Shown: positions 1 through 64,000 of the stretch, one piece after another
How positions within the stretch are numbered: the first letter of the stretch is position 1
Layout: every line of letters starts with the position of its first letter
DNA from: a candidate division LCP-89 bacterium B3_LCP
GTDB lineage: Bacteria; Electryoneota; B3-LCP
Direction: 5' to 3'
Length of the DNA stretch: 64,000 nucleotides
NCBI GenBank assembly: GCA_005223185.1
Contig: NJBN01000001.1
Coordinates: 441,365 to 505,364, forward strand
Notes under the pieces: model-generated
The model's database searches: none
Seen by the model: only the letters and a program-made list of their open reading frames with translations
Told to the model about the DNA's origin: nothing
Translations under genes and position numbers: made by a program

Positions 1-1559
1 ATGAACAAATCCCCTGGTTAAATGTGAGTCCCGGATACGGCGGACCTGTACCTCCTACTTCAATTGAAACTGTTTCTGCGGATGTGTCTGGATTGGCTAT
101 AGGATCCTATGAAGATGAATTTTACATCATAACAGACTATATCCCAAGTGAACCTGATACTATTCACGTGATTTTGAATGTTACTGATTATGTTCCAATA
201 TCCGGTGCGCTTTGCGGTATTCTTGGAGGCGCAACAACATACGTTGTACGAAATGACATTTCCGTAGAACCCGAAGATTCTCTTTGGATAGAACCCGGAG
301 CATGTTTTATGTTCGATGGAAATTATAATTTCAATATCAATGGGTATTTGCAGGCAGTCGGAGTTGAAGAAGATAGCATTATATTTATGCCCTATGAGGA
401 AATAGAAGCTAATTTCTCTATAATATTTCACGACAGTTCAAATGATATTAGTTATTTAGAGTATTGTACCATTACCGGAAGTGATACTTGTGGACTGTCA
501 ATAAACAGTTCAAATCCGAATATTATGAACTGCACGATATCCGCTAATTCAAGTGGAGGTGTCAGATGCGTGCAAGCCTCACCAAATATCATCGAGTGTA
601 ACATCTTTGGGAATTGCCATGAAGGTGCTTTTGGGGATGGTGGAGGTATGTTAATTGAGGACGGGTCGAGCCCCTATATCAGTTATTGCAATATTGCAAG
701 TAACAGTGCTGAGGGCAAAGGTGGAGGACTGGCAATCAAGGATTTTTCAACTGCGCTGATTGAACATTGTACTGTAGTATATAACTTGTCAAACGCTCTT
801 GGTGGTGGGATATATCTTGAAGATAATTCCAACGCGATATTCAACAATTGTACTGTTAGCGATAACAACGCATTGATGAATGGTGGTGGGATATATATCT
901 GGGATTCTGATCCAACAGTAAAAAGTGCTATTATATCGAGAAATATAAATAAGGGAATCTATTTCAACAGCACCGCGAGTGGAACCCTTATGTATAACGA
1001 TTTTTTCGACAATGAAGGTGGAAATATAACAGGTAATGTTCCCCCCGATATAGGCATCCTCACCACCACAAACATCAACGGCGATTCCTGCGATATCTTC
1101 TACAACATCTTCGAAGATCCACTTTTCGTCGATCCTACAGGCGGGAATTTTAATCTTCAGCAAGGTTCACCCTGCATTGATGCCGGCGATCCGGATAGCC
1201 CACTTGATCCCGACAGCACTATTGCAGATATAGGCGCGTTCTACTTCGATCAATCTGGAACGGGAATTGCCAAGGTAGATGAGCAGATCTTACCAGAGAC
1301 TTTCTCCCTCTCACCCCCCTTCCCCAACCCCTTCAATCCTCAAACCACTATCCGCTTCGGGCTGCCGGTAGCATCGCAGGTTAATCTGACCATCTACAAT
1401 CTGGCAGGTAGAAAAGTAGCAACAATCGTTGATGGCTTCCGGGTTGCAGGCTACCACGAGGTCATTTTCAACGCCACACAACTGTCTTCCGGTCTCTACT
1501 TCTACCGCATCCAGGCTGGCAATTTCACCGATGTGAAGAAGATGATACTGGTGAAGTGA
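1..1559 (+). CDS. Secreted T9SS cargo protein with parallel beta-helix-like repeats; 5' end truncated by window edge
   Basis: Frame is open from position 3 with no in-frame stop before the GTG at 24, and there is no signal peptide, so the gene starts upstream of the window. Gly/Asn/Cys-rich repeated units (NCTISANSSGG, GGGLAIKDFS, GGGIYLEDNS, GGGIYIWDSD). C-terminal Por_Secre_tail-like domain (FPNPFNPQTTIRFGLP…YFYRIQAGNF…KMILVK). Confidence 0.6.
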   Translation, partial: EQIPWLNVSPGYGGPVPPTSIETVSADVSGLAIGSYEDEFYIITDYIPSEPDTIHVILNVTDYVPISGALCGILGGATTYVVRNDISVEPEDSLWIEPGACFMFDGNYNFNINGYLQAVGVEEDSIIFMPYEEIEANFSIIFHDSSNDISYLEYCTITGSDTCGLSINSSNPNIMNCTISANSSGGVRCVQASPNIIECNIFGNCHEGAFGDGGGMLIEDGSSPYISYCNIASNSAEGKGGGLAIKDFSTALIEHCTVVYNLSNALGGGIYLEDNSNAIFNNCTVSDNNALMNGGGIYIWDSDPTVKSAIISRNINKGIYFNSTASGTLMYNDFFDNEGGNITGNVPPDIGILTTTNINGDSCDIFYNIFEDPLFVDPTGGNFNLQQGSPCIDAGDPDSPLDPDSTIADIGAFYFDQSGTGIAKVDEQILPETFSLSPPFPNPFNPQTTIRFGLPVASQVNLTIYNLAGRKVATIVDGFRVAGYHEVIFNATQLSSGLYFYRIQAGNFTDVKKMILVK

Positions 1560-1568
1560 GTTACAAAT

Positions 1569-1619
1569 GTAAGGGCAGGTTTTCGCGTAGCGGCGGCTTT
1601 GCCGCAAACCTGCCCCTAC
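1569..1619. repeat. Palindromic element gtaagggcaggttt…aaacctgcccctac directly after the stop of the first cargo gene
   Basis: 14-nt inverted termini (13/14 complementary) around an inner gcggc…gccgc hairpin. Same terminal sequence family as the in-frame elements at 31587 and 53483. Confidence 0.7.
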
Positions 1620-1767
1620 ACTATCCCAGTAGGGCAGGGAGCCTGTCCTGCTCTGGCGGGACGCTTCCCCCGCCTTTTTACTATCCGGTCCCGCCCATGC
1701 GGGATCGTTTTTTTCAGCCTATCTAAAAAAGAGGAAACCTTGCATGCGAGCCCAAGAAGATATTCTC

Positions 1768-1796
1768 TTGACTTGAACTGTTTGAAGCATTATATT
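1768..1796 (+). promoter_or_regulatory. Sigma-70-like promoter TTGACT-N17-TATATT
   Basis: ttgact at 1768-1773, 17-nt spacer, tatatt at 1791-1796. The ORF-track start at 1795 lies inside the -10 box, so the signal-peptide ATG at 1927 is preferred. Confidence 0.5.
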
Positions 1797-1926
1797 GTGG
1801 TCGCGGATATTCAAATGGATATGTCTGCAGGAATTGAATTGGGGTGCAATCAAATTCATCTCATGGGGGGATGGAGCATGGCTGCGCCTTTTATTATCTC
1901 ACCGAAACCGCTTAAGCACAATCGAA

Positions 1927-4110
1927 ATGCCCTCAATACTTGCACGATTGGTTTTATTACTCATGATTGGCTTATTAGCCATCTTCAGTTGTATAGCCAG
2001 CGAATCCATCGCTCAGTCCAACCGAGAAGGTAAGGTATCTTCAGCTCCGCGTCAGATATATGCTGATGATAGCTGGCATTTCACCAGCGAAGGGAATCTG
2101 GGTTTAACTGTAACCAACTTCGGTGTGTTCGGCCGCACGTTTGATGAATCTTATTCTTTACTTAATCAACCTTCGTGCGTTTACAAGCTGAATTCGAGCC
2201 TGCCGAAAGAACAGGTTGAACATTTTTCTTACGGAGGTATATGGATTGGAGGAGTACGAGGCGGTATCACTCACGTGAGCACCGGGATCACCGATGGTTC
2301 CTTCTCAGCGGGCGAACCCGGGTTGGAATTTACTAATACAGCATCCGAAGCTGACAGCGTGCAGACCCGTTCAAGTATATTGACTTCCCCTCTGTTCGAT
2401 CCTTCAGCCATTTCTCACCAGGATCTTATTTGCGATTACAGCGATACCAACACCGTGCTCCCCGGGACTTTAATACCGATCCCCCAACATGTTCCCTTAG
2501 GGATTGGCGTGCATCAGGAGGTTTACTGCTGGAACTATTCCTACGCAGATGCTTTTGCCATATTGTCTTTTACCATCACTAATCTCACCAATGAACCGAT
2601 AGAGGATCTCCATGTGGCGATTTGGCTGGATGCTTCAGTCGGTAATATGAACTACACTAATTACGAACCCGGCGGGGGTCCTGGAGGTCGCTGGAATTGG
2701 TACGATAACCTGAATAATTTCGTACAGAATGACGAGCAGAAGATCGCTATCTCCTATGACGAAGACAGCGATGACGGCTGGGCTGAGAGCTATTTGGGTG
2801 TGACCGTACTTGGCGGTGAATCCAAGGCGGATTCGTTCGACGTCTATTTCCACCAATGGCCCTGGAATACCTCTTCATCTATGTCGTATCCTCTATGGAT
2901 CATGCCGATCGACGATGAAGAACGTTACACCAAAATGGCAACGCACGGGGAATACGATCAGATTCCAGGTTATGATAATCAGGGGAATCCCACCAATCCC
3001 GGAGAAGTCACCGAGAGTTGGATGCTTTTTCTGTCGTGTGGGCCCTTTGAAACCATCCAGCCGGGTGAATCTGTCGAGGCAATTTTCTCGATTGTGTGCG
3101 GCCGCTGGTCTGGCAATTACCCGGACGACGTTCCCGCCCGGCGCACTGATCTCCTGTTGAATGCCGAATGGGCGCAGACCATTTACAACGGTGAAGACGT
3201 CAACGGTAATGGAATCCTAGACCCGGATGAAGACTTAAACGGCAACGGAATTTTAGACCATTATCTCTTCCCCAAACCGCCACCATCTCCCAGGTTGGAA
3301 GTGGTTCCCGGCGATGGTCAAGTAACTTTATACTGGGATAACAGCGCTGAAGCCGCTGTCGATTCGCTTACAGGGAAGATGGATTTTGAGGGATATAGAG
3401 TATATTCATCACCTAAGACACTCGACTTGGGAGAAGAATATAGTTTACTGGCTCAGTTCGACATTGATTACGACTTAGACCCATTCGATGACGATAGCAC
3501 GTTGGTAGGATTCAATACCGGTTTTTCCGCCATTGAATTGGAAGACTCCGTGTTGATCAACGGCGATTATTACCACTATTCCTTCACCGACAACGGAGTC
3601 TTAAACGGCTGGCCCTCCGCGGCTGGAGGGCTATACTATGCGGTTACAGCTTACGATAGAGGCAATCCTCAGAACAACCTGCCCAGCCTGGAATCGTCAC
3701 CCCTGGAAAACCGCATCTACACCTATCCGGGCACGACGCCTACGGACGATTCAAGGGTGGGTGTCTATCCTAACCCCTACCGCGTTTCTGCCTCCTGGGA
3801 TGGACCCGGTCCTACCCAGAGGATGATATGGTTCCAGTACCTCCCGGCACGAGCGGAGATCCGCATCTTCACCTTGGCTGGCGACCTTGTGGATACCATC
3901 GATCACGATGCGGCGACTTACGATGGTGGAGACGTCGCGCGTATCGGCGGCAGCACTTATGGATCCCAGACCGCTTTTTCCGGCGGCGAACACGCCTGGG
4001 ATCTCTTAAATTCCAACAATCAGGAAATAGCTACGGGACTCTACCTGTACACCGTGGAAAATATGGATTCCGGCAGCATCAAAACCGGCACTTTCATGGT
4101 GATAAAATAA
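1927..4110 (+). CDS. Secreted T9SS cargo protein with Ca-binding-like DxNGNGILD repeats
   Basis: Start moved to ATG 1927 (signal peptide MPSILARLVLLLMIGLLAIFSCIASE). Tandem DVNGNGILDPDEDLNGNGILD motif. C-terminal T9SS-like tail (GVYPNPYRVSASWDG…GLYLYTVEN…GTFMVIK). Confidence 0.6.
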   Translation: MPSILARLVLLLMIGLLAIFSCIASESIAQSNREGKVSSAPRQIYADDSWHFTSEGNLGLTVTNFGVFGRTFDESYSLLNQPSCVYKLNSSLPKEQVEHFSYGGIWIGGVRGGITHVSTGITDGSFSAGEPGLEFTNTASEADSVQTRSSILTSPLFDPSAISHQDLICDYSDTNTVLPGTLIPIPQHVPLGIGVHQEVYCWNYSYADAFAILSFTITNLTNEPIEDLHVAIWLDASVGNMNYTNYEPGGGPGGRWNWYDNLNNFVQNDEQKIAISYDEDSDDGWAESYLGVTVLGGESKADSFDVYFHQWPWNTSSSMSYPLWIMPIDDEERYTKMATHGEYDQIPGYDNQGNPTNPGEVTESWMLFLSCGPFETIQPGESVEAIFSIVCGRWSGNYPDDVPARRTDLLLNAEWAQTIYNGEDVNGNGILDPDEDLNGNGILDHYLFPKPPPSPRLEVVPGDGQVTLYWDNSAEAAVDSLTGKMDFEGYRVYSSPKTLDLGEEYSLLAQFDIDYDLDPFDDDSTLVGFNTGFSAIELEDSVLINGDYYHYSFTDNGVLNGWPSAAGGLYYAVTAYDRGNPQNNLPSLESSPLENRIYTYPGTTPTDDSRVGVYPNPYRVSASWDGPGPTQRMIWFQYLPARAEIRIFTLAGDLVDTIDHDAATYDGGDVARIGGSTYGSQTAFSGGEHAWDLLNSNNQEIATGLYLYTVENMDSGSIKTGTFMVIK

Positions 4111-4152
4111 CTAAAAAAAGTGGCAGTTTTAATACAATCAGGAGGTAATAAA

Positions 4153-6723
4153 ATGAAGCGCATAAGTTTAATCCTGGGGTTCAGCCTGTTATTGGCATGG
4201 GCGGGTTTAGCGAGCGCTGAGACAATTTGGGATATACAGTACACCACCGATCCCGGTGGAGCTTCCCCCTTAATCGGGCAGGAAGTAACCATAACAGGAT
4301 TCGTAACCGCTGAAGGATACGCCTTCGGCGGCGCCTACTACTTCGTGCAGGATGACGATCCCCCCTGGGCTGGTATCAGGGTTGACGATTCCGACCGAGC
4401 TGTTGCTCAGAATGATGAAGTACAGGTGACAGGAACTGTCGCGGAAGTTGACGGCATGACCGTAATACAAAATGTCACCTCATTCGCGATCATAAGCATC
4501 GGCAACACCTTGTACGATCCCATGGTGATCAACACTGGATTAATCGCCGATGAGACTCTTGAAGGATGCCTCATGCAGGTGGAGAGCGTAACCGTTACCA
4601 TCCCCGGCGCGGGACTGGAGGATTTCCAGGTGGACGACGGATCTGGTGTATGCTGGATCGGCGATGAGGCTGAATGGTACCACTGGCCCGAGATGGGCGA
4701 AGCTTTCGATTCCATTGCCGGTGTAGTGAACTATGTTGACGCTGAATTCAAACTCGAACCCCGCCTTACACGGGATATTACACTACCGGGACGAGTTCGC
4801 ACACTACAGTGGGTACAGCAAGTGCGCTACAGCGATCTGATGATACTTGAAGACCAATCATATGCCTTGGATGATACAGTAGAAGTTGTAGGGCTAGTCA
4901 CTTGCCCAACTGGTTTGTGCTATGCAGGATCTGGTGTAAAATTCACCTACACAGATGTTCATGGAGGCCCCTGGTCGGGTATTATGTCTTATGATCAAGA
5001 TCCAACCACGTTCCCAACTCTTCTGATAGGAGATTCGGTTAGAGTCATTGGTCGCATCGCTGAATATTTATCACCACCCTCCTATATGACGGAGCTGTTC
5101 ATAACCGAACCCATTGAAATCCCGGCGATGGGCATCGATATCCCGGAAGAGCCATTATTGACTACCGGCGATCTCCGCTGGCCCACTACCGCAGAACAGT
5201 GGGGAACAGTGATGGTGAAAGTGCAGAATGCAGTGGTTATCAACAATACTTACCAATATGGTGAGTGGGGCATCGATGATGGATCAGGTGAAATTCGAGT
5301 TGACGATGATTCCGATTCATTGTCCAATCCCATATACAACTTCGTCAGACCACCTGTAGGTACTATGATATCAGAGGTACGTGGTTGGGTTTACAACCAT
5401 TACGGTAGTTATCTTCCGGATTCGAGTACATACAAAATTGAGCCCTTAGGTGAGAGTTATATCACCATAGGCTCAGGTCCGCCAGATATCCTCAATGTTA
5501 CCCGTGATCCAGCAGTTCCTCAACAGGCTGATCCGGTAAACCTTGTCTGCGAAATCACCGATAATTCCGTAGTTTTAAGTGCAGCGGTGCATTACAGCGT
5601 CAATGGTGGCGCTTACCAGACGGCAGATTTGGCGTTTTCCGGAGGATTCTACTGGGAAGGGGAAATACCCGAAGCGTTCACCGATGATTGGATCGATTTC
5701 TTCATCACCGCCGAAGATGATTCCGGCAATGTGGGGATGGAACCGGTTGACACAACCTTTGAAATGTTCTGCTACCCGGTCACTGCCGGTGACGTTCTCG
5801 CCATCGAGGACGTACAGTACACCCCCTGGCCCTCCGGTAATAGCCCCTTTAATAGCTATGAAGTAACCATTGAGGGCGTGGTCACCGGTGATACCGCTTT
5901 CAATAACAACTGGGAAGCTTACGCACTGCAGGATGCAGACGCCCCATGGTCGGGGATATGCGTATCCTGGATCACGGAGGAGCTCTATCGTGATCAGGGA
6001 GTGCAGATAACGGGAATCGTAACTGAAGCAGATCCGGACTATACATACAAGTGGGGCGGTTTAACCAAGTTGATAGATTGCAGCGATGTACAGGTTATCG
6101 GAAGTGGCGTTGCTACACCACTGGAAGTTACCACCTGGGATCTTTCTGAGGCTAACCCGGAGGTGGAGTCTTATGAAGGCGTTCTGGTCACGGTGAGGAA
6201 CGTTGAGGTAACTTCGGCTAACCCATACGATTGGTCCATCAATGACGGCAGCGGCGACTGCCTGATGGATGATGACGCTAGCAATTTGTATGAAGTTCTC
6301 TTCGGTTTCGTGCAGGCGGGATCCACCTTCGAACGAATTACCGGTGTGTTTGTATACAGCTTCGGTACGTACAAAATTGAACTTCGCGATGAAGGTGACT
6401 TTGAAGGATTCTTGGGCGTTGAGAAGGATAAGCCTGCTTCAGCTTTCGACTTCAGCCTGGAACCGAACTTCCCCAACCCGTTTAATGCTTCGACCACCAT
6501 CAGCTATACGCTGCCGCAGGTACAACCGGTGAAGCTGATAATCTACAACCTGATGGGGCAGCAGGTACGAACTCTGGTCAATGGTGTACAGACTGCTGGA
6601 AAGCATAACACCATATGGAACGGAAATGATAACTTCGGTCAGACAGTATCATCGGGTGTTTACATCTACCGGATAAAAACCGGAGATTTCCTGGAACATC
6701 ATAAAATGGTGCTCCTCAAGTAA
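4153..6723 (+). CDS. Secreted T9SS cargo protein with three or more OB-fold-like repeats of the kind found at the N-terminus of extracellular nucleases
   Basis: RBS aggagg 7 nt before ATG 4153; signal peptide MKRISLILGFSLLLAWAGLASA. Repeated IxDIQY…G..VT..G.VT…Y.QD….GI.V modules. C-terminal Por_Secre_tail (FPNPFNASTTISYTLP…YIYRIKTGDF…KMVLLK). Confidence 0.6.
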   Translation: MKRISLILGFSLLLAWAGLASAETIWDIQYTTDPGGASPLIGQEVTITGFVTAEGYAFGGAYYFVQDDDPPWAGIRVDDSDRAVAQNDEVQVTGTVAEVDGMTVIQNVTSFAIISIGNTLYDPMVINTGLIADETLEGCLMQVESVTVTIPGAGLEDFQVDDGSGVCWIGDEAEWYHWPEMGEAFDSIAGVVNYVDAEFKLEPRLTRDITLPGRVRTLQWVQQVRYSDLMILEDQSYALDDTVEVVGLVTCPTGLCYAGSGVKFTYTDVHGGPWSGIMSYDQDPTTFPTLLIGDSVRVIGRIAEYLSPPSYMTELFITEPIEIPAMGIDIPEEPLLTTGDLRWPTTAEQWGTVMVKVQNAVVINNTYQYGEWGIDDGSGEIRVDDDSDSLSNPIYNFVRPPVGTMISEVRGWVYNHYGSYLPDSSTYKIEPLGESYITIGSGPPDILNVTRDPAVPQQADPVNLVCEITDNSVVLSAAVHYSVNGGAYQTADLAFSGGFYWEGEIPEAFTDDWIDFFITAEDDSGNVGMEPVDTTFEMFCYPVTAGDVLAIEDVQYTPWPSGNSPFNSYEVTIEGVVTGDTAFNNNWEAYALQDADAPWSGICVSWITEELYRDQGVQITGIVTEADPDYTYKWGGLTKLIDCSDVQVIGSGVATPLEVTTWDLSEANPEVESYEGVLVTVRNVEVTSANPYDWSINDGSGDCLMDDDASNLYEVLFGFVQAGSTFERITGVFVYSFGTYKIELRDEGDFEGFLGVEKDKPASAFDFSLEPNFPNPFNASTTISYTLPQVQPVKLIIYNLMGQQVRTLVNGVQTAGKHNTIWNGNDNFGQTVSSGVYIYRIKTGDFLEHHKMVLLK

Positions 6724-6757
6724 AAAAAAGCAGGGGCTGTTCCTAAAATAAAATAAT

Positions 6758-6800
6758 GTCATTGCGAGGAATCCCGCCACTGCGGGATGACGAAGCAATC
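6758..6800. repeat. GTCATT-type palindromic repeat (gtcattgcgagg…gacgaagcaatc)
   Basis: Imperfect palindrome; related copies at 18637, 36581, 37828 (variant), 38125 and 38307. Confidence 0.6.
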
Positions 6801-6825
6801 TCTTAACACACAAAAGGTGACGAGA

Positions 6826-6872
6826 TCCCGTAGTCGAGGTCGCCTGCGCCCATGGTGTCCCTGACCCCGACA
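6826..6872. repeat. Palindromic repeat cccgtagtcgaggtcgcc…gtccctgaccccgacat
   Basis: Related copies at 36688-36718, 37931-37960, 38385-38414 and, reverse-complemented, near 55640. Confidence 0.6.
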
Positions 6873-6900
6873 TAAGAATAAAAATGTCATAACACATTTC

Positions 6901-8553
6901 ATGCGCAATCTCATCGTAACAATCTTACTGCTGCTGATCGTCTTCCTGTCCGGGTGCCAACAGGATCCCATCAATGCGGATGGAACTACTGGTGGCGGAG
7001 GGCAGGCGTCGGGTAACATCCCGCCGACTACCAATCTCTTCCTCTATCCTGATTCCACCGGATTAGATACCACTACTTCTGTATTGGAAGTGCACTGGTG
7101 GGGTCAGGATCCGGATGGCTGGGTGGTCGGATATTACGTACAGTGGGATTATTTCAGCACTAGTACCCTGGTGGATTCTGTCTGGATGACCTCGGAATAT
7201 GCCACCTTTTACTTACCCTTAGATTCAGCTTACGATGAGTTTGCGCTAAATGTGAACGCGGTGGATAACGCCGCTATATGGGACTGGCCCACAGACGGCA
7301 AAGTTGCCGAAGCCGAAGGCAGCGAAGGTGAAGTTACCGCAGGCATTCAGGATTATGTCGAGTACGAAGCGTTTATCGACAATGGATCGGATGCGGACGT
7401 TTACGATTCCGGCGATAGTCTGCTCTGGGCTGGTAACATTGAAGGGATTCAGACTCAGACTGGCACCGATCTGGAGCCGCTCTTCGGTGGTGATTTTTCA
7501 TTACATGGACTGCCACCCACGAACTCCGAGGGTGCCATCGATCCATTGGGAGATTCACTATTGTTTCGCATCAGGAATACCGCGCCGGTGGTGGAATTCC
7601 GCATTGAATCCAATCCCACGTTAACTCCCGGACAAGTTTATGGCACTTTCCCCACCCGCAGTTTCTTCTGGGAGGTAACCGATTTGGACGGCGAACAGAC
7701 CATAGATTCCTGTTTCTATATTCTCGATCCCGCTCCTGGCGATACCAATTGGGTGGGATTGCCAGGTACAGAGACGTCGGTAACACTGACTGATTTAGCC
7801 TACGATTACCATCGCTTCTTCCTGAAGGTGCAGGATATTGCCGGAGCTTACAGCCCGACCATCAGTTTCCCCGATTCCACGGACAGCTTCTGGGAAGTAC
7901 AGGAACCGATGGGTGATATTTTAATTGTGGATGATTATGCTCTTGATACACCTAATCAAGCTCTGAACCTCTATATCTCAATCTTTGATACTCTTTTTGG
8001 TCAGAATGAGTATTCAGTATGGGAAGTGGGGGAGAACCTACCATATTCAATGGGCGATGTTTTAGCAAACCTCAATTATTTCACCGAAGTGTTCTGGTAC
8101 TGTTTCCAGGGTTCTCCGCACTATGGGGAAGCTATGAGTGCCATTGCGAGTTTCCTTGAAAATGATGGTTCAATTCTTATCAGCGCTGCTCAGATCGATA
8201 CTTCTTCTAGTATTATTCCAATTGCAGATTTCGACAATGGCAATGCACGTATTTCATATCCAAATGGTTTATCGGCGATATCAGGAGATTGGCCTGACCT
8301 GATTGTTGAGCAGGGTAATATTTTTTCCTATGAAGTATCAGGATTTGAAGCTACAACCAATGGTGAGATGCTTTATGAATATGGTTCGGGTGTAATCTGG
8401 TTCAATGGTCCGCCACCTTCTTATATGGGGGTTGGTGTGCAGCGTATAGATGATCTGAATTTGGTTTTTATCGGCATGCCCTTGCACCTTCTCAACGGCA
8501 CCGGTACTTTGCCCGAGTTTTTCGACAAAGTATTCAACGAAGAATTTCAATAA
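6901..8553 (+). CDS. Lipoprotein of unknown function
   Basis: N-terminus MRNLIVTILLLLIVFLSGCQQDP has a lipobox (LSGC). No T9SS tail. Confidence 0.55.
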   Translation: MRNLIVTILLLLIVFLSGCQQDPINADGTTGGGGQASGNIPPTTNLFLYPDSTGLDTTTSVLEVHWWGQDPDGWVVGYYVQWDYFSTSTLVDSVWMTSEYATFYLPLDSAYDEFALNVNAVDNAAIWDWPTDGKVAEAEGSEGEVTAGIQDYVEYEAFIDNGSDADVYDSGDSLLWAGNIEGIQTQTGTDLEPLFGGDFSLHGLPPTNSEGAIDPLGDSLLFRIRNTAPVVEFRIESNPTLTPGQVYGTFPTRSFFWEVTDLDGEQTIDSCFYILDPAPGDTNWVGLPGTETSVTLTDLAYDYHRFFLKVQDIAGAYSPTISFPDSTDSFWEVQEPMGDILIVDDYALDTPNQALNLYISIFDTLFGQNEYSVWEVGENLPYSMGDVLANLNYFTEVFWYCFQGSPHYGEAMSAIASFLENDGSILISAAQIDTSSSIIPIADFDNGNARISYPNGLSAISGDWPDLIVEQGNIFSYEVSGFEATTNGEMLYEYGSGVIWFNGPPPSYMGVGVQRIDDLNLVFIGMPLHLLNGTGTLPEFFDKVFNEEFQ

Positions 8554-8586
8554 AAACGCAGGTATTTAAGGAAAACTACCAAAAAA

Positions 8587-11322
8587 ATGCAAAAAACCTG
8601 CAAAATAACGATATTTTTGTCCATTTTCGCGATTCTACTCCTTTCTGCAACTGCAGCTTGGGGCGGCGTTCTGCGCGGTGTGGTTACCAATGTGGATACC
8701 GGTGAACCTGTATCCGATGCCAATGTGACCATACCGGGAACGTACTTCGGAGCGGCTACCGATCTGAACGGAGCTTTCTACATCATGAACGTCCCGGCGG
8801 GAGCTTACGATGTACGCATAAGCTGCCTGGGCTACACCGAACAGATTATGGGTGGGATTGTTGTACCGCCCACCGGTGAAAAGCTGCTGAAGATAACGCT
8901 GAAGCCCACCCTGCTTTCCGCCGGACAGGAAGTGGTCGTGGTCGGGGAAAGACCATTGATAGATGTTGATGATACGGCATCGCGAACCCGGGTCGGTTCG
9001 GAAGAGATAGAGAACTTAGTGGTAGAAGACGTTGAGGATCTGCTGGCGAATCAACTGGGTGTGGTGAAGGAGAACAACGAAATCCACATTCGCGGCGGCA
9101 GGGCGGATGAACATCTCTACCGCATCGATGGTTTGGACATTAAGGATCCGATTTCCGGCGCAGGTTACGGCATCTATCTTTCCGCCGATGCGATTGAAGA
9201 GCTGGAAGTGATCACCGGCGGCTTCAATGCTGAGTACGGTCAGGCTATGTCCGGTGTCATCGATATAAAGACCAAGGAGGGCGGCGACCGGTATTCGGGT
9301 TCCATGAGCATTAAATCAGATAACTTCGGTTCGAACGTTCCCGTTGAAAACCAGAACATAAAGTCGCTGGAATTTTCGTTGGGGGGTCCCGATAAGCTTC
9401 TCACCAAAATGCTTCCCGGCGAAGGGAATATCTTCATCAACGGCTATGGGTTTGTGTCCGATACCTATCTTCCCCATGCGAACGATCTGGTTCCATACGA
9501 CAATGCCTATGATTTCTTAGCTCCTAACGAAGAGAATAACTGGTCTATATTGAGCAAGTACACCTGGTGGATGACTCCTGTGAGCAAACTGCAGTTTTCC
9601 TATGGACGGTCATTGCAAATAAACCAGGGATACTTTCAGCCTTTGATAGAGGATAAAATCTACTATCCGGAGAGTTACGGGAATATATTAGATAATTACA
9701 ACACCTTCACCTGGGAAGGAATTCAATCCAGCATCACCTATACTCAGACCCTTTCAGCCCGAGCGTTTTTTGAGATACAGTTAGGGCGGTTCTACAACCG
9801 CGTGCATTCCGCTCCTTACGGTTTCAATTACGATGATTCCACTTACGTCGTCGGTCAGCCTTTCGATTTAGGTCCCACCATCTACTTTTCCGATCCTTAC
9901 GGCAACATAATCACCAAAACCGGGGATGATCTGTACGACGTCGGGTACGGTTACTACTGGCATGACCATCATTCCGATACCTATTCAGTCAAGGGTGATT
10001 TCACCTTAAAAGCCGGTAAGAAACACACTATTAAAACCGGTATAGATCTGGAAACCACTGAACTGCAAATGCTTCATATCAATGACCCCTGGTTGGGTGT
10101 TGAACAGGGGCTTTTGGGCGGTGATTGGGATTCCTATAACGCCCATACAGCCGCCGCTGCATTGTACGTTCAGGACAAGATCGAATTTGAGGGGATGATC
10201 GCCAACGTGGGCTTGCGGTTTGATACCTGGTTCCCGGGCAAGTACATAGAAAACGCAGTAGCTGATCCCAACACTGTAGCCTTAACCGATGAAGCGCGAC
10301 AGTATTTCTACGACAACACTTTCGAGTTCCTGGGATACCGGGGTAAAGGCCATCTTTCGCCCCGGCTGGGGATCTCACATCCCATCACCGAAGGTGACGT
10401 TCTCTTTTTATCGTACGGACATTTTTCCCAACGTCCCAAGTACGCCTACGTTTATTCAAAACTGGGCAGTGGAACTCAGTCAACTTTCCAACTGTTCGGC
10501 AACCCCAATTTGGAACCCACCACAACTGTCGCCTACGAGATGGGCGTGCGGCATCGCTTCTCAGCGGACAGAACCATCGAGTTAGTGGCGTTCTACAAAG
10601 ATCTATTCAATTATGCGACTTCCTTCGAAATTCGCGACATAAACAGGGGTACGACTTACTACCAGTACTTCAATATAGATAACGCTCGTGTGCGGGGATT
10701 GGAAATGCGGTTGCGAGCCCGGTGGGAACGCATAACTGCCAGAATAGATGCCACTTACCAGATAGCTACGGGCAAATCGTCCAGCGCCACAGCCAATCTG
10801 CAGGCCGCCGCTGGTAACGTGCTTCTGCAGAATTCGACTCTGGGTGAATCCTATCTGAATTGGGATAGACCTATTCGGTTAGCTTTAGACCTGTATTACC
10901 GGGTCGGTCAGAACGATCACCCGAAACTCTTCGGGATCAGATTACCTTCCGATTGGGGAGCGTCCGTGCGCTGGGAGATTGAGTCAGGGAAACGGTACAC
11001 AACAGCCTTCCTGACGGAAACCGGCGACATTCAATACGATCCTGAGACCAACAATGCCTTGAGCGATCCCTGGAATACAGTCGATGCTAAAGTGTACAAA
11101 GATTTCCGTTTTGGAGGGGTGAGATACACCATCTTCGCGGAAGTGGAAAACCTCTTTAATTTCAAGCGTCCCAAGACTTTAAATTCCTTGACGGGTAGAG
11201 CGTTCGAACCAGGAGATCCATACCCTTTAACCTGGGAGAATAATTTAGGATATGTAACCTTAGATCCATCCAGATATGGTGAACCCAGAAAGATGATATG
11301 TGGGATGTCTGTTAAATTCTGA
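8587..11322 (+). CDS. TonB-dependent-receptor-like outer-membrane barrel with N-terminal carboxypeptidase-regulatory-like domain
   Basis: Signal peptide; CarbopepD_reg-like segment (GVVTNVDTGEPVSDANVTIPG…DLNGAFYIMNVPAGAYDVRISCLGY); plug-like motif (IHIRGGRADEHLYRIDGLDIKDP); long Tyr/Gly-rich C-terminal barrel ending in a terminal aromatic (…KF). Confidence 0.6.
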   Translation: MQKTCKITIFLSIFAILLLSATAAWGGVLRGVVTNVDTGEPVSDANVTIPGTYFGAATDLNGAFYIMNVPAGAYDVRISCLGYTEQIMGGIVVPPTGEKLLKITLKPTLLSAGQEVVVVGERPLIDVDDTASRTRVGSEEIENLVVEDVEDLLANQLGVVKENNEIHIRGGRADEHLYRIDGLDIKDPISGAGYGIYLSADAIEELEVITGGFNAEYGQAMSGVIDIKTKEGGDRYSGSMSIKSDNFGSNVPVENQNIKSLEFSLGGPDKLLTKMLPGEGNIFINGYGFVSDTYLPHANDLVPYDNAYDFLAPNEENNWSILSKYTWWMTPVSKLQFSYGRSLQINQGYFQPLIEDKIYYPESYGNILDNYNTFTWEGIQSSITYTQTLSARAFFEIQLGRFYNRVHSAPYGFNYDDSTYVVGQPFDLGPTIYFSDPYGNIITKTGDDLYDVGYGYYWHDHHSDTYSVKGDFTLKAGKKHTIKTGIDLETTELQMLHINDPWLGVEQGLLGGDWDSYNAHTAAAALYVQDKIEFEGMIANVGLRFDTWFPGKYIENAVADPNTVALTDEARQYFYDNTFEFLGYRGKGHLSPRLGISHPITEGDVLFLSYGHFSQRPKYAYVYSKLGSGTQSTFQLFGNPNLEPTTTVAYEMGVRHRFSADRTIELVAFYKDLFNYATSFEIRDINRGTTYYQYFNIDNARVRGLEMRLRARWERITARIDATYQIATGKSSSATANLQAAAGNVLLQNSTLGESYLNWDRPIRLALDLYYRVGQNDHPKLFGIRLPSDWGASVRWEIESGKRYTTAFLTETGDIQYDPETNNALSDPWNTVDAKVYKDFRFGGVRYTIFAEVENLFNFKRPKTLNSLTGRAFEPGDPYPLTWENNLGYVTLDPSRYGEPRKMICGMSVKF

Positions 11323-11392
11323 GATTGTGGGTGGCATGTTTCTGGCTCTGACGAAGTCAGGGACGAAGCATGTTTCCAATACAAATAATTTT

Positions 11393-12400
11393 ATGAATCT
11401 GAAGAACAATAAAAGCCTATTAGTACTGTTAACAGCCTTCTGGTTGATCCCTCATGCTGTCTTAGCATCAGGGCTTTTCCCTGTATTGGGAGCCGAGCGA
11501 GCTGGCACCACCTCCATGACCTTTCTGAAGATCGGCATCGGAGCTCGTGCGGAAGGATTAGGGGGAGGATTCGTGGCTATTGCGGATGATCCCTCTTGCC
11601 TCTTCTGGAATCCTGCTGGCGGAGTACGTATGCGGGGTAATTCTGGAGTGCTGTTCAATTACCTGCAATGGCCTGCCGATATACAATACAGTTACATAAG
11701 TTGGGTTCACAAGTTGAAGGAAACGTCCGCTATCGGTCTTTTTGCTGGTGCACTGACGCTTCCGAATTTTGAGGAAACGACGGTGACAAAACCTCACGGC
11801 ACGGGACGCTACGTTTCCTATGGCGATTTTCTGATCGGAGCGAGTTATTCACATTCGTTGACTCATCGGTTTTCCGTAGGCGTAACGCTGAAATATGCGC
11901 GTGAGAAGTTAGACGACCTTAATATGTCATCAATATTAGGAGATATCGGCACTCTCTATTTTACCGGTCTGCGCGATATACGTTTGGCAGCATCACTGCA
12001 GCATTTTGGGCCCAATATGCGCCCTGCTGGAAGCTATCAGGCTGATAACGGCAGCCAGCAGTACGAAGAATATCCACCTCCGACTCTGTTTCGTTTAGGA
12101 GTTGCCGGATCGGTGTACCAATCACAATTGCACCAGATTCTCCTGGCTCTGGCATTGGAACATCCCGTGGATAATGCTGAAAGCCTGTCCTTGGGTATGG
12201 AATATGTCGCCCATGATATAATTGTACTGCGCTGGGGACAAAAAATAAATAGGGGGGAAGAGAGCTGGGTAGCGGGCATTGGAGTTAGAATCCCTTATCA
12301 GGGGCTGCAGATTGAATTGGATTTTGCCTATACCAATTTTGGCAGGCTTGATTTGGCAAAGCGTTATTCCAGCCAAATATTTTATGGTGGTATGAACTAG
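11393..12400 (+). CDS. PorV/PorQ-family-like outer-membrane protein (putative T9SS component)
   Basis: Start moved to ATG 11393 (signal peptide MNLKNNKSLLVLLTAFWLIPHAVLA). N-terminal signature TTSMTFLKIGIGARAEGLGGGFVAIADDPSCLFWNPAG recalled as typical of PorV/PorQ-type barrels. Family assignment from memory only. Confidence 0.45.
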   Translation: MNLKNNKSLLVLLTAFWLIPHAVLASGLFPVLGAERAGTTSMTFLKIGIGARAEGLGGGFVAIADDPSCLFWNPAGGVRMRGNSGVLFNYLQWPADIQYSYISWVHKLKETSAIGLFAGALTLPNFEETTVTKPHGTGRYVSYGDFLIGASYSHSLTHRFSVGVTLKYAREKLDDLNMSSILGDIGTLYFTGLRDIRLAASLQHFGPNMRPAGSYQADNGSQQYEEYPPPTLFRLGVAGSVYQSQLHQILLALALEHPVDNAESLSLGMEYVAHDIIVLRWGQKINRGEESWVAGIGVRIPYQGLQIELDFAYTNFGRLDLAKRYSSQIFYGGMN

Positions 12401-12419
12401 GAACAATACAGGATAATAC

Positions 12420-13727
12420 GTGAGATCACCCGAACTAAATAACGAGAGTAATCAGAAAGTACTTGGCATAGTTGCGATTGTGTTTATTCTGGTGGTAATC
12501 AGCGCTTGCGGTACCAAGATGGAGCTACCGTCATCGCCTGCCAGTGTCTCTTTTGGATCTGGAGATACGACGTACATTCATCTGGCGCCTGATTGGACAA
12601 TTAACAACGGGATACCCTTAAATGAACCATGTGATATAGTTGTGGGCCCGGATGGTTATGTGTTCGTGGTAGATCGCGGAAATGAGAGAATCGCAGTTTT
12701 CGACCGCGTTGGCAATTCCATCGAAACCGGATGGACTGACGACCTGGCTGATCTAGATGGATTGGAAGGAATCGGTTCGGGAGATGTAATCGAAGCAATC
12801 GGACAGGATGAGAAGCTCAACCTGTTTATGGTGGCTGGAGGTCCTACGGTTTGGTACTGGAATCAATATATTAATGAAGTCGGCGTGGAATCAGTTCTCG
12901 ATTATTTTGTCGTTTTGGACACCCTTGAACTTGATACGACAAATGCGTCATTCACCGAGTTTGTAGAGTTGGAGACGCAGACGCCGGACAGGTACGTCAT
13001 AATAGACTTTATATTTTCCTACGATCCAGACAGAATCGATTCTGTTTATGCCCCTAAGGTCTTCTATCAGGATCCCAACGGTCTATCCAAGTATCGTGGC
13101 GTTGCCGGAGGGCCGGATGAAACGGTGTACATCACTGATCTAACAGACCGTGTCAGCCGTTTGACTTTGAATTATCACAATATGGTGATGCTGAACAACG
13201 GATTTGTTGCATATACCTATTACGGCGACTTCGAGAGAGATATAGCTGTTCACGGAACCGGCATGGGGACCACTATCGATCCGGCAGGCATTTACGTTCA
13301 GGTACAAGGTGGACAGCATTACATCTATTTCAGTCAAACCGAACCCAATTTCATGGTGCAGAAGATAAGGGAAGAAGGTGTAGGAAATTTCTTCTCAGCA
13401 TTTAGTGCCAACACCGACATTATGGAACTGGAGCGCTTCTCCCGACCTATGGACATCTGGGTTGCTGAACAGTATTTAGGCAGCAACTGGGTCTTCGTAG
13501 CAGATACCGATTCCAACCGAGTGCAGGTGTTCAATCCAGTGGGCGATTTTCTGATGTACGCTGGCGGGCGGAAAACAAGCATTGCCGATCCTGAAATATT
13601 CGATGAGCTTGTCCTACCGGAAGGTGTAGCGCATTTCGAAGGTACACTCTATGTAGCGGATACTGGTAATAACCGCATCGTGCGTTATGCGTTATCTACC
13701 GATGTTGAAAATATTCCCGGACTTTAA
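12420..13727 (+). CDS. NHL-repeat (beta-propeller) lipoprotein
   Basis: GTG start with agga 6 nt upstream; lipobox VISACG; NHL-like repeats (RIAVFDRVGN, RVQVFNPVGDF, TLYVADTGNNRIVRY). Confidence 0.5.
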   Translation: MRSPELNNESNQKVLGIVAIVFILVVISACGTKMELPSSPASVSFGSGDTTYIHLAPDWTINNGIPLNEPCDIVVGPDGYVFVVDRGNERIAVFDRVGNSIETGWTDDLADLDGLEGIGSGDVIEAIGQDEKLNLFMVAGGPTVWYWNQYINEVGVESVLDYFVVLDTLELDTTNASFTEFVELETQTPDRYVIIDFIFSYDPDRIDSVYAPKVFYQDPNGLSKYRGVAGGPDETVYITDLTDRVSRLTLNYHNMVMLNNGFVAYTYYGDFERDIAVHGTGMGTTIDPAGIYVQVQGGQHYIYFSQTEPNFMVQKIREEGVGNFFSAFSANTDIMELERFSRPMDIWVAEQYLGSNWVFVADTDSNRVQVFNPVGDFLMYAGGRKTSIADPEIFDELVLPEGVAHFEGTLYVADTGNNRIVRYALSTDVENIPGL

Positions 13728-13842
13728 TTTCTATAGGTAAGTCCCGATTTAACAATCTGATGGGAAGCACAATCCGCCATGGGTTATTTTTTTCCTGAGC
13801 TGTTATCAAGAATAAAATATCTTACTTATTGAAAAATAATGC

Positions 13843-13871
13843 TTGCATTGCCCCAAATAAATTTGCATATT
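13843..13871 (+). promoter_or_regulatory. Sigma-70-like promoter TTGCAT-N17-CATATT
   Basis: ttgcat 13843-13848, 17-nt spacer, catatt 13866-13871, about 45 nt upstream of ATG 13915. Confidence 0.45.
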
Positions 13872-13914
13872 ACTTATCTAATGTAATTTGAAGTTGCGAA
13901 TTTAGAATATAGCT

Positions 13915-15516
13915 ATGCGCCTGCAAAGAATAACGCTGATTGTAATCGTTCTTGTGCTTTCGATTCCATGTTGGGCTAACCAACTGCAGATAGTCCATTT
14001 CGATATCGGGCAGGGGGATGCCACCCTGATCTGGTCGCCTTCAGGACAGACCATGCTTGTGGATGCCGGATGGGCGTCCGAACCGGATGACATTCGCCTC
14101 TGGATGCAATCTCACGGTATCAACGACTTAACCTATACTCTGGCAACTCACTACCACGCCGATCACATCGGTGAATTCCTGGACCTCTATAATTCGGGTT
14201 ACCTGCCTGACATAGCTTATGACCGCGGCGATAACCCTGGATATACCACCCAGACCTATTATAACTACATCGCTGCCGCAGCGCCTGTAAGACAGACGAT
14301 CGCTCCGGGCGAGATTGTTGATTTGGGTGGGGGCGTTACCGCTACAGCGGTCTGTGTTCAGGGTAACCTGATGAATGGACAATCGATATCGATCCCAACA
14401 TCCAGTTCCTATGAAAATGAACGTAGCATCTGCCTTTTAGTTGAGTACCATAATTTCCGCTACGTTGTATCTGGTGATCTGAGGGGTTCAGGTTCTTATG
14501 AGTTAGAGTCACTCTGTTCGGGGATTATTGGTGATATCGACGTCTTTGAAGTGAATCATCATGGGTCTTATTCTTCGACCAGCAATACATGGTTGAATAA
14601 CCTGCAGGCGGAAGCTGCGGTAGTCTCTCTGTCTGATAACAATAGCTATGGTTACGTGCACACTGAGGTTATTAGTCGGGTTAACAGTAATTATTATCTG
14701 CAGACCTTCTATCACACCGAAGAGGGGCATAATCTGAGCACGAAATCGGTCGTGGTTAACGATCATGTAATTCTGGAAACAAACGGTCTGACTTCCTACA
14801 CGATTGATGGTGATCTGTACGACTTGGGTCCTGATATATTCGTGGATGTCTGGGTCGATCCCATGACTGCATTACCGATTCCGACTTCCGGTGGCACACT
14901 TTTCTGGAATTTGATGGTACAGAATCTGGAAACGAGCACCATACCGGTCAACATCAAATTCTGGCTGGAAGTACCCAATTATGGTCCCTATACGATGATA
15001 GACCTACCCGGTTTCGATCTTCCACCTCTACCCACTGGAGCTGAACGCGAAAGGCAGATTGACATACCATCTGGCGCTCCGGCGGGAATGTACGAGCTTA
15101 TAGGGGAGATAACGGATGAAGATGATCTGATTCTCTATGCCTGCGACCGCGACACCTTCTATAAAGAAGGAACGGATGGAGGCGATTGGTTCGGTTACTT
15201 AAACCCGTATGGTTCAAGTGATTTCCAGATGGATTCTGATGTATCCCAGAGGCGATCTGCCGCTATCATCTCTGCCTACCCGATGCCCTTCAACCCGGAA
15301 GTTACTATCGGGTTTTCACTGGCGGAAATGGGGATGGTTCAACTTGACGTCTTCGATTTGGGTGGACGAAAGGTCGCTACCCTGTATGAGGGTAACCTTT
15401 CCCAAGGTGTGTATTACTTCGACTGGAATGCACAATCACAACCGACCGGAGTGTATTTCGCAAGGTTAACGGGTGATGGTGTAAACAGCATCAAGAAACT
15501 CGTTTATCTTAAATAG
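13915..15516 (+). CDS. Secreted MBL-fold metallo-hydrolase (ComEC-type lactamase_B domain) with T9SS C-terminal domain
   Basis: Signal peptide; VHFDIGQGDATLIWSP…MLVDAGW…THYHADHIG motif set of ComEC-like MBL domains; C-terminal Por_Secre_tail (YPMPFNPEVTIGFSLA…YFARLTGDG…KKLVYLK). Confidence 0.6.
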   Translation: MRLQRITLIVIVLVLSIPCWANQLQIVHFDIGQGDATLIWSPSGQTMLVDAGWASEPDDIRLWMQSHGINDLTYTLATHYHADHIGEFLDLYNSGYLPDIAYDRGDNPGYTTQTYYNYIAAAAPVRQTIAPGEIVDLGGGVTATAVCVQGNLMNGQSISIPTSSSYENERSICLLVEYHNFRYVVSGDLRGSGSYELESLCSGIIGDIDVFEVNHHGSYSSTSNTWLNNLQAEAAVVSLSDNNSYGYVHTEVISRVNSNYYLQTFYHTEEGHNLSTKSVVVNDHVILETNGLTSYTIDGDLYDLGPDIFVDVWVDPMTALPIPTSGGTLFWNLMVQNLETSTIPVNIKFWLEVPNYGPYTMIDLPGFDLPPLPTGAERERQIDIPSGAPAGMYELIGEITDEDDLILYACDRDTFYKEGTDGGDWFGYLNPYGSSDFQMDSDVSQRRSAAIISAYPMPFNPEVTIGFSLAEMGMVQLDVFDLGGRKVATLYEGNLSQGVYYFDWNAQSQPTGVYFARLTGDGVNSIKKLVYLK

Positions 15517-15654
15517 AGTGAGTTTACAGGTAAACAATCCATCTTGTGATTTCTTAATGCGATTCTCATAATGGACTAACAAATCATCAGTAGCTTATCT
15601 TACGATGAAATAACTAAAAAGAAAAACTATGAACCAAACAGAACATGAAGGAGG

Positions 15655-18549
15655 ATGGTTATGAAAAATGGAAAACTACTTTGGTTGTCAATTCTAATGG
15701 TCGGCTTCATTGCTTTCACCGCTTCTGCGGATGTGGTCATCAACGAATTGTACTACGATCACGTTGGCGGCGATACTGATCATGAGTTCATTGAATTGTA
15801 CAATAATGGCGGCAGTGACGTAGATCTCACTGGCTGGCAGATCCAGTGGGGTGGTACCGATTATACCTACGGCACCTATGATTTCCCCTTTGGAACCACC
15901 ATTTACGCAGGCGACTACCTGCTGGTTGGCGGTGCTTTAACTGCCAGTGATTTCGGCGTAACACCCGACTTGATCAATGCGTTCAACTGCCAGAATGCTG
16001 GCAGCGCCACTGATGCAGTACGGCTTTTCAACCTGACGGATTATCATGACACCTGTCCGTATGATTGGCCCAACACGAATAATCTGGAAGGAGATCCCTA
16101 CGGATCTGGCGCAGCGGATTCACTGCAGTGCACCGTTGATGTCGCGTCAGGTTATAGTCTTTCTCGCGTGACTGTCGGTGTCGACAACAATCTGGCCACT
16201 GACTGGGAAGATCTGGATACACCCACACCAACTGCATCTTCATATACCTTGGTTGTCAGCGATATTGGCGACATTCGTGTGAATGATGCAAACGGTGAAC
16301 CCCTGTACGTGGATTCACTGGTTACCATCACTGGAATCATCACCTGTGCCGAAGAATTAGGCAGTAGCGGCCCGGCTTATATGTATGACAACACCGGCGC
16401 GATTGCTGTTTATGATGGAACCGTCACTACTTCCGGTGTGGCCATCGGCGATAGCGTCATTGTGACCGGTTGGGTAGGATTTTACGCCGGCTTGACTGAG
16501 ATCGTAGACGAACCGACGTCAGGCACACCGGATGTGGCTTTCCAGATCGTCTCTACTGGTAATGATGTGACGCCGATAGAAACAGTAATAACGGATATCG
16601 ATGAGGACATGGAAGCTTATCTTGTTCGCATCAACGGTTGTACATTTGTAGAGACAGGGCTTTTCACAGCCAGTACAGTGCACCACGCCTATGTTGGTAC
16701 TGATACCATAGCTATCTACATCGATTCCAGTACCGATATCCCCGGCGAACCTATCCCCATAGGCGAATGTGACATAGTCGGCCAGGTGGGTCAATATGAT
16801 AACACCAGCCCCTATTTTGATGGTTACCAGGTAATCCCACGAACGATTGCTGATATTATCACGGGCGGTGTTGCTGGTCCAACCATCGATGACACAGAAC
16901 CGATTCCATACCTGCCGGATGACATGGAATCCGTCGTTATCAATACCATGATATATGATGACATAGCGGTCAGTTCAGCCTATGTTTACTACGATGCTGG
17001 TGCGGATGATTGGGTTGCGTTGGAAATCTTCGATGACGGTCTGCACAACGACGGAGCCGCCGGCGACAGCATTTACGGCAACACTATCCCGGGTCAGACC
17101 GCAGGTACCGGTGTGAACTTCTACATCGAAGCAACCGATAACGAAGCGAACACTACCTACGATCCACCAGATGCCCCGACGAGCTACTACTTCTATGAGC
17201 ATCATGACTACTCGAACGTCACGGCTATCGCAACGGTACGCGAAGCTGATACCACCGGCTATCCCATCAATATAGACGGGCTTTATACAGTCGAAGGATA
17301 TGTCTCGGCTGCTGACGAGTTCGGTTACGCGGGTCCTGCTCATATCCAGAGTGACCCGGATGGCGGCGATGGTATCGCAGTATACGATAATGAAGTGGAA
17401 AATTACGGTTGGGCTATCGGCGACTACGTCAAGGTGACCGGCTGGGTGGCATTCTACAACGGATTGACACAGATAGTGGATGCCCCCTACAATTCGAGTT
17501 ACAACCCGATTGTAGAAATTAACGCCTCAGGATTCGATATCACTCCGACAGTCATTGGTGACCTCGATGATATCGGTGAAGACGATGAATCCCTGCTGGT
17601 TGAACTCAGAGGGGTGCGCTTTACTGAAACAGGAACATTCGCGGCTTCTACCAATTACTGGGTAACTGACGGCGCCGATTCTGCTCAGGTGCGGATCGAC
17701 TATGACACCAACATACCGGGTACAACTATTCCCGAAGATCCAGTGACCGTCATAGGTGCGATGGGGCAGTACGATTACAGTTCACCGTACTTCTCCGGAT
17801 ACCAGATTCTGCCGCGCTTCGATACCGACATCTACACCCCCCCCCTGTACATCACTGTGATCCCGACTGGACCACCTGTGGTGATCCCGGTGGGTGGTGG
17901 CAGCTTCGAATACAACGTCGATCTGTACAATAACACAGCTACAGCTCAGAATATCGATATCAACCTGATCGCTGAGCTACCCAATGGGAACTACTACTAC
18001 TTCACCCCAACACCGATCAACGTGACCCTTCCAGCCGGACTGCACGCCAACCGCTTGAAGGATCGCAATATCCCGGGTGGCGCCCCAGAAGGTATCTACT
18101 CATACCGCATTACCATGGAAGATCGGATCACAGGTGAAGTTCTCACTTCCGATGGAATGCCCTTCGAAAAGACTGCTACTGATGGCGGCGGTGAATACGT
18201 CGATAACTGGGATGGCCACTGGTTGACCGATTGGATGTGGGAAGAGATCAATCCGGAACTGGACGCCGGCATGGGAATGCTACCAGAGGAATACGCGTTG
18301 GATCAGAATTATCCCAACCCATTCAACCCGGCTACCAACATCAGTTACTCACTGCCTCAGTCGAGCTACACACAATTGCAGATCTACAACCTCCGTGGAC
18401 AGTTAGTTGCCACCGTGGTTGACGGATTCCGCAATGCCGGTTACCACGAAGTAACCTTCGATGCTTCCGGACTGGCTTCCGGGCTGTATATCTACCACCT
18501 GCAAGCTGGTGATTTCGTTGACAGCGGCAAGATGATGCTGATGAAGTAG
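15655..18549 (+). CDS. Secreted lamin-tail-domain (LTD) protein with duplicated OB-fold-like modules and T9SS C-terminal domain; ExeM/NucH-like architecture without a recognisable catalytic domain
   Basis: RBS ggagg; signal peptide; LTD signature VVINELYYDHVGGDTDHEFIELYNNGGSDVDLTGWQIQW; two internally duplicated modules (…GAIAVYDGTVTTSGVAIGDSVIVTGWVGFYAGLTEIVD… and …GIAVYDNEVENYGWAIGDYVKVTGWVAFYNGLTQIVD…); C-terminal Por_Secre_tail. Confidence 0.6.
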   Translation: MVMKNGKLLWLSILMVGFIAFTASADVVINELYYDHVGGDTDHEFIELYNNGGSDVDLTGWQIQWGGTDYTYGTYDFPFGTTIYAGDYLLVGGALTASDFGVTPDLINAFNCQNAGSATDAVRLFNLTDYHDTCPYDWPNTNNLEGDPYGSGAADSLQCTVDVASGYSLSRVTVGVDNNLATDWEDLDTPTPTASSYTLVVSDIGDIRVNDANGEPLYVDSLVTITGIITCAEELGSSGPAYMYDNTGAIAVYDGTVTTSGVAIGDSVIVTGWVGFYAGLTEIVDEPTSGTPDVAFQIVSTGNDVTPIETVITDIDEDMEAYLVRINGCTFVETGLFTASTVHHAYVGTDTIAIYIDSSTDIPGEPIPIGECDIVGQVGQYDNTSPYFDGYQVIPRTIADIITGGVAGPTIDDTEPIPYLPDDMESVVINTMIYDDIAVSSAYVYYDAGADDWVALEIFDDGLHNDGAAGDSIYGNTIPGQTAGTGVNFYIEATDNEANTTYDPPDAPTSYYFYEHHDYSNVTAIATVREADTTGYPINIDGLYTVEGYVSAADEFGYAGPAHIQSDPDGGDGIAVYDNEVENYGWAIGDYVKVTGWVAFYNGLTQIVDAPYNSSYNPIVEINASGFDITPTVIGDLDDIGEDDESLLVELRGVRFTETGTFAASTNYWVTDGADSAQVRIDYDTNIPGTTIPEDPVTVIGAMGQYDYSSPYFSGYQILPRFDTDIYTPPLYITVIPTGPPVVIPVGGGSFEYNVDLYNNTATAQNIDINLIAELPNGNYYYFTPTPINVTLPAGLHANRLKDRNIPGGAPEGIYSYRITMEDRITGEVLTSDGMPFEKTATDGGGEYVDNWDGHWLTDWMWEEINPELDAGMGMLPEEYALDQNYPNPFNPATNISYSLPQSSYTQLQIYNLRGQLVATVVDGFRNAGYHEVTFDASGLASGLYIYHLQAGDFVDSGKMMLMK

Positions 18550-18606
18550 AAAAGTCAATCTTTGCGCGAGTGCTTCGGTACTTTGCACTGTGTAAAGTGA
18601 TACATC

Positions 18607-18636
18607 AAAGGCGGCCGTCTGGCCGCCTTTTTTATT
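18607..18636. terminator. Rho-independent terminator between convergent genes
   Basis: aaaggcggcc-gtct-ggccgcc followed by tttttt: 7-bp GC stem, 4-nt loop, T6. Confidence 0.7.
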
Positions 18637-18660
18637 GTCATTCCTGCGTCCGCAGGAATC
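18637..18660. repeat. GTCATT-type palindromic repeat (gtcattcctgcg…cgcaggaatc)
   Basis: Near-perfect palindrome starting with GTCATT, same family as 6758 and 36581. Confidence 0.55.
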
Positions 18661-18821
18661 AAGAGGTGTAGGGTTTCTCACTAATTTCTACATAAGAAGG
18701 TATCATCCTATCCCGTAGCCAGGGTTCTCCTCGATCCTGACATTAGACTTTTCGCTGCGCCAGAGTGACAATTTAAGGGTAGCCCCTTTTAGTTTTCATA
18801 TTTAGGGTATGGGAAAGTAAT

Positions 18822-19616
18822 TTAAGGTAAGCTGATACGCTCTATACTCAGAGCTTTACCCGTTTCCTGGTTAATAGAAACGAGCACGGCGTTCATGCGG
18901 ATGTTATCGTGTGCCATCTGATAGCGTTGGGGAACACCGCCGATGAAGCGTTGCAGTGCAACTTTCTTATCCAGACCGATTACGGAATCGAACGGTCCCG
19001 TCATCCCCGCATCGGAGATGTATGCCGTTCCTTCGGGGAGAATTCGTTCATCTGCGGTTTGCACGTGCGTATGAGTCCCAATCACCGCTGAAACCATGCC
19101 GTCCAGATACCAGGCTAATGCCTGTTTTTCTGCTGTGGCTTCAGCGTGTATATCGACGATGATCAGAGGGGTCTTCTTTCTCAGTTGTTCAACTTCCTTT
19201 TTCCCCCTACGGAAGGGACAGTCGATGGGGTACATAAAGGTTCGCCCCTGCAGGTTAAGTACGGCGATTTCCCCACCTTTGGATAATGCGTAAACACCTG
19301 ATCCAGAGCCAGGGCTTCCGTCAGGGTAGTTCAGGGGGCGTAATAGTGTAGTCTCATCATCTAAGAGTCTACGTCCTTTGTGGTGATCCCAGATATGATT
19401 GCCGCTGGTGATCACATCGATACCCACCTGCCGAAACACGGAGAATTCCGAAGGAGTGATACTCTTACCTTCATGAGCATTTTCCCCGTTGGCGATGCAG
19501 AAATCCACGTTATATTGGCGCAGAAGAGAAGATAGAAAACGGGAGGTTATATCCAATCCCGGTTTGCCTACGATATCGGCTATGAACAGAACGTTGATCT
19601 TTGGTGATTTTGTCAT
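18822..19616 (-). CDS. ymdB: YmdB-family metallophosphoesterase (2',3'-cyclic-nucleotide phosphodiesterase-like)
   Basis: MTKSPKINVLFIADIVGKPG…IANGENAHEGKSIT…GIDVITSGNHIWDHH matches the YmdB/TIGR00282 pattern; lies directly downstream of rny as in Bacillus. Confidence 0.75.
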   Translation of the reverse strand: MTKSPKINVLFIADIVGKPGLDITSRFLSSLLRQYNVDFCIANGENAHEGKSITPSEFSVFRQVGIDVITSGNHIWDHHKGRRLLDDETTLLRPLNYPDGSPGSGSGVYALSKGGEIAVLNLQGRTFMYPIDCPFRRGKKEVEQLRKKTPLIIVDIHAEATAEKQALAWYLDGMVSAVIGTHTHVQTADERILPEGTAYISDAGMTGPFDSVIGLDKKVALQRFIGGVPQRYQMAHDNIRMNAVLVSINQETGKALSIERISLP

Positions 19617-19630
19617 ATTTGACTACTTCA

Positions 19631-21193
19631 TCATTTGGCGTAATCGACAGCTCTGAATTCACGAATAACCGTAACCTTGATCTGCCCGGGATATTCCATT
19701 TCATCCTGAATTTTCTGAGCTATTTCACTGGCTAACTGCCCGGAAGCGCCGTCGTCCACTTTCTCGGATTCAACCATAACCCGTACTTCACGTCCAGCCT
19801 GGATGGCGAAAGTTTTCGATACGCCGGAAAATGACGTCGCAACTTCTTCCAATCTTTCCAGGCGTTTGACGTAACCTTCCAGGGTTTCCCGTCGTGCTCC
19901 CGGTCGGGACCCGGATATTGCATCAGCAGCTTGCACCAGAACAGAGATCGGTGATATTACTTCCACGTCTTCATGATGCGATGCAATGGCGTTCTGGACG
20001 ATGTCATTCTCGCGATATTTCTTAGCTAAATCTACCCCAATAGTGGTGTGTGTACCTTCAGTATAGCGGTCGATGGCTTTGCCTACATCATGCAATAGAC
20101 CTGCACGTTTGGCAATCTTACCATCAAGCTCGAGTTCAGAAGCCATTAAACCCGACAGGTATGACACTTCTATTGAATGCTGCAATACATTCTGTCCATA
20201 AGAGGTCCTGTAATGAAGTTTGCCCATGAGTTTGATCAGTTCCGGGTGCAGTCCGTGAACGCCAGTGTCCAGACAAGCTTGTTCACCGATCTGAACGATC
20301 TGCTCGTTCATTTCCGTTTCGACCTTGGCAACGACTTCTTCTATGCGGCCTGGATGAATGCGGCCGTCGGTTACCAGTTTTTCCAGGGCGATGCGTGCTA
20401 CTTCCCTGCGGAAAGGATCGAACCCTGATAGTACAACCGTTTCGGGAGTATCGTCCACGATGATTTCGACGCCCGTGGCGTTTTCAAAGGAGCGAATGTT
20501 TCTTCCTTCACGACCGATAATTCTTCCCTTTAGGTCATCGTTGGGCAGATTGACCACTGATACAGTTGTCTCCACGCTGTGCTCCACGGCAGAACACTGT
20601 ATAGCTTGAGTGATGATCTCTTTTGCTTCGCGGTTAGCGGTCAGCTTTGCCTGATCGCGCATCTCCTTCACTGCTTCAGCAGTCTCCTGACGAGCGCGCT
20701 CAGTAAGGTTATGTTTGAGTTGCTCCAGCGCTTCTTCTGCGGTCATCCTGGCAATGCGTTCCAATTGCTGGTTAGCTTCCTGCAACTGTTCTTCCAGGTA
20801 TCCAGCTTTTTTGTCGTATTCTCGCTGTTGATTGGATAGACGATCTTGTTCTGATTTTAGATTGCGGGACGATCTGTCAAGCTCTTCCGTGCGGTGTTTC
20901 AGTGAATGCTCCCGGTCAGCAACTCTCCTTTCATGATCTTCCAGCTTCTTCCTGCGTGCTTCAGCCTGTGATTCGAATTTTGATCTTAACTCGATCTGTT
21001 GATCTTTTGCCTCCAGGATCTTCTCTTTCTTTAAAGTCTCAGCTTCTTTTTCCGCTTCCTGCAGAATACGTTCGGCTGTTCGATTGGCAGAATCGACACG
21101 CTTCTGATCGATTATGTACCGCACAGACCAACCGACTAAGATACCTATCAAAGCCGTTGATAAAGCGAAAACTATTGATGTTATTGAGAACAT
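19631..21193 (-). CDS. rny: Ribonuclease Y
   Basis: N-terminal TM helix, long coiled-coil (EAE/RR-rich), KH segment ([22 protein letters not shown]) and HD domain ([13 protein letters not shown]…LLHDVGK). Confidence 0.85.
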
Positions 21194-21567
21194 GGTATTT
21201 CCGTTAGTTATATAAATTAAATTCCCCCGTCAGCTATCTGCAGACTGGGGGAATGCTACCAAATAAGTTGCCCTGAAGTTGATTCGGTGCTTGTGCTACT
21301 TCAGTTCGGGCATCCATTGTTAAACTGATATATTAAATCCCCGCGAACAGCCTGCGATCATAAAGAGAACCATTTGGCCATAATGGGTGCCTCCCTAAAC
21401 GTTTCTTACGTCCTCCGCCCGGTTGGGTTCCGCTTGCGCGGAATGAGGCCTGTATTACGCGCCTGAGAGGTAGGCTCCCTCTATTTTAGTGTTGGTTCTT
21501 TTTGATCGAAACAGGCCGTCTCTACGGGGATTTTTATTGAATTTCATACTATTTATCTGATTTTTAA

Positions 21568-21876
21568 TTAGATTTGTGAACATAATTCCGCCAACTCTTT
21601 AGAACGGTCAGCGACCTTGCGATAGAAATTGGCAGTCTGATCCTCATAATTGGACAACTGCTTACGAGTCCTCAGTAATTCATCCGCTATATTCAAAGCC
21701 GTTAAGATGGCATTCTTCAATGGTGGTATGTCAGAACGCATCTGTAAAAGTAGCTTCATGCGTTTATCGACTATCTCGGCAACTTCCTTAAGGTATTCCT
21801 CATCATCGTAACCAGTTACCGTGTATTCGATATCAAGAATTTTAATCCGTACCGGTGTTTTCGGTTCAGTTGGCAA
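21568..21876 (-). CDS. zapA: Cell-division protein ZapA
   Basis: About 100-aa protein (VRIKILDIEYTVTGYDDEEYLKEVAEIVDKRM…LNIADELL) in the ZapA position downstream of pheT, as in Bacillus. Confidence 0.6.
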   Translation of the reverse strand: MPTEPKTPVRIKILDIEYTVTGYDDEEYLKEVAEIVDKRMKLLLQMRSDIPPLKNAILTALNIADELLRTRKQLSNYEDQTANFYRKVADRSKELAELCSQI

Positions 21877-21917
21877 TGGTATTCCAAGAAATATTATCGT
21901 CAGCTCGATTCTGAAAA

Positions 21918-22229
21918 CTAAAACTCTTCAAGCTTCTTTAAAATAGCTTGAAGTTTCTCCCTGATTTTCCTCTCCTTTTCGGGATCGAACTGGCTATTAA
22001 GTGTTTCCCCTAGCTGGATTGAATTTGATTTTATCTCTCGATTCGCTGTTTCCAGCTCAGCCTTTAAAACAGCTATCTCATTATTAAGCTTTTCGTTATC
22101 CTGCCGCGCTTCCGCCAGAGCGCTGATTACATTTACTACTTTGAGTTCCAGTTCGTCGAAAGCTGAAAGGTCGCCTAATAGGCTGATTTCGAACTGAATT
22201 TTCTCTTCTTGTTGATCTTCAATTGCCAT
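21918..22229 (-). CDS. Small coiled-coil protein (ZapB-like?)
   Basis: 103 aa, almost entirely heptad-like E/K/L-rich sequence, between pheT and zapA. Confidence 0.35.
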   Translation of the reverse strand: MAIEDQQEEKIQFEISLLGDLSAFDELELKVVNVISALAEARQDNEKLNNEIAVLKAELETANREIKSNSIQLGETLNSQFDPEKERKIREKLQAILKKLEEF

Positions 22230-22231
22230 AG

Positions 22232-24613
22232 TCAGGATCTAAGTTTTCCTCCGAATTTCCCTTCAACTTCGCTGACGATGGCACGGATCAGCTCATCTGC
22301 TTCTTCATCCGTCAGTGTGCGTACGGGAGATTGGAAGTACAAACGGAACGCAATGCTCTTCTTACCTTCCCCAACCTGGGGTCCGCGATAGACGTCAAAG
22401 AGTTCGCATACAGCCAATTGGTCTCCACCAATCGCTTTAATTCTTTCAGAAATATCCCCTGCAGGAATTTCTTCATTCAATGTGAATGCCAGATCCCGCT
22501 GCAGTGGAGGAAACTTCGGGTATGACCTGTATGCCGGTCGGTTCAGCGAAGCTTCCCGCAGAGCATCTATGCCGAACTCAAAGCAGAAGACAGGTTCATC
22601 TATATCAAAGGACTGAGCAACCGATGGGTGAATCTGTCCGAACGTTCCTGCAAGTGCATCTGCAACCTTCAAGCCAACAGCGTCGGCTGTATACGGAGAT
22701 ACCTCATTACTATTATAGTAAAAAAAATCGGCATTGTCAAGTGATATTTCTCGTAGCAGGTTCTGGACAGCACCTTTTAAATCGAGAAAATCGACCGCTT
22801 CTTTGTCCCGATCCCATTGTTGTGGTTCGTGAGAACCGATCATCAACCCCGCGACCACGTCCCATTCAGTTTGATCTGTCCCTTCCCGCGCGAATCCCCT
22901 GCCGATTTCAAAAAGGCGCAAATCCGGCTGACTTCTATTCAGATTGTGGGCTGCTACTTTGAGCAGACCGGGAAGCAATCCGTTACACATAAAAGCCATA
23001 TCATCACTGCCGGGATTTCTTAGTTTTACTGGTTGAGGATATCCGGGAATTTCAGACCTCTTATTAGGGAGAAAGGGAGAGGTTTTAACCTGGAAGAAAC
23101 CTAAGTTTAACAATGCATTCTGCAATCTTCCCTGAAATACCTCTTCAGGCGAATGAGTGATGTATAGAGAAATGCGCGCATCTTCAGCAGACGGAATCTG
23201 GTTGTATCCGTGCAAGCGCGCTACTTCTTCAATTAAGTCTATCTCGCGTTCCAGATCGGGACGAAAAACGGGGACGTTTACTTTTATTGGATCGTTGCCT
23301 TCAATACCACAGCCTAACCGGGACAGGTGAGTTTTAATTTCATCGGTCGGCACTTCGATGCCTAAGATAGCTGTAACTCGTTCCGGTCTCAGTTCGATGC
23401 TCTTGGGTTCGATTTTCCGAGGATATACGTCGGCAACGCCTTTCGCTGCTTCTCCGCCCGCTAAATCCAGGATCATCGCAGCAGCCATGTCCAGTGCTCT
23501 GACAGTCGCTTCGGGATCAGCGCCGCGCTCAAACCTACGAGATGAATCTGTTGATAAGCCCAGCAGTTTAGACGTTCGCCGGGTATTTACGGGGTCGAAA
23601 TAGGCGCTTTCCAGCAGCAAGTCTTTGGTGTCATCGGATATTTCACTATTTAATCCACCCATAACGCCTGCTAATGCCACGCCTTCCTTGCCATCACAAA
23701 TCAGCAGCATTTTGTTGTCAAGTCGGCGTTCTTCCTCATCGAGTGTGATAAATTTCTGCCCAGCTTCAGCACGCCGCACCACGATTCTCTTTTCAACTAA
23801 GCGATCCAGATCGAAGGCGTGCATGGGGTGTCCCATTTCAAGCATCACGTAATTGGTAACGTCAACTACGTTGTTGATGGGTCTGAGTCCCACAGCTTCC
23901 AAACGCCAGCGCAGCCAGTCAGGTGAATCTGTGATTTTAATATTGCGAATTATCCTGGCGCTGTAACGCGGGCAGAGTTCCGATTCTTCTATTGTGATTG
24001 AAGTGAGTTCTCCTATCGAAGGACCAGCCTCCTTTACCTTGAATTGGGGAACTTCAAATGGGATTCCCAGCGTTGCCGCGGCTTCTCTGGCAACGCCAAT
24101 ATGAGACAGGCAATCCGGTCGGTTGAGGGTTACTTCTATCTCCAAAGACCAGTCTCTGGGACCCAGAGCGTCTCTTAGGTGTGCACCAACTTGCACCGAA
24201 GAATCCAGGACCATGATGCCGTCGGCATCTTCGCTTAATCCCAGTTCGACGCCTGAACAGATCATTCCCTCCGAAAGCACGCCGCGGATCTCCCGAGATT
24301 CTAAGGTCAGGCCATTAGGCAGTGTTACCCCCAAACCAGCGAAAGCGATATGCTGATCTTGTGCTACGTTGGGAGCGCCACAGACTACCTCCTTCGTTGA
24401 ATCTCCCAAATCTACTTTGCACAACTTCAGGCGGTCGGCATTGGGGTGAGGTTTTACTTCTAAGACTTTGCCTATAAAGATACCATCAAGATCGGGGCCC
24501 ACCGGTTCCAGGCTCTCGACCTCCAGGCCTGCCATGGTGAGAACTTCGGCTAACTCTTGGGGGGCGAGGGAAAAATCGACAATATCTTTCAACCAAAGGT
24601 AGGAAATACGCAT
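22232..24613 (-). CDS. pheT: Phenylalanine--tRNA ligase beta subunit
   Basis: 793 aa; N-terminal tRNA-binding domain (MRISYLWLKDIVDF…GKVLEVKPHPNADRL), B3/4 and B5 regions; directly downstream of pheS. Confidence 0.9.
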   Translation of the reverse strand: MRISYLWLKDIVDFSLAPQELAEVLTMAGLEVESLEPVGPDLDGIFIGKVLEVKPHPNADRLKLCKVDLGDSTKEVVCGAPNVAQDQHIAFAGLGVTLPNGLTLESREIRGVLSEGMICSGVELGLSEDADGIMVLDSSVQVGAHLRDALGPRDWSLEIEVTLNRPDCLSHIGVAREAAATLGIPFEVPQFKVKEAGPSIGELTSITIEESELCPRYSARIIRNIKITDSPDWLRWRLEAVGLRPINNVVDVTNYVMLEMGHPMHAFDLDRLVEKRIVVRRAEAGQKFITLDEEERRLDNKMLLICDGKEGVALAGVMGGLNSEISDDTKDLLLESAYFDPVNTRRTSKLLGLSTDSSRRFERGADPEATVRALDMAAAMILDLAGGEAAKGVADVYPRKIEPKSIELRPERVTAILGIEVPTDEIKTHLSRLGCGIEGNDPIKVNVPVFRPDLEREIDLIEEVARLHGYNQIPSAEDARISLYITHSPEEVFQGRLQNALLNLGFFQVKTSPFLPNKRSEIPGYPQPVKLRNPGSDDMAFMCNGLLPGLLKVAAHNLNRSQPDLRLFEIGRGFAREGTDQTEWDVVAGLMIGSHEPQQWDRDKEAVDFLDLKGAVQNLLREISLDNADFFYYNSNEVSPYTADAVGLKVADALAGTFGQIHPSVAQSFDIDEPVFCFEFGIDALREASLNRPAYRSYPKFPPLQRDLAFTLNEEIPAGDISERIKAIGGDQLAVCELFDVYRGPQVGEGKKSIAFRLYFQSPVRTLTDEEADELIRAIVSEVEGKFGGKLRS

Positions 24614-24618
24614 GATAG

Positions 24619-25623
24619 TTAAAATTGACGTAAAAAGCGCAGGTCATTCTCATAAAATAGCCGGATATCATCGACGCCGTACCAGACCATGGCAGTTCGT
24701 TCGATGCCCAACCCGAAGGCATATCCGGTCCACACTTCAGGGTCAACGCCTACACCTTCCAGGACTTTAGGATCGACCATACCTGATCCGCCCATTTCGA
24801 TCCAGCCTGTGTGCTTGCAAACGCGGCAACCGTCTCCGCCGCATAGATAGCACGACGCATCCACTTCAGCCGATGGTTCGGTGAAGGGGAAATAATGCGG
24901 GCGGAACCTGATTTCCGTTTCCGGACCGAAAAAACGGCGGTAGAAAGCTAAAAGCGTTCCTTTCAGGTCAGCGAAGGTAACTCCTTTATCTACATATAGT
25001 CCTTCGACCTGGTGAAATACCGGGAAATGGGTAGGGTCCGGTTTATCGTTGCGGTAAACGCGGCCGGGAGCGATCATCCTTACCGGAAGTTTTCCCCGTT
25101 CCAGCACATGGATCTGTACTGGACTGGTTTCGGTTCGCAAGAGCTTTTCGTCATCGAAGTAAAACGTGTCAGCGTCATCGCGCGCCGGATGCCATTCAGG
25201 CGTATTGAGTGCAGTAAAATTGTAGTAAACTGTCTCGATTTCAGGACCGGTTTCCACCGTGAATCCCATGGATCGAAAGATGTCCTTAACGCGCTCTTCA
25301 ATCTGGACTAAAGGGTGTAATTTTCCCACTTGAGAGCGTCTTCCAGGCAGAGTCCTGTCCAACGTAGGCTGGGATAACTGCGCGTTTTGAAGCTGAATCT
25401 GCCGCCGGGAAATGCCTTCCTGCACTCGCTCTTTAAGCAAGTTCAGTTCAGCGCCGCGGGCTGGCCGTTCACGGGGAGACAATTTTCCCAATTGCTTGAA
25501 CTCCTGGGTTACCAGACCCTTCTTACCCAGGAAACGAACGCGCAGATCGTCTAAGGCTTGCGCGTCATTCACTTCCTTCAGTTCGTTTTCGAACTGTTGG
25601 ATTAGATCATTCTGATCGGGCAT
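24619..25623 (-). CDS. pheS: Phenylalanine--tRNA ligase alpha subunit
   Basis: 334 aa with class II aaRS motifs (…FRPHYFPFTEPSAEVD…GWIEMGGSGMVDP…). Confidence 0.9.
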   Translation of the reverse strand: MPDQNDLIQQFENELKEVNDAQALDDLRVRFLGKKGLVTQEFKQLGKLSPRERPARGAELNLLKERVQEGISRRQIQLQNAQLSQPTLDRTLPGRRSQVGKLHPLVQIEERVKDIFRSMGFTVETGPEIETVYYNFTALNTPEWHPARDDADTFYFDDEKLLRTETSPVQIHVLERGKLPVRMIAPGRVYRNDKPDPTHFPVFHQVEGLYVDKGVTFADLKGTLLAFYRRFFGPETEIRFRPHYFPFTEPSAEVDASCYLCGGDGCRVCKHTGWIEMGGSGMVDPKVLEGVGVDPEVWTGYAFGLGIERTAMVWYGVDDIRLFYENDLRFLRQF

Positions 25624-25647
25624 AATCTATATTAGGAAGTGCATTTT

Positions 25648-25995
25648 TTAAGATTTTACCAGTTCTACTATTTGGGCAAAGGATTCCGGGTCGCGAGCGG
25701 CGATATCCGCTAATATGCGGCGATCCAGATCGAATCCTTTCTCTTTAAGCCCATGCAGAAAAGTCGAATAACTCAATCCGTGTTCACGGCAGGCAGCGTT
25801 GATGCGTACTATCCATAGTCTGCGGAACTCGCGTTTACGCTGTCTGCGGTCGCGGTAAGCATACAGGTTAGCTTTATCTACAGCCTGGCGAGCGCTGGTA
25901 ATTAACCTCGATCTCGCGCCCCAATAACCCTTTGCCGACTTGATGATTTTTTTCCGTCGGCGTCGTGAGGCGACAATGTTTGAAGCTCTGGGCAC
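25648..25995 (-). CDS. rplT: 50S ribosomal protein L20
   Basis: 115 aa, [31 protein letters not shown]…. Confidence 0.9.
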
Positions 25996-26009
25996 AGATA
26001 CTCCTTATT

Positions 26010-26204
26010 TCATGTTATAATCATTTTGCGAACTCGGCGCAAATCGGCGTTGTCGATTAAACTGGCTTTACGCAGGTTACGCTTGCGCTTGCTGGTTTTT
26101 TTCGTCAGGATATGCGATGCATACGCCTTTTTACGCTTAATCTTGCCACTGGCGCTGAAACGAAAACGCTTGGCAGCACCCCGTTTTGTCTTCATCTTGG
26201 GCAT
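26010..26204 (-). CDS. rpmI: 50S ribosomal protein L35
   Basis: 64 aa, [26 protein letters not shown]…. Confidence 0.9.
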
Positions 26205-26354
26205 AGTAACCCCGATAGTTTTCTTTGTCTTTTGGTATTTAATAACGACCGATTTATCAATTTGAAATTGTCAGCCGTCTTCGATGAAATTCAATCTATA
26301 TCGATATATGTGAACTAAACAGAAGTCCCCGTTACTGAAATAGGATATGGCGAT

Positions 26355-26891
26355 TTATTTCTTCACCAATATGACAACCATGTTGCGATGACCTTCCATC
26401 TTGGGAGCAGATTCAAGTTTGGCAATATCTTCCAGCGTTTCAACAAATTTCTCAATGATCTTTACGCCAAATTCTTTATGCGTGATTAAACGTCCCCGGA
26501 AAAGAACGGTAACCTTTACTTTATTCCCCTGAACAAGAAATTTTCGAGCTGCTTCAGCTTTGAAATTAAAATCGTGATCGCTGATCTTGGGGCTCAAACG
26601 AATGCCTTTTATCTGACCGGCAGGCTGTTTCTTTGAGCTTTTCTCACGCTTGGCTATTTCATAACGATATTTACCAAAATCCATAACACGGCAGACCGGG
26701 GGTTTAGCTTGCGGTGCTATGAGTACCAGGTCAAGCTCGCTTGAGTCAGCAATACGTCTCGCCTCACCTATATCCACGATCCCGGCCTGCCCGCCATCAG
26801 CATCGATGAGACGGACTGGCGTTACCCTGATCTGATCGTTGATAAAAACCCGCTTTCTCCGTGAGGCTGGAGTGATAGTTTTTTTTCTAAT
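26355..26891 (-). CDS. infC: Translation initiation factor IF-3, probably initiating at AUU
   Basis: The ORF-track entry starts at GTG 26777 (140 aa), but the frame continues upstream as IRKKTITPASRRKRVFINDQIRVTPVRLIDADGGQAGIV, which matches the IF3 N-domain. The first in-frame candidate is ATT at 26889-26891, 2 nt after the thrS stop. AUU initiation of infC is established in E. coli. Confidence 0.75.
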   Translation of the reverse strand: MRKKTITPASRRKRVFINDQIRVTPVRLIDADGGQAGIVDIGEARRIADSSELDLVLIAPQAKPPVCRVMDFGKYRYEIAKREKSSKKQPAGQIKGIRLSPKISDHDFNFKAEAARKFLVQGNKVKVTVLFRGRLITHKEFGVKIIEKFVETLEDIAKLESAPKMEGHRNMVVILVKK

Positions 26892-26893
26892 CC

Positions 26894-28810
26894 CTAACCT
26901 CCTGTGGCTACAGCCTGTTTGTTCTTGATTTTTTCCCTCATGAATGAAACCACCTCTTCTACGGACTGACTCCCCTGATCTCCCTTCCCTTTCAGGCGAA
27001 GCGAAACTGTCGAATCTTCAACTTCCCTTTTCCCCACAATCAGCATAATGGGGATCTTCTGGATTTCCGCCTCACGTATCTTCCGTCCAATCTTCTCATT
27101 ACGAACGTCAATCTCCACCCTCAGGGCAGCGGCGGACATCTCATCATATATCTTCTGCGCGTATTCATTCTGGTCGTCAGTAATGGCTAAAATCCGAGCC
27201 TGTACCGGAGCCAGCCACAGAGGAAAATCACCCGCATATTGTTCAATGAGCAGACCGATGAAACGTTCCAGCGATCCGAAAACGGCGCGATGTATCATCA
27301 CCGGCTGATGTTTGTTACCATCTGAACCGACGTACTCCAACTCGAATCTCTCGGGCATGGAGAAATCGAGCTGAATTGTGCCGCACTGCCAGGATCGTCC
27401 CAGACAATCGCGAATGTGAAAATCAATCTTCGGTCCGTAAAAGGCGCCGTCGCCGGGATTTAAGTCGTACTGGATTTCCGCTTTTGCCAGGGCGTTACCC
27501 AAAGCTGCTTCAGCTTTTTCCCAGGATTCGGCAGATCCGATCGATTTTTCAGGTTTAGTAGATAATTCCACTCGGAATTCATCAAATCCGAAAGCGCGAT
27601 ACACGCCTAAAATCAGGTGTATAACGTCAACGACCTCATTCTCTATCTGTTCCGGCAGGCAGAAGATATGAGCGTCATCGATGGAAAATGCGCGAACGCG
27701 GATAAGTCCGTGCAGTTCACCTGATCTCTCGTAGCGATGAACCAGACCCAACTCCCCCATTTTAAGGGGAAGATCTTTGTAGGAGACCTGGTAGGTTTTA
27801 TATATCAGCAAGCCACCGGGACAGTTCATGGGTTTTATGGCATAATCGCGATCTTCAACACTGGTGAAGTACATGTTCTCCCGGTAATGGTCATAATGAC
27901 CGCTGAGGTGCCAGAGAGAATCGTGCAAAAGCGTCGGGGTTTGAATTAGCTGATACCCAGCCTCCTGATGAACTTCAGTCCAGTACTTGACCACTTCGTT
28001 ATAAAGAACCTGACCCTTGGGATGCCAGAAAGGAGTACCGGGGGCTTCCGGATGGAAACTGAAGAGTTCTAAAGCTTTACCCAGGCGGCGGTGATCGCGC
28101 TTCTTGGCTTCCTCATAGCGATCCAAATGATCCTGTAGCTCTTCCGGAGTGGGATAGCAGGTGCCATATATTCGCTGCAGCATAGCTTGAGATTCATCAC
28201 CGCGCCAGTAAGCTCCAGCTAAAGAAAGCAATTTGAAATTTTTAATCCAATTAATATTGGGAACGTGGGGACCGCGGCAGAGGTCGATAAAATCACCCTG
28301 CTGATAGATGGAAACTGCCTCTTCCATCTCATCTAAAAGCTCAACCTTTAGATTTTCTCCGCGTTTTTCAAAGAGCTTGATCGCCTCTTCACGGCTGATC
28401 TCCAGTCGTTCTATAGGAAGATTTCGTTTGACGATCTTCTGCATGCGTCTCTGAACTTGATCCAGGTCTTCAGGATTTAAAAATTCAGGAAGCAGAATAT
28501 CGTAATAAAACTGGTCTTCCAGAGCTGGTCCTATACCTAGTTGCGCTTCAGGATGAAGTTCCTTCACTGCCTGCGCCATAAGGTGGGCGCAACTATGCAG
28601 CAGCACTTCTCTACCGGTGGGATCATCGAACGATATAAATTCAACCGAAGCTCCCGCTGGTACTGACTGCGTTAAATCAACGGGAATGCCGTCAACTCGT
28701 GCAGCGAAGATACGTGACCGGTTATCCGGATTCTGCTTCTTCAGCAGATCCAGTAATTTGGTATCTTCGGATACGTCAATATCTGATCCATCTTTTACCC
28801 CGGTCTTCAT
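26894..28810 (-). CDS. thrS: Threonine--tRNA ligase
   Basis: 638 aa; TGS-like N-terminus, editing region (HSCAHLMAQAV), class II catalytic core, C-terminal anticodon-binding domain. Confidence 0.9.
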   Translation of the reverse strand: MKTGVKDGSDIDVSEDTKLLDLLKKQNPDNRSRIFAARVDGIPVDLTQSVPAGASVEFISFDDPTGREVLLHSCAHLMAQAVKELHPEAQLGIGPALEDQFYYDILLPEFLNPEDLDQVQRRMQKIVKRNLPIERLEISREEAIKLFEKRGENLKVELLDEMEEAVSIYQQGDFIDLCRGPHVPNINWIKNFKLLSLAGAYWRGDESQAMLQRIYGTCYPTPEELQDHLDRYEEAKKRDHRRLGKALELFSFHPEAPGTPFWHPKGQVLYNEVVKYWTEVHQEAGYQLIQTPTLLHDSLWHLSGHYDHYRENMYFTSVEDRDYAIKPMNCPGGLLIYKTYQVSYKDLPLKMGELGLVHRYERSGELHGLIRVRAFSIDDAHIFCLPEQIENEVVDVIHLILGVYRAFGFDEFRVELSTKPEKSIGSAESWEKAEAALGNALAKAEIQYDLNPGDGAFYGPKIDFHIRDCLGRSWQCGTIQLDFSMPERFELEYVGSDGNKHQPVMIHRAVFGSLERFIGLLIEQYAGDFPLWLAPVQARILAITDDQNEYAQKIYDEMSAAALRVEIDVRNEKIGRKIREAEIQKIPIMLIVGKREVEDSTVSLRLKGKGDQGSQSVEEVVSFMREKIKNKQAVATGG

Positions 28811-29569
28811 ACGCGCAGGGCTGAAATTTCAGGCATATTCGCAAGCATAAATTATATAGAACTTGAAAGATAACTCTTTTCTCCTGCCAGTACAAGTAAA
28901 AAAAGGAAAAAACTGGTTGATAAGATTACCTTTGCAGTCGTTGTAGTTGACATATACGAGGAAAGTTAACTCTCAAGTTCGCTTAAAGTCAACAAAATAG
29001 AGCACAATAAATTGTGATGAAATGGGAATTGGTTCGGGTGCATTAACTAATACATCCGAATAAATTCGGATGCCCAATTTTTAGGTGAAGTCGCTAAAGT
29101 GACTGGTTTGTTCTACGAAATTATTCGGTACAACACAATTAAATATGTTAACAACCAGAAGGATTACCACTCAGATCGAAGTTTTAATAACACGCCATTG
29201 GCTTTAGCCAATTGACCTAAAATTCGGGCATAGGATTTTCCCGAAGGGATTCCCATGGAACAATCCTATGTCAGTAGGGATCTACTTATAATCACTTCGG
29301 GATAAAACTATCGCTTGACTCAAGGGTATAGCACGGCAGCTTGTCTGCCGCCCATTCATAGCGGGGGAAGCACACCCGCTCTACGGATCGATATTTGGAC
29401 TAATTCACCCGTTTGAAATAACAGATAAACGATCACTTCAGTGATCTGAAGTTAAGTAGCCCGGGAAATCTGTTCCCGGGTGTTGGTTGGATAACAGATC
29501 CTTTAATCCTATGACAACAAGAGCCTAGGATATTGACCCAAGCTGAATTCTAAGGCTGAAACAACTTGT

Positions 29570-29594
29570 GCCGCAGAGTCCCTGTACTCTGCAG
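29570..29594. repeat. Palindromic repeat gccgcagagtccctgtactctgcag (copy 1)
   Basis: Stem gcagagt/actctgc with a 6-nt loop; second copy at 29787-29811. Confidence 0.5.
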
Positions 29595-29786
29595 TAATAA
29601 TAACAAATACCCACAGGCTGTCATTCTGGCAAGCGTAGCGCGTCCAGAATCTGACAGCCTTACAATGTTGGGTCTCCACAGTTCAACTGTGGGTTAATCC
29701 TTCCCAAAAGAGCCTCCTTCAGGGGGCTTTAAATATCCGTAGGCCAGTGCTTTAGCGCTGGACTACTTCCCGTCAACTTGACAAGT

Positions 29787-29811
29787 GCCGCAGAGTCCCT
29801 GCACTCTGCGG
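29787..29811. repeat. Palindromic repeat gccgcagagtccctgcactctgcgg (copy 2)
   Basis: 9-bp stem ccgcagagt/actctgcgg; paired with the copy at 29570. Confidence 0.5.
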
Positions 29812-29856
29812 TAGTAATTCCAATTCCCCAGAATCACTTGGGTACAAAACTATCCC

Positions 29857-29885
29857 TTGACTTACCTGTTTAAATTGTTTATATT
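29857..29885 (+). promoter_or_regulatory. Sigma-70-like promoter TTGACT-N17-TATATT
   Basis: ttgact 29857-29862, 17-nt spacer, tatatt 29880-29885. A partial copy of the upstream module (aatcacttSgg…aaaactatc.cttgact) is also present at 29291-29330. Confidence 0.5.
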
Positions 29886-29924
29886 TTGAGTAGAAAAATA
29901 TCGTGTAAAGTAGATGGAGTTGAA

Positions 29925-31754
29925 GTGACTGAATCCTCAAGAAATCGAATAAAACGTTTGTATAAATACATATACATCCTCATATCATTGCTGATATGCA
30001 TACTATTCCTATTCCAGAAAGATACCCAGGCAGAAGCAGCACGGATATACATGGACGGTAATTTCAGCGACTGGGAATCAGTAGAACCACTGCATGTTGA
30101 TCCTGTCGGTGATCAATTAGTTGACAGCCTGGATTTCGGTACTCTCTGGGTGGCTAATGATGAACGATACCTTTTCCTATGCCTGGAACTGGGAACTGAT
30201 ATACTTCTGCAGGAAGAACACGATTTCGATCTCTATCTGGATACGGACAACGACCCATCTACCGGGCAGCCAATCAACGGCATTGGAGCTGATTTCGACT
30301 GGAATTTCAATGATGGAGACGGTCACTTTCGCGTAGGTCCTATTCCCTATCCCGTTGACCATGAAGACTTAAGCTTTGTCACTGCACCCACTGTTTCATC
30401 CGATATCTACGAGATTGTAATCGATCGGTACGCAACTCCTGTGGGTCAGTATGAACTGTTCACCAGCGATACCATATCCATTCTCTTTCATGATAGCGGC
30501 GCCGGGCAGGATTATCTTCCCGATGCGGGAACGACATTACAGTATGTATTCGATGATTCTCCTTTGCCTCCATTTCCGGTATCATCGATTCAAAAGCAGG
30601 ATCCGTCGCATATCCGCGTTCTGTCCTACAACGTACATCTGGATGATTTCTTCGATCCTTACCTTGAAGATGAATACACGCGCATTCTTAATGCTATCGA
30701 ACCGGATGTAATCGCTTTCCAGGAAATCTACGATCACAATGTATTTGAAACAGTTGACCGGGTGACTGCGATGCTGGGTGGGGCATGGTACGGCACCAAG
30801 ATCAACCCGGACATAATCCTGGTCAGCCGATATACATTTGCAGAAACCATTAACATCTACGATGATGGCAACGGAGCTTTCCTCCTCAACCTGCAGCCGG
30901 ATTACGACTGTCAGATGCTGGTTATAAACGCTCACCTGCCCGCTGGACAAGCCAATACAAACAGGCAGAATGAAGTTGACGCCATTATGGCCTTCATCCG
31001 AGATGCCAAAGAACCCGGTGGAGAATTAGAATTGGAAGAGAACACCCCAATTCTCATTACCGGAGATATGAATTTCGTGGGTTACGCGCAACAACTGGTA
31101 ACCATGGTTACCGGGCAGATCTACTTCACGGGCCCGTTCGGCCCTCCCTTCGATCCCGATTGGGATGGAACCGATTTTACCGATCTGACCCCACGCCATA
31201 CAGATACGCCCTTCTATTTCACCTGGTATAACGATTGGAGCTACTATACCCCTGGCCGCTTCGATTTTATGATATACAGCGATTCGGTCCTGGAAGCCTG
31301 GAATAACTTCGTCCTGTTCACTCCGGGAATGTCACCCGATTCCTTAGCCGCCAATGGTCTGCAGGCTGATGACGTTTTAGATGCTTCAGATCACCTCCCC
31401 GTCGTCTGCGATTTCGTGCCTAATCCGGAAATGGGTGTATCTGGCAAGGATGACAGCCACAAACCAGCTGAATACGCTCTGTTACAGAACTTCCCCAACC
31501 CCTTCAACCCCACAACAGTTATCAGTTTTTCTATGCCAGTTTCGAGTTGGGTGAAACTGGATGTGTTCGATATAAACGGACGCAATGTAGGGGCGGGTTT
31601 GTCCCGCAGGGACGCCGAAGGCGAAACCCGCCCTTATACCCCCGGCACCCACCAAATCACCTTCGATGGATCTGGTCTTCCCTCTGGTATCTACTTCTAC
31701 CGTCTGACGGCGGATGATTTCACAGCGATAGGTAAGATGGTGCTGATCAAGTAA
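29925..31754 (+). CDS. Secreted endonuclease/exonuclease/phosphatase (EEP)-family protein with T9SS C-terminal domain
   Basis: Start moved to GTG 29925 (GGAG 5 nt upstream; the TTG at 29886 sits at the predicted transcription start). Signal peptide. EEP motif set: LSYNV, DVIAFQEI, INAHL, TGDMNF, YSD, SDHLPV. C-terminal Por_Secre_tail. Paralog of the C-terminal half of the 33227 gene. Confidence 0.7.
   Translation: MTESSRNRIKRLYKYIYILISLLICILFLFQKDTQAEAARIYMDGNFSDWESVEPLHVDPVGDQLVDSLDFGTLWVANDERYLFLCLELGTDILLQEEHDFDLYLDTDNDPSTGQPINGIGADFDWNFNDGDGHFRVGPIPYPVDHEDLSFVTAPTVSSDIYEIVIDRYATPVGQYELFTSDTISILFHDSGAGQDYLPDAGTTLQYVFDDSPLPPFPVSSIQKQDPSHIRVLSYNVHLDDFFDPYLEDEYTRILNAIEPDVIAFQEIYDHNVFETVDRVTAMLGGAWYGTKINPDIILVSRYTFAETINIYDDGNGAFLLNLQPDYDCQMLVINAHLPAGQANTNRQNEVDAIMAFIRDAKEPGGELELEENTPILITGDMNFVGYAQQLVTMVTGQIYFTGPFGPPFDPDWDGTDFTDLTPRHTDTPFYFTWYNDWSYYTPGRFDFMIYSDSVLEAWNNFVLFTPGMSPDSLAANGLQADDVLDASDHLPVVCDFVPNPEMGVSGKDDSHKPAEYALLQNFPNPFNPTTVISFSMPVSSWVKLDVFDINGRNVGAGLSRRDAEGETRPYTPGTHQITFDGSGLPSGIYFYRLTADDFTAIGKMVLIK
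31587..31638 (+). repeat. Palindromic element embedded in frame in the T9SS C-terminal domain coding sequence
   Basis: gtaggggcgggttt-gtcccgcagggacgccgaaggcg-aaacccgccc: inverted termini plus an inner gtccc…gggac hairpin. Encodes VGAGLSRRDAEGETRPY, which replaces the shorter canonical loop (ATxVDGFRNA). Confidence 0.7.
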
Positions 31755-31821
31755 TTAAATAATATGTGGACGTTAAACTTCCTATTGTATTCCCTGAAAA
31801 AGATTTCACCCTGATAATTAC

Positions 31822-31850
31822 TTGATAAATGAAGTGTGATTGAGTATATT
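31822..31850 (+). promoter_or_regulatory. Sigma-70-like promoter TTGATA-N17-TATATT
   Basis: ttgata 31822-31827, 17-nt spacer, tatatt 31845-31850. The ORF-track start at 31836 lies inside this promoter. Confidence 0.45.
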
Positions 31851-31889
31851 CTGGGAAAGAAAGTAGTACCTTCCTGTTTTGAGGTTCTT

Positions 31890-33049
31890 ATGAAAGCTAT
31901 CTTGCTTAGTCTTCTTCTTTTCACATTAACATTAGCCGCTCCCGCCCAACCACCTATCCTCTGGTTCCAAACCTTCGGTGGATCCAATTATGATTACGGT
32001 AAAAGTGTCCAACAGACAGGCGACGGTGGGTATATCATTGGAGGATATACCGAATCCTATGGTGCAGGTTCAAAAGACGTCTATTTAGTCAAAACCCACG
32101 CTTTTGGTATAGAGCAGTGGAGTCAAACCTACGGTGGAAGCTCCGATGATGGTGGCTGGAGTGTTCAGCAGACGAATGACGGAGGATATGTCATAGCGGG
32201 CGAGACCAATTCTTTTGGTGCTGGTGGTAGTGATGTATATTTAATCAAGACAGACGCTTCTGGGATAGAACAATGGAATCAGACCTACGGTGGAAGCGAT
32301 TATGAAGAGGGCTTCAGTGTACAGCAAACCTACGACGGCGGTTATATTGTTACTGGATATACCCTATCATACGGTGTTGATTATGAAGATGTATATTTAG
32401 TCAAGACCAACGCTTCAGGCATACAACAATGGAATCAGACCTACGGTACAACCATATCTGATTATGGTAGAAACGTACAGCAGACCTCCGACGGTGGTTA
32501 TATCATAGCGGGATGGACCTTATCTTATGATAGTGATGTCTATCTAATTAAAACATCTCCCTCTGGTAATTATCAATGGAGTAAGACTTTCGGTGGGGAA
32601 GCGCGTCGGATTGGGGAAACAGTGTTCAGCAGACTTCTGACGGCGGGTATATCGTTGCGGGGTCGACCACTTCCTACGGCGCTGGAGAAACTGACGTTTG
32701 CCTGATCCGCCTGGATGCTGAGGGGACACCTGTAAAAGATCCAGGCTTCATACAGGATATCCCCAACGATTTCGCTTTGTACGAAGCCCACCCCAACCCC
32801 TTCAACCCCACCACAACCATCAACTTCGAGTTACCAGTCGCCAGTTTAGTGGAACTGGATGTGTTCGACATCTCCGGTTCCCGCGTAGGGGTCGCCTGCC
32901 CCTTCGGGGGTCTTGCGCCGACCCGTATCTACACCCCCGGCACCCACCAGATCACCTTCGATGGATCTGGTCTTCCCTCTGGTATCTACATCTACCGCTT
33001 ACAAGCTGGCGAGTTTTCAGCGATAGGTAAGATGGTGCTACTCAAGTAA
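31890..33049 (+). pseudogene. T9SS cargo gene with tandem ~48-aa beta-propeller-like repeats, interrupted by a -1 frameshift near 32598
   Basis: Start ATG 31890 (gagg 5 nt upstream; signal peptide MKAILLSLLLFTLTLAAPAQ). Repeats of YGGSxxDxGxSVQQTxDGGYIIxGxTxSYGAGxxDVYLIKT. Frame 0 derails after TFGG at about 32598 and stops at 32705. Frame 2 continues the repeat (SASDWGNSVQQTSDGGYIVAGSTTSYGAGETDVCLIRL…) into the C-terminal domain ORF 32777-33049. The slip is in a gggg/aa run; a sequencing error is not excluded. Confidence 0.55.
32885..32926 (+). repeat. Palindromic element embedded in frame in the T9SS C-terminal domain coding sequence
   Basis: gtaggggtcgcctgcccc-ttcg-ggggtcttgcgccgaccc: outer gggtcg/cgaccc stem with an inner cccc-UUCG-gggg hairpin; encodes GVACPFGGLAPTR. 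A 60-nt stretch around it is identical to 36391-36450 in the next gene. Confidence 0.65.
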
Positions 33050-33074
33050 TGAACCAGCTTAAAAGTGATTGTAG

Positions 33075-33102
33075 GGGCGGACCTCTGTGTCCGCCCTTTT
33101 TT
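33075..33102 (+). terminator. Rho-independent terminator
   Basis: gggcggac-ctctgt-gtccgccc followed by tttttt. Confidence 0.65.
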
Positions 33103-33163
33103 CTTTCGGAGTCCCTTCTTATGATTACCCCACTGTTTCATTTCCCACAAAAATTTTCTTCGC

Positions 33164-33192
33164 TTGACTAAGCGATTTATTTTTTGTATATT
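33164..33192 (+). promoter_or_regulatory. Sigma-70-like promoter TTGACT-N17-TATATT
   Basis: ttgact 33164-33169, 17-nt spacer, tatatt 33187-33192. The ORF-track start at 33164 lies inside the -35 box. Confidence 0.5.
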
Positions 33193-33226
33193 ATGTCCAC
33201 ACACTTCCATAAGAAAGGATGAGAAA

Positions 33227-36200
33227 ATGAACCGTCTGATGTTATCTATTTACATACTACTGTTCGGGTTTATTTCTGCCGTTCGTGCAGACACCACATT
33301 TGTTGCTTCAGGTCCGGTATCCGGCGCCTGGACTTCAGCCGGCAACCCTTACTTCGTCTATGAAGGTGATATCGTGGTTCCGGACGGCAGAAGCCTGACC
33401 GTTCTGCCCGGTGTTGAGGTGCTGTTCACCGGCAACTACAAACTGACTGTAGAAGGATTGCTGAACGCCGAAGGCACTGAAGCAGATTCGATAACTTTCA
33501 CCAGGGCTTATTCAACCGAAGAATCCAAGTGGCGCGGTTTCCGCTTCGATGCTGCAGATGATGGCTGTACTCTAAAATACTGCCGCATAGAATACGCCAA
33601 AGGCACCGGCCCTTATCCCGATGTGCGCGGTGGAGGGGTGTGGATCGAAAACTGTTCGGTGCTGATAAGGAATTGTACCATAGCGCATAATTACACGCAT
33701 AACGAAAACTACAACGGTTCTGGTGGTGGTATCTTCTTAAATCAGAGTGATCAGAGTATCATCGAATACAACTATATAACCCAAAACCAGGCAGACAATG
33801 GCGGCGGTATATGTGTCGGGCAGAATTGCTACACCATAATCCGGCATAATACTTTCGATAACAACCAAACCTACTCATCCGGGGGAGGTATATACGTCTC
33901 AGCCAACGGAGAATCCGTCATCAATGATAATATATTCGTGGACAATCACTCCAGCGGCATTTACGGCGGAGGAGCTATAAACCTGTGGAGCGCTACCTGG
34001 ATATACGGAACGTTTTCCTATGTGTACAACAACCTGATAATGAACAATACCGCCTCTTCAGCCGGCGGAGGCATCTATCATCGCTACGAATCTTCGATAG
34101 TTTATAATAACACTCTGGTTGGCAATCAGGCCAATCAGGGAGGTGGAATTTACGTTTTGACTTTTTCCGATCTGCCGCCTACTATTTATAATTCCATAAT
34201 TTGGGGAAACAATGCCCCGGTGGGCAGCCAGATTTATCTCGATCCTCAATCGGGGAGCGTCGCCAATATCAGCTATTGCGACGTACATGCCGGATGGCCA
34301 GGTGTGGGAAATATCAATTCCGATCCGGAATTCGTGTCAGGGTCCGGTGGCGATTACTACTTGAGTCAGATCGCTGCAGGACAGCCTGTGCAGAGTCCCT
34401 GTGTGGATGCCAGCGATCCCATTTCAACCATGATAACCGGCACTACCAGAACGGACGGCGTCCAGGATGAGGGTATCGTGGATATGGGGTATCATTATGC
34501 CATCGAAACGGTTGTCAGTATGAACGTGGTTCTGACGCCTTTGAACCCGCCCATCCAGATTCCGGCTATAGGGGGAACTTTCGAATTTGACGTCTTAATC
34601 GAAAATCTGGAGTCATCGCCCGTTCTTTGCGATATCTGGACAGAAGCTATCTTACCCAGTGGACAACCATATCCGCTGATCTTACGGGAAGACGTGAATA
34701 TCCCTGCAGGGGGCAGTATTGAGAGGACGTTATCTCAGAACGTACCCGAGAGCGCCCCAGCAGGATCGTACAGCTACCATGCCTATGTCGGTGATCATCC
34801 GAACATGGTTTACGCAGAGGACAGCTTTACTTTCGAGAAGTTGACCGGTTTAGAAGCCACACGGATATACATGGACGGCGATTTCAGCGATTGGGAATCA
34901 GTTGAGCCACTGCACATCGACCCGGTTGGTGATCAATTGGCCGACAGCCTGGATTTTGGCACCCTCTGGGTGACTAACGATGAACGCTACCTGTTCCTCT
35001 GTCTGGAAGTGGGAGCGGAGATGATGATACAGGTGGAGCATGACTTCGATCTCTACCTGGATACGGATAACGACATCTCCACCGGGCTGTCCATCAACGG
35101 AATAGGTGCTGATCTGGATTATAATTTCAACGATGGAACCGGCAACTTTCTCGCGGGAGGAACTACCTATACTATCTACCATGAAGATCTGGGACTTGCC
35201 ACCGCACCCACCTACTCATCAAATATCTACGAGATCGTAATCGACAGGGAAGCCTATCCAGCGGGTCAATATGAACTGTTCACCAGCGATACCATATCCG
35301 TTCTCTTCCACGATAGCGGTCCCGGGCAGGATTACCTTCCCGATGAGGGGACTACTATCCAGTATGTGTTCGATGATTCCCCCTTACCAACACTACCGGT
35401 TTTATCGCTTCAGAAGCAAGATCCATCGCATATCCGCATCATGTCCTACAATGTCTGGACGGATAACCTCTTTGAACCCGACCTTGAAGATGAGTACACG
35501 CGCATTCTGAATGCCATCGAACCGGACATAATCGCTTTCCAGGAAATCTACAATCACAATGCTTCCCAGACAGTTGACCAGGTGACTTCAATGTTAGGAG
35601 GACAGTGGTACGGCTACAAGATCAATCCCGACATAGTCCTGGTCAGCCGATATGAAATAGCGGAGACATTCAACGTCAACAATGACGGCAACGGAGCATT
35701 CCTCCTCGATCTGCAGCCTGACTACGACTGCCAGATGCTGGTTATAAATGCCCATTTGCCAGCAGGACAATCCAATACTGGCAGGCAGCATGAAGTTGAC
35801 GCCATAATGGAATTCATCCGGGAAGCCAGAGAACCCGGCGGTGAACTGGAGCTGGAAGTGAACACCCCTATCCTGATCACAGGTGATATGAATTTCGTGG
35901 GTTATTATCAGCAGTTGTTTACCATGGTTACAGGTCAGATCTACTACACAGGTACGTATGGACCGCCGTTTGAACCTGACTGGGACGGCACCAATCTTAC
36001 CGATCTGATTCCACGTCATACTGATACTCCCTTCTATTTCACCTGGTATAATGAATCGAGTTACTACTGCCCCGGCCGCCTGGATTTCATGATATACAGC
36101 GATTCCGTGCTGGAAGCCTGGAACAATTTTGTCCTCTTCACGCCGGGAATGTCACCCGATTCCTTAGCTGCCAACGGCCTGCAATGGGATGACGTTGTAA

Positions 36201-36571
36201 ATGCTTCTGACCATTTACCCGTAGTAGGTGATTTTGTACCCAATCCGGGCACAGTCTTGGCGGGAAATTATAACAGCCAGCAACCAGCCCGGTTCGCACT
36301 ATTACAGAACTATCCCAATCCGTTTAATGCATCAACAACAATCAGTTTCCAGTTGCCAGTTTCGAGTCTGGTAGAACTGGATGTCTTTGACATCTCCGGT
36401 TCCCGCGTAGGGGTCGCCTGCCCCTTCGGGGGTCTTGCGCCGACCCGTCAATATTCACCCGGCACCCATCAAATCACTTTCGATGCATCGGGATTAGCAT
36501 CTGGTATATACCTTTACCGACTGCAGGCTGGCGAGTTTTCCGCGATAGGGAAGATGGTGCTGGTGAAGTAA
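33227..36571 (+). CDS. Secreted multidomain protein: parallel beta-helix region + EEP (endonuclease/exonuclease/phosphatase) domain + T9SS C-terminal domain
   Basis: Start ATG 33227 (aagga RBS; signal peptide MNRLMLSIYILLFGFISAVRA). Beta-helix-like repeats (GGGVWIENCSVL, GGGIFLNQSD, GGGICVGQNC, GGGIYVSANG). C-terminal half is paralogous to the 29925 gene with the full EEP motif set (MSYNV, DIIAFQEI, INAHL, TGDMNF, SDHLPV). C-terminal Por_Secre_tail. Confidence 0.7.
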   Translation: MNRLMLSIYILLFGFISAVRADTTFVASGPVSGAWTSAGNPYFVYEGDIVVPDGRSLTVLPGVEVLFTGNYKLTVEGLLNAEGTEADSITFTRAYSTEESKWRGFRFDAADDGCTLKYCRIEYAKGTGPYPDVRGGGVWIENCSVLIRNCTIAHNYTHNENYNGSGGGIFLNQSDQSIIEYNYITQNQADNGGGICVGQNCYTIIRHNTFDNNQTYSSGGGIYVSANGESVINDNIFVDNHSSGIYGGGAINLWSATWIYGTFSYVYNNLIMNNTASSAGGGIYHRYESSIVYNNTLVGNQANQGGGIYVLTFSDLPPTIYNSIIWGNNAPVGSQIYLDPQSGSVANISYCDVHAGWPGVGNINSDPEFVSGSGGDYYLSQIAAGQPVQSPCVDASDPISTMITGTTRTDGVQDEGIVDMGYHYAIETVVSMNVVLTPLNPPIQIPAIGGTFEFDVLIENLESSPVLCDIWTEAILPSGQPYPLILREDVNIPAGGSIERTLSQNVPESAPAGSYSYHAYVGDHPNMVYAEDSFTFEKLTGLEATRIYMDGDFSDWESVEPLHIDPVGDQLADSLDFGTLWVTNDERYLFLCLEVGAEMMIQVEHDFDLYLDTDNDISTGLSINGIGADLDYNFNDGTGNFLAGGTTYTIYHEDLGLATAPTYSSNIYEIVIDREAYPAGQYELFTSDTISVLFHDSGPGQDYLPDEGTTIQYVFDDSPLPTLPVLSLQKQDPSHIRIMSYNVWTDNLFEPDLEDEYTRILNAIEPDIIAFQEIYNHNASQTVDQVTSMLGGQWYGYKINPDIVLVSRYEIAETFNVNNDGNGAFLLDLQPDYDCQMLVINAHLPAGQSNTGRQHEVDAIMEFIREAREPGGELELEVNTPILITGDMNFVGYYQQLFTMVTGQIYYTGTYGPPFEPDWDGTNLTDLIPRHTDTPFYFTWYNESSYYCPGRLDFMIYSDSVLEAWNNFVLFTPGMSPDSLAANGLQWDDVVNASDHLPVVGDFVPNPGTVLAGNYNSQQPARFALLQNYPNPFNASTTISFQLPVSSLVELDVFDISGSRVGVACPFGGLAPTRQYSPGTHQITFDASGLASGIYLYRLQAGEFSAIGKMVLVK
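36407..36446 (+). repeat. Palindromic element embedded in frame in the T9SS C-terminal domain coding sequence
   Basis: Same element as 32885-32926 (gtaggggtcgcctgccccttcgggggtcttgcgccgaccc); encodes GVACPFGGLAPTR. Confidence 0.65.
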
Positions 36572-36580
36572 AAACAAACC

Positions 36581-36618
36581 GTCATTGCGAGGACGGCGCA
36601 GCCGGACGAAGCAATCCC
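36581..36618. repeat. GTCATT-type palindromic repeat (gtcattgcgaggacggcgcagccggacgaagcaatccc)
   Basis: Same family as 6758-6800. Confidence 0.55.
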
Positions 36619-36839
36619 ATAATAATTAATACTATAGGGTGGGGGTGCTTGTCTGCCTCGGGCAGGCTTCTCCCGCCTTTTCTAATTCCGTAGTCGGGGT
36701 CGTCCCTGACCCCGACATGAGGTAGCGCGGGAGCTATATGGGCAGGCCAATCCCTGCGCGAGATATTCACAGGATTTTCCCTTATCAGGGACAATGAGCG
36801 GTTTGGATGCTGCGAAAATTTGCCTTTTTTTTAAAATCC

Positions 36840-36868
36840 TTGACAATATGCTATATTATTTGTATATT
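36840..36868 (+). promoter_or_regulatory. Sigma-70-like promoter TTGACA-N17-TATATT
   Basis: ttgaca 36840-36845, 17-nt spacer, tatatt 36863-36868. Confidence 0.5.
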
Positions 36869-36915
36869 GCACTGTGATCGCAGCAGATTTAAATTCAATT
36901 AATCATGGAGGAGTT

Positions 36916-37734
36916 ATGAGAAATGCTATGCTATTTATAACCGTCCTGATTACTGCAGGTGTAGTGATTTGCTCCGCTGGTACGCAGGGCGTTATAAATC
37001 CCATTCCAACGGTAGTTGACGGCACTACCCAGGGAGATTTCATGGACTGGAATTGTTGGGAGGGTTTCCGACCCATTGATGATCCGACCGACGTGATTGA
37101 TACCTTGTGGTGGACAGGCAATATCGAATACCACATCTTCGGCACTCAGTCCATAAGCTGGGATCCTGATTTACCGGAGATCGGTGGGGTGGTAATGGAG
37201 ATCAAGTACGGTCTATGGAATTCGCCGCAGGTGGGATTGGCAGTTTCGGTTAATGGTAATCCAGTGGGAGTTTGCATGGCCAATTATGGCTATATATCGC
37301 CAGGGCCAAAATACGGGCGAGCACACATTTCCGACTACATCGTAGCGGGGCCTGACCTGATCGAGATCGTAGCTTCCTATGGTGGTGAGGCTGTAATCGG
37401 TTATGTAGCAACCGCAGTTTGGGTTGATGGAGATAATCTTGCTGGTGAGGTTGAAGACACTTTCAAGCCGATGGATTTTGAATTAATAGGTCCTGCTCCT
37501 AACCCCTTCAATCCGACCACGGTGATTGGTTTCCAACTGCCAAATGCCGGGAAAGTCAACCTGGCCATTTACGATATTTCGGGCAGACAGGTCGCCGAAT
37601 TGGTCAACGGCTGGCGCGATGCAGGTATGCATGAAGTAACCTTCGATGCATCTGATTTAGCTTCAGGCATCTACCTTTACCGCTTACAGGCAGGAGAGTT
37701 TTCAGGGGTAGGAAAGATGGTGTTAGTGAAGTGA
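36916..37734 (+). CDS. Small secreted protein of unknown function with T9SS C-terminal domain
   Basis: Start ATG 36916 (ggaggag RBS; signal peptide MRNAMLFITVLITAGVVICSAG). C-terminal Por_Secre_tail (APNPFNPTTVIGFQLP…YLYRLQAGEFS…KMVLVK). Confidence 0.55.
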   Translation: MRNAMLFITVLITAGVVICSAGTQGVINPIPTVVDGTTQGDFMDWNCWEGFRPIDDPTDVIDTLWWTGNIEYHIFGTQSISWDPDLPEIGGVVMEIKYGLWNSPQVGLAVSVNGNPVGVCMANYGYISPGPKYGRAHISDYIVAGPDLIEIVASYGGEAVIGYVATAVWVDGDNLAGEVEDTFKPMDFELIGPAPNPFNPTTVIGFQLPNAGKVNLAIYDISGRQVAELVNGWRDAGMHEVTFDASDLASGIYLYRLQAGEFSGVGKMVLVK

Positions 37735-37784
37735 CGCACTGTGTGCGTCATCCTGAACGTAGTGAAGGATCTCATTTCAATTGT

Positions 37785-37814
37785 AGGGGCAGACCTCTGT
37801 GTCTGCCCTTTTTG
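37785..37814 (+). terminator. Rho-independent terminator
   Basis: gggcagac-ctctgt-gtctgccc followed by ttttt. Confidence 0.6.
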
Positions 37815-37894
37815 TTTGCTCCCTACCGTCATCGCGAGGAATCCGTCAGCCGACGGATGACGAAGCGATCCCAAAGCTCTTCAGATAAATCTCA

Positions 37895-38002
37895 TTTTCA
37901 CTGCTGTCGGGTCTCCGTACCCGACAGATCCCGTAGTCGGGGTCGCCCCTGACCCCGATACCATGCCGTAGGGCGGGGGTGTCCGTAAGGACTCCAATGG
38001 AG
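37895..38002. repeat. 108-bp direct repeat, copy 1 (composite of palindromic modules)
   Basis: ttttcactgctgtcgggtctccgtacccgacagatcccgtagtcggggtcg.ccctgaccccgataccatgccgtagggcgggggtgtccgtaaggactccaatggag; near-identical to 38349-38456. Confidence 0.8.
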
Positions 38003-38348
38003 TAGGCGGGGTGGCATGCTTCTGGATCGCCTAAGGCGAATCGAAGCATGTTTAAATCGTCCAGATATTGACCCCACAGCAGATCTGTGGGGCACCTAAC
38101 AGACGAATTCAAGTTTGTCATTCCGCACTTGATGCGGAATCCAGAATACCCGGAAATATCCGAACGGCTCCTATGGAGAATTCCTGAGCTAACCAATTTC
38201 TGTCCCGTGAAGCGGGACGTAAAGGTTTAAGCATCCCGCTTGAGCGGGATAGCATAAAATTAGCCCGGAAATTCATTTCCGGGTGGTGTAAGGTAATTAA
38301 TCAAAATGTCATTCTGAGCAAGCCGAAGGCGCAGCGAAGAATCTCCTG

Positions 38349-38456
38349 TTTTCACTGCTGTCGGGTCTCCGTACCCGACAGATCCCGTAGTCGGGGTCGT
38401 CCCTGACCCCGATACCATGCCGTAGGGCGGGGGTGTCCGTAAGGACTCCAATGGAG
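38349..38456. repeat. 108-bp direct repeat, copy 2
   Basis: Near-identical to 37895-38002. Confidence 0.8.
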
Positions 38457-38750
38457 CTTCCCCCGCCCTTTATTTATCGTTCCACTGGTACAAATTTGTC
38501 CGCCAATTTGTATTGTCCGCTAATTCTGTCATCGGTATTAAGATTACGGTAGATCGCCTGGATGACTAAAATGTCGTAGTCAGGGGTGGATGGGATAGTT
38601 TTCATGTGCATTATATAGTTGGATTATGAGGGGAGATTGTTGTATTTGAACAAACAATTGAGGTGAGTACTTATATATAATATACAACAATTCATCAGAA
38701 AATGCAAGGAGTTTTGGCAGAAATATGGAGTGGGTGGTGGTTCTTTAAAG

Positions 38751-38915
38751 GTTTCAAATCCCCCTTGGTCCCCCTTTGGAAAAGGGGGAAACTGCGTAAT
38801 TCCCTGCATACCCACTAACACCCCCCTTTCCCAAAGGGGGGAGTCCCAACTTGTTGGGACGGGGGGATTTCGGGACGGGGGGATTTCGGGACGGGGGGAT
38901 TTGGGCGGGGGGATT
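38751..38915. repeat. G/C-tract-rich ~165-bp direct repeat flanking the 3' side of the DUF559 gene
   Basis: ggtttcaaatcccccttggtccccc…ccctgcatacccactaa…cccccctttcccaaaggggggag…, then 3 tandem units of gggacggggggatttc. About 85-90% identical to 39275-39425. Confidence 0.8.
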
Positions 38916-39261
38916 ACAGATGATTCCAAATCACCTGCAGCACCCCCTCAATATTATTCATAACCTCCAGGTTGCTGAATCGCAACACTTGAAATCCTAA
39001 TTCATTCAGATATGAATCTCGTTTACGGTCTTTGATCTTACCCTGAGGGGTAAAATGTTGTTCACCATCTAATTCAATAATTATTTTCGCTTTAGGACAA
39101 TAAAAATCAACAATGTAATTTCCAATTACTCTTTGACGATAAAATTGGGTACGTTTTAGTTGTTTGCGTCGTATTCTGTTCCAGAGCCGTTTCTCTGCTT
39201 CAGTGGCATTATTTCTTAACTCTCTGGCAAGAAGTTTCAATTTGGGATTATAATAGATCAT
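38914..39261 (-). CDS. DUF559-family endonuclease-domain protein (Vsr-like PD-(D/E)xK fold)
   Basis: 115 aa; strong match to the remembered DUF559 pattern (YIVDFYCPKAKIIIELDGEQH…FQVLRFSNLEVMNNIEGVLQVI). Confidence 0.8.
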   Translation of the reverse strand: MIYYNPKLKLLARELRNNATEAEKRLWNRIRRKQLKRTQFYRQRVIGNYIVDFYCPKAKIIIELDGEQHFTPQGKIKDRKRDSYLNELGFQVLRFSNLEVMNNIEGVLQVIWNHL

Positions 39262-39274
39262 GCTTCATTGTTGA

Positions 39275-39425
39275 GGTTTCAAATCCCCCTTGATCCCCCT
39301 TTTCCAAAGGGGGAAACTGCATCTTTCCCTGCATACCCACTAATTCCCCCCTTTCCCAAAGGGGGGAGCCCCGACTTGTCGGGGCGGGGGGATTGGACGG
39401 GGGGATTTTAGACAGGGGGATTAAA
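39275..39425. repeat. G/C-tract-rich ~150-bp direct repeat flanking the 5' side of the DUF559 gene
   Basis: ggtttcaaatcccccttgatccccc…ccctgcatacccactaa…cccccctttcccaaaggggggag…gggcggggggatt…; same orientation as 38751-38915. Confidence 0.8.
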
Positions 39426-39509
39426 ACAGCAACCTAACCCACCCCAGAGGGGTGGGGCACCGGTGCGAGGGCACTCCTTCAGAGCTTCCACCTTCGGCGA
39501 AGGCTTTCG

Positions 39510-40412
39510 TCATTGAGTTGATGTTGGTACATCGGTTCTTTCGAGATCGTCCACATCTGCTTCAATTGTTCTTAACCGGTCATCACGCTGAATTCTCCAC
39601 ATAGCGATGACTAATTCTGAAATCAATATCGTCATGAACATCAATACATAAGCTACCAGACTCCAGTTATCAGATCCGCTCTTACTGGATATACATGCAA
39701 AAACAAATGCAGTAGATGAGAAAAAAAGGATTATTACATGACGCAGCTTATGGGACCGCTTGAGAAAGTAATATTCTAGCTCATCTATGGCACTATTATA
39801 CAGCAGAAGGCGTCGATCGTTTTGGTGTAATAGTAATTCATCATATAGCTGCTGTCTACTCTTCTCTATGGCTGCTAGAATTTCCTTATTAAGATATTGG
39901 TTTGTTAGCAGGCTGACAACGCCATAAATGGAAAAGAATATAGAGTAGAAAAACACATCCCTTGAAGCGAAGAATAGGACACTCAGGAGGACACCCAGCG
40001 AAAGTATCATTGCGGTTTCTCGCAAATCGGATGGCGGCTTGTATCTCCTAGGATCAAGCCACCGCCATAAGATAATTAATTCATGCCTTGTTGCCCACAC
40101 CCATAACCAAACAAGGACTCCTGTTAAGGCAAATAGTGCTACATAACATATAACTAGAATATCCGGCCAGGATTCCTTGATACGGTCGATCTCAGATAGC
40201 AACATTCCTGCTCCGAGCAGAGATGTGATAATACCTATGCCCCAACGCCGCGCAACGATCAGCCCTTCACTCTTTTCCTTAAGATTTGGTTTGTAGTTCA
40301 CGATGGTTCTCAGTTTATATTGATTTATATTCTTTCCTGTCAGGTTTTGATCGCCGAAGGCGGGTGTGACCTGATGGCTTTTATCATGCTGTAACGTCTG
40401 GTCGCGGTTCAA
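39510..40412 (-). CDS. Polytopic membrane protein of unknown function (third gene of the three-gene operon)
   Basis: 300 aa with about 6 hydrophobic helices (e.g. ILVICYVALFALTGVLVWLWVWA, LVAYVLMFMTILISELVIAMW); no recognisable motif. Confidence 0.5.
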   Translation of the reverse strand: MNRDQTLQHDKSHQVTPAFGDQNLTGKNINQYKLRTIVNYKPNLKEKSEGLIVARRWGIGIITSLLGAGMLLSEIDRIKESWPDILVICYVALFALTGVLVWLWVWATRHELIILWRWLDPRRYKPPSDLRETAMILSLGVLLSVLFFASRDVFFYSIFFSIYGVVSLLTNQYLNKEILAAIEKSRQQLYDELLLHQNDRRLLLYNSAIDELEYYFLKRSHKLRHVIILFFSSTAFVFACISSKSGSDNWSLVAYVLMFMTILISELVIAMWRIQRDDRLRTIEADVDDLERTDVPTSTQ

Positions 40413-40462
40413 GCAATACAGAGCCTTGAACTTACGAATAAAAAAATGTAAATATCAGGATT

Positions 40463-41050
40463 TTACTCTTCTGCATTCTTTTTATTGGTACACCGCCCAG
40501 CGTAACATTCCCATCCCCTTTCATTCATCGCTCTTTGGTCACTAATTCTCCTCTCAATAAATTCATTTAAACGACTATGGACATACCAGCTATCTAAATA
40601 GATCTGTGCAAAACAATCTGGATCCTCGGATGGATCACGCCCTTTGTATTTGATACTGCCGGTTTTTTTATGAGCAAATTCATTTCTGAGATTGTTTATG
40701 ACTGGAATATATTCATCTAATTCGGTTGCAACAAATGATTTAAAGCAAGGACGTAGAAGTTTATGCACTTGACTAAATGACATTCGTTTGACAATTCTAT
40801 CTAGTTCCTTTAGGCAACTTTCATGAAGTTCGTCATACCCTTCCATCCATAAAATTAGATCGGAAAGGTGCTCATATAGAATTTCTTTCATCATTGATTC
40901 AATTGATGCGTGAATGTCAAGTACAATAGAACGAACAATGTGATTCATATCTGTTCTATCAGAAGTCCAGGATTTCACTAATGCAAGTACTTCTTCTTTC
41001 GTTGAACAGCCTAATATGTTGATATATTTTCTATGATCGGTCTTAGTCAT
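40463..41050 (-). CDS. Hypothetical protein with a HEPN-like Rx4H motif (second gene of the three-gene operon)
   Basis: 195 aa, helical-looking; motif INNLRNEFAHKK fits the HEPN Rx4-6H signature. Motif-level inference only. Confidence 0.45.
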   Translation of the reverse strand: MTKTDHRKYINILGCSTKEEVLALVKSWTSDRTDMNHIVRSIVLDIHASIESMMKEILYEHLSDLILWMEGYDELHESCLKELDRIVKRMSFSQVHKLLRPCFKSFVATELDEYIPVINNLRNEFAHKKTGSIKYKGRDPSEDPDCFAQIYLDSWYVHSRLNEFIERRISDQRAMNERGWECYAGRCTNKKNAEE

Positions 41051-41149
41051 AGTTTATTAGACTCCCTCCGATACAACATCCATTTCTTCGTCGAGTTTGT
41101 ATGACATAGTTTTAGGTGCTTAACGAACGCTGGTATAAAACGGGTACTT

Positions 41150-41893
41150 TTAAGGACTTGTGGTGCCCGTAGAGGTAACCGTTGTTGTTATACCGTTGGG
41201 ATCGGTCGGATAAGGATAAGTTTGTGGATCATTACCAAGTATTTTTTCAATTTCTTCTTTGAAATGATTTCGTATATTCGCAGTGCTAGAGGGTGGATCA
41301 CAATCCAATATGCTGAACATACTGTGTGACCGTGCGTGTAATGGTTTTCCTGAATGTAGTGTATCTAGTCTTTTGAGAGCTGCATCAATAGAATTCACAG
41401 CTATTAGTTTTGAGTACCAATTGCCTAGTTTAACAGCGTTGTCACTGTTTTCTCTAAAGTAGATTTCTATTGCAGCAGCAATCTCGGATACAAAGTCAGG
41501 CAGATTTAAAAAAACACGATGTCCAGCACCATTTACTTGTTTTCTCAAATGCATAGGTGATTGATCGTGGTGTAAGATAAAACGAAGCTTTACTTGTTGT
41601 GTCGCATTCGACTGTCCATACGTATGAATCAATGAATTTCGTATTCGCCATAGATCATCATCCAGACTACCATACTTTGCATTTAGTTTCTTCATATATT
41701 CAGAAATAAATTTCTTAAAATCATTTCCTGTGTTTCTGTCTTTTGTAGGGTCCAGCCCTAATCCCATATAGTCTATACAGCAAAATGAAAGAATATATGC
41801 GCCCATTAGAGATCTTCCTTCAATTGCCCTTATGATATCAGCCACTGCCGTATCAAAGAAATTAAATTTTAATATGTTATAATCATATGCCAT
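41150..41893 (-). CDS. Hypothetical protein with a HEPN-like Rx4H motif (first gene of the three-gene operon)
   Basis: 247 aa; agggag RBS; motif DLWRIRNSLIHTYG fits Rx4H; C-terminal low-complexity Thr/Pro tail. Motif-level inference only. Confidence 0.45.
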   Translation of the reverse strand: MAYDYNILKFNFFDTAVADIIRAIEGRSLMGAYILSFCCIDYMGLGLDPTKDRNTGNDFKKFISEYMKKLNAKYGSLDDDLWRIRNSLIHTYGQSNATQQVKLRFILHHDQSPMHLRKQVNGAGHRVFLNLPDFVSEIAAAIEIYFRENSDNAVKLGNWYSKLIAVNSIDAALKRLDTLHSGKPLHARSHSMFSILDCDPPSSTANIRNHFKEEIEKILGNDPQTYPYPTDPNGITTTVTSTGTTSP

Positions 41894-41960
41894 TGGAATT
41901 ACTCCCTGATTTAATTTTGGTTTATGCCTGCTTTACGTGATTCTCAATCACTATCCCTAA

Positions 41961-41989
41961 AATATACCCCAATTCATAACACAAGTCAA
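41961..41989 (-). promoter_or_regulatory. Sigma-70-like promoter TTGACT-N17-TATATT for the three-gene operon
   Basis: Minus-strand reading cttgact-tgtgttatgaattgggg-tatatt; about 60 nt upstream of ATG 41893. Confidence 0.5.
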
Positions 41990-42019
41990 GAAGAATATTT
42001 ACCAGATGTGTTTCATTCA

Positions 42020-42048
42020 ATAAAAAAGGCACCCCAGCGGGGCGCCTT
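42020..42048 (-). terminator. Rho-independent terminator (minus strand)
   Basis: Minus-strand hairpin ggcgccccgctggggtgcc followed by ttttttatt; about 450 nt downstream of the P5C dehydrogenase stop and just upstream of the operon promoter. Confidence 0.6.
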
Positions 42049-42156
42049 CTGTCCTCTGTTCTCAATTCCCCCACTTTACCCTTGCATTCCAGGCAATTTT
42101 GTTGTATATTATATATATACTCCAATTATCAAATTTCCATCCTCAATCCTCTCACC

Positions 42157-42191
42157 AACTGCTAACTGCTAACTGCTAACTGCTAACTGCC
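42157..42191. repeat. Tandem heptamer (aactgct/ctaactg) x5
   Basis: Five perfect contiguous 7-bp units in the non-coding region downstream of the P5C dehydrogenase gene. Confidence 0.9.
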
Positions 42192-42487
42192 AAAAACCAT
42201 CTTCTTGACAACGACACATCTGTCACAGGCGACAAATATGACCGACAACCTAAGACGCATGAAAAACAATCACATAACCCCCAAAAACGACAGATATGGC
42301 GCAATTTCAGATTTTGTGCGTGGGAGTCAAAATTTCTGTCGCTTTTGTGCTGAAAGGCAAAGTCACCTTCGTCAAATCTGTCGCCAATCTGAAATGTAAA
42401 ATAATCGGCTTCGCGCCCATAAAATAATCCCTCTGACTCCAGGAGCCGGGGGATTATTCTGTCTTCTGTCTTCTTTATTCTTTTTCC

Positions 42488-44035
42488 CTAAAACTGCTCA
42501 CACACCGCCTTACCCTGAGTGAAGAGCGCTAAATAATCTCTGCCGCCAGCTTTGGAATCGGTGCCGGACATGTTGAAACCACCGAAGGGTTGAACGCCCA
42601 CCAGAGCGCCCGTACACTTGCGGTTCAGGTAGAGGTTGCCTGCATGCAGTTCCCTGCGCCCGACTTCCAAATTGCCGCGGTTACCGCTGTATAAAGCGCC
42701 GGTCAATCCGAATTCAGTGCCGTTTGCGATGGCTATGATATGCTCGAAATCCTTCGCTTTGATGAAAGCCAGAACCGGCCCGAAGATCTCCTCCTGAGCG
42801 ATGCGCGCTTCCTCATCTACGTCCTTGATGATGGTTGGCTGAATGAAATACCCGCCGTCGGGACCCTTGCCTCCACCCAGAACCAGTTCGCCTTCCTTCT
42901 TACCGATTTCGATGTATTCCAAAATCTTGTTGTAGGCAGCTTCATCCACCACGCCGCCCATGAAGTTGTCCTGATCCTTCACTTCACCGATGGTGATGGG
43001 CTTAGCCTTTTCAACCACTTTCGCCACCACTTCATCATAAACCGATTCGTGAACGATGGCACGGGAACAGGCGGAACACTTCTGCCCCTGAAATCCAAAA
43101 GCAGCAGCGACGATCCCCTGTGCCGCCGCATCCAGATCGGCAGATTCATCGACCGCGATGAAGTCCTTACCGCCCATCTCCAGAACGGTGCGCTTGATCC
43201 AGATCTGACCTTCGGATTTCTTGGCAGCACGTTCATGGATGCGCAAACCTACTTCCATAGAGCCGGTAAAGGCGATGAAACGGGTGCGGGGATGATCGAC
43301 TATGGTATCACCGATTTTACTGCCGGGTCCGGGGAGGAAATTCAGCACGCCGTCAGGCAGACCGGCTTCCTTCATGATCAGATAAAACTGGTATCCGATC
43401 GCCGGAGCGGTTGACGCCGGTTTCAGGATTACGGTGTTGCCTGCAACTATGGCAGCCGAAGTCATCCCGCAGAGGATAGCTAAGGGGAAGTTCCAGGGAG
43501 GGATTACGGCGCCCACACCTAAAGGTATGTAATACAGTTCGTTCTCTTCGCCGGGGTAGGGGATAACCGGCTGAGGCTGACCGTAGCGCATCATCTCTCT
43601 GCCGTAGAATTCCAGAAAGTCGATAGCTTCGGCTACGTCGGCGTCCGCTTCTAACCAGTTTTTGCCGACTTCATATATCATCCAGGCGGCTAATTCGCGG
43701 CGGCGGCGCTTCATTATGGCTGCGGCTTTGATCAAATAGCGGGCGCGATCATCGGGAGCAACGCGGCTCCAGAGCTTGAAAGTCTCATCCGCAGTAGCTA
43801 TGGCTTTTTCAGCTTGTTCCTTGCTTCCTTTGGAACAGTTGGCTACGACTTCATCGTACTTGGAGCAGTTCAAAGATACGATCTTATCATCGGTGACGAT
43901 CTCCTTTCCGCCGATGACTAAAGGTATGGTAATTCCTAACTGCTTCTGGACTTTATCCAGCGCAGCTATCATTTCCTGCCGGTTTTCGCTTTTGGAAAAA
44001 TCGGTAAAGGGGGTTGGTACAAATTCGGGGAGCAT
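42488..44035 (-). CDS. L-glutamate gamma-semialdehyde (1-pyrroline-5-carboxylate) dehydrogenase
   Basis: 515 aa aldehyde dehydrogenase with catalytic-Cys region GFQGQKCSACSRAIV and Glu motif LEMGGKD; size and sequence match RocA/PruA-type P5CDH. Confidence 0.85.
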   Translation of the reverse strand: MLPEFVPTPFTDFSKSENRQEMIAALDKVQKQLGITIPLVIGGKEIVTDDKIVSLNCSKYDEVVANCSKGSKEQAEKAIATADETFKLWSRVAPDDRARYLIKAAAIMKRRRRELAAWMIYEVGKNWLEADADVAEAIDFLEFYGREMMRYGQPQPVIPYPGEENELYYIPLGVGAVIPPWNFPLAILCGMTSAAIVAGNTVILKPASTAPAIGYQFYLIMKEAGLPDGVLNFLPGPGSKIGDTIVDHPRTRFIAFTGSMEVGLRIHERAAKKSEGQIWIKRTVLEMGGKDFIAVDESADLDAAAQGIVAAAFGFQGQKCSACSRAIVHESVYDEVVAKVVEKAKPITIGEVKDQDNFMGGVVDEAAYNKILEYIEIGKKEGELVLGGGKGPDGGYFIQPTIIKDVDEEARIAQEEIFGPVLAFIKAKDFEHIIAIANGTEFGLTGALYSGNRGNLEVGRRELHAGNLYLNRKCTGALVGVQPFGGFNMSGTDSKAGGRDYLALFTQGKAVCEQF

Positions 44036-44073
44036 TGTGCCTCCGTTAGGTTATTTTAGTTATATTTATAAGT

Positions 44074-44125
44074 CTGAAAATATAAGCAAAAACCCTTGAA
44101 AATTCAAGGGATTTTAGGGAAAAAG
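44074..44125. repeat. ~50-bp direct repeat, copy 1, with central inverted repeat cccttgaa-aa-ttcaaggg
   Basis: tctgaaaatataagcaaaaacccttgaaaattcaagggattttagggaaaaag; about 85% identical to 45516-45568. The pair brackets the DUF3800-like gene. Confidence 0.75.
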
Positions 44126-44343
44126 AATGTAAAATGTAGAATGGTGAATTTTAAATTAGGAATTTGTAATGGGAGGGAGAATCAGGGACATCTCCAAAGG
44201 TGCAGGCAAGCCGCTGAGGGAGCTTACGCCCTGTCCCGAGCACACACGTTTTTGTTGTAAGCAATATGATTTTGGGATAGATTAAATATTTATTTCATCA
44301 ATAAATCTTCTCAAATAGTCATATTTCTGATTACTAAGAATAT

Positions 44344-45447
44344 CTAGTTGGCGCTTACTCGCAATAGAATGTCTTCGCGAGCCTTCTTCAACCTACTAAG
44401 CATCGGGCCAATCTGACCACTCATTTGCCCCACAAAATCATATAAATCTTGCTCGGAGTCCGGTATTTTATAACCTTTTGGACTACTTGCTATAATCACT
44501 CCTTTATCTCTAAGCTTTGCAATTACCTTTGAGCGCAAGTAATGAGTAGTTACTTTATTCGGGCTAACCTGATTTAGAATTCTCTTTAGCTGTTCAGTAA
44601 ATATGTACCTTTTTGAATTTACATATCTAAAGTGGTAAAGTAAATATTTCAACGCTTCTAGCTGATCTGTTATAACTTCATCTTTAGTGTCCATATTTTC
44701 TTCAATAAAATTTGATGCTTTATAAAGTGCTAGCTCACAGATAAGATTATCAAAATCGTTTCCTTTAGTAATCCATGACTTATTTGTAGAAGGGTGACTT
44801 ATTGGTGGCCATGTGTCAATTAGCAAAGTCCGATTTAATAAAATATTCATAAAATCTTTTGAAACGGTTGTGGATTTTTTGGGATCAAAATGTCTTGCGA
44901 GTGTTCCAGATATAAAGTCAGCAAGTTGAACTATTGGTTGTTCATGACTCGCAACAAATCCGAATTCTGCTCGGATGAATAGATCAGGTACATGATTCTC
45001 GTTTACATATTTTTGAAAGCCTTCCATAAAAGATCTTCCCCCGTATTCATCGGATATTATAAACATTTCGGGGAAGGTACGATATAACTTTCTGTAAAGC
45101 AATCCATGCGTAAACTTAATAAATGGCTCTCTGTAAATTAATCCACTGCTTTCCCATACCTCACGTTTATCAATTATAATAGAATAAAATTTAAAATCTA
45201 ATCCAGCAATATCCTTTAATATCTTTCTCCTTCTTTCATCATTTGAACCAACATTCTTGGACTTCATCTCCCCAGTGCGAAAATGGATTTTTCGTATTTC
45301 ATCTGCATCCCGTTCCAATTCTACTAAATGATCGTGTTCTACTATAATAGCAGTAATAATAAAGCATGTTGACACTCCTCCTTTTGAAACATCCAAGTTA
45401 GGGTCTCCATACGCGTCAACGAATGCATACTGAGGTTCTAAGTTCAT
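44344..45447 (-). CDS. DUF3800-like protein with C-terminal extension
   Basis: 367 aa; N-terminal YAFVDAYGDP and later SHEQPIVQLADFISGTLARHF resemble remembered DUF3800 signatures (DESG-like start, Q.AD..AG…R). Family call from memory only. Confidence 0.5.
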   Translation of the reverse strand: MNLEPQYAFVDAYGDPNLDVSKGGVSTCFIITAIIVEHDHLVELERDADEIRKIHFRTGEMKSKNVGSNDERRRKILKDIAGLDFKFYSIIIDKREVWESSGLIYREPFIKFTHGLLYRKLYRTFPEMFIISDEYGGRSFMEGFQKYVNENHVPDLFIRAEFGFVASHEQPIVQLADFISGTLARHFDPKKSTTVSKDFMNILLNRTLLIDTWPPISHPSTNKSWITKGNDFDNLICELALYKASNFIEENMDTKDEVITDQLEALKYLLYHFRYVNSKRYIFTEQLKRILNQVSPNKVTTHYLRSKVIAKLRDKGVIIASSPKGYKIPDSEQDLYDFVGQMSGQIGPMLSRLKKAREDILLRVSAN

Positions 45448-45515
45448 TTCTTCTTTAAATCCTATTCTTTGTATGGCACAACAATTCGGATCATATTTTA
45501 TATATCTCTAGACGT

Positions 45516-45568
45516 TTTAAAATATAAGCAAAAACCCCTGCAATTTCAAGGGGTTTTGGGGGTAAAGC
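45516..45568. repeat. ~50-bp direct repeat, copy 2
   Basis: ttttaaaatataagcaaaaacccctgcaatttcaaggggttttgggggtaaag; same orientation as 44074-44125. Confidence 0.75.
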
Positions 45569-45645
45569 GTGTTTATAAAGATTATTATACAATCGATCTT
45601 TAGCATTTCATGTTCCCAAAAAGGGAAAATAGTTCTTGACTTCTA

Positions 45646-45674
45646 TTTGGGAACTTCTTATCTTATATATAGTA
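45646..45674 (+). promoter_or_regulatory. Sigma-70-like promoter TTGACT-N17-TATCTT upstream of higB
   Basis: ttgact 45646-45651, 17-nt spacer, tatctt 45669-45674, about 40 nt upstream of ATG 45714. Confidence 0.4.
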
Positions 45675-45713
45675 TATAAGGTAGAATATTTATGAATCCA
45701 GCTATAGCGCACA

Positions 45714-45998
45714 ATGGAAATAATTAATCTACAAGCGTTAGAAAGATATATCAAGAAGCACAGGACTGCGGAAGAAGTAATAAAGAACTGGGTGGTGTTT
45801 GTCGAAAATGCAGATTGGGATCGTCCTTACGATGTCAAACAGGATTACGATGCAAGATTTATTAGTTCTAAGCGTGTGATCTTCAAATTAGGTAACTCTT
45901 GGCGTATTGATACACGAATTGCTTATAACAGTAGAAAGATTTACGTTATCCGTATTGGAACTCACGAAGAGTACAATAAATGGAAATATAAAGATTAA
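45714..45998 (+). CDS. higB: Type II toxin HigB (E. coli YgjN-like RelE-fold mRNA interferase)
   Basis: 94 aa; C-terminal KRVIFKLGNSWRIDTRIAYNSRKIYVIRIGTHEEYNK aligns with E. coli HigB (HYVFNVGGNELRVVAMVFFESQKCYIREVMTHKEYD). Confidence 0.8.
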   Translation: MEIINLQALERYIKKHRTAEEVIKNWVVFVENADWDRPYDVKQDYDARFISSKRVIFKLGNSWRIDTRIAYNSRKIYVIRIGTHEEYNKWKYKD

Positions 45999-46012
45999 CT
46001 AGAGAGTCAGAT

Positions 46013-47542
46013 ATGAGCCTAAAAGTTATAAAGACTCAAAATGATTACGATGAGGCTCTTCGGGAAATTGAAGAGTTCATCATACTCGATCCCGTTCCTG
46101 GGACAGAAGAAGCCAATCGCCTGGAAGTCCTGTCGGTGCTGATAAAGGCGTATGAGGATGAGCATTTCCATTTTGACCTCCCCGATCCGATTTCAGCAAT
46201 CAAATTTGTTATGGAGCAACGTGGCCTTAAGCGGTCTGATTTGGTGCCCTTTATTGGTTCCCCTTCAAAAGTGTCAGAAATACTATCTGGGAAAAGGCAA
46301 CTCAGTCTCTCAATGATGAGACGACTCAATGAAGGATTGAATATACCCGCAGAAGTTTTGATGAAAGAACGTCAAAAGGAAATACCTGAAGAAACTGATA
46401 TTCAGTGGAGTAAGTTTCCGTTAACCGAGCTGAGTAAAAGAAACTGGTTCCCCGAGTTCTCTGGGACGCTACCTAAACTTAAGGAATACGCTGAGGATTT
46501 AATGCGACCGAAAATAGAGTTACTTTTAAAAAATTGTACGATGATTCCTCTTCAAAGGACTTCAAGTATAAATCTGCGAAGTGACAAAGTGATAGATCTT
46601 TATTCGTTAGTTGCATGGCAAACCAGAGTTGTTGAAAAAGCTAAAGGAATCAGCCTTGAAGTGCCTTATTCTGGGAAAATTGCCAAAGCACTTCTCAAGC
46701 AAATTGCAAGTCTGACAGTTCTGGATGAAGGACCTCTAGCAGCACGAGAGATATTATATAAAAACGGTATTCATCTTGTTGTTGAACCGCATCTAAAGAG
46801 TACATACTTAGATGGTGCAGTAATGCTTCTCAATGATGGCACACCAATAATCGCTTTGACACTTAGATACAACCGACTTGATAATTTCTGGTTTAGCCTT
46901 ATTCATGAATTAGTACACTTGCATAAACATCTAGATGAGGAAAACTCATACTTTTTTGATGATTTTGAAGGAACAGAGAATCTACTAGAAATTGAGGTTG
47001 AAGCAGACAAACATGCGGGTGAGATTTTAATACCAAAGAGTAGTTGGAGTATAGAAAGATCCATTTATTATTCTACAAGAGGAACTTTTGATGAGATTAA
47101 ACAATTGGCCAGAAAACTAAATGTACATCCCGCAGTCTTAGTAGGCCGAATTCATCATGATTCTGGGGATTTTAGGAGATATCATAGGCTTCTGGGGAAA
47201 GGTATCCCCCAAGAGCTATTTTCAGATTCGTCTGTTAACTATTTGATTAGACAGCCAAATATAATAAATAACAGAAAGGGTACAAAAATGGGAAGAATGC
47301 GTAAAACAATTCGTTATAAGCTTTACGATGGTAGAAAAGACGTTTACCATGGTATCACAAAAAACCTTGAGCGAAGAGAACAAGAACACGAACGGGATGG
47401 CAAAAAGTTTTCACGGGTAGAGAGGGTGGGACCTGCCGTAACAGTTGAAACTGCAAAACAATGGGAAGAACAATCTCTGAAGAGTTACCGGAAGAATCAC
47501 GGGGGTAAGAATCCAAAGTATAATGAGGATAAAACTGGATAA
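46013..47542 (+). CDS. Fusion protein: HigA-like HTH antitoxin + ImmA/IrrE (DUF955, COG2856) HEXXH metallopeptidase + C-terminal GIY-YIG-like module
   Basis: Residues 1-120 match HigA (IGSPSKVSEILSGKRQLSLSMMRRLNEGLNIPAEVL vs E. coli IGSKSMVSRVLSGKRKLTLEHAKKLATRFGISPALF). Central region carries LIHELVHLHKH and EADKHAGEILIP, typical of ImmA/IrrE Zn-peptidases. C-terminal ~90 aa carries IRYKLYDGRKDVYHGITKNLERREQEH, resembling the GIY…YIG…R…E/H core. One uninterrupted 509-codon ORF starting 15 nt after higB. Confidence 0.7.
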   Translation: MSLKVIKTQNDYDEALREIEEFIILDPVPGTEEANRLEVLSVLIKAYEDEHFHFDLPDPISAIKFVMEQRGLKRSDLVPFIGSPSKVSEILSGKRQLSLSMMRRLNEGLNIPAEVLMKERQKEIPEETDIQWSKFPLTELSKRNWFPEFSGTLPKLKEYAEDLMRPKIELLLKNCTMIPLQRTSSINLRSDKVIDLYSLVAWQTRVVEKAKGISLEVPYSGKIAKALLKQIASLTVLDEGPLAAREILYKNGIHLVVEPHLKSTYLDGAVMLLNDGTPIIALTLRYNRLDNFWFSLIHELVHLHKHLDEENSYFFDDFEGTENLLEIEVEADKHAGEILIPKSSWSIERSIYYSTRGTFDEIKQLARKLNVHPAVLVGRIHHDSGDFRRYHRLLGKGIPQELFSDSSVNYLIRQPNIINNRKGTKMGRMRKTIRYKLYDGRKDVYHGITKNLERREQEHERDGKKFSRVERVGPAVTVETAKQWEEQSLKSYRKNHGGKNPKYNEDKTG

Positions 47543-47601
47543 CAGGTGTTAAATGCAGATTGTCCCCCATATTTTCAGCTGTAGATTAGACTGAGTTCCC
47601 C

Positions 47602-48375
47602 TCACACCTCAAACATCTCCGTGGCGCAGTGCTGCTGGGCGACGATGACGTCTATGTGGTTGTGTCCTGCCTTTTTCAGGTGGGATTTTACGCTTTTTAG
47701 GGCCACTTTGGCGTCGTTGTTCTGCTGGCTCAGGTGAGCTAAGACCACCCTCTTCAGGCGGGGTGAGGCGATCTGTGCCAGCGCTTCACCAGCCTGTTCG
47801 TTGGAAAGATGCCCGTGCTGGCCCTTTATGCGCTGTTTCAGATCCCAGGGATAGGGTCCGTCTAAAAGCATGGAGACGTCGTGGTTGGCTTCCAGCACGA
47901 TGGCATCACAATCACGCATCCAGTTCAAAGTAGCCAGATCGACGATACCCAGGTCGGTGGCGATAACCAGCCTTTTATCTCCTTCCACAATCAGAAAACC
48001 CATCGTTTCAGAAGCGTCGTGGTTGACTGAAAATGATTCCACCTGAAGATTACCAAATTCGAGTGTTTCGCTGTTTAAGCTGAAGAACCGGGTGAAATTA
48101 TTGATATGCCGCTTGACAGTGGCGATTGTACCTTCACTGGCGTAAATGGGCAGATCCTGGCGGCGGGCGATAACGGCAGCTCCGCGCAAGTGATCGGAAT
48201 GTTCATGACTGATCAACATCGCCTGGATGCAGTTGTAATCGCGGTCGAATTCCTTAAGACGTTCACCAATCCTGCGCATGGAAAGACCAACGTCAATTAA
48301 GACGCCGGCGCCGTTATCATCTTCGACAAAGGCGCAATTCCCTTCCGAACCGGATGCCAGTATGCTAAATTTCAT
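47602..48375 (-). CDS. MBL-fold metallo-hydrolase
   Basis: 257 aa with HxHxDH motif (LISHEHSDHLRG) and later His/Asp ligands. Confidence 0.75.
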   Translation of the reverse strand: MKFSILASGSEGNCAFVEDDNGAGVLIDVGLSMRRIGERLKEFDRDYNCIQAMLISHEHSDHLRGAAVIARRQDLPIYASEGTIATVKRHINNFTRFFSLNSETLEFGNLQVESFSVNHDASETMGFLIVEGDKRLVIATDLGIVDLATLNWMRDCDAIVLEANHDVSMLLDGPYPWDLKQRIKGQHGHLSNEQAGEALAQIASPRLKRVVLAHLSQQNNDAKVALKSVKSHLKKAGHNHIDVIVAQQHCATEMFEV

Positions 48376-48780
48376 AGTGTAGTTTCCACTGCCCTGTTGC
48401 TGTTATTACCCGTATGTGGTATGCTGGGGGGGGGTATCTATAATGGACATTGATTAGTTATTTTTGACAGGTAGAGCGGGGGCTTGCCCCCGCTGGCGGT
48501 AGCAAGCTACCGCGCTACTTCTAAGTGTGCCGTCAGGTGCCCTCACCTGACGGAATAACAATGACTAATGTGTCCGCGGGGGCGCATGACACCACTATAA
48601 TATGAAGAATTTGAGCTTGCTTCGTCATCCGTCGGCCGACAATGGGACACAGGATTGCTCCAAGGGAGTCCCTATGGGAAAATCCTATGCCCAATTTTTA
48701 TCTCAAAGTGGATAAATCCACTAACCTGATTACTCAGGACAGTCTGGGATAATAAGTATCAATCTTATAGCTTATGAACT

Positions 48781-49374
48781 TCATTTGCCCTTAATTCCTT
48801 TACTGCCGGGTGCTATAAGAGCAACGTTATCGCGGCAGAGGGGGCAATCTGCTGGATCATACGTGGCGATGTTCATCTCCAGCAAAGCTATCGCTTCCGT
48901 TCCTAATTCCAGAGGCTTGCCGGAACGGTTGACCAGTACGGCTGCACCGATGGGGTCGGCTCCCGCTTCCCGCACCGCTTCCACCACCTGCCGCGCGGAA
49001 CCACCAGTAGTAACGATATCTTCCACCACCAGGACTCTTTCACCCGGTTGAAAGGCGAAACCCCTGCGGAATTCCAGTTTGTCGCCAACTCTTTCAGCGA
49101 AGGCACAGGGGACATTCAGTGATCTGGCGACTTCGTACGCTATTACTACTCCACCAAGAGCGGGTCCCGCTACCCGCTCTACATTGCGGTCCCGGAATGC
49201 GTCAGCCATGGCGCTGCAGAGTTCTCCGGCGATTTCCGGGCGTTCCAGCAAACGGAATTTCTCCACGTACTGCCCGCTGTGTTTCCCCGAACGGAGTTCG
49301 AAATGTCCTTCCAAGTAGGCGCCGCATTTCTTCAGTAGTTCTTGCACTCGTTGGGGTGAAATAGGTTCGATCAT
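48781..49374 (-). CDS. pyrE: Orotate phosphoribosyltransferase
   Basis: 197 aa; PRPP-binding motif VLVVEDIVTTGGS. Confidence 0.85.
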   Translation of the reverse strand: MIEPISPQRVQELLKKCGAYLEGHFELRSGKHSGQYVEKFRLLERPEIAGELCSAMADAFRDRNVERVAGPALGGVVIAYEVARSLNVPCAFAERVGDKLEFRRGFAFQPGERVLVVEDIVTTGGSARQVVEAVREAGADPIGAAVLVNRSGKPLELGTEAIALLEMNIATYDPADCPLCRDNVALIAPGSKGIKGK

Positions 49375-49395
49375 ATGGTAATATCCGTTTGACGG

Positions 49396-50202
49396 TTATC
49401 CATTTATCTTAAGCTGCTTTTTATAGTCTAAGCAGGCACTTTCGATGCTTTCTTGAAAATCAAGGTCATTATCCGGATAGAGAATCCCCCGTGAAACGTT
49501 GACCAGAAGCGGTTCACCTTGTACATCCTCAGCAATTTGCGCCACTGTTTCTGCATCTCCACCTTGAGCTCCGATTCCGGGAATGAGTAAGGGGACTGAA
49601 GGGTAAGCACGACGGATCTTCACCAGTTCATCTGGATGGGTAGCGCCCACAACTGCTCCCAGATTTCCCTGTGGAGCCCAGTGTGAAATCATGTCAAGCA
49701 CTCTCTCGTACAGATTGAACTTGCCATCGGAAAAACGCTGCAGATCCTTCGATCCCGGGTTGGTGGTTAGAGCCAGCACAAAAGCTCCCTTGTGAGGATT
49801 TCTGAGAAATGGCTGCAGGGTATCTCCACCCATGTATGGATTAAGGGTGATGGCATCGAAGGGTATCCGTTCCAGGAACGCATGTGCATACCGCTTGGCT
49901 GTATTGCCGATATCACCCCGCTTAGCGTCCGCTATCCGCAACGAAGATTCGGGGAGATCATGTGCGATTTTTTCCAACAGAGCCCACCCTTCAGCGCCCC
50001 AGGCTTCATAAAAGGCGGTGTTGACTTTATATGCCGCTGCATGGGGAGTGCTGATTGAGATTACTTCAGTTAGAAAGGAGGAAATCCCTTGCAAATCAGG
50101 GGAATATCCTTCAGGCAAGCGGGCGGGATCAGGATCGAGACCGATGCACAAGCCTACCGCACCAGAACCGGTAACAAGGTGAAGTTTTTCGCGGAAAGTC
50201 AT
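49396..50202 (-). CDS. pyrF: Orotidine 5'-phosphate decarboxylase (long type-2 form)
   Basis: 268 aa; IGLDPDPARLP and ADAKRGDIGNT motifs; adjacent to pyrE. Confidence 0.8.
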   Translation of the reverse strand: MTFREKLHLVTGSGAVGLCIGLDPDPARLPEGYSPDLQGISSFLTEVISISTPHAAAYKVNTAFYEAWGAEGWALLEKIAHDLPESSLRIADAKRGDIGNTAKRYAHAFLERIPFDAITLNPYMGGDTLQPFLRNPHKGAFVLALTTNPGSKDLQRFSDGKFNLYERVLDMISHWAPQGNLGAVVGATHPDELVKIRRAYPSVPLLIPGIGAQGGDAETVAQIAEDVQGEPLLVNVSRGILYPDNDLDFQESIESACLDYKKQLKING

Positions 50203-50273
50203 GTTGGAAGTAATCGATACGATCTCTTTAGATTATTTTCATTTTATTGTCTGTAGGCACAATTACATGTGAA

Positions 50274-50714
50274 TCAACCACCCAAGTCGTCCTTTTCCTG
50301 GCATTTGCTGCAGACGCCGTAAATCTGCTGTGTATGAGACAGCATCTTGAAATCAAATTCTGAGCAGACTTTTTGCTGTAGATCTTCTATGGCGGAATTG
50401 CGAAATTCTAAAATACTTCCGCACCTTACGCATACCAGGTGATCGTGATGAGGATGTCCCAGTACGTGTTCGAACGTACTGCGACCTTCACCTAAGTCCA
50501 TTTTACGGACTAAATCGCTCTCTACCAATAAAGCCAGGGTACGGTAAACCGTCGCTCGTGAAACTCCCGCACGACGATTCTTAAGGCGCAAATAGAGATC
50601 GTCCGCATCAAAATGATGATGACAGCGGAAGACCTCTTGCAGCACTTCCCGCCGGGCTTGGGTATTTTTTAGCCCGGTTCGACGCAGATAATTTACGAAT
50701 TTCTTCTCTTCCAA
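50274..50714 (-). CDS. fur: Fur-family metal-responsive transcriptional regulator
   Basis: 146 aa; winged-helix N-terminus, HPHHDHLVCVRCG metal-site motif and C-terminal CSKC. Confidence 0.8.
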   Translation of the reverse strand: MEEKKFVNYLRRTGLKNTQARREVLQEVFRCHHHFDADDLYLRLKNRRAGVSRATVYRTLALLVESDLVRKMDLGEGRSTFEHVLGHPHHDHLVCVRCGSILEFRNSAIEDLQQKVCSEFDFKMLSHTQQIYGVCSKCQEKDDLGG

Positions 50715-50957
50715 GGTTGATCCTACGAATCATCGACTGGGAAAACAATTTAGGGAATATTCATTTTATTTGCAAGTGATTTTTTTAAACAAGTCCTTTT
50801 GAAGTAATAATCGCATAAATTCACTTGACAGAAAGGTTGGTCGTGCCGTAAATTTATGCAAATATGCTCTGGATCACTAACGTATTTCTTTTTAGAGCTT
50901 ATAATTACTCTGATAGATGGGACAGACCAATCAACTTTAGAAAGAAATTGAGGAGGC

Positions 50958-53151
50958 ATGATGAGGGTAATAGGACGGTTAACACTACTTTGGGCGGCTT
51001 TGATCGTTGCGGTTTCCGTGAATGCGGGCACGCTTCATCCTGATCTTAGAGCCAAGATGAATTCAAGTTCTGATGGAGAATTCATCAGAATTTTAATAAC
51101 ACTGGAAGAACAAGCCGACTTTAACACGCTGATGGCTGCTACCACAGGTCTGTCAAAACAGGAAGCCCGGACTTTGGTAGTCGGACACTTGAAAGAATTG
51201 GCTAATTCAACACAACGGGAAATAAGGGAGTATTTGGAAGCACAGAAAAACCTGGGTCGAGTCAAGGAACTCAGATCTGTGTGGATAGCTAATATAATGT
51301 ACGGTCTGGCAACTCCTGAGGTCATTCGGACTCTGGATGAATTCCCCGGAATAGCCAATGTTTCCTGGGATCCACAACGCTACCTACTCTTTCATGAACG
51401 ACCAAACGAAGTTCATCCTCCTAACAATCCCCCTACGGATGAGATTGCCTGGGGCATTGCGGATATCAATGCCGATGACGTATGGGGTATGGGCTACACC
51501 GGAGCTGGCATAATTGTAGGTATGATCGATACAGGTGTAAATTACAATCATGTGGATCTGGCTGACCATATGTGGAACGGAGGTCCCCAATACCCCAATC
51601 ACGGTTGGGATTTTCACAATAACGATAACGACCCCATGGATGACGGAAGCGCCTTCATGGGTGGTCATGGCACTCATACTGCCGGATCAGTGGCGTCCGA
51701 TGGAACGGGCAGGTTCGCGGTGCGGCGTTGCTCCTGATGCCAATATCATGGCTATCAAGGTGCTTTCCGGAAATGGGTACGGCAGCGAAGGACCCGTAAT
51801 CGCCGGAATCGGTTTTGCGGTTGATCAGGGAGCCGAAATTTTCAGTATGTCCCTGGGATTTGTCAGTACTTCTCAGCATTACCAGTTTAGAACTGCTTGT
51901 AATAATGCTTTGGCAGCCGGTGTAATTGGTGCTATTGCGGCGGGTAATGAAGGTAACCAGCAGTGGTCGTATCCCATCCCCGGAAATGTACGGACGCCTG
52001 GGAACGTTCCGCCGCCGTGGCTTCATCCCGATCAAGTGCTTACTGGTGGTTTAAGCTGTGTGGTGACTTGTGGGGCAACCAATATGTACCAATCTTTAGC
52101 GGGATTTTCCAGCCGCGGGCCGGTTACCTGGGAAGGAATTAACCCCTGGTATGATTATCCATATGCAGGCGGATCTCAGATGGGATTGATAGATCCGGAC
52201 GTCAGTGCACCCGGTGAAGACGTAAAATCGTGCTGGTTCATGGATAACTGGGGATATGCGGACGGCTGGGATGGTACTTCCATGGCGACTCCGCATGTGG
52301 CGGGCACATTCGCGTTGATGCTGCATAAAGATCCCAGTTTGACTCCGGCTGACCTTGACATGTACCTGGAAACAACGGCAATTGACTGGGGTTCGCCCGG
52401 AAAAGATAACGATCATGGAGCGGGCAAGATCGATGCTTTGGTTGCGGTTTCTGCAGTTCCCGGCGGTACTCTGCCTGATGTTATCATAACGACTACACCT
52501 ACAGGATCTACGTCATTACCATCTTCCGGTGGTACATTATATCATGACGTTAATCTGGTGAATAACGAAACATACGGTGTGCCCATGGCTGCCTGGCTGG
52601 ATTTGGAATACCCCAATGGCAGTTGGTCTGGCGCACTGATTTTGCGTAATCTCACCCTCATGGTGGGAGTGAACGTAACCCGTTCACTGACAACTACCAT
52701 TGCAGGTAGTGAGCCAGATGGCAATTATAACCTCTGGGTTCACATGGGGTCGTCTTACGGGGGGACTATATACTCAGAAGACAGCTTCCCCTTTACCAAG
52801 GGTCTGCCTGACAGTGATCCGGGTGAATGGGTATCCGAAACGGCTGTTTACGGCTGGGAAGAGGAACTTGTTTCCATGCAGACGCCGGAATCGTACAGTT
52901 TGGGAAGCGCTTATCCCAATCCCTTCAACCCGTCCACGACTATACCTTTCAGTCTGGCTGATAACGGTTATGTTTCGCTGAAAATTTTCGATCTACAGGG
53001 ACGTGAAGTTGCTACCATAGCTGAAGGTGAGATGTCTGCGGGACAGTATAAAGTTACTTTCGATGGGACGAACTTCGGTTCGGGAATTTACCTGTACCAG
53101 TTGAAGACAGCGGATTTCTCTCAGACCATGAAGATGACGCTGATAAAGTAG
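50958..53151 (+). pseudogene. Subtilisin-like S8 serine peptidase with T9SS C-terminal domain, interrupted by a +1 frameshift near 51723
   Basis: RBS aggagg; signal peptide. Frame 0 carries the Asp and His catalytic regions (GMIDTGV, GGHGTHTAGSVA) and stops at 51737. Frame +1 continues with GVAPDANIMAIKVL and the Ser region (GTSMATPHVAG), ending in a Por_Secre_tail. Removing 1 nt around gtgCggc gives the natural …GRFAVGVAPDAN…. May be a true pseudogene or a sequence error. Confidence 0.65.
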
Positions 53152-53171
53152 CGAGAATGATCTGCATACAA

Positions 53172-53201
53172 ACGCCCAACCGGTTGGTTGGGCGTTTTTT
53201 T
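53172..53201. terminator. Rho-independent terminator
   Basis: acgcccaacc-ggtt-ggttgggcgt followed by ttttttt: 10-bp stem, 4-nt loop, T7. Confidence 0.75.
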
Positions 53202-53349
53202 GTCAAGAAAGTTGGTGGACTGCGCTCGTCCGTCAAGGGACGTACTTAGTCCACCCTACATCTGAACGCTCATCTGTCATTCTCTCTTGGTCGGAAATTG
53301 GACGGATGAGCAATGTCAGACTCCGGACAAGCCGGAGTGACATTGCTCT

Positions 53350-55248
53350 TTATTTCAGCAGCACCATCTTCCCTGATGCCGTATATTCCTCAGCCGTCAG
53401 GCGATAGATGTAGATGCCGGAAGACAGGTTCGATCCATCGAAGGTGATTTGGTGGGTGCCGGGAGGATGCCATGCGCCCTGTGTAGGGGCGGGTTTACCC
53501 TTATAAAGGGTGCCTTCGGCAAAACCCGCCCCTACATTGCGCCCGTTGATGTCGAACACATCAAGTTTCACTAAACTCGCAACTGGCAGGGAGAAGCTGA
53601 TGGTTGTGGTGGGGTTGAAGGGGTTGGGGTAGGCGCCGTTCAGGGTAAACTCATTTATGGTAAAATCTGTAAATTTATTGAGATACTCATCAGGTAGTTT
53701 ATCCCACCCCGTCAATATCCAGTTCGATACTGTGTGAGAATCTGATGAACCTGGCAGTTTCTCAAAGGGAAAATGATCCTCAGCTAAGAGCTCGATGGTA
53801 TTATGGTCATAGATGTAAGCATTGTAAACATAGTCTCCAGCAAGCGCATAGCCGGGGACGTTCTGGGCAATACTATCCCGCTGGATGACAGACCCTGGGA
53901 CTAAATTAATCCCCTGGCGATTGAAAACCTGATAGATAGCACCGCTCGGCAAAGTAATATCGTTCCGAATATCAACAATGTAGGTAATACTATCATTATT
54001 GGCAATTTCAATATCGTAGGTAAACGAACCGCCCGCTGCAGGAATCTGAATCGGAGGATTATGGGGATTAAGTACAACTGATATGTACTGTTGTTCAGGT
54101 TCAAGGCATATCATCAGGAAGTCTGCTATTCCAGCGCCAAGCGTATTTGTCCATCCAGCAATAAAATAACCTTCGTTATTCGTTTGATCAACCGCATATC
54201 CGACACTACTGTATCCACATGCAAACATTTTATGCCATTCTTCACTGCCGGAGGCATCTGTCTTTAATAAATAGACTCCTGGAGGCGAATAAGAAAGCGA
54301 ATACCCCGTCACTATGAATCCGTTATCGGACGTAAGATCAACGCTATGACCTTCTTCAGCTGAAGTTCCCCCGTACGTTTGTGTCCATGTTGGGTTCCCA
54401 TCAGCATCGGTCCTCAGCAAACACACATCGTACATGCCTGCCCCGGATGAATTGGTCGCGCCGGTGATAATATAACCTCCATCAGGCGTTTGCATAACGT
54501 CATGTCCAACGTCTGACCCACTGCCGCCATAAGTCCTCGACCATTGTTCAATACCAAAAGCATCGGTTTTTATCAAATACATATCATAAAACGAGGAAGA
54601 CATTGAAAAGGAATTGGTGCAGCCGGCGATAACGAAACCATCGTCTGAGGTTTGTCTAATACTGAATCCCTCATCACAATTGGAACCACCGAAAGTCCTC
54701 TCCCACTGTGTAATACCGTTGCTGTCAGTTCTAATGATAAAAATACTCTCTTCGCCGGGACCATATGACCAGGTTTCAGCAACAAGAATATATCCGTTAT
54801 CACTGGTTTGTATTACGTCATTACCAGCGTCTCTGCCTGTACCACCGTATGCTTCAGACCATTCTTCGTTTCCGTTTTCATCAGTTTTTATCAAATAAAT
54901 ATCGCAATCTCCCGGTCCGAATGAGAAGGTGTCACCAATGATGATATATCCACCATCTGTGGTCTGTATTATACCAGTTCCGCTTTCATATGAAAACCCA
55001 CCGAAAGTTTTTGTCCAGACGGTGTCACCATTGGCATCAACTTTCACAAGATATACATCAGCAGAACCATTACCGAAAGACGCTGTTTGTCCCACAGTAA
55101 TAAAACCACCGTCCGTTGTCTGCTGCCCATCGAAGCAGAAGTCACTTTCAATCCCTCCACAGGTTTGAATCCATTGGGTATTTGGCTGAGCATTAATTGA
55201 GAAAGCGAGAATAAAAATCGCTAACAAAGAAGTATGAAATCTATGCAT
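53350..55248 (-). CDS. Secreted protein with tandem ~48-aa beta-propeller-like repeats and T9SS C-terminal domain
   Basis: Start moved to ATG 55248 (aggaggtg RBS; signal peptide MHRFHTSLLAIFILAFSINAQ). Repeats of TFGGxxxExGxxIIQTxDGGYIIxGxTxSFGxGxxDIYLIKTD, paralogous to the 31890 gene. C-terminal Por_Secre_tail containing the in-frame palindrome. Confidence 0.6.
   Translation of the reverse strand: MHRFHTSLLAIFILAFSINAQPNTQWIQTCGGIESDFCFDGQQTTDGGFITVGQTASFGNGSADVYLVKVDANGDTVWTKTFGGFSYESGTGIIQTTDGGYIIIGDTFSFGPGDCDIYLIKTDENGNEEWSEAYGGTGRDAGNDVIQTSDNGYILVAETWSYGPGEESIFIIRTDSNGITQWERTFGGSNCDEGFSIRQTSDDGFVIAGCTNSFSMSSSFYDMYLIKTDAFGIEQWSRTYGGSGSDVGHDVMQTPDGGYIITGATNSSGAGMYDVCLLRTDADGNPTWTQTYGGTSAEEGHSVDLTSDNGFIVTGYSLSYSPPGVYLLKTDASGSEEWHKMFACGYSSVGYAVDQTNNEGYFIAGWTNTLGAGIADFLMICLEPEQQYISVVLNPHNPPIQIPAAGGSFTYDIEIANNDSITYIVDIRNDITLPSGAIYQVFNRQGINLVPGSVIQRDSIAQNVPGYALAGDYVYNAYIYDHNTIELLAEDHFPFEKLPGSSDSHTVSNWILTGWDKLPDEYLNKFTDFTINEFTLNGAYPNPFNPTTTISFSLPVASLVKLDVFDINGRNVGAGFAEGTLYKGKPAPTQGAWHPPGTHQITFDGSNLSSGIYIYRLTAEEYTASGKMVLLK
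53483..53535. repeat. Perfect 53-bp palindromic element embedded in frame in the T9SS C-terminal domain coding sequence
   Basis: gtaggggcgggttt (53483-53496) and aaacccgcccctac (53522-53535) are exact reverse complements, enclosing two small hairpins (ccctt-ata-aaggg and gcc-ttc-ggc). Encodes the extra loop VGAGFAEGTLYKGKPAPTQGAWH. Confidence 0.8.
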
Positions 55249-55741
55249 GATAGCACCTCCTAAACTTATTAATTGCATAACGAATGTCACTAAGTTGTTG
55301 ACTCGTGTGCTGTAGGATATATTATCTCAAATTCTGTGCCGTATAATTTAATCGACACAACTTTCCTGGTGTAATTATTTCCGCCTATAGTCAGGGATAA
55401 GAGAATTATCCCACTGAGTAGGTTTCCTGTTGTGTCAGGCTTTGCCTTCGAAGTCTTGACCTGCTCCAGCGGGATGAAGCCTGCCCTCAACCGAATTACC
55501 TCTAATATACACAATATTTTCGGTTTTGTCAAGTGGTTTGTTTTTTTGGGGGGATTTTCTCGAAAAAAGCGTCAGGTCTCCGTTGCACTAAGGACCTAAC
55601 GCAACATGTAAAGCGGGGGCAAGCCCCCGCGCTACCTTTTGTCGGGGTCAGGGACGGCCCATGCCGAAGGACAGGCAAGCCCGAATACGGGATAAGGAAA
55701 GGGCGGACACAGAGGTCTGCTCGGGGGAAGCCTTGTGAATT

Positions 55742-55772
55742 AAAAAAAGGGCAGACACATAGGTCCGCCCCT
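55742..55772 (-). terminator. Rho-independent terminator (minus strand) downstream of acyl-CoA dehydrogenase
   Basis: Minus-strand gggcggac-ctatgt-gtctgccc followed by ttttttt; same hairpin family as 33075 and 37785. Confidence 0.6.
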
Positions 55773-55797
55773 ACAGTATTTCAGAGTCAGTGTGGGA

Positions 55798-56958
55798 TTA
55801 TCTGGCTCTCTGCTGTGCTTCTTTGATCAGGCTCTTGCCTATAACCACTCGCTGGATCTGGTTGGTGCCTTCGTAGATCTGGGTGATCTTGGCGTCGCGC
55901 ATGTATTTCTCTATGGGATAGTCCTTCATGTAACCATAACCACCGAACAACTGCACTGCGTCAGTGGTTACTTTCATGGCTACATCTGAACACTTCAGCT
56001 TGGACATGGCGGAGAGCTTGGCAACGTTCTTTTCACCAGCATCAATAGCGCGGGAAGCTTTATATAGAAGCGCTCGAGCGGATTCTATTTCCGTAGCCAT
56101 GTCAGCCAACATCCACTGAATACCCTGGAAATCGGCGATCGCCTGCCCGAACTGTTCCCGCTGACGGACGTAATCAATAGCCAGATCAAAAGCACCCTGA
56201 GCGATCCCCAACGCTTGTGCGGCTACTCCGGGGCGCGAACGATCCAGAGTCTGCATAGCAGTGATAAAGCCCCGCCCGGTTTTGCCCAGCAGGTTTTCCT
56301 TGGGAACCTTGCAATCCTGAAAGATCAGCTCGCGGGTTGCGGAGGCGCGGATTCCTAATTTGTCCTCTTCCTTGCCGTAAGAAAACCCTTCCATGCCATC
56401 TTCAACGATGAAAGCGGAAGTGCCCATAACGCCCTTACTCTGATCCGTAGAAGCAATCACCGTATAGACTTTAGCCACTCCGGCGTTGGTGATGAAATGC
56501 TTCAAACCGTTCAGAATATAGTAATCACCCTCTTCACGAGCGGTGGTTTGCATATTAGATGCATCTGATCCGGCAGCAGGTTCAGTCAATCCAAATCCAG
56601 CCAGGATTTCACCACTGGCTAATTTGGGCAGAAAGCGTCTCTTCTGTTCCTCTGTACCTGATATGATGATCGGAAAAGTACCCAGGGCAGTAGCAGCTAC
56701 AGCAAGAGCGATACCGCCGCATGCTCGGGACAGTTCTTCGATGATCAGCACCAAATCGAGGACTCCGCCAACACTGCCACCGTATTCTTCATCGATATAG
56801 CAGCCGTAGAAACCAGCCTGGGCAAAAACTTTGACCAAGTCCCAGGGGAATTCACCGGTACGGTCACATTCGGCAGCTCTAGGGCGCACTTTTTCTTCAG
56901 CGATGCGTCGCGCTAACCGACGCAGCTCCTGTTGATCTTCAGTAAGGAGGTCGGACAT
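55798..56958 (-). CDS. Acyl-CoA dehydrogenase (short/medium-chain type)
   Basis: 386 aa; typical ACAD fold sequence (…GFGLTEPAAGSDASNMQTTA…YEGTNQIQRVVIGK…). Confidence 0.85.
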   Translation of the reverse strand: MSDLLTEDQQELRRLARRIAEEKVRPRAAECDRTGEFPWDLVKVFAQAGFYGCYIDEEYGGSVGGVLDLVLIIEELSRACGGIALAVAATALGTFPIIISGTEEQKRRFLPKLASGEILAGFGLTEPAAGSDASNMQTTAREEGDYYILNGLKHFITNAGVAKVYTVIASTDQSKGVMGTSAFIVEDGMEGFSYGKEEDKLGIRASATRELIFQDCKVPKENLLGKTGRGFITAMQTLDRSRPGVAAQALGIAQGAFDLAIDYVRQREQFGQAIADFQGIQWMLADMATEIESARALLYKASRAIDAGEKNVAKLSAMSKLKCSDVAMKVTTDAVQLFGGYGYMKDYPIEKYMRDAKITQIYEGTNQIQRVVIGKSLIKEAQQRAR

Positions 56959-57335
56959 CTTATGAACTCCAAGAATCTTAGGTTATTTTTACTTTCTATG
57001 AACAACATGATTAGGATGAGCATCTGGAATGGTTGTTCATGTCGATTGATGACTAATTATTTGATATTAACTCGTTAACTGCCGTGAAAGTCTCACTGGC
57101 GATAAAGGCATGCCCTGCCTTATTTGGATGATACCCGTCGTCAACGAATAGATGTGAGTTACGGCCGTGCCCGAAGACGATTTCCAACTACCAAAATTAA
57201 TCTGTGTATGATACGCATCTTTCGTTCAATGTAAAGCTGACTTGGGTATCACTAACTGGATTTCTGTGTGGAGGGTGTCCATGTGAAACTCCTAAGAATT
57301 GTTAAAAACTAAGCCATATAAGGCTTGCTGGCATC

Positions 57336-58088
57336 TTATGCACCTTCAGTTTTTAACGATTTTGAGAACTTTACACCTTTTCTTGCAGCTTGTTGTTCTG
57401 CTTCTTTCTTAGTCCTCCCGGAACCAGTCCCTACTAAAGTATCATCGAGGTAAACTTCGATCAAATAGCGTTTATCGTGATCCGGTCCTGATTCATCAAT
57501 GACTTTGTATATCGGAGGATTGCCGCCGCGTGCTTGAGAATATTCCTGCAATACGCTTTTGTAGTTTCGATGCGACTTTTTGTTCAGAATGTGGCTCGCA
57601 TCAGTAAGCAGGAAACGGTGGATGAAGGCAGCGGCAAGTTCTAAGCCGCGATCTAAAAAGATGGCACCGACTAAAGCTTCAAAGGCATCCTCTAATATGG
57701 AATCCCGGTCGCGTCCACCAGATTTAGCTTCATTTTCGCTTAGGAAGATATACTTCCCCAGTTCTATTTTGCGTGCCTGTTCCGCCAATACCGTACCACT
57801 GACGATAGTGGATTTCCAGGTAGTCATGACTCCTTCAGCATCACCGGAACCTGATCGGAAGAAATGATCCGAAACGACCAGGTTAATAACTGCATCTCCC
57901 AAGAATTCAAGCCGTTCGTTGGAATGAATACGCCTTTCACCGGTAGTGTCCAGATAGGAACGGTGCTTTAGCGCGTTCAATAACAGTGCCGGATCGCGAA
58001 AGTGATAGTCAATACGTTTTTCGAGACTCCGGAGCTGCGGGCGAAATTGCGATGAAACTCTGGAATATTTCCACCAGTGCCAGAACAA
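57336..58088 (-). CDS. rnc: Ribonuclease III
   Basis: 250 aa; RNase III signature NERLEFLGDAV and C-terminal dsRBD with a Lys/Gly-rich end. Confidence 0.85.
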   Translation of the reverse strand: MFWHWWKYSRVSSQFRPQLRSLEKRIDYHFRDPALLLNALKHRSYLDTTGERRIHSNERLEFLGDAVINLVVSDHFFRSGSGDAEGVMTTWKSTIVSGTVLAEQARKIELGKYIFLSENEAKSGGRDRDSILEDAFEALVGAIFLDRGLELAAAFIHRFLLTDASHILNKKSHRNYKSVLQEYSQARGGNPPIYKVIDESGPDHDKRYLIEVYLDDTLVGTGSGRTKKEAEQQAARKGVKFSKSLKTEGA

Positions 58089-58103
58089 TCCAGATACCCC
58101 GCT

Positions 58104-59345
58104 CTACTCGTCAAAAGAAGTGAAGATCAAGCACGCATTGTGACCGCCGAAACCGAAGGCGTTGTTCAAAGCAGCTCCAATTTTTCGACTCTTAGGTTCA
58201 TTTGGCGTCACATCCAGATCGCATTCGGGATCGGGTGTAGTGTAATTGATAGTGGGTGGAACCGTTTCGTTTTGAATCGCTAACGCACACACTATCGATT
58301 CTGCAGCACCGGCAGCGCCTAAAAGGTGCCCTGTCATTGATTTGGTTGAGCTTATACTCAACTTGCGGGCATGCTCGCCGAAGACAGTCTTAAGCGCTTC
58401 AGTTTCGGTCTTGTCATTGAACGGAGTAGAAGTGCCGTGAGCATTCACGTAATCGATATCTTCCGTATTTAATCCGGCAGTTTTCAGGGCAGCTCGCATA
58501 GCTCGCACCGCGCCTTCGCCACCCGGCGCCGGAGCGGTAATATGATGTGCATCAGCGGAAATTCCCAGACCACTCAGTTCGCAGATGATTTCAGCGCCAC
58601 GATTTCGAGCATGTTCCAAGGTTTCCAATACCAGCATTCCTGAGCCTTCCCCCATGACGAATCCATCACGATCCAGGTCAAAGGGACGGCTGGCGCGTTC
58701 TGGTTCATCATTGCGTGTGGAAAGAGCCCTCATAGCATTGAAGCCTCCCAATCCAATCTCGGTGATGGCACCTTCGGACCCTCCAGCCAGCATTACGTCA
58801 GCGTCACCAAACTGCAGATGACGCATTGCCGCGCCGATAGCGTGACTGCCGGTGGCACAGGCAGACGTAGTGGCGTAATTGGGCCCTCGCAGTTGATGTT
58901 TCATGGATATCTGACCAGCGGCGATGTCCGAAATCATAGTAGGGATGAAGAAGGGACTGATGCGGCGCGGACCATGTTCAAACACTTCATAGCACTGTGC
59001 CGCGAAAATGTGAATCCCACCGATACCAGATCCCACAATTACGCCGACGCGATCTTTATCGCAGCTATCTTCATTGACATTGGCTTGTTCAAGCGCTTGT
59101 GCCGCTGCCGCCATAGCGTACTGACAGAACGGATCCATGCGTTTTGCTTCGCGTGGATGCAGATATTCCTTAATGTCAAAGTCTCTTATCTCGCAGGCGA
59201 AATGCGTGGCATGATTGGAAGTATCGAAGCCAGTAATCGATGCGGCCCCGCTTTTCCCAGCCATCAGATTTTTCCAGAAATCAGGCACACTATTGCCGAT
59301 AGGAGTTATTACCCCCATCCCAGTAACAACGACCCGGTTATTCAT
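58104..59345 (-). CDS. fabF: 3-oxoacyl-ACP synthase II
   Basis: 413 aa; active-site Cys region ([13 protein letters not shown]) and His/His region ([21 protein letters not shown]). Confidence 0.9.
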
Positions 59346-59374
59346 ATCAATCTCAGGTAAAATTTGAATTACAG

Positions 59375-59620
59375 TTAACCGATGCGTTCTTTTAGATAAT
59401 TAATTGCATCCCCGACGCTGGTCATCTTTTCAGCATCCTCTTCGGGAATTTCAATTCCGAATTCTTTCTCGAAGGCGAGAACTAATTCGACCGTGCCCAG
59501 AGAATCTGCGCCCAGATCATTGATAAAGGATGCTTCGGGTACCACTTCCGTAACGTCCACACCGAGTTCATTAACGATAATTTCCTTAACTTTGTCCTCA
59601 AGTGCCATGTTTGCCTCCAT
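59375..59620 (-). CDS. acpP: Acyl carrier protein
   Basis: 81 aa; phosphopantetheine-attachment motif [11 protein letters not shown]. Confidence 0.9.
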
Positions 59621-59645
59621 GATTTGTTGAACTTGTATCTAATTT

Positions 59646-60578
59646 CTAATTAATTACTTGGTTAACTCCATCAAATGACTCAACAGTTCCAACTGCGATT
59701 CCAGTTAGACCGCGATCAATTCGTTTCAACAGACCGGTAAGTACCTGTCCGGGTCCGATTTCCATAAATGTTGCAGCGCCATCGTTAATCATCGCCTGGA
59801 TGGACTGCAGCCACAATACTGGCGATAGAAGCTGCTCTTTTAAAGCGTGCCGGATCTCATCTGGTTCGATCAGTGGAGAAGCATTCGCATTTGCGTAAAC
59901 CGGACAACGCGGTGGATTTATTTCTACATTATCCAAAGCCTCGAACAACGATTCCCGGGCAGGTTCCATTAAGGGTGAGTGAAATGCTCCAGAAACGACC
60001 AATTGCTTTGCCAACTTAGCGCCGCTGTCTTTGGCAATCTCCATCGCCTTTATTACGCCTTCGATACTCCCTGATATAGCCACCTGACCGGGAGAATTGA
60101 AGTTTGCGGGCTGCACGATGCCGTATTCTTTAGCTTGATCGCAGACAGCGCGAACCTGCGTTTCCTCTAACCCGATAATTGCTGCCATCGTTCCCGGATT
60201 GGTTTCACCTGCACTTTGCATTCCCAGTCCGCGGACTTTAACGACTTTCAGCGCTGCTTCAAAATCCAAGGCGCCAGCGGCATACAGGGCTGAATATTCT
60301 CCAAGGCTGTGGCCGGCGGACATATCGGGACTTATCTCCCTTTCCGCCAGAAGGTCTGCTACAATAGCGCTATGAACAAACAGAGCGGGTTGCGTGTATT
60401 TAGTCTGTTTTAAAGTCTCTTCTGGACCTTCAAAACAGATCTTTGAAAGCGGTTCACCTAATAGTTCATCCGCTTGTTGGAACCTTCGTTGTGCTAAAGT
60501 AAAATTATCAACTAAGTCCTTTCCCATACCTACGACTTGTGAAGCCTGACCGGGGCACAGGTAAGCTAGTTTTGGCAT
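59646..60578 (-). CDS. fabD: Malonyl-CoA-ACP transacylase
   Basis: 310 aa; GHSLGEYSA active-site motif. Confidence 0.9.
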   Translation of the reverse strand: MPKLAYLCPGQASQVVGMGKDLVDNFTLAQRRFQQADELLGEPLSKICFEGPEETLKQTKYTQPALFVHSAIVADLLAEREISPDMSAGHSLGEYSALYAAGALDFEAALKVVKVRGLGMQSAGETNPGTMAAIIGLEETQVRAVCDQAKEYGIVQPANFNSPGQVAISGSIEGVIKAMEIAKDSGAKLAKQLVVSGAFHSPLMEPARESLFEALDNVEINPPRCPVYANANASPLIEPDEIRHALKEQLLSPVLWLQSIQAMINDGAATFMEIGPGQVLTGLLKRIDRGLTGIAVGTVESFDGVNQVIN

Positions 60579-60591
60579 AAATTAATGCTCC

Positions 60592-61575
60592 TTAGAACTT
60601 GACAATGGCAGAAGCCCAGGTGAATCCGCCGCCGAAGACCACCATGAGGCAGGTCATCCCGGGTAGAAGGCGACCTGTCCGGCGTGCTTCATTCAAGGCG
60701 ATGGGAATGGAAGCGGCTGAAGTATTACCATAGCGGTCAATATTAATGACTACCTTCTCACGGGGAATGCCGATGCGCTTTGCCGTGGCGTCCATTATGC
60801 GGACATTCGCCTGATGTGGGATCAATAGATCAATGTCGTTTCCTGTCAATCCGGCTTCATCAAGCGCTCGCTGGGCGGAATCTCCCATAGCTTTAACAGC
60901 ATGGAGAAACACATCTCGCCCCGCCATTTTCAGATAATGATCCCTGTTATCGACAGACTCATAGGAGGCGGGCGAAACTGTTCCCCCACCTGAACTGTAC
61001 AGCAAGTGAGCCAGTCTGCCGTCAGACCCCATGTACGAGGCGATGATTCCTTTTTCGCTATCCGATTTTGTCACCACCGCCGCGCCTGCGCCATCGCCGA
61101 ACAGAACACAGGTGTTGCGATCACTCCAGTCTGTAACATGCGTCATACACTCCGAGCCAATGACGAGGATCTTGGTATATTTCCCAGTTGCTATCATATT
61201 ATCAGCGATGCTTAAGGCGTAAAGAAACCCCGAACAGGCAGCGCCAATATCAAATACAACTGCGTTGTGAGCACCCAACCGAGCTTGCACAAAAATTGAA
61301 GTGGAAGGAAAACGCATATCGCCTGTGACAGTTGCCAGTATGATCATATCAAGTTCGGATGCGCCCAGCCCTGCTTCTTCAAGTGCCTGCCGGGAAGCTT
61401 CTACACAGAAATCAGAGTTATTCTGTTCTGGTTCTTTGATATGTCTTTCATGGATGCCGGTGCGTTCAATGATCCATTGATCGGTAGTATCGACCATCTT
61501 TTCTAAGTCAAAATTGGTCAGTATTCTTTCAGGAACGCTATGGCCAGTTCCTATTATCTTTGTACGAGGTGTCAC
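60592..61575 (-). CDS. fabH: 3-oxoacyl-ACP synthase III
   Basis: 327 aa; AACSGFLYAL active-site Cys region and terminal GGGFTWAS; start overlaps the plsX stop by 4 nt. Confidence 0.9.
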   Translation of the reverse strand: MTPRTKIIGTGHSVPERILTNFDLEKMVDTTDQWIIERTGIHERHIKEPEQNNSDFCVEASRQALEEAGLGASELDMIILATVTGDMRFPSTSIFVQARLGAHNAVVFDIGAACSGFLYALSIADNMIATGKYTKILVIGSECMTHVTDWSDRNTCVLFGDGAGAAVVTKSDSEKGIIASYMGSDGRLAHLLYSSGGGTVSPASYESVDNRDHYLKMAGRDVFLHAVKAMGDSAQRALDEAGLTGNDIDLLIPHQANVRIMDATAKRIGIPREKVVINIDRYGNTSAASIPIALNEARRTGRLLPGMTCLMVVFGGGFTWASAIVKF

Positions 61576-62621
61576 TGTTTATCTCCTGAAGGCCGCCACC
61601 GGAAGCGCCCCAATAGGGCTTTGGTCTTAATGATGGCTGACCACTGACCCATTTCAGTTAGCTGTTCACGAATTTTTTCATTGACGCGCAGATTAACCAT
61701 CTTTATGGCTTCACCTATTGCATTGGTAATCGCTTTCGGCGTAGAATGACCATGGCTGATGATCGATACGCCGTTCACCCCTAAGAGAGGCACTCCACCA
61801 AATTCCTGATAATCGAAAGAGGGAATCAAATCGTTTATAAGTGGGTCATAGTCTTTATCACCCGATTTATGACTTTTATAGCTATGAGTAAGCATTTCAG
61901 GAATGGATTCGGCGAATTTTAGCAGGACATTTCCCATAAACCCATCGCAAACGATGACATCCGCCTTATCACTATAAATATCGTGTCCCTCGATGTTGCC
62001 GATGAAATTCAATTCCGGGACGATCTCCAATAACTCGTAAGCATCTCTGGTAATATTGCTCCCTTTGCGGCTCTCTTCTCCGTTTGACAGCAAAGCTACC
62101 TTAGGCTTTTCGATCCCATCCAGATGCTGCCTGAAGATTGTACCCATAGCAGCAAACTGCAGGAGATGTATGGGACGACTTGAAGTGTTGGCTCCGACGT
62201 CCAAAATGAAAGTATTGCCACCAGGCGTGGGGAAATAGCTTCCGATTGCCGGCCGTAAAACGGATTCAAGCAGCCCTAATTCCTGAATAGAAGCAACGAT
62301 CTGCGCACCAGTACTCCCGGCTGATACGACTGCATCGACTTCACCCCGTCGGCAGGAACCCAAGGCTACCAAGATCGAGGCATCAGGCTTAGATATCAGA
62401 GCTTCAACAGGGCTCTCGGTATCTGAGATCAGACTGGGTCCATCCTGAAAAGAAAATCTCTTCGGATCACCCTCATATCTGTGCAATAGAGACTTAAGAG
62501 TGCCGGGATCACCAACCAGCTTGAGAGATAAATCTTCCCAGCGCCTGGAAGCTTCTATCGCTCCCTGAATGATGGCATCAGGTGCATTTTCCCCCCCTAA
62601 TGTGTCAAGGGCAATTCGCAT
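61572..62621 (-). CDS. plsX: Phosphate acyltransferase PlsX
   Basis: 349 aa; MRIALDTLGGENAP N-terminus typical of PlsX. Confidence 0.9.
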   Translation of the reverse strand: MRIALDTLGGENAPDAIIQGAIEASRRWEDLSLKLVGDPGTLKSLLHRYEGDPKRFSFQDGPSLISDTESPVEALISKPDASILVALGSCRRGEVDAVVSAGSTGAQIVASIQELGLLESVLRPAIGSYFPTPGGNTFILDVGANTSSRPIHLLQFAAMGTIFRQHLDGIEKPKVALLSNGEESRKGSNITRDAYELLEIVPELNFIGNIEGHDIYSDKADVIVCDGFMGNVLLKFAESIPEMLTHSYKSHKSGDKDYDPLINDLIPSFDYQEFGGVPLLGVNGVSIISHGHSTPKAITNAIGEAIKMVNLRVNEKIREQLTEMGQWSAIIKTKALLGRFRWRPSGDKQ

Positions 62622-62709
62622 GTTGCGGGTTGCTGAAGCAGCGTTCCACCTTCTTATAAAGATACGACTCAGGTGGACGGATTTTCTCTTTACTTCCTGG
62701 GTATAGGTA

Positions 62710-62892
62710 TTAAGCTTCTTCGGGGATAATTACCTTGCGATCCCGATAGAATCCACAATTGGGGCAAACGTGGTGGGGCAGCTTGGGTTCACCACAACTC
62801 GGGCAAGTCGATAAATTCGGCGCTTCGAGTTTGAAGTGAGTTCTCCGCTTGTCACGTCTTGATTTAGATAATCTTCTTTTCGGTACAGCCAC
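62710..62892 (-). CDS. rpmF: 50S ribosomal protein L32
   Basis: 60 aa; MAVPKRRLSKSRRDKRR… with CPSCG…CPNCG zinc ribbon. Confidence 0.85.
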   Translation of the reverse strand: MAVPKRRLSKSRRDKRRTHFKLEAPNLSTCPSCGEPKLPHHVCPNCGFYRDRKVIIPEEA

Positions 62893-62940
62893 TATTTACT
62901 CCATATTTCATGACAGGTACAGTATCTGTCATTGCCATTC

Positions 62941-63444
62941 TCATTTTTTCTTCTTTTTAAGCTCTTTTAACGCTTCCCAGCGCGGTTCAACATTATCATG
63001 CTGGCATTTGCACTCTTTTTTGTTCAGATCAACGCCGCATTTGGGACAGATTCCGCGGCAATCCTCGGTGCAGAAATGCTGATAGGGAAGTGTCAAGATA
63101 ATCGTATCCCTAATTTCCTGGCTGATATCTAATTCCAGTGCACCTCGAGGAATGATCCCCGATTCGTGATCTTCCAAAGAGTGATCATCTTCTTCAAACA
63201 TGAAGAAGAATTCTTCACGACAATGATATTGATTTTTTAAGGGAGCGCCGCATCTATCACAGTTGAAACAGCCGGTCAATTCAGCATCGATGAGGAGGCG
63301 AAGTGAATTACCTTCTCTATTTACCGTTGCTCTGATGCTGAGGTCGTCCGGAAATGTTTCTATATCATCGAAGTAAATCACCGCAGAACATTTCCTGTTG
63401 AATGTATGCGGTTCTTCGTGCAATCCCGAGAGTTGGATTCGCAT
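62941..63444 (-). CDS. YceD/DUF177-family protein
   Basis: 167 aa acidic protein with Cys pairs, directly upstream of rpmF as in the conserved yceD-rpmF-plsX arrangement. Confidence 0.7.
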   Translation of the reverse strand: MRIQLSGLHEEPHTFNRKCSAVIYFDDIETFPDDLSIRATVNREGNSLRLLIDAELTGCFNCDRCGAPLKNQYHCREEFFFMFEEDDHSLEDHESGIIPRGALELDISQEIRDTIILTLPYQHFCTEDCRGICPKCGVDLNKKECKCQHDNVEPRWEALKELKKKKK

Positions 63445-63553
63445 TAAACCAAAATATAGCCAAAGTCCTATTCTAAGTCAAGGCTTTTTTAGGTCAAACC
63501 CGCTTTCAACAGTTGAAATGCAGTAAGCGTGGAGAATCCCTGACTAGAAGGGA

Positions 63554-64000
63554 CTATTTCTTCTCTTTTACTTCTTCCTTTTCTTCCTCTTTCTCTTCAA
63601 CTGGCTCAGGGATGCCCATCATATAACGGTGCATGGCGGCGGCGGCAATTTTTCCCGCGCCCATGGCTAAGATCACAGTTGCGGCACCGATGACAATATC
63701 CCCACCCGCATAAACGCCAGGTATGGAAGTGACAGCCGTCTTGGCATCTGCTAAGATATTACCCCATTTATTAGTATCCAGACCGGGGGTGGTTTGAGGA
63801 ATAAGAGGATTAGCTCCATTTCCGATGGAGACCACAACCGTATCCACTTCAATGATATATTCCGATCCTTCAATCGGTATGGGACGACGCCTTCCTGACG
63901 AATCAGGTGCACCTAATTCCATACGGATGCATCTCATGCCTGTGACCCAGCCCTCTTCGTCGCCCAATAGTTCAGTCGGGTTTGTGAGCAACTGGAAGTT
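63554..64000 (-). CDS. Glutamate synthase small-subunit-like (GltD-family) pyridine-nucleotide oxidoreductase, C-terminal part; gene continues beyond window end
   Basis: Frame open to 64000; RMELGAPDSSGRRRPIPIEGSE…PGVYAGGDIVIGAATVILAMGAGKIAAAAM resembles the GltD C-terminus; unusual Glu/Lys-rich tail. Confidence 0.6.
   Translation of the reverse strand, partial: NFQLLTNPTELLGDEEGWVTGMRCIRMELGAPDSSGRRRPIPIEGSEYIIEVDTVVVSIGNGANPLIPQTTPGLDTNKWGNILADAKTAVTSIPGVYAGGDIVIGAATVILAMGAGKIAAAAMHRYMMGIPEPVEEKEEEKEEVKEKK

Follow-up and report, generated by a model that had tools for sequence, protein, structure and literature searches.

Two low-GC cargo zones flank a conserved P5CDH gene in a candidate division LCP-89 bacterium

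The region analyzed in our study lies in a window of 64 kb, the whole stretch of DNA examined, from an uncultured sediment bacterium of candidate division LCP-89. Here, two separate zones of low-GC cargo flank the conserved P5CDH, a housekeeping gene of proline catabolism. We read these zones as variable hotspots anchored by core genes, one on each side of P5CDH, which were filled piecemeal by small low-GC modules, and assign this reading a probability of about 0.6. Accessory or defence hotspots anchored by core genes are a kind that is already known. A preliminary description of the region had listed a palindrome cluster, a DUF559 gene, a set of three genes, a heptamer repeat, a DUF3800 gene, a higB pair and P5CDH, all of which were found in place. 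It had united them in a single 10-kb island, which was not borne out since relatives share P5CDH together with the control element before it and a non-coding stretch 3' of the gene.

The seven cargo genes have a GC content of 0.35-0.42 and a GC3 of 0.27-0.43, far under the values of the remaining 34 genes of the window (GC 0.487±0.027, GC3 0.494±0.052), and P5CDH itself reaches 0.53 and 0.61, respectively. In GC, six of the seven fall more than 4 SD under the remaining genes, and the gene of the membrane protein falls 2.4 SD under them. The comparison with core genes in GC and GC3 thus sets the cargo clearly apart, and the earlier view of accessory content with a horizontally acquired look held up.

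In the nearest relatives, L001 and L002, core proteins are about 65-83% identical (typically ~80% on the amino acid level), and since they are distant and roughly equidistant from each other, gains are not separable from losses. The genes fur, pyrF, pyrE, MBL and P5CDH are collinear in all three. On the right side, P5CDH directly follows the MBL hydrolase gene in L001 (and in L081 of the same species), L002 holds only MBL, HTH-M78, HigB and P5CDH, and the window has the L002 set plus DUF3800 and a mini GIY-YIG. The left-side cargo shows no homology among the window, L001 and L002 beyond a shared non-coding element, and the breaks in synteny here could stem from ordinary rearrangement. In L001, P5CDH has intact and compact junctions at both ends. 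The HigBA pair of L002 is likewise low in GC (0.36-0.38 vs 0.49-0.59 for syntenic core genes), and this genome carries a different low-GC trio on the opposite side of P5CDH. P5CDH is therefore flanked by different cargo elsewhere, as the preliminary description had asked, and this applies to L001, L002 and the wider clade. Among more distant relatives, 6 of 27 loci show a block of low GC immediately 3' of P5CDH, compared with 7 of 118 other segments of 2.1 kb (Fisher p 0.016). This enrichment is modest, and one of the six blocks is a T9SS cargo gene. These blocks include GmrSD_N+HNH, HTH+M78 and an N6_Mtase (N6-methylase) protein.

The core anchor P5CDH (L-glutamate gamma-semialdehyde dehydrogenase; 42488..44035, minus strand; TIGR01237, E 4e-216) is 81-83% identical in amino acid sequence to its counterparts in L001 and L002. 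The non-coding element 3' of it (42066..42420, plus strand) is common to L002, with 77% identity across 151 nt at the syntenic site. It comprises a promoter-like box (42078-42113), the heptamer AACTGCT in 4.9 copies (42157-42190) and a CTGTCG/CGACAG-rich body, and an ORF overlapping it is disrupted by a 1-nt indel. No Rfam match was obtained for this element, and the stability of its RNA fold is not unusual (z -0.39). The upstream element of P5CDH, recognized as a direct repeat and by alignment to relatives, is composed of a hairpin and TTGAAT-17-TATATT. Its proximal copy is located at 44052..44130 and a distal copy at 45494..45572 (both minus strand), the latter running directly into the operator region of HigB, which is also the case in L002.

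Nested between these copies is a gene for a DUF3800 protein of 367 aa (44344..45447, minus strand; PF12686, E 8e-11; GC 0.35) that was not found at the L001 or L002 site. It is flanked by 79-nt direct repeats with 78% identity. The two window copies of the upstream element are identical at 66 of 87 positions and agree with the orthologous element of L001 and L002 at 37-44 of 85-87, which points to a duplication within the lineage. Judged by these alignments, the DUF3800 repeats are the P5CDH upstream element, duplicated in-lineage. The copies have diverged by 24% and the DUF3800 insertion is therefore not recent. The protein shares its Pfam domain with the DUF3800 of type VII retrons and of DUF3800-associated RNA motifs; in a further parallel, several hundred non-coding bases flank the gene with a terminator-like hairpin at the end (PMC7736814, PMC5737381). 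However, unlike in type VII retrons, the Pfam scan of the region revealed no reverse transcriptase near the gene, and the Rfam DUF3800 motifs gave no match at E<=10.

Repeats also surround the DUF559 gene (38914-39261, minus strand; PF04480, E 5e-38). Together with a module on each side (38749-38920 and 39274-39427) it forms a cassette at 38749..39427 (minus strand), as defined by the repeats, the Pfam match and an alignment with L170. The flanks are direct repeats of 121-138 nt with 88-89% identity, and the order in the modules is AATCCCCC, two CCCCCTTTnnnAAAGGGGG palindromes and 3-4 GGGGGGATT. The L170 alignment runs end to end, covers both modules and has a mean column identity of 78%. Moreover, the cassette was found again in unrelated metagenomes and other genomes with the repeats accompanying the gene, and a paralog with 96% identity is present on the same contig. 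The DUF559 repeats are thus part of the gene's own self-contained cassette. This organization resembles RAYT-REPIN systems, as the nuclease gene is embedded between dispersed palindromic repeat copies like RAYT genes between REPs (PMC3116915, PMC3337134). Nevertheless, DUF559 is a PD-(D/E)XK Vsr-like nuclease and not a transposase, its action on repeats is not a known one, and its flanking modules are direct repeats. We regard this DUF559-repeat cassette as the best lead from the region.

Repeat analysis also revealed a REP/BIME-like cluster (37735..38470, no strand assigned) with at least 13 short hairpins rich in GC. The window has 28 such hairpins with perfect stems of >=8 bp, 16 of them within 37.7-39.5 kb; whole-window mononucleotide shuffles give 1.5±1.3. 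The same families recur in intergenic spacers elsewhere (6.8, 33.07, 36.69, 48.6 and 55.7 kb) as well as in L002 and L005. A direct repeat of 108 nt with 99% identity is located inside the cluster (37895-38002 / 38349-38456), whose GC content of 0.51 identifies it as native-type sequence and not low-GC cargo. The cluster shares with REP/BIME elements its short, GC-rich, multi-copy intergenic palindromes; unlike RAYT systems, the region has no visible Y1 transposase (PMC3116915, PMC3337134), and no Y1_Tnp match was found among its scanned ORFs. A promoter-like sequence (CCTTGCAT-N14-TGTTGTATATTATA; 38672..38720, minus strand), present here as an inverted copy, constitutes the left arm of a perfect inverted repeat of 19 nt that encloses 38.69-42.10 kb. 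The window contains this motif exactly two times with 0.04 expected, and the similarity of the two copies is not significant past about 26 aligned nt.

The preliminary description had explained the region by recombination between palindromic units and flanking direct repeats, which captured each gene and so built a single island. Repeats are indeed present at every module junction (the REP-like cluster and the direct repeats of DUF559 and DUF3800), the 19-nt inverted repeat surrounds 38.69-42.10 kb, and the nearly identical 108-nt repeat indicates recent repeat turnover. We nevertheless consider this explanation unlikely, with some chance of being correct, as it is adjacency that links repeats and genes. 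The REP-like units are an intergenic feature of the whole window and not specific to an island, the DUF3800 repeats derive from the upstream element of P5CDH, and those of DUF559 travel with their gene. Neither the HEPN genes nor the HigBA genes are enclosed by a repeat pair of their own, and no direct repeats bracket the whole region or either zone, where only internal pairs and the 19-nt inverted repeat were detected. Besides, P5CDH and the non-coding elements beside it are conserved, which leaves no single island.

The right side contains a HigB-family toxin-like gene (45714..45998, plus strand; PF09907, E 6e-15). Its upstream region (45573..45713, no strand assigned) holds the palindrome GTTCCCAAA...TTTGGGAAC, the core of which is kept in L002 (alignment columns about 100-175). 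The following gene (46013..47287, plus strand) combines a HigA-like HTH, matched by PDB HigA chains at E about 1e-6, with an M78/ImmA peptidase carrying the HExxH motif HELVH, and its ortholog in L002 is 57% identical and 408 aa long. A mini GIY-YIG unit of 84 aa (47288..47542, plus strand) has its own ATG with AAGGG upstream and is in frame with the preceding ORF without an intervening stop, so that a long ORF of 509 aa (46013-47542) spans both. Most of the 317 representatives of this unit are stand-alone proteins of 80-120 aa, and 24 of 30 match Pfam GIY-YIG. The higB/fusion pair reported before is therefore present, with the correction that the fusion has three parts, namely the HigA-like HTH, the M78 peptidase and the C-terminal mini GIY-YIG. 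As L002 carries HigB and HTH-M78 at this site too, with the operator region conserved, they are old resident content there and not recent cargo, and this share of the genes is stable, not variable.

In PADLOC, HigB matched PD-Lambda-2_A (PDLC03981, E 1e-21) and HTH-M78 matched PD-Lambda-2_B (PDLC03982, E 9.5e-136; residues 1-405, 398 of 402 profile positions). As in PD-lambda-2 (PMC9519451), a HigB-like gene comes first and the next one joins an Xre/HigA HTH to an M78/ImmA peptidase; the profile matches of the two genes are strong. However, PD-lambda-2 has a P4-antitoxin-related component C that is needed for defence in E. coli (Vassallo et al. 2022; PMC9519451). Here this third component is absent, as no third gene precedes MBL and the C-terminal 110 aa, which resemble GIY-YIG, have no PADLOC match at E<=1. 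The mini GIY-YIG nuclease stands in its place, in frame with the second gene, and L002 lacks any third component. Other PADLOC matches in the region were a weak one of the DUF3800 protein to PDC-M04A (4.8e-7) and generic nuclease matches, and no complete known defence system was detected. Of the "defence-island hotspot" proposed earlier, the variable accessory hotspot is retained, and the defence role is putative, the one match to a known system being an incomplete PD-lambda-2 (A and B without C).

In another explanation, the cargo is what remains of a classical integrative element (prophage, ICE or integrase island), with its integrase and att sites either decayed or situated beyond the region. 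The low GC content and a gene set rich in toxin-antitoxin and nuclease genes are typical of such remnants, and HigB and HTH-M78 match phrog_5734 (5e-20) and phrog_11202 (1e-30), respectively. We regard this as improbable. In agreement with the preliminary description, ARAGORN detected neither tRNA nor tmRNA genes across the 64 kb of the window, and the region ORFs scanned, including those over repeats, gave no Pfam match to an integrase or transposase at the curated cut-off. Structural phage genes are absent, neither zone is bracketed as a whole by a direct repeat pair, and a conserved core gene splits the cargo. Moreover, the genes flanking the region, as far as positions of about 27 and 55 kb, are ThrRS, T9SS cargo, MBL, pyrE, pyrF, fur and S8 peptidases.

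The left side further comprises three co-directional genes. The first encodes a putative HEPN protein of 247 aa (41150..41893, minus strand; promoter-like site at 41989-41961) with the Rx4H motif RNSLIH. It has 22 homologs scattered across unrelated taxa, and R85 and H90 of the family's Rx4-6H motif are invariant in 21 sequences. The second, a HEPN-like protein of 195 aa (40463..41050, minus strand) with the motif RNEFAH, has a weak RiboL-PSP-HEPN match under the family cut-off (PF18735, E 1.4e-5) and a single homolog among 5.8 billion proteins; in L164 this homolog comes after a different Rx4H protein. The third is a membrane protein of 300 aa without a family match (39510..40412, minus strand; GC 0.42), with an uncertain TTG start and about 5 hydrophobic segments in a crude hydropathy scan. 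What had been described as an RNxxxH/membrane operon is thus present as three co-directional genes, the first two with Rx4H, and is not kept as a unit elsewhere. The HEPN proteins may act as RNases. In contrast to known HEPN abortive-infection and toxin RNases (AbiV, HEPN-MNT toxins, Csm6 HEPN domains), the 247-aa protein matches no Pfam or PADLOC family, and neither an MNT nor a recognizable antitoxin adjoins its gene.

Vertical inheritance would mean that the AT-rich genes are long resident and that L001 and L002 differ by normal divergence and rearrangement between genera. The HigB/HTH-M78 pair and operator at the same L002 site, the distance of the relatives and the 24% divergence of the upstream element copies are in line with this. 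We find it quite improbable given the GC deviation of the cargo genes, the rarity of the 195-aa protein and the scattered occurrence of the 247-aa family, the 96%-identical DUF559 paralog on the same contig and the compact L001 junctions. An assembly or binning artefact, with low-GC segments attached via repeats, can practically be dismissed: the source is a MAG contig and the junctions hold repeats, but the contig measures 636 kb, L002 independently shows the same right-zone junctions, and both non-coding elements of P5CDH are continuous into the cargo.

For two hotspots filled piece by piece, the right zone would extend from the MBL hydrolase to P5CDH (44.04-47.60 kb) and the left zone would lie just past the L002-shared element 3' of P5CDH (about 38.7-42.1 kb). 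The low-GC modules would be individually selfish or addictive, probably toxin-antitoxin or abortive-infection-type systems with HEPN RNases, a HigB mRNA interferase restrained by its partner, and nucleases. In the right zone, the old resident HigB/HTH-M78 pair, resembling PD-lambda-2 A and B, may have been extended by the mini GIY-YIG nuclease; later the DUF3800 gene would have nested in, with duplication of the ~80-nt hairpin/promoter element upstream of P5CDH, after which both genes would each retain one copy in front. The left zone would have gathered the solo-type HEPN, the second, very rare HEPN with the membrane protein, and the DUF559 nuclease cassette with its own palindromic repeat modules. 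Entry may have proceeded without an integrase, via homologous recombination in flanking core DNA or by the modules' own nuclease-driven copying.

A similar setting has been described for cDHS1 and cDHS2 of Pseudomonas aeruginosa, with a median of 26 kb and more than 1600 cDHS1 regions (PMC10250203). There as here, variable cargo of lower GC is found amid fixed core genes with no obvious single class of mobile element. However, the zones in our study are small (3.5-4.7 kb), involve three lineage-level comparisons and contain no complete annotated defence system. The Pseudomonas cDHS is edged by a non-coding RNA gene (PMC10250203), and the left zone is edged by a conserved non-coding element that is not a known RNA.

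The best-supported reading of the roughly 10 kb at 37735-47600 is a pair of accessory hotspots anchored on a core gene, the L-glutamate gamma-semialdehyde dehydrogenase gene (P5CDH; 42488-44035, minus strand). These hotspots would have been filled one step at a time by small modules of an addictive or nuclease type. On the left the region is bordered by the gene for threonyl-tRNA synthetase and several genes that encode T9SS sorting domains (Por_Secre_tail), and on the right by genes for an MBL-fold hydrolase (MBL), a pyrE-like protein, pyrF, fur and S8 peptidases with T9SS tails. Three proteins of the window exactly match CEE37_01900, CEE37_01910 and CEE37_01915, which are encoded on a 636-kb MAG contig. 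The preliminary description had treated the region as a single integrase-less defence island built by repeats. All the items it listed were found at the coordinates it gave, but the base composition did not agree with a single island. The seven accessory genes have a GC content of 0.35-0.42 and a GC3 of 0.27-0.43 compared with 0.487±0.027 and 0.494±0.052 in the remaining 34 genes of the window. P5CDH lies mid-region and is among the most GC-rich genes of the window (GC 0.53, GC3 0.61). Therefore, the region consists of two low-GC blocks parted by a typical core gene. Other 1-kb segments with a GC content of 0.40-0.42 are located at 1-1000, 21001-22000 and 29001-30000.

Scans of genome and metagenome collections with P5CDH returned best hits of 81-83% amino acid identity and none closer; in metagenomes alone the closest hit reached 81%. 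Among the nearest relatives, L081 and L001 share 97.7% DNA identity and thus represent one species. The window, L001 and L002 are about equally distant from each other, as core proteins are 65-83% identical in each of the three pairs. In all three, fur, pyrF, pyrE, MBL and P5CDH are collinear. The gap between MBL and P5CDH comprises only a 327-nt spacer in L001, whereas L002 carries an HTH-M78 gene (57% identical to that of the window) and higB (34%) at this position. The window contains the same two genes plus a DUF3800 gene and a C-terminal extension. In L002 the HTH-M78/HigB pair has a GC content of 0.36-0.38 versus 0.49-0.59 in its syntenic core genes. On the other side of P5CDH a non-coding element is the sole thing common to the three genomes. 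On this side L001 goes straight on to an epimerase gene and selA, the window carries the HEPN/HEPN/membrane and DUF559 genes, and L002 carries three low-GC ORFs followed by genes for a glycosyltransferase, an OPT transporter and lptD. These three ORFs had no match in Pfam or PADLOC, and one showed a weak PHROG match.

Moreover, we surveyed 30 more distant P5CDH loci, 27 of which had enough 3' sequence to be scored. A low-GC block directly 3' of P5CDH was present in 6/27 loci, as against 7/118 for the remaining 2.1-kb segments of these loci (odds ratio 4.5, Fisher p 0.016). These blocks encode a GmrSD_N+HNH protein (L099, 11627-13021), an HTH plus M78 peptidase pair (L027, 12655-13766), a protein of 982 aa that matches N6_Mtase (L012, 5493-8441), small unknown proteins (L009, 5742-7031; L002) and a T9SS cargo protein (L005). 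This suggests that the 3' flank of this housekeeping gene has repeatedly served as a landing site in several FCB-group lineages. The synteny test proposed in the preliminary description, whether P5CDH has different cargo at its sides elsewhere, therefore favours a variable site, with all comparisons being between genera or higher ranks.

In the right zone, HigB (45714-45998) matched PD-Lambda-2_A (E 1e-21) and residues 1-405 of the adjacent 509-aa ORF (46013-47542) matched PD-Lambda-2_B (E 9.5e-136). The N-terminus of this part resembles HigA (PDB HigA chains, E about 1e-6), and the part also contains the zinc motif HELVH. The PD-lambda-2 system of E. coli requires a third gene, related to the P4 antitoxin, for defence (PMC9519451), but this gene is missing here. 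The 509-aa ORF runs on in frame for about 100 residues past the PD-Lambda-2_B-like part, and its last 84 residues form a mini GIY-YIG unit (47288-47542, plus strand), which has an ATG of its own preceded by AAGGG. No stop codon separates the two parts. The mini GIY-YIG family comprises 317 representatives, mainly stand-alone proteins of 80-120 aa; 24 of 30 aligned members matched Pfam GIY-YIG, and Y10, Y20, G22, R30, H34, E60 and N79 are (near-)invariant. Among the best 150 of the 317 representatives no long protein with a C-terminal match was found, so the fusion is either unique or due to a lost stop codon. A PD-lambda-2 core in which a mini GIY-YIG nuclease replaces the missing third component is a lead for further work. 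The window and L002 show good conservation of the region upstream of HigB with its palindrome GTTCCCAAA...TTTGGGAAC, which argues that the HigB/HTH-M78 pair is old at this site.

In the left zone, the 195-aa and 247-aa HEPN genes and the membrane protein gene are co-directional with a promoter-like site ahead. The 247-aa protein had no match in Pfam or PADLOC. Its 22 homologs share the invariant R85 and H90 of the motif RNSLIH, and its AF2 model (pLDDT 87.8) retrieved nothing significant from PDB by Foldseek. These homologs are solo genes and occupy three kinds of setting: a dense cluster of RT, TIR, MazE/Fic, RelE/HTH, SIR2 and HNH genes in Leptospira kobayashii (AP025028.1, 3479604-3496284; L163), a position beside a gene encoding an NmeDI_C restriction-enzyme domain (L166), and one beside a PIN gene and a Y1 transposase (L168). 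In two further loci (L161, L162) the contigs end at most 260 nt past the homolog, as if assemblies break there. The 195-aa protein carries the motif RNEFAH, matched RiboL-PSP-HEPN weakly (E 1.4e-5) and has one homolog among 5.8 billion proteins. In L164 (202-1743) this homolog is preceded by a different protein of 192 aa with a hydrophobic N-terminus and an Rx4H motif of its own (RNKVTH), indicating a stacked HEPN pair there too. No homolog of the membrane protein was present in any fetched locus. A conserved three-gene system was rejected, as the 247-aa homologs stand alone, the upstream partner of the 195-aa homolog differs and the membrane protein homolog is absent from the fetched loci. 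A stack of two or three separate modules is the better reading of these genes. The two HEPN families are rare, one with a single known homolog, and are leads as well.

A defence function, as proposed in the preliminary description, is plausible, yet it is unproven, since the region lacks any complete known system. Core defence hotspots are known in Pseudomonas (PMC10250203) and are the closest described counterpart of the pair flanking P5CDH. Integrase-less hotspots anchored on core genes are a concept drawn from well-sampled Proteobacteria, and our results extend it to a candidate phylum within the FCB group that has hardly been sampled. Although real and correctly placed, the finding is ordinary in kind: current views are not overturned, and its worth lies in leads and not in a new principle.

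Assembly by repeat-mediated recombination was not demonstrated. The DUF3800 gene (44344-45447, minus strand) is flanked by 79-nt direct repeats (44052-44130 and 45494-45572), each containing a hairpin with T's behind it that overlaps a promoter-like site (TTGAAT/TTGAAA-17-TATATT). The same element is found upstream of P5CDH in L001, L081 and L002. In L001 it lies immediately behind the stop codon of MBL and would there act both as MBL terminator and as P5CDH promoter. The two window copies are identical at 66/87 positions to each other, at 44/85 to L001 and at 37-39/87 to L002. Since they are closer to each other than to their orthologues, they point to an in-lineage duplication that accompanied the DUF3800 insertion. 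This rules out both a generic recombination repeat and an import of the repeats together with the gene. DUF3800 and P5CDH are now each preceded by a copy of the P5CDH upstream element. DUF3800 proteins were described as RNase H2-like effectors of type VII retrons (PMC7736814), whereas the DUF3800 gene of the window comes without a reverse transcriptase. Eleven different RNA motifs have been associated with DUF3800 (PMC5737381); none of the Rfam DUF3800 motifs was detected at E<=10, and the folding of the 259 nt that follow the gene exceeds that of shuffled sequence by a modest margin only (z -2.0). A comparison of the protein with PDB sequences gave no match.

A classical integrative element is not supported: in line with the preliminary description, ARAGORN found no tRNA or tmRNA in the 64-kb window, and no ORF of the region, ORFs over repeats included, matched an integrase or transposase above curated cut-offs.

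The element directly 3' of P5CDH (42066-42420, plus strand) shows 77% identity over 151 nt to the syntenic stretch of L002 (10880-11250, minus strand). The ORF that overlaps it is disrupted by a 1-nt indel, and the element is therefore non-coding. It contains repeated CTGTCG/CGACAG motifs and a promoter-like box that is also present in L002. The heptamer AACTGCT (x4.9, 42157-42190) lies inside the element, at a position taken in L002 by a REP-like hairpin. In both genomes low-GC cargo starts just past the element. The element had no Rfam match, and Rfam gave no credible family over 36.5-48.5 kb. A structured RNA was rejected, given a folding z of -0.39 and only one compensatory pair between two sequences. 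A 14-mer of the element gave only chance matches in the viral collection. An inverted copy of the promoter-like box is located at about 38.67-38.72 kb. Part of the box is a perfect 19-nt inverted repeat (38672-38690 and 42099-42117), which brackets the entire left cargo, i.e. the DUF559 cassette and the HEPN/HEPN/membrane genes (38.69-42.10 kb). The motif is present exactly twice in the window versus 0.04 expected. The inverted copy at 38.7 kb is not a full paralog of the 3' element, as similarity outside a 26-nt local alignment at the promoter-like box falls within the range of shuffles.

The DUF559 gene (38914-39261, minus strand) has direct repeats of 121-138 nt on either side and forms a cassette (38749-39427) in which it lies between two module copies of 150-170 nt each. 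A module is made up of AATCCCCC, two CCCCCTTTnnnAAAGGGGG palindromes and three to four GGGGGGATT; the repeat of the modules comprises AATCCCCC, CCCCCTTTnnnAAAGGGGG and GGGGGATT. The CCCCCTTTnnnAAAGGGGG palindrome is absent from the rest of the window and from 169 unrelated loci (2.1 Mb in total). All five independent loci that were examined combine DUF559 with the repeat. In L170 (1230-1945; DUF559 83% identical at the amino acid level) the cassette, with both modules, aligns over its full length to that of the window at 78% mean column identity. The gene is flanked by direct repeats in L171 (1371-1985; 63%), followed by two modules in L181 (1886-2469; 64%), and preceded by five copies with more downstream in L191 (1770-3120; 63%). 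Of 20 over-long ORF calls among the closest DUF559 homologs, 17 extend into the repeat, with tails such as PPFEKGGLGG and SPKPPLEKGE. The same contig encodes a paralog with 96% identity (CEE37_01595) at a distance of about 61 genes. The repeat is far commoner than the gene and not exclusive to DUF559, since only 1/73 motif-selected stretches of the viral collection contained a homolog, 1.2 kb away. It is therefore a dispersed family in which this DUF559 subfamily is consistently embedded. Such an arrangement would resemble RAYT genes among REP elements (PMC3116915), and the same pattern would be expected of a homing-type nuclease that targets the repeat. We consider it rather doubtful that the gene and its AATCCCCC, CCCCCTTTnnnAAAGGGGG and GGGGGATT modules form an undescribed selfish nuclease-plus-repeat cassette, with a Vsr-like PD-(D/E)XK endonuclease homing into, or copied with, a dispersed palindromic family in a RAYT-REPIN-like manner, and that such cassettes, not integrases, help to seed integrase-less hotspots. 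The constant tie of the cassette to one palindromic family could explain the role of the very common 'DUF559' genes, and the cassette is a further lead.

The window contains 28 perfect GC-rich hairpins (stem of at least 8 bp) versus 1.5±1.3 in shuffles, and 16 of them are located at 37.7-39.5 kb. Copies of these hairpin families occur elsewhere in the window (6.8, 33.07, 36.69, 48.6 and 55.7 kb) as well as in the related loci L002 and L005. Accordingly, the hairpins are REP/BIME-like and native to the lineage. Within the cluster, a 108-nt direct repeat (37895-38002 and 38349-38456; 99% identity, 454 nt apart) suggests a recent duplication or gene conversion among REP-like units. To the right of the region, two overlapping ORFs on the plus strand (50958-51737 and 51550-53151) each match Peptidase_S8. 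The matches abut in L002, and the pair at 50958-53151 may represent one S8 peptidase gene with a T9SS tail that is frameshifted or has a misassigned start.

Follow-up and report, generated by a model that had tools for sequence, protein, structure and literature searches.

REPs are usually described as lineage-specific, and REP/REPIN populations are commonly viewed as vertically inherited within their lineages. Inverted dimers are typical of REPINs and BIMEs; in BIMEs a single REP superfamily recurs at regular spacing and in alternating orientation. The GTAG-tagged REPs and REPINs, associated with RAYT (TnpA_REP), include the REP of E. coli, the REPINs of Pseudomonas and the SMAGs of Stenotrophomonas (PMC2817692, PMC3733652, PMC8266576). 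(Di Nocera et al., 2013) described both the GTAG and the CGTC superfamily (PMC3733652), the latter represented by dRS3/NTS of Neisseria, RPE-4/-6 of Rickettsia and the Ssn-related motifs (SRM) with SsnA (PMC3733652, PMC11893778). We considered as a GTAG REP an unpaired GTAG directly 5' of a palindromic stem of 6-13 bp, 20-40 bp overall. Such REPs are also characterized by many copies per host genome (about 100 or more) and by a cognate RAYT gene placed between two inverted copies of one REP. The design used for the CGTC REPs (Di Nocera et al., 2013) is a CGTC or TGTC tag, an AT-initial stem of 8-9 bp, a loop of 4-5 nt and a short CCA-like tail.

We have analyzed a 64-kb stretch of DNA (from here on, the window) and specifically a 740-bp spacer within it (37735-38473). 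Our analysis indicates that this spacer is very probably a mosaic cluster of REPs from at least two known superfamilies, located between two convergent genes. Since both kinds of hairpin repeats had already been described, it can be considered an ordinary feature. As in GTAG REPs and REPINs elsewhere, there is an unpaired 5' GTAG followed by a G+C-rich stem of 8-10 bp, and the copies are found downstream of genes. Unlike REPINs, the spacer copies are almost all in the same orientation and do not form inverted doublets. The packing of several palindromic units and short motifs into one spacer at gene ends resembles the enterobacterial BIMEs; however, two superfamilies and untagged hairpins are mixed here, irregularly spaced and mostly co-oriented.

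Anatomy of the spacer

The left border is the stop codon of a gene coding for a Por_Secre_tail protein (36874-37734), and the next confirmed gene to the right codes for a DUF559 protein (38914-39261, - strand). An unsupported ORF of 43 aa (38474-38605, - strand), with neither a Pfam match nor a local homologue, may close the spacer at 38473. The ORFs inside the spacer had zero Pfam matches. The DUF559 endonuclease gene just downstream sits between 121-nt direct repeats, for which weak local matches only were found.

The initial annotation had described an intergenic region of about 730 bp packed with hairpins, and the counts agree with it. We found 10 distinct perfect hairpins (stem of at least 7 bp, loop of 3-12 nt) between 37735 and 38473, when 200 dinucleotide shuffles gave 0.4 +/- 0.6 with a maximum of 3, and every hairpin module that had been named could be located. 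Over the window, the density of hairpins was 3.9 per kb in intergenic DNA versus 0.55 per kb in coding DNA. Most REP sites were outside genes and near a 3' gene end, 14-190 nt past the stop codons, as described for GTAG REPs. The tags of the spacer elements at 37746, 37783, 37827, 37933, 38116, 38260, 38307, 38387 and 38422 are all on the + strand, and their spacing is irregular.

The first hairpin (TGACGCAC-tgt-GTGCGTCA, 37732-37750, +) overlaps the upstream gene at its TGA stop codon. It is followed by a CGTC-tagged hairpin with a tandem G.A/A.G mismatch in its 9-bp stem (CGTC ATCCTGAAC gta GTGAAGGAT CTC, 37746-37773, +) and by a GTAG REP ending in a T-run (GTAG GGGCAGAC ctctgt GTCTGCCC TTTTTG, 37783-37814, +). 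Next comes a composite CGTC element with the outer arms CGTCATCGCGAGG...GACGAAGCGATCCC (37827-37872, +; family D15, 79% identical to 6758-6800), inside which a CGTC-1-type REP is nested on the - strand (CGTC ATCCGTC ggct GACGGAT, 37841-37862). The first copy of a duplicated unit (37895-38002, +) carries hairpin A (37904-37927), REP-B (37931-37959) and the 5' half of REP-C (37968-38002). Beyond it are a nested hairpin (GCATGCTTC-[TCGCC taa GGCGA]-GAAGCATG, 38014-38050, +), an untagged hairpin (CCCCACAG cagat CTGTGGGG, 38072-38092, +) and a TGTC-tagged REP of the CGTC-1 or dRS3-NTS design (TGTC ATTCCGCA cttga TGCGGAAT CCAG, 38116-38144, +), the last with the AT-initial 8-bp stem, 5-nt loop and CCA tail of the published description (PMC3733652). 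A short hairpin (GTCCCG tgaag CGGGAC, 38202-38218) precedes another (ATCCCGC ttga GCGGGAT, 38233-38250) that has lost its tag and has the stem of the CGTC-1 REP at 6771-6788. The degenerate GTAG REP at 38260-38285 (TTAG CCCGGAAA ttca TTTCCGGG TG, +), with TTAG as tag, is related to the one at 29456-29482 (GTAG CCCGGGAA atctg TTCCCGGG TG). The TGTC-tagged long-loop hairpin TGTC ATTCTGAGC (14 nt) GCGAAGAAT CTCC (38307-38346, +) has the same design as the hairpin at 37746-37773, with a compensatory G-C to A-T change between them. Finally, the second copy of the unit (38349-38456), with hairpin A (38358-38381) and REP-B (38385-38413), runs into a complete REP-C (GTAG GGCGGGGG (26 nt) CCCCCGCC then CTTTATTTAT, 38422-38477, +), so that the whole occupies 38349-38477 (+). 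About one third of the spacer hairpins are tagless and outside the defined families (hairpin A and those at 38014-38050, 38072-38092 and 38202-38218).

The two superfamilies and their partner genes

The suggestion that several REP-like families coexist here was borne out, GTAG-tagged and CGTC/TGTC-tagged REPs both being present, with enrichment across the window. In the window, 26 sites had a GTAG followed by a hairpin, when Markov simulations gave 5.2 +/- 1.7. In the spacer the GTAG group comprises REP-B, REP-C and the GGGCAGAC REP, and the tag is combined with an 8-bp stem at 37783, 37933, 38387 and 38422. Judged by its design, the "tagtcggggtcg" module can be classified as a canonical GTAG-tagged REP, here REP-B, with the sequence CCGTAGTCGGGGTC-GTCCCT-GACCCCGAC and the general form CCGTAGTCGGGGTC-GyCCCT-GACCCCGA. 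Three near-exact copies were counted, none being expected.

Some of the sites at which the modules had been reported to recur belong to these same families: 6758 and 36581 (CGTC-type), 18637 (TGTC-type), 6826 and 36688 (GTAG REP-B) and 29461 (GTAG-CCCGGGAA). GTAG REPs were also found at 48470-48520 and 55613-55635, with stems of a different family. A long-loop REP-B variant tagged GTAT was found at approximately 55641-55693 on the - strand. The neighbouring spacer (36580-36716, +) holds a long CGTC hairpin (36580-36620), a REP-C-like hairpin and a REP-B (36688-36716) identical to the consensus obtained across genomes and phyla.

Neither are the repeats confined to this contig, as they should have been if the initial annotation was mistaken: the REP-B pattern appeared at more than 104 loci, in other genomes, among the matches listed, with up to 15 loci per genome among those matches. 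The sequence was present in at least 18 MAGs of 41-63% GC and differing phylum labels, with a conserved loop of the type G(T/C)CC(C/T)(T/C). With almost every letter conserved, it was found in MAGs with the labels LCP-89, Calditrichaeota, KSB1, Planctomycetes, Chloroflexi/Dehalococcoidia, Thermodesulfobacteriota and Nitrospinae. Scanning of viral contigs gave a single REP-B match, hence no sign of carriage by phages. We also examined the stems of GTAG-N8-GTCCC[TC]-N8 sites with a stem unlike the one searched for, pairing not being required for entry. In 35 out of 40 of these, 7 or more of the 8 positions formed Watson-Crick pairs, 16 different 5' arms being represented, and none of the 40 reached this level when the 3' arm was slid by 3 nt. 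Compensatory changes thus maintain the pairing of the stem while tag and loop are conserved, as happens in GTAG REPs and REPINs.

In other genomes, cognate genes were found beside REPs of identical sequence. Among the fetched loci, four ORFs passed the NCBIfam model NF047646, "REP-associated tyrosine transposase" (101-117 bits, cut-off 80), and the same four matched Pfam Y1_Tnp; an E. coli RAYT sequence had served only as search probe, and its matches were confirmed independently with these Pfam and NCBIfam models. At two loci (L038 and L018) the RAYT gene lies between inverted copies of REP-B, as in the REPtron layout, and at another (L084) REP-B is directly upstream of the gene. The RAYTs adjacent to REP-B were only 27-39% identical to one another, and despite this one REP sequence is common to MAGs of many phylum labels, unlike the usual GTAG REPs. 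Such a near-identical REP across phylum labels fits uneasily with the lineage-specific view of REP and REPIN populations, although this is a side point here. Also unlike the described GTAG REP/RAYT systems, the window itself contained no RAYT or Y1_Tnp ORF (Pfam, all 38 large ORFs of the 64 kb).

The "GTCAT" modules can be assigned by their sequence design to the CGTC/TGTC-tagged REPs, the class of dRS3/NTS from Neisseria. Perfect hairpins of [CT]GTC plus AT-stem numbered 27 in 824 kb (window and fetched loci) versus 0 in the control; their loops were of 4-5 nt and CCA was the commonest tail, in agreement with PMC3733652. The copies at 38116-38144 and 18636-18662 are exact fits to the CGTC design and share with dRS3/NTS the (C/T)GTC tag, the ATTCC... 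stem of 8 bp, the 4-5-nt loop and the CCA tail. The long-loop "GTCATTGCGAGG" variants agree in tag and tail only. Unlike dRS3/NTS, three GTCAT modules are longer: their outer stem has 5 bp, G.A mismatches are present and the inner hairpin is variable or nested. Window copies also fall outside the published degenerate pattern of the Ssn-related motifs, HGTCWYN(0-2)YYVSBRHN(0-5)WNVSBRGN(0-2)RNCYNB (Chenal 2025), which had 0 matches in the window and 0.4 in shuffles; by hand, the copy at 38116 misses it at one loop-side position. For this reason the GTCAT modules were rejected as SRM in the strict sense, and only the older CGTC description fits them.

An LCP-89 MAG (locus L003) contains a 96-aa, single-domain GIY-YIG ORF (Pfam, 3e-13) flanked by TGTCATTCCTGC..GCAGGAATCCA hairpins (also written TGTCATTCCTGC...GGAATCCA) whose stem is that of the window copy at 18636. 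The arrangement is the NTS-ssnA-NTS layout of PMC11893778. The protein, a possible member of the SsnA family (cd10448), had neither an NCBIfam nor a PDB match, and the candidate target hairpin of this SsnA-like LCP-89 protein (JALGVT010000062) would be TGTCATTCCTGCGCAGGCAGGAATCCA. We found no GIY-YIG or ssnA ORF in the 64-kb window. The source genome presumably owns a RAYT and an SsnA, and the repeats may still be mobile.

If the described systems apply here, the GTAG REPs would act as short hairpins of ssDNA tagged with GTAG on the 5' side, the folded single strand being bound, cleaved and copied by the RAYT (an HUH/Y1 TnpA_REP), and the small GIY-YIG ssDNA nuclease SsnA would bind one strand of the CGTC/TGTC REPs. 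Copies would pile up in this spacer because an insertion that falls past the ends of convergent genes is harmless.

A probable terminator, the duplication and other readings of the cluster

The hairpins nearest to the stop codon would be transcribed, and most likely they end and stabilise the upstream mRNA. The strongest candidate for a role at the RNA level would be the GTAG REP with T-run at 37783-37814, where 37785-37810 was flagged as terminator-like. Three copies of this GGGCAGAC-type REP with T-run were found in the window (33071, 37783 and, on the - strand, 55749) versus 0 expected. In all cases they were located 20-50 nt past a stop codon, in the orientation of the gene, and were followed by T5-7, and they differed by compensatory changes in the stem. 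The element at 37783-37814 is thus a probable intrinsic terminator of the upstream T9SS-cargo gene (36874-37734).

It is quite improbable that RNA accounts for the hairpins in general, in other words that they are the structure of one or more non-coding RNAs, either an sRNA or an element of the 3' UTR regulating in cis, and not DNA repeats. The folding of the spacer region as a single strand is certainly far from random (z = -7.5 for the + strand), the hairpins run in the direction of the upstream gene and the terminator-type copy at 55749 (-) has a G.T pair on the transcribed strand. However, the opposite strand folds just as well (z = -8.3), both strands folding strongly as DNA palindromes would. 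No Rfam 15 family reached its gathering threshold in the window; the best matches below it (17-26 bits, search to E<=5), such as Acido-Lenti-1 with 20 bits and Guanidine-II with 17-19 bits, are at chance level. Besides, the modules are found in both orientations, in coding sequence and beside RAYT and GIY-YIG genes in other phyla, which is the pattern of mobile DNA repeats, and SsnA does not act on RNA (PMC11893778).

The 108-bp direct duplication reported by the initial annotation is real at the level of this sequence: 37895-38002 and 38349-38456 are 99% identical, with one mismatch that falls in the loop of a GTAG hairpin. It is the sole direct repeat of the spacer, a single two-copy family with the copies 454 bp apart. 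Copy 1 breaks REP-C in its loop, whereas copy 2 completes it. The 24-nt junction of hairpin A and REP-B had no match in the metagenome collection, and the 108-nt repeat was not seen elsewhere as a unit. Most likely this repeat arose recently, when a segment of the cluster was duplicated locally, and it would not be an independent mobile unit. Short-read misassembly through repeats, which might have created the duplication and part of the cluster length, seems to us quite improbable. REP clusters are difficult to assemble, the source is apparently uncultured (its closest matches being MAGs with 67-76% nucleotide identity) and the unmatched junction 24-mer could be read in that way; but the copies are one base apart, have different and individually sensible flanks, and only the second one completes REP-C. 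Segmental reiteration is, moreover, a described trait of REP clusters (PMC3733652).

The direct duplication 454 bp apart and the DUF559 endonuclease gene with its flanking 121-nt direct repeats might suggest that a bigger mobile element has decayed here, be it an IS or MITE bounded by terminal inverted repeats, an array of integron cassettes or a CRISPR array. We consider this highly improbable, as the inverted-repeat search found no long-range or terminal inverted repeats bounding the spacer, TRF found no tandem array in 37735-38473, the irregular spacing lacks CRISPR-type repeat-spacer periodicity, transposase, integrase and cas remnants are absent (no transposase among the 38 large ORFs of the 64-kb window in Pfam scans) and the modules are independent families that occur singly elsewhere in the window.

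Repeats in secretion tags and significance of the REP cluster

The proposal that one family had entered coding sequence was correct, but not at the places that had been listed for it. GTAG REPs are found in frame inside four C-terminal sorting domains of the type IX secretion system (T9SS), at 31587-31633 (+), 32885-32924, 36407-36446 and 53483-53535, and in three of the four the Pfam Por_Secre_tail match runs across the insert. The inserts are fixed in frame after a conserved "GR.V", and REP-B is also found some 9 codons before the stop. In the sorting domains REP-B is always translated as SGSGTTPTT, and the maximum was three REPs in one domain. As in the Rickettsia RPEs and the intragenic REPs of Opitutus terrae, the inserts add 10-25 residues to otherwise intact proteins. 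Unlike in those cases, the hosts are T9SS sorting domains, and the same one or two loop positions carry the inserts in different paralogues and genomes. One could imagine REP-B and its RAYT as a single lineage, very old or spreading horizontally, and GTAG REPs with a preferred landing site or a selected role in the sorting domains, a combination that we consider rather unlikely. If these are more than tolerated insertions, the REPs could diversify secretion tags or be recombination joints that move tags between cargo genes.

For annotation, the spacer and the ORFs within it (e.g. 37846-38196) should be described as a REP cluster instead of hypothetical genes, and the inserts of 10-25 residues in secretion tags should be recognised as REP-derived. 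The REP-B oligonucleotides together with the RAYTs of CAZHMN01 or JADHWD01 (CAZHMN010000115, JADHWD010000133) make a concrete pair that could be tested. With our analysis, the range of both REP superfamilies now includes uncultured lineages of sediment and groundwater and, by association, so does that of their RAYT and SsnA-like partners.

A REP cluster between convergent genes

The spacer (37735-38473) follows directly on the stop codon (37732-37734) of a plus-strand gene (36874-37734) coding for a type IX secretion (T9SS) C-terminal sorting domain (Pfam Por_Secre_tail). The next supported gene, a DUF559 endonuclease (38914-39261; Pfam, 5e-38), is on the minus strand, which makes the two genes flanking the spacer convergent. 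The initial annotation described it as packed with palindromes and this was borne out, with 10 distinct perfect hairpins (stem of at least 7 bp) versus 0.4 ± 0.6 in 200 dinucleotide-preserving shuffles. The spacer also folded far better than the shuffles on both strands (z = -7.5 and -8.3, one per strand), and window-wide the density of hairpins was 3.9 per kb in intergenic versus 0.55 per kb in coding DNA. We found no Pfam match for any ORF drawable within the spacer, no tandem array, no tRNA and no Rfam family at the gathering score (at E ≤ 5 there were only chance-level matches).

According to Di Nocera et al. (2013, PMC3733652), most REPs belong to one of two superfamilies, told apart by the unpaired tag, GTAG or CGTC, that they carry at one end. 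The modules of the window fall into both, supporting the earlier proposal of several REP-like families. A perfect hairpin preceded by GTAG was found at 26 sites of the window versus 5.2 ± 1.7 in Markov simulations; four are in the spacer (37783, 37933, 38387 and 38422), where a fifth REP of this type (38260) has the degenerate tag TTAG. The modules first noticed as GTCAT palindromes carry CGTC or TGTC. In the published CGTC-1 design (PMC3733652) the stem has 8 bp and begins with AT, the loop has 4-5 nt and the tail is CCA; the modules at 38116-38144 (TGTC ATTCCGCA cttga TGCGGAAT CCAG) and 18636-18662 fit it exactly. The window and the loci fetched from other genomes contained 27 perfect sites of this design, the Markov control none. 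Long-form modules at 37746, 37827 and 38307 have the same tag and tail, but their outer stem is short, they contain G.A mismatches, and the inner hairpin varies or is nested; their relatives are present in other metagenome-assembled genomes (MAGs), a minimal GTCATTGCGAGCGAAGCGAAGCAATC among them. About one third of the spacer hairpins are untagged and match no family recognised here (hairpin A of the 108-nt unit, 38014-38050, 38072-38092 and 38202-38218). Nearly all the tags are on the plus strand, an orientation unlike that of classical BIMEs or of REPIN doublets. In Dehalococcoidia and Planctomycetes loci the same REP was also seen as inverted doublets.

Other repeats are found nearby. At 38749-39420 the DUF559 gene (115 aa, Vsr-like endonuclease) lies between 121-nt direct repeats (38749-38869 and 39274-39394, 89% identical) rich in CCCCCTTT-loop-AAAGGGGG hairpins, with a 16-nt tandem GGGACGGGGGGATTTC (3.9 copies) at 38856-38915. 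Similar G/C-run hairpins adjoin REP-B, one of the GTAG REPs, in the Calditrichaeota loci L010 and L085. A possible 43-aa ORF on the minus strand (38474-38605, MKTIPSTPDYDILVIQAIYRNLNTDDRISGQYKLADKFVPVER), with a promoter-like site at 38650-38623, had neither a Pfam match nor a homologue in the fetched loci. Farther away, a 1.07-kb divergent spacer (28811-29885) contains a 46-nt hairpin repeat (29568-29613 and 29785-29830), and a hairpin family CATAGGAT...ATCCTATG occurs at 29225-29275 and 48651-48700.

REP-B across genomes and candidate partner enzymes

The module initially annotated as tagtcggggtcg.ccctgaccccgat is REP-B, CC-GTAG-TCGGGGTC-GyCCCT-GACCCCGA. Scanning one genome per species with GTAGTCGGGGTC-N6-GACCCCGA gave at least 104 matching loci. 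Ten of the matches listed, in high-GC actinobacterial, acidobacterial, Chloroflexia and archaeal records, were discarded as chance, having unrelated loops and lying in coding sequence. The remaining listed matches share a G(T/C)CC(C/T)(T/C) loop and come from at least 18 MAGs of 41-63% GC, titled LCP-89, Calditrichaeota, KSB1, Planctomycetes, Chloroflexi/Dehalococcoidia, Thermodesulfobacteriota and Nitrospinae. The window copy at 36688-36716 is identical at 29 of 29 positions to the consensus of 97 copies among the matches listed, (C)C GTAG TCGGGGTC GTCCCT GACCCCGA C(A), and those in the 108-nt unit are 1-2 positions off. To avoid circularity, covariation was examined in all GTAG-N8-GTCCC[TC]-N8 sites with a stem unlike the one searched: at least 7 of the 8 stem positions pair in 35 of 40 sites, with 16 different 5'-arm sequences, and in none when the 3' arm is slid by 3 nt.

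Four ORFs of the fetched loci match Pfam Y1_Tnp and pass the NCBIfam equivalog NF047646 'REP-associated tyrosine transposase' (RAYT) with 101-117 bits (cut-off 80), their pairwise identity being only 27-39%. In L038 (JADHWD01) and L018 (CAZHMN01) the RAYT gene is located between two inverted REP-B copies, the layout that defines a REPtron (PMC2817692). In L084, from a Thermodesulfobacteriota MAG, REP-B is directly 5' of the gene; a further REP (GTCGGGCTCAGGGACGAGCCCGACTAC, L084 1144-1172) is in frame within this RAYT, which has ~23 extra residues compared with the others.

For CGTC REPs no enzyme was found by Di Nocera et al. (PMC3733652). In Neisseria, the single-domain, 94-aa GIY-YIG nuclease SsnA binds the ssDNA form of the dRS3/NTS repeat (CGTCATTCCCGCGMAVGCGGGAATCYRG) and cuts just upstream, and the motif is typically on both sides of ssnA genes (Chenal et al., 2025, PMC11893778). 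L003, an LCP-89 MAG locus that is among those most similar to the window in DNA sequence, has a 96-aa GIY-YIG ORF (Pfam 3e-13) between inverted TGTCATTCCTGCGCAGGCAGGAATCCA hairpins, with the stem of the window copy at 18636. With this SsnA-like gene, the NTS-ssnA-NTS layout would also exist in the candidate phylum LCP-89. The region (4880-5316) reads TGTCATTCCTGC...GGAATCCA at the inverted hairpins, and a third variant (TGTCACTCCCGC...) lies next to them. A second GIY-YIG ORF, in L019, has a CGTCATTCCCGC hairpin upstream. The published degenerate pattern of the Ssn-related motif (SRM) matches nothing in the window, and we therefore call the GTCAT modules CGTC-tagged REPs and not proven SRMs; they probably work as NTS/SRM-like elements.

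REPs within T9SS sorting domains

One REP family had been thought to have entered coding sequence, and we did find GTAG REPs in frame in four T9SS sorting domains of the window (31587-31633, 32885-32924, 36407-36446 and 53483-53535), always just past the conserved 'GR.V'. These domains have 83-90 residues versus 74-76 without the insert, and three of the four still score as Por_Secre_tail. One of the REP families concerned (GTAG GGGCRGGTTT ... AAACCYGCCC) also has an intergenic copy (1573-1619). In other genomes, ~17 of ~100 REP-B copies among the matches listed are inside T9SS sorting domains, all on the antisense strand and reading SGSGTTPTT or SGSGATPTT, either at the same 'GR.V' site or ~9 codons ahead of the stop. 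In-frame inserts were found in L002, L006, L023, L025, L031, L067, L068, L073, L076, L086, L089, L090, L097 and L100; L076 shows a clean insertion in an otherwise canonical domain and L067 three REPs in one domain, the most among the matches listed. Most simply, REPs would insert close to the 3' ends of genes, be selected for loop positions and frames that the domain tolerates, and spread from one paralogue to another; the sorting domains may also be a true insertion hotspot. Our literature search found no link between REPs and T9SS signals.

In the region 31836-33049, the ORF of a beta-propeller-like cargo protein stops at 32705 and its 90-aa sorting domain is a separate ORF in a different frame (32777-33049). 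The break probably reflects a pseudogene, a misassembly or a frameshift error.

The 108-nt duplication and the likely role of the spacer

The two near-identical copies proposed at 37895-38002 and 38349-38456 were found at those positions, 99% identical (one mismatch) and with sharp boundaries (TTTTCACTG left, AATGGAG right). They are separated by 346 bp with seven unrelated hairpins. Copy 2 continues into the 3' arm of REP-C (GTAG GGCGGGGG - 26 nt - CCCCCGCC, then a T-rich tail); copy 1 stops within the REP-C loop and is therefore the truncated one. The 24-mer at the junction of hairpin A and REP-B, taken from the window and common to both copies, was absent from the metagenome collection, and in other genomes the DNA 5' of REP-B bears no relation to hairpin A. 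On these sequence comparisons we consider it a local unit rather than a mobile composite. REP clusters have been described in which REPs are repeated along with parts of the DNA flanking them (PMC3733652), and slippage, inter-repeat recombination or RAYT action may have produced the duplication, which may also be an assembly error.

The cluster's neighbours in the window are housekeeping and secreted-protein genes. Within the 64 kb we found neither a RAYT nor a GIY-YIG gene, nor a gene for any other transposase. The repeats deposited here are therefore non-autonomous, and their enzymes, if the genome has them, would be encoded elsewhere. Three sequence features point to an RNA-level role of the stop-proximal hairpins. 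One hairpin (37732-37750) covers the stop codon of the upstream gene. TTTTTG comes after the GTAG REP at 37783-37808, which a consensus scan marks as terminator-like. Finally, the three window copies of this REP type (33071, 37783 and, on the minus strand, 55749) are each 20-50 nt past a stop codon, in the orientation of the gene and followed by a T-run, with compensatory stem differences. Separately, two minus-strand genes (42488-44035 and 44344-45447) have a 79-nt repeat (44052-44130 and 45494-45572) downstream of their stop codons.

The spacer is a REP cluster in an uncultured lineage and draws on two superfamilies already known, the cognate RAYT and SsnA-like genes being demonstrated only in other genomes with the same repeats. 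Two observations merit a dedicated study: the identity of REP-B across phyla, and the in-frame inserts that recur in secretion tags.

Follow-up and report, generated by a model that had tools for sequence, protein, structure and literature searches.

The window, which here means the whole 64-kb stretch of DNA analyzed, contains a small gene of the DUF559 family that lies exactly between two repeats of the same orientation, as had been noticed in a preliminary description of this DNA. The repeats (38749-38869 and 39274-39394) align without gaps over 121 nt and are 89% identical; the stop codon of the gene (38914-38916) is inside the left copy, and 13 nt separate the right copy from the ATG. The full repeat units, denoted U, extend over ~38750-38916 (167 nt) and 39275-39424 (150 nt), and, with the indels of the tandem units included, their alignment has 134 identical columns out of 167; the unit boundaries are the edges of similarity and were set by judgement. 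The locus comprises the following features.

38914-39261, minus strand: ORF of a predicted DUF559 (Vsr-like PD-(D/E)XK) nuclease, 115 aa, assigned by Pfam PF04480
39275-39424, minus strand: upstream (5') repeat unit U, ending 13 nt 5' of the ATG
38750-38916, minus strand: downstream (3') repeat unit U, with its parts in the same order as in the 5' unit and four AAATC6 boxes
39281-39313, minus strand: gene-proximal 'H-g' module, consisting of a hairpin C5T3-loop-A3G5, a 3-nt spacer, and GGGGGATTT
38856-38915, no strand assigned: tandem 16-nt units GGGACGGGGGGATTTC, period 16, 3.9 copies
38770-38788, no strand assigned: hairpin CCCCCTTTGGAAAAGGGGG, with the counterpart CCCCCTTTTCCAAAGGGGG at 39295-39313
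38821-38841, no strand assigned: hairpin CCCCCCTTTCCCAAAGGGGGG, with an identical copy at 39346-39366
38845-38858, no strand assigned: hairpin CCCAACTTGTTGGG, with the counterpart CCCCGACTTGTCGGGG within 39369-39384
38802-38818, no strand assigned: unpaired conserved core CCCTGCATACCCACTAA, also at 39327-39343

The encoded protein is identical to CEE37_01900 of the candidate division LCP-89 bacterium B3_LCP, and a second DUF559 copy in the same genome, CEE37_01595, is 96% identical to it. In a profile search, the 115-aa ORF matched Pfam DUF559 (PF04480) over residues 8-114 (E=5.3e-38; 129.7 bits against a cut-off of 20.6), and Pfam returned DUF559 and related REase families only, with no HUH/Y1 transposase-like match of the REPtron kind. 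The DUF559 family profile also matched PDB entry 3HRL (E=8.8e-27) and, weakly and over the catalytic core only, 3R3P, the structure of I-Bth0305I (E=2e-3); in PADLOC, the match was to 'HEase' (E=1.5e-4). Residues E63, D65, G66, H69, D78, R81, and D82 correspond to invariant columns across 30 DUF559 homologs, and putative catalytic roles of the conserved E-x-D-G-x-x-H ... D ... R-D residues are assigned from homology only; the endonuclease activity of the protein is likewise predicted. The dN/dS values of DUF559 genes, 0.05-0.21, indicate that the protein is under purifying selection. The GC content of the ORF is 35.9%, compared with the mean of 47.2% for the 64-kb window. True Vsr proteins nick DNA at T:G mismatches. 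The Vsr/DUF559 clade includes the homing endonuclease I-Bth0305I (PMC3424549). With 115 aa, the protein offers small space for sequence-specific recognition, which counts against a reading in which it acts on the repeats.

Each repeat unit is a self-closing nested palindrome composed of AAATC5-6 boxes, three C-run/G-run hairpins, and a G5ATTT box. Read in the orientation of the gene, the 5' unit consists of three AATC5-6 boxes, the hairpin CCCCGACAAGTCGGGG, and the hairpin C6T3-GGG-A3G6, followed by a spacer with AGTGGGTATGCAGGG, the hairpin C5T3-GGA-A3G5, and AGGGGGATTTGAAACC; this unit folds on itself, with AAUCCCCC/GGGGGAUU forming the outer stem (z=-3.2). The 3' unit starts within the stop codon (TAATCCCCCC) and folds with z=-2.8. 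Because the repeats are nested palindromes with inverted ends, the flanks of the gene are inverted as well as direct repeats. The inverted C-run and G-run tracts and the tandem units reported earlier are both present: the 64-kb window has four hairpins of the form CCCCCTTT-N-AAAGGGGG, none of them outside these two repeats, against 0 in 100 shuffles, and the 3.9 copies of GGGACGGGGGGATTTC in the left repeat are a series of AAATC6 end boxes as read from the other strand, with three degenerate tandem units at ~39386-39424 in the right repeat. Between the two copies, CCCAACTTGTTGGG and CCCGACTTGTCGGG differ by a compensatory double change (A-T to G-C), and the 3-nt loops of CCCCCTTTGGAAAAGGGGG and CCCCCTTTTCCAAAGGGGG are exactly inverted, with 21 nt being 100% complementary. 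The core CCCTGCATACCCACTAA occurs in the window only at 38802 and 39327; its octamer AGTGGGTA, on the gene strand, is found also at the outer edge of an unrelated DUF559 cassette clade. No further repeat copies were detected in the 64-kb window beyond the two flanks. The plus strand bears four G6 runs at 38861-38915, for which roles as G-quadruplexes or slippage sites had been suggested; neither role is supported, given that the G runs of the hairpins pair with C runs, in pairing that stays Watson-Crick across loci, and that the number of tandem AAATC5/G5ATTT boxes differs between loci and is not conserved.

We compared this layout with that of 82 loci containing DUF559 homologs (52-83% identity) from many phyla. 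In 61 of these, a hairpin and a GGRGGATT box are located no more than 60 nt 5' of the start, and the density of the box is 16.6 per kb in the 50 nt 5' of the start versus 0.05-0.2 per kb beyond 400 nt, that is, a 100- to 300-fold enrichment in a fixed orientation across many phyla. The H-g module of the window is the part that is kept 5' of DUF559 genes across phyla. For the inverted box, AATCCYCC, the density is 8.2 per kb within 50 nt 3' of the stop, and the inverted module (AATCCYCC plus hairpin) commonly lies 3' of the DUF559 stop or overlaps it. On either side of the gene, hairpin density declines monotonically over 3 kb, from 25 to 0.03-0.09 per kb, and values of ~0.03-0.24 per kb are reached by distal hairpins in DUF559 loci. 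One repeat points its G5ATTT end to the start codon, and the stop codon is overlapped or directly adjoined by the AAATC5 end of the next one, so that the gene has inverted ends on its two sides; if the two flanks are complete units, which is the case in the window, it lies between direct repeats as well. In 14 of 76 loci, among them the closest relative scored (L001, 83% identity), the alignment of the 5' and 3' flanks as direct repeats exceeds the 99th percentile of cross-locus controls, and another locus (L215, 76% identity) was judged by inspection to have the U-gene-U layout. Flank variants do not strictly co-vary inside a locus, as illustrated by two loci (L027 and L067) that mix CCTCC and CCCCC types.

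More distant DUF559 genes show an analogous layout with other repeat sequences; such repeat flavors were identified in a cyanobacterium, in Sphingomonas, and at the second DUF559 gene of a Nitrospirota MAG. The association with palindromic repeats is a family-wide property of small DUF559 genes. The proposition that repeat flavor tracks protein clade was rejected, as two genes sharing the CCCCTCCCC flavor are only 39% identical.

The gene and its proximal modules make up a cassette of ~480-600 bp that is found in non-syntenic contexts, including across phyla. The stretch common to the window and the closest relative scored (L001), in which the neighboring gene is pckA, consists of 57 nt upstream and the gene only. 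Likewise, a locus from Nitrospirae (L062) and loci from Thermodesulfobacteriota (L066, L034, L042, and L074) share 83-92% nucleotide identity over the gene and 50-125 nt on each side, and nothing else. In Sphingomonas, the DUF559 gene is inserted between sufB and sufC, and the Nitrospirota MAG has two copies located between ORFs that look, by eye only, like genes of membrane proteins. One locus (L161) is a gene-less derivative: its upstream module matches that of L066 at 51 of 53 positions, and between it and the downstream module lie ATG and 17 nt. Sister genomes yielded no orthologous empty site, junctions of the short-spacer 'empty site' type (G5ATTT no more than 6 nt from AAATC5) are rare (4 in 1.15 Mb), and the ends of both units lack a visible target-site duplication. 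The gene can also be a stable resident, as it occupies a single conserved position in four Smithellaceae genomes, and these syntenic loci, with their synonymous sites saturated, keep the modules. Viral contigs contained only six DUF559 relatives, so phage carriage is not a main route.

The repeats are also dispersed away from the gene. The motif was found on at least 120 metagenome contigs, often at several sites per contig. Among 126 testable strict-motif copies in metagenomes, two were followed by DUF559 and the other 124 were located beside ordinary genes, and 698 kb of motif-bearing contigs contained only three DUF559 genes; thus, the repeats can occur at a distance from the gene, and their movement may depend on another enzyme. 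The dispersed units are 45-170 nt long and have inverted ends of 9-10 bp. On the plasmid pAQ6 of Picosynechococcus PCC 7002, 14 of the 17 modules fall within 10 kb around the DUF559 gene (0.02 expected by chance), and the pAQ6-type repeat unit matches only two plasmid records, both at a DUF559 gene; the window's own repeat has no match in plasmids. An exact-pattern scan of the GTDB genomes for the repeat core gave no match, from which it follows that the source genome is absent from the collection scanned.

This distribution could be explained if the repeats formed a separate MITE/REP-like family, mobilized by a different enzyme of the host or of an IS, that gathers around, or was co-opted by, a solitary Vsr-like repair nuclease gene. 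DUF559 would then play no part in the biology of the repeats, and the flanking pair would result from two insertions or a local duplication. The prevalence of gene-less copies adjoining unrelated housekeeping genes, the MITE-like length and inverted ends of the units, and the stable synteny of the gene in Smithellaceae are all compatible with this scenario, as is the view that DUF559 proteins elsewhere are Vsr-type mismatch nucleases (PMC12907096). We nevertheless regard it as rather unlikely. An independent family would not readily account for the oriented enrichment of the box 5' of the start in many phyla, or for the tight junction at the stop codon, a feature specific to DUF559: an a-box position of -2 to 0 nt relative to the stop was scored in 16 of 82 DUF559 loci versus 4 of 177 dispersed copies beside other ORFs. 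Furthermore, the proximal modules accompany the gene into new contexts, and distant DUF559 genes have an analogous layout built from different repeat sequences. Finally, no recurrent enzyme family other than DUF559, and no transposase or RAYT, was found beside the dispersed copies, with one DDE match among the 126 neighboring ORFs.

A second alternative is that the flanks act solely as cis-regulatory RNA elements in the DUF559 mRNA, that is, a stabilizing hairpin and a G-rich ribosome-binding box at the 5' end and termination or stability hairpins at the 3' end, in which case the similarity of the flanks would reflect shared function or a duplicated regulatory region rather than mobility. In 62 of the 82 loci, a G box resembling GGAGG lies 2-27 nt (after ATT) 5' of the start codon; both units of the window fold stably as RNA, and the retention of the modules in the Smithellaceae loci would fit as well. 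In the window itself, however, the G run of the H-g module ends 23 nt 5' of the ATG, too far to provide a canonical Shine-Dalgarno sequence. The same modules are abundant far from any DUF559 gene, and the flanks are mutually reverse-complementary, which a single-strand signal would not need. The hairpins are near-perfectly Watson-Crick and show no strand asymmetry between G-U and A-C mispairs (6 vs 2 and 3 vs 3), although, with nearly all stems Watson-Crick, this count is uninformative as to an RNA or DNA role. Rfam yielded no matches in the whole window at the gathering score and, in E-value mode over 36.4-39.7 kb, only sub-threshold, chance-level matches to microRNAs and riboswitches over the repeats. 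A scan for consensus promoters and terminators returned nothing relevant, and a -10 box before the hairpin is weakly enriched (6/52 vs 1/52). Taken as the whole explanation, a cis-regulatory role appears improbable.

The locus, with a short ORF that seems poor in promoters and is placed between two directly oriented, similar but imperfect palindromes, also resembles an integron gene cassette, with the repeats as attC-type sites for a site-specific recombinase, and the logic of circle integration would yield U-gene-U. This reading was rejected as highly implausible: the repeat ends, GGTTTCAAATCC... and ...GGGGGATTA, are unlike the attC core sites (R'' RYYYAAC / R' GTTRRRY), only DUF559 is bracketed, so that there is no cassette array in the window, the dispersed copies are beside housekeeping genes rather than in cassette arrays, and no integrase is present among the 14 annotated neighboring ORFs (part of the window is annotated). 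An assembly artefact, that is, a collapsed or falsely duplicated repeat, had been raised in the preliminary description and might be suspected for a MAG, since short-read assembly of repeats is prone to error, but we rejected it as having hardly any likelihood, given that the copies differ by substitutions, at ~11% of positions with the compensatory pair among them, by the exact loop inversion, and by the number of tandem units, and that the same architecture is present in independent JGI, ENA, and GTDB assemblies of relatives and in the finished plasmid pAQ6.

The best explanation, which we put forward tentatively and at somewhat less than even odds, is that the locus is a compact selfish module consisting of a nuclease and its cognate palindromes, REPtron-like in layout but with a PD-(D/E)XK nuclease. 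The recurrence of the gene with palindromes across phyla is more indicative of an undescribed nuclease/repeat module than of a chance event at this locus. The idea of a repeat-borne selfish element or cassette had been raised before; occurrence in unrelated contexts and across phyla, the gene-less derivative, and the 61 of 82 loci with the upstream module agree with it, but the nested palindromes, the gene-free spread of the repeats, and the family-wide association had been missed. In the proposed module, the repeat associated with the gene would read as an AAATC5 box, one or more C5T3-loop-A3G5 hairpins, and a G5ATTT box, with copies flanking the gene on both sides. Action of the nuclease on these repeats is something we infer: the enzyme may recognize and nick or cut the palindromes as hairpins, cruciforms, or duplex, and the breaks would drive recombinational copying of the repeats, locally and elsewhere, as the REP-associated transposase is thought to serve REPs. 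The gene itself would move or be lost through recombination between the flanking repeats: U x U recombination would excise the gene with one U and leave a solo U, whereas the gene would be inserted if a cut repeat were repaired from a U-gene-U template. In many loci, the 5' UTR with its ribosome-binding region is probably also formed by the proximal hairpin and G-rich box, and a 3' end structure by the downstream hairpins.

To our knowledge, DUF559 is a very large family with function essentially unassigned beyond the Vsr analogy, and we know of no established origin for short palindromic intergenic repeats outside the REP/RAYT system. The precise, orientation-specific, cross-phylum link described here offers a hypothesis for both, namely, that the substrate of the nuclease is the palindrome beside its own gene. 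If the nuclease acts on the repeats, this would be a second, mechanistically different REPtron lifestyle, with a PD-(D/E)XK nuclease replacing the HUH transposase, and would explain the thousands of spurious 'PPFxKGG'-type ORFs in environmental genomes. The broader proposition is that small DUF559 proteins are dedicated nucleases of an unrecognized REPtron-like class, in which a Vsr-fold nickase would create, maintain, or mobilize nested-palindrome repeats in many phyla (C5T3/A3G5/G5ATTT, cyanobacterial and proteobacterial flavors, and possibly E. coli box C with YcjD) and the gene would travel as a ~0.5 kb repeat-framed cassette; this is possible but doubtful. No description of the association was found in the literature, which was searched for DUF559 together with repeats or mobile elements, for the motif strings, and for ycjD.

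Among known systems, REPtrons (REP/BIME with TnpA_REP/RAYT, in E. coli, Stenotrophomonas, and Marinomonas) share with the DUF559 loci a single small nuclease-type gene bordered by short palindromic repeats, and repeats that are also dispersed in intergenic DNA beside ordinary genes. A concentration of repeats near the gene, as in some REPtrons (PMC8266576), is seen also on pAQ6 and in the decay with distance in DUF559 loci. The REPtron enzyme, however, is an HUH/Y1 transposase rather than a Vsr-like PD-(D/E)XK nuclease, and the REPtron tag is GTAG/CGTC, whereas here the tags are AAATC5 and G5ATTT on nested perfect palindromes; neither GTAG nor CGTC was found in 52 upstream modules, the pattern being T-C5-6-T3 ... 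G5-6-ATT. In addition, tnpA_REP is described as single-copy and immobile, whereas the DUF559 gene moves between contexts and phyla and is present in at least two copies in this genome.

The repeat units resemble bacterial MITEs, such as the Correia elements of Neisseria, in being non-coding, 45-170 nt long, present in many intergenic copies, and bounded by short terminal inverted repeats (here AAATCCCCC ... GGGGGATTT), and, like MITEs, they could supply hairpins or expression signals to neighboring genes. They differ from MITEs in the lack of a visible target-site duplication and of a parent IS with a recognized transposase, and in having one specific small nuclease gene precisely between units in many phyla. 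With free-standing homing endonuclease genes and I-Bth0305I (Vsr-like EDxHD family, 3R3P), the DUF559 gene shares membership of the small Vsr/DUF559-clade nucleases, a sporadic, non-syntenic distribution over conserved and unrelated sites, insertion between operon genes (sufB/sufC), host-foreign base composition, and a gene-less version of the site (L161). However, the similarity to I-Bth0305I is confined to the catalytic core, and the window protein has no DNA-binding extension; moreover, the DUF559 gene lies outside any intron or intein, and its flanks are complete repeated palindromes, not halves of a unique target. In IS200/IS605, the coding sequence is similarly bordered by subterminal hairpins, which the IS200/IS605 enzyme recognizes as single-stranded DNA, but neither TnpA(Y1) nor TnpB is present here, the hairpin modules are inverted, not direct, relative to the gene, and solo copies are massively represented.

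A related arrangement occurs in E. coli, where the ORF of the DUF559 protein YcjD runs into the C-rich arm of a palindrome and its stop codon falls within the hairpin loop. The repeat differs in sequence, and the upstream module is absent, with an unrelated 16-bp hairpin in its place. The palindromes downstream of ycjD are presumably the box C-like repeats that the older literature places downstream of fabI/envM. The first palindrome is followed by a second one and then by TTA and GGGTGAGGGG, and the element is found in a median of 17 places per E. coli genome.

The DUF559 gene of the window lies between direct repeats of the same orientation, and the preliminary description of this arrangement was right in every particular. 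The ungapped repeats, at 38749-38869 and 39274-39394, extend over 121 nt with 89% identity, contain hairpins and tandem units, and belong to longer nested-palindrome units:

about 38750-38916, read in gene (minus) orientation: full downstream unit
38914-39261, minus strand: DUF559 ORF, 115 aa (Pfam DUF559 match, E=5.3e-38)
about 39275-39424, read in gene (minus) orientation: full upstream unit

The full units are identical in 134 of 167 aligned columns, tandem-unit indels included, and the differences between the two copies argue against an assembly artefact, the concern originally attached to the repeats. In gene orientation, each unit starts with three or four AAATC6 boxes (the previously described GGGACGGGGGGATTTC units read on the opposite strand; period 16, 3.9 copies). 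Next come a hairpin CCC(A/G)ACAAGT(T/C)GGG, in which the two copies differ by a compensatory change, a second hairpin C6T3-GGG-A3G6, a core that is unpaired and contains AGTGGGTATGCAGGG, a hairpin C5T3-loop-A3G5 and, last, AGGGGGATTTGAAACC. The unit closes on itself through its outer boxes, AAATC5 and G5ATTT, which are complementary; folding of both units gave z of about -3. In the downstream unit, TAATCCCCCC begins with the TAA stop codon of the gene, and 13 nt separate the end of the upstream unit from the ATG. All four copies of the C5T3...A3G5 hairpin in the 64 kb lie within the two flanking units, and shuffled sequence contained none. An Rfam search of the window repeats matched no family.

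The stems of the gene-proximal hairpins (38770-38788 and 39295-39313) are identical, and their 3-nt loops are exactly inverted (GGA versus TCC). Loop orientation relative to the G5ATTT box is biased in the 148 metagenome copies among the matches listed (for example, TTTGAAAAA 27, TTTTTCAAA 6), so that one of the two window copies is in a minority 'flipped' state; hairpin-templated switching or nick-and-resolve events could account for the flip.

The protein is identical to CEE37_01900 of candidate division LCP-89 bacterium B3_LCP, and a paralogue, CEE37_01595 (96% identical), is encoded on the same 636-kb contig. The GC content of the ORF is 35.9%, compared to a window average of 47.2%. By sequence comparison, the gene is under constraint and functional: dN/dS was 0.05-0.21 in 13 of the 15 DUF559 pairs tested, the remaining two being saturated at synonymous sites, and the homologues have an invariant core, E-x-D-G-x-x-H...D...RD. 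Among solved structures, the nearest is 3HRL, a DUF559 protein from Neisseria that is uncharacterised; the homing endonuclease I-Bth0305I matches weakly.

The gene-between-repeats layout is a property of the DUF559 gene family, not of the window alone. In a metagenome contig encoding a protein 83% identical to that of the window, the gene, next to pckA, lies between related repeats, and the sequence in common with the window is the gene plus 57 nt upstream, nothing more; a 76% identical relative is likewise enclosed by two units. We further took 80 homologue loci (52-64% identity) from GTDB genomes of Desulfobacterota, Nitrospirota, Planctomycetota (Scalindua, Brocadiaceae), Zixibacteria, Bacteroidota, Ignavibacteriota, Chloroflexota, Elusimicrobiota, Omnitrophota and others, cross-phylum statements resting on MAG taxonomy. 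Upstream, in gene orientation, nearly all loci present T-C5-6-T3-loop-A3-G5-6, 3-5 nt and G5-6-ATT(T), separated from the start codon by a short spacer; the downstream side very often carries (T)AATC5 and, about 5 nt on, a C5T3-loop-A3G5 hairpin. On the gene strand, the last 50 nt ahead of the start contain the G box GGRGGATT at 16.6 per kb, versus 0.05-0.2 per kb beyond 400 nt, and the box is found within 60 nt upstream of the start in 61 of 82 loci; its reverse complement prevails directly after the stop (8.2 per kb), and hairpins thin out gradually in either direction away from the gene. The G box ends 2-27 nt ahead of the start codon in 62 loci; downstream, 16 loci have the AATCCYCC/AAATC5-type box at -2 to 0 nt relative to the stop codon, and in additional loci, the ORF enters the hairpin, with the stop codon in its loop. 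In 14 of 76 loci, the two flanks of the gene align significantly with each other as direct repeats. Changes in one stem arm are matched by compensating changes in the other (CCTCC/GGAGG, CCCTC/GAGGG, TCTCCC/GGGAGA), and G-box run length tracks stem run length. Tandem hairpin and G-box arrays directly upstream of the DUF559 start were seen in a WOR-3 MAG (L027, 2800-3000; five 38-nt units) and in a contig classed as viral (L206, 30-170; three 41-nt units).

All-against-all blastn of the DUF559 loci revealed two situations. Some sets, such as four Smithellaceae genomes, are syntenic on both sides, so the cassette can be a stable resident. In other pairs, the common sequence is the gene with 50-125 nt per side and nothing else; thus, a Nitrospirae MAG (L062) matches Thermodesulfobacteriota loci L034, L042, L066 and L074 over this span at 83-92% nucleotide identity, with sharp edges. 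A metagenome contig (L161) carries a gene-less derivative of the L066-type cassette, which keeps the upstream module (hairpin plus G box) and 5' leader (51 of 53 positions as in the L066 type), the ATG, 17 nt and the downstream module. The DUF559 gene and its proximal modules move together. More distant DUF559 genes lie between sufB and sufC in Sphingomonas (plasmid NZ_CP155753.1, 1108-1593) and, as two paralogues 41% identical within about 2 kb, in a Nitrospirota MAG (L071, 1022-1408 and 3001-3351), between ORFs that by eye resemble membrane-protein genes; each is preceded by a module of another flavour, CCCCTCCCC-loop-GGGGAGGGG-NNN-GGGG(T/A)G.

In Picosynechococcus PCC 7002, pAQ6, a finished plasmid of 124 kb, encodes a 43% identical DUF559 protein, its gene between two units of a cyanobacterial flavour, CCCCTAAATCCCC ... 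C5-N5-G5-NNN-G5. Within 10 kb around this gene lie 14 of the 17 plasmid modules (0.02 expected by chance), and just two plasmid records match the unit, in each case at a DUF559 gene. Modules also occur at 22287-22533 and 23989-24040 inside a DUF1156 ORF (21685-24849) and at 28668-28800 inside a helicase-related ORF (27841-31176), both annotated as intact; these ORFs, in a defence-gene cluster, either have taken up repeats in frame or are pseudogenes not recognised as such. In E. coli K-12 (NC_000913.3, 1351039-1351830), the 3' end of the DUF559 gene ycjD lies within a palindrome rich in C, CCCTCTCCCtga...GAGGGGG. About 40 nt of this end recur as a duplicate some 100 nt downstream, and next comes an element made up of a second palindrome, TTA and GGGTGAGGGG; E. 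coli genomes have this element at a median of 17 places each. The E. coli case, a post hoc observation on one locus, may be the same gene/repeat association in a model organism. A C-terminal 'SPSP' tail is common to DUF559 proteins of three distant lineages, and in E. coli at least, a repeat arm encodes it.

Scanning JGI metagenomes with the strict upstream module gave at least 120 contigs, with 148 occurrences among the matches listed. Among these matches, DUF559 follows the module in two of the 126 occurrences with enough downstream sequence, and 698 kb of module contigs contain three DUF559 genes, each directly downstream of a module. The listed copies comprise closed nested palindromes AAATC5-hairpin-G5ATTT (40), two-hairpin units as in the window (25), hairpins with the G box alone (61) and, rarely, reverse junctions (6). 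The adjoining ORFs are unrelated housekeeping genes; neither a transposase nor a RAYT recurs among the neighbours of the listed matches. Only 4 of 177 listed dispersed copies touch a stop codon, which makes tight stop junctions specific to DUF559.

The reading that fits these facts best is a nuclease gene coupled to palindromic repeats of its own, to which the fixed oriented layout, co-movement, the gene-less derivative, the decay with distance and the abundant solo copies all point. The DUF559 protein would cut the palindromes, and recombination between flanking units would insert or delete the gene, deletion leaving a solo unit, as the preliminary description had guessed. The small selfish nuclease-carrying cassette suggested there agrees with the co-movement and the gene-less derivative; the preponderance of repeat copies without the gene was missed. 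Those many gene-less copies sustain the main rival, an independent MITE-like repeat family beside a solitary Vsr-type repair nuclease (PMC12907096); the precise gene junctions and the co-transfer of gene and modules weigh against it. A purely regulatory RNA role of the flanks may contribute, because many loci have the G box at a distance typical of Shine-Dalgarno sites; it leaves the inverted symmetry and the solo copies unexplained, and 23 nt separate the G run from the ATG in the window. The nearest analogy to an element in which the nuclease gene is tied to its repeats is the REPtron (PMC8266576), from which it differs in enzyme class, the window gene being DUF559, in repeats without the GTAG tag and, compared with tnpA_REP, in a mobile gene with at least two copies in the B3_LCP genome; free-standing homing endonuclease genes are the other close analogy. 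A literature search for a link between DUF559 and flanking repeats found none.

Beside the cassette, a 1.2-kb gene-free stretch and the spacer after the previous gene (36570-38460) are a mosaic of other palindromic repeat families, and a second gene is bracketed by direct repeats:

37895-38002 and 38349-38456: 108-nt repeat unit, 99% identical
36685, 37928 and 38382: 31-nt repeat core
about 36581, 37828 and 6758, with a related one near 38308: GTCATTGCGAGG...CGAAGCAATC-type palindromes
33068 and 37780: terminator-like unit
39510-40412 and 41150-41893: ORFs without family
40463-41050: HEPN RiboL-PSP-like ORF (weak match, below the Pfam cut-off)
44344-45447, minus strand: DUF3800 gene
46013-47542: PADLOC PD-Lambda-2_B homologue (strong, E=9.5e-136)

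A terminator-like hairpin (AAAAACCCTTGAAAATTCAAGGGATTTT) is part of the DUF3800 repeats (44052-44130 and 45494-45572; about 79 nt, 78% identical), which matched neither the Rfam DUF3800 motif nor another family. The low-GC stretch at 39500-47600 (0.34-0.43), also adjacent to the cassette, includes the two ORFs without family, the HEPN RiboL-PSP-like ORF, DUF3800 and the PD-Lambda-2_B homologue, and looks like a variable or defence island. Repeat families D1 (nine sites, 1322-52964) and D2 (five sites, 18421-37738) are ordinary coding repeats, namely, conserved C-terminal T9SS sorting domains (Por_Secre_tail) of many paralogous secreted proteins, two of which contain endonuclease/exonuclease/phosphatase domains.
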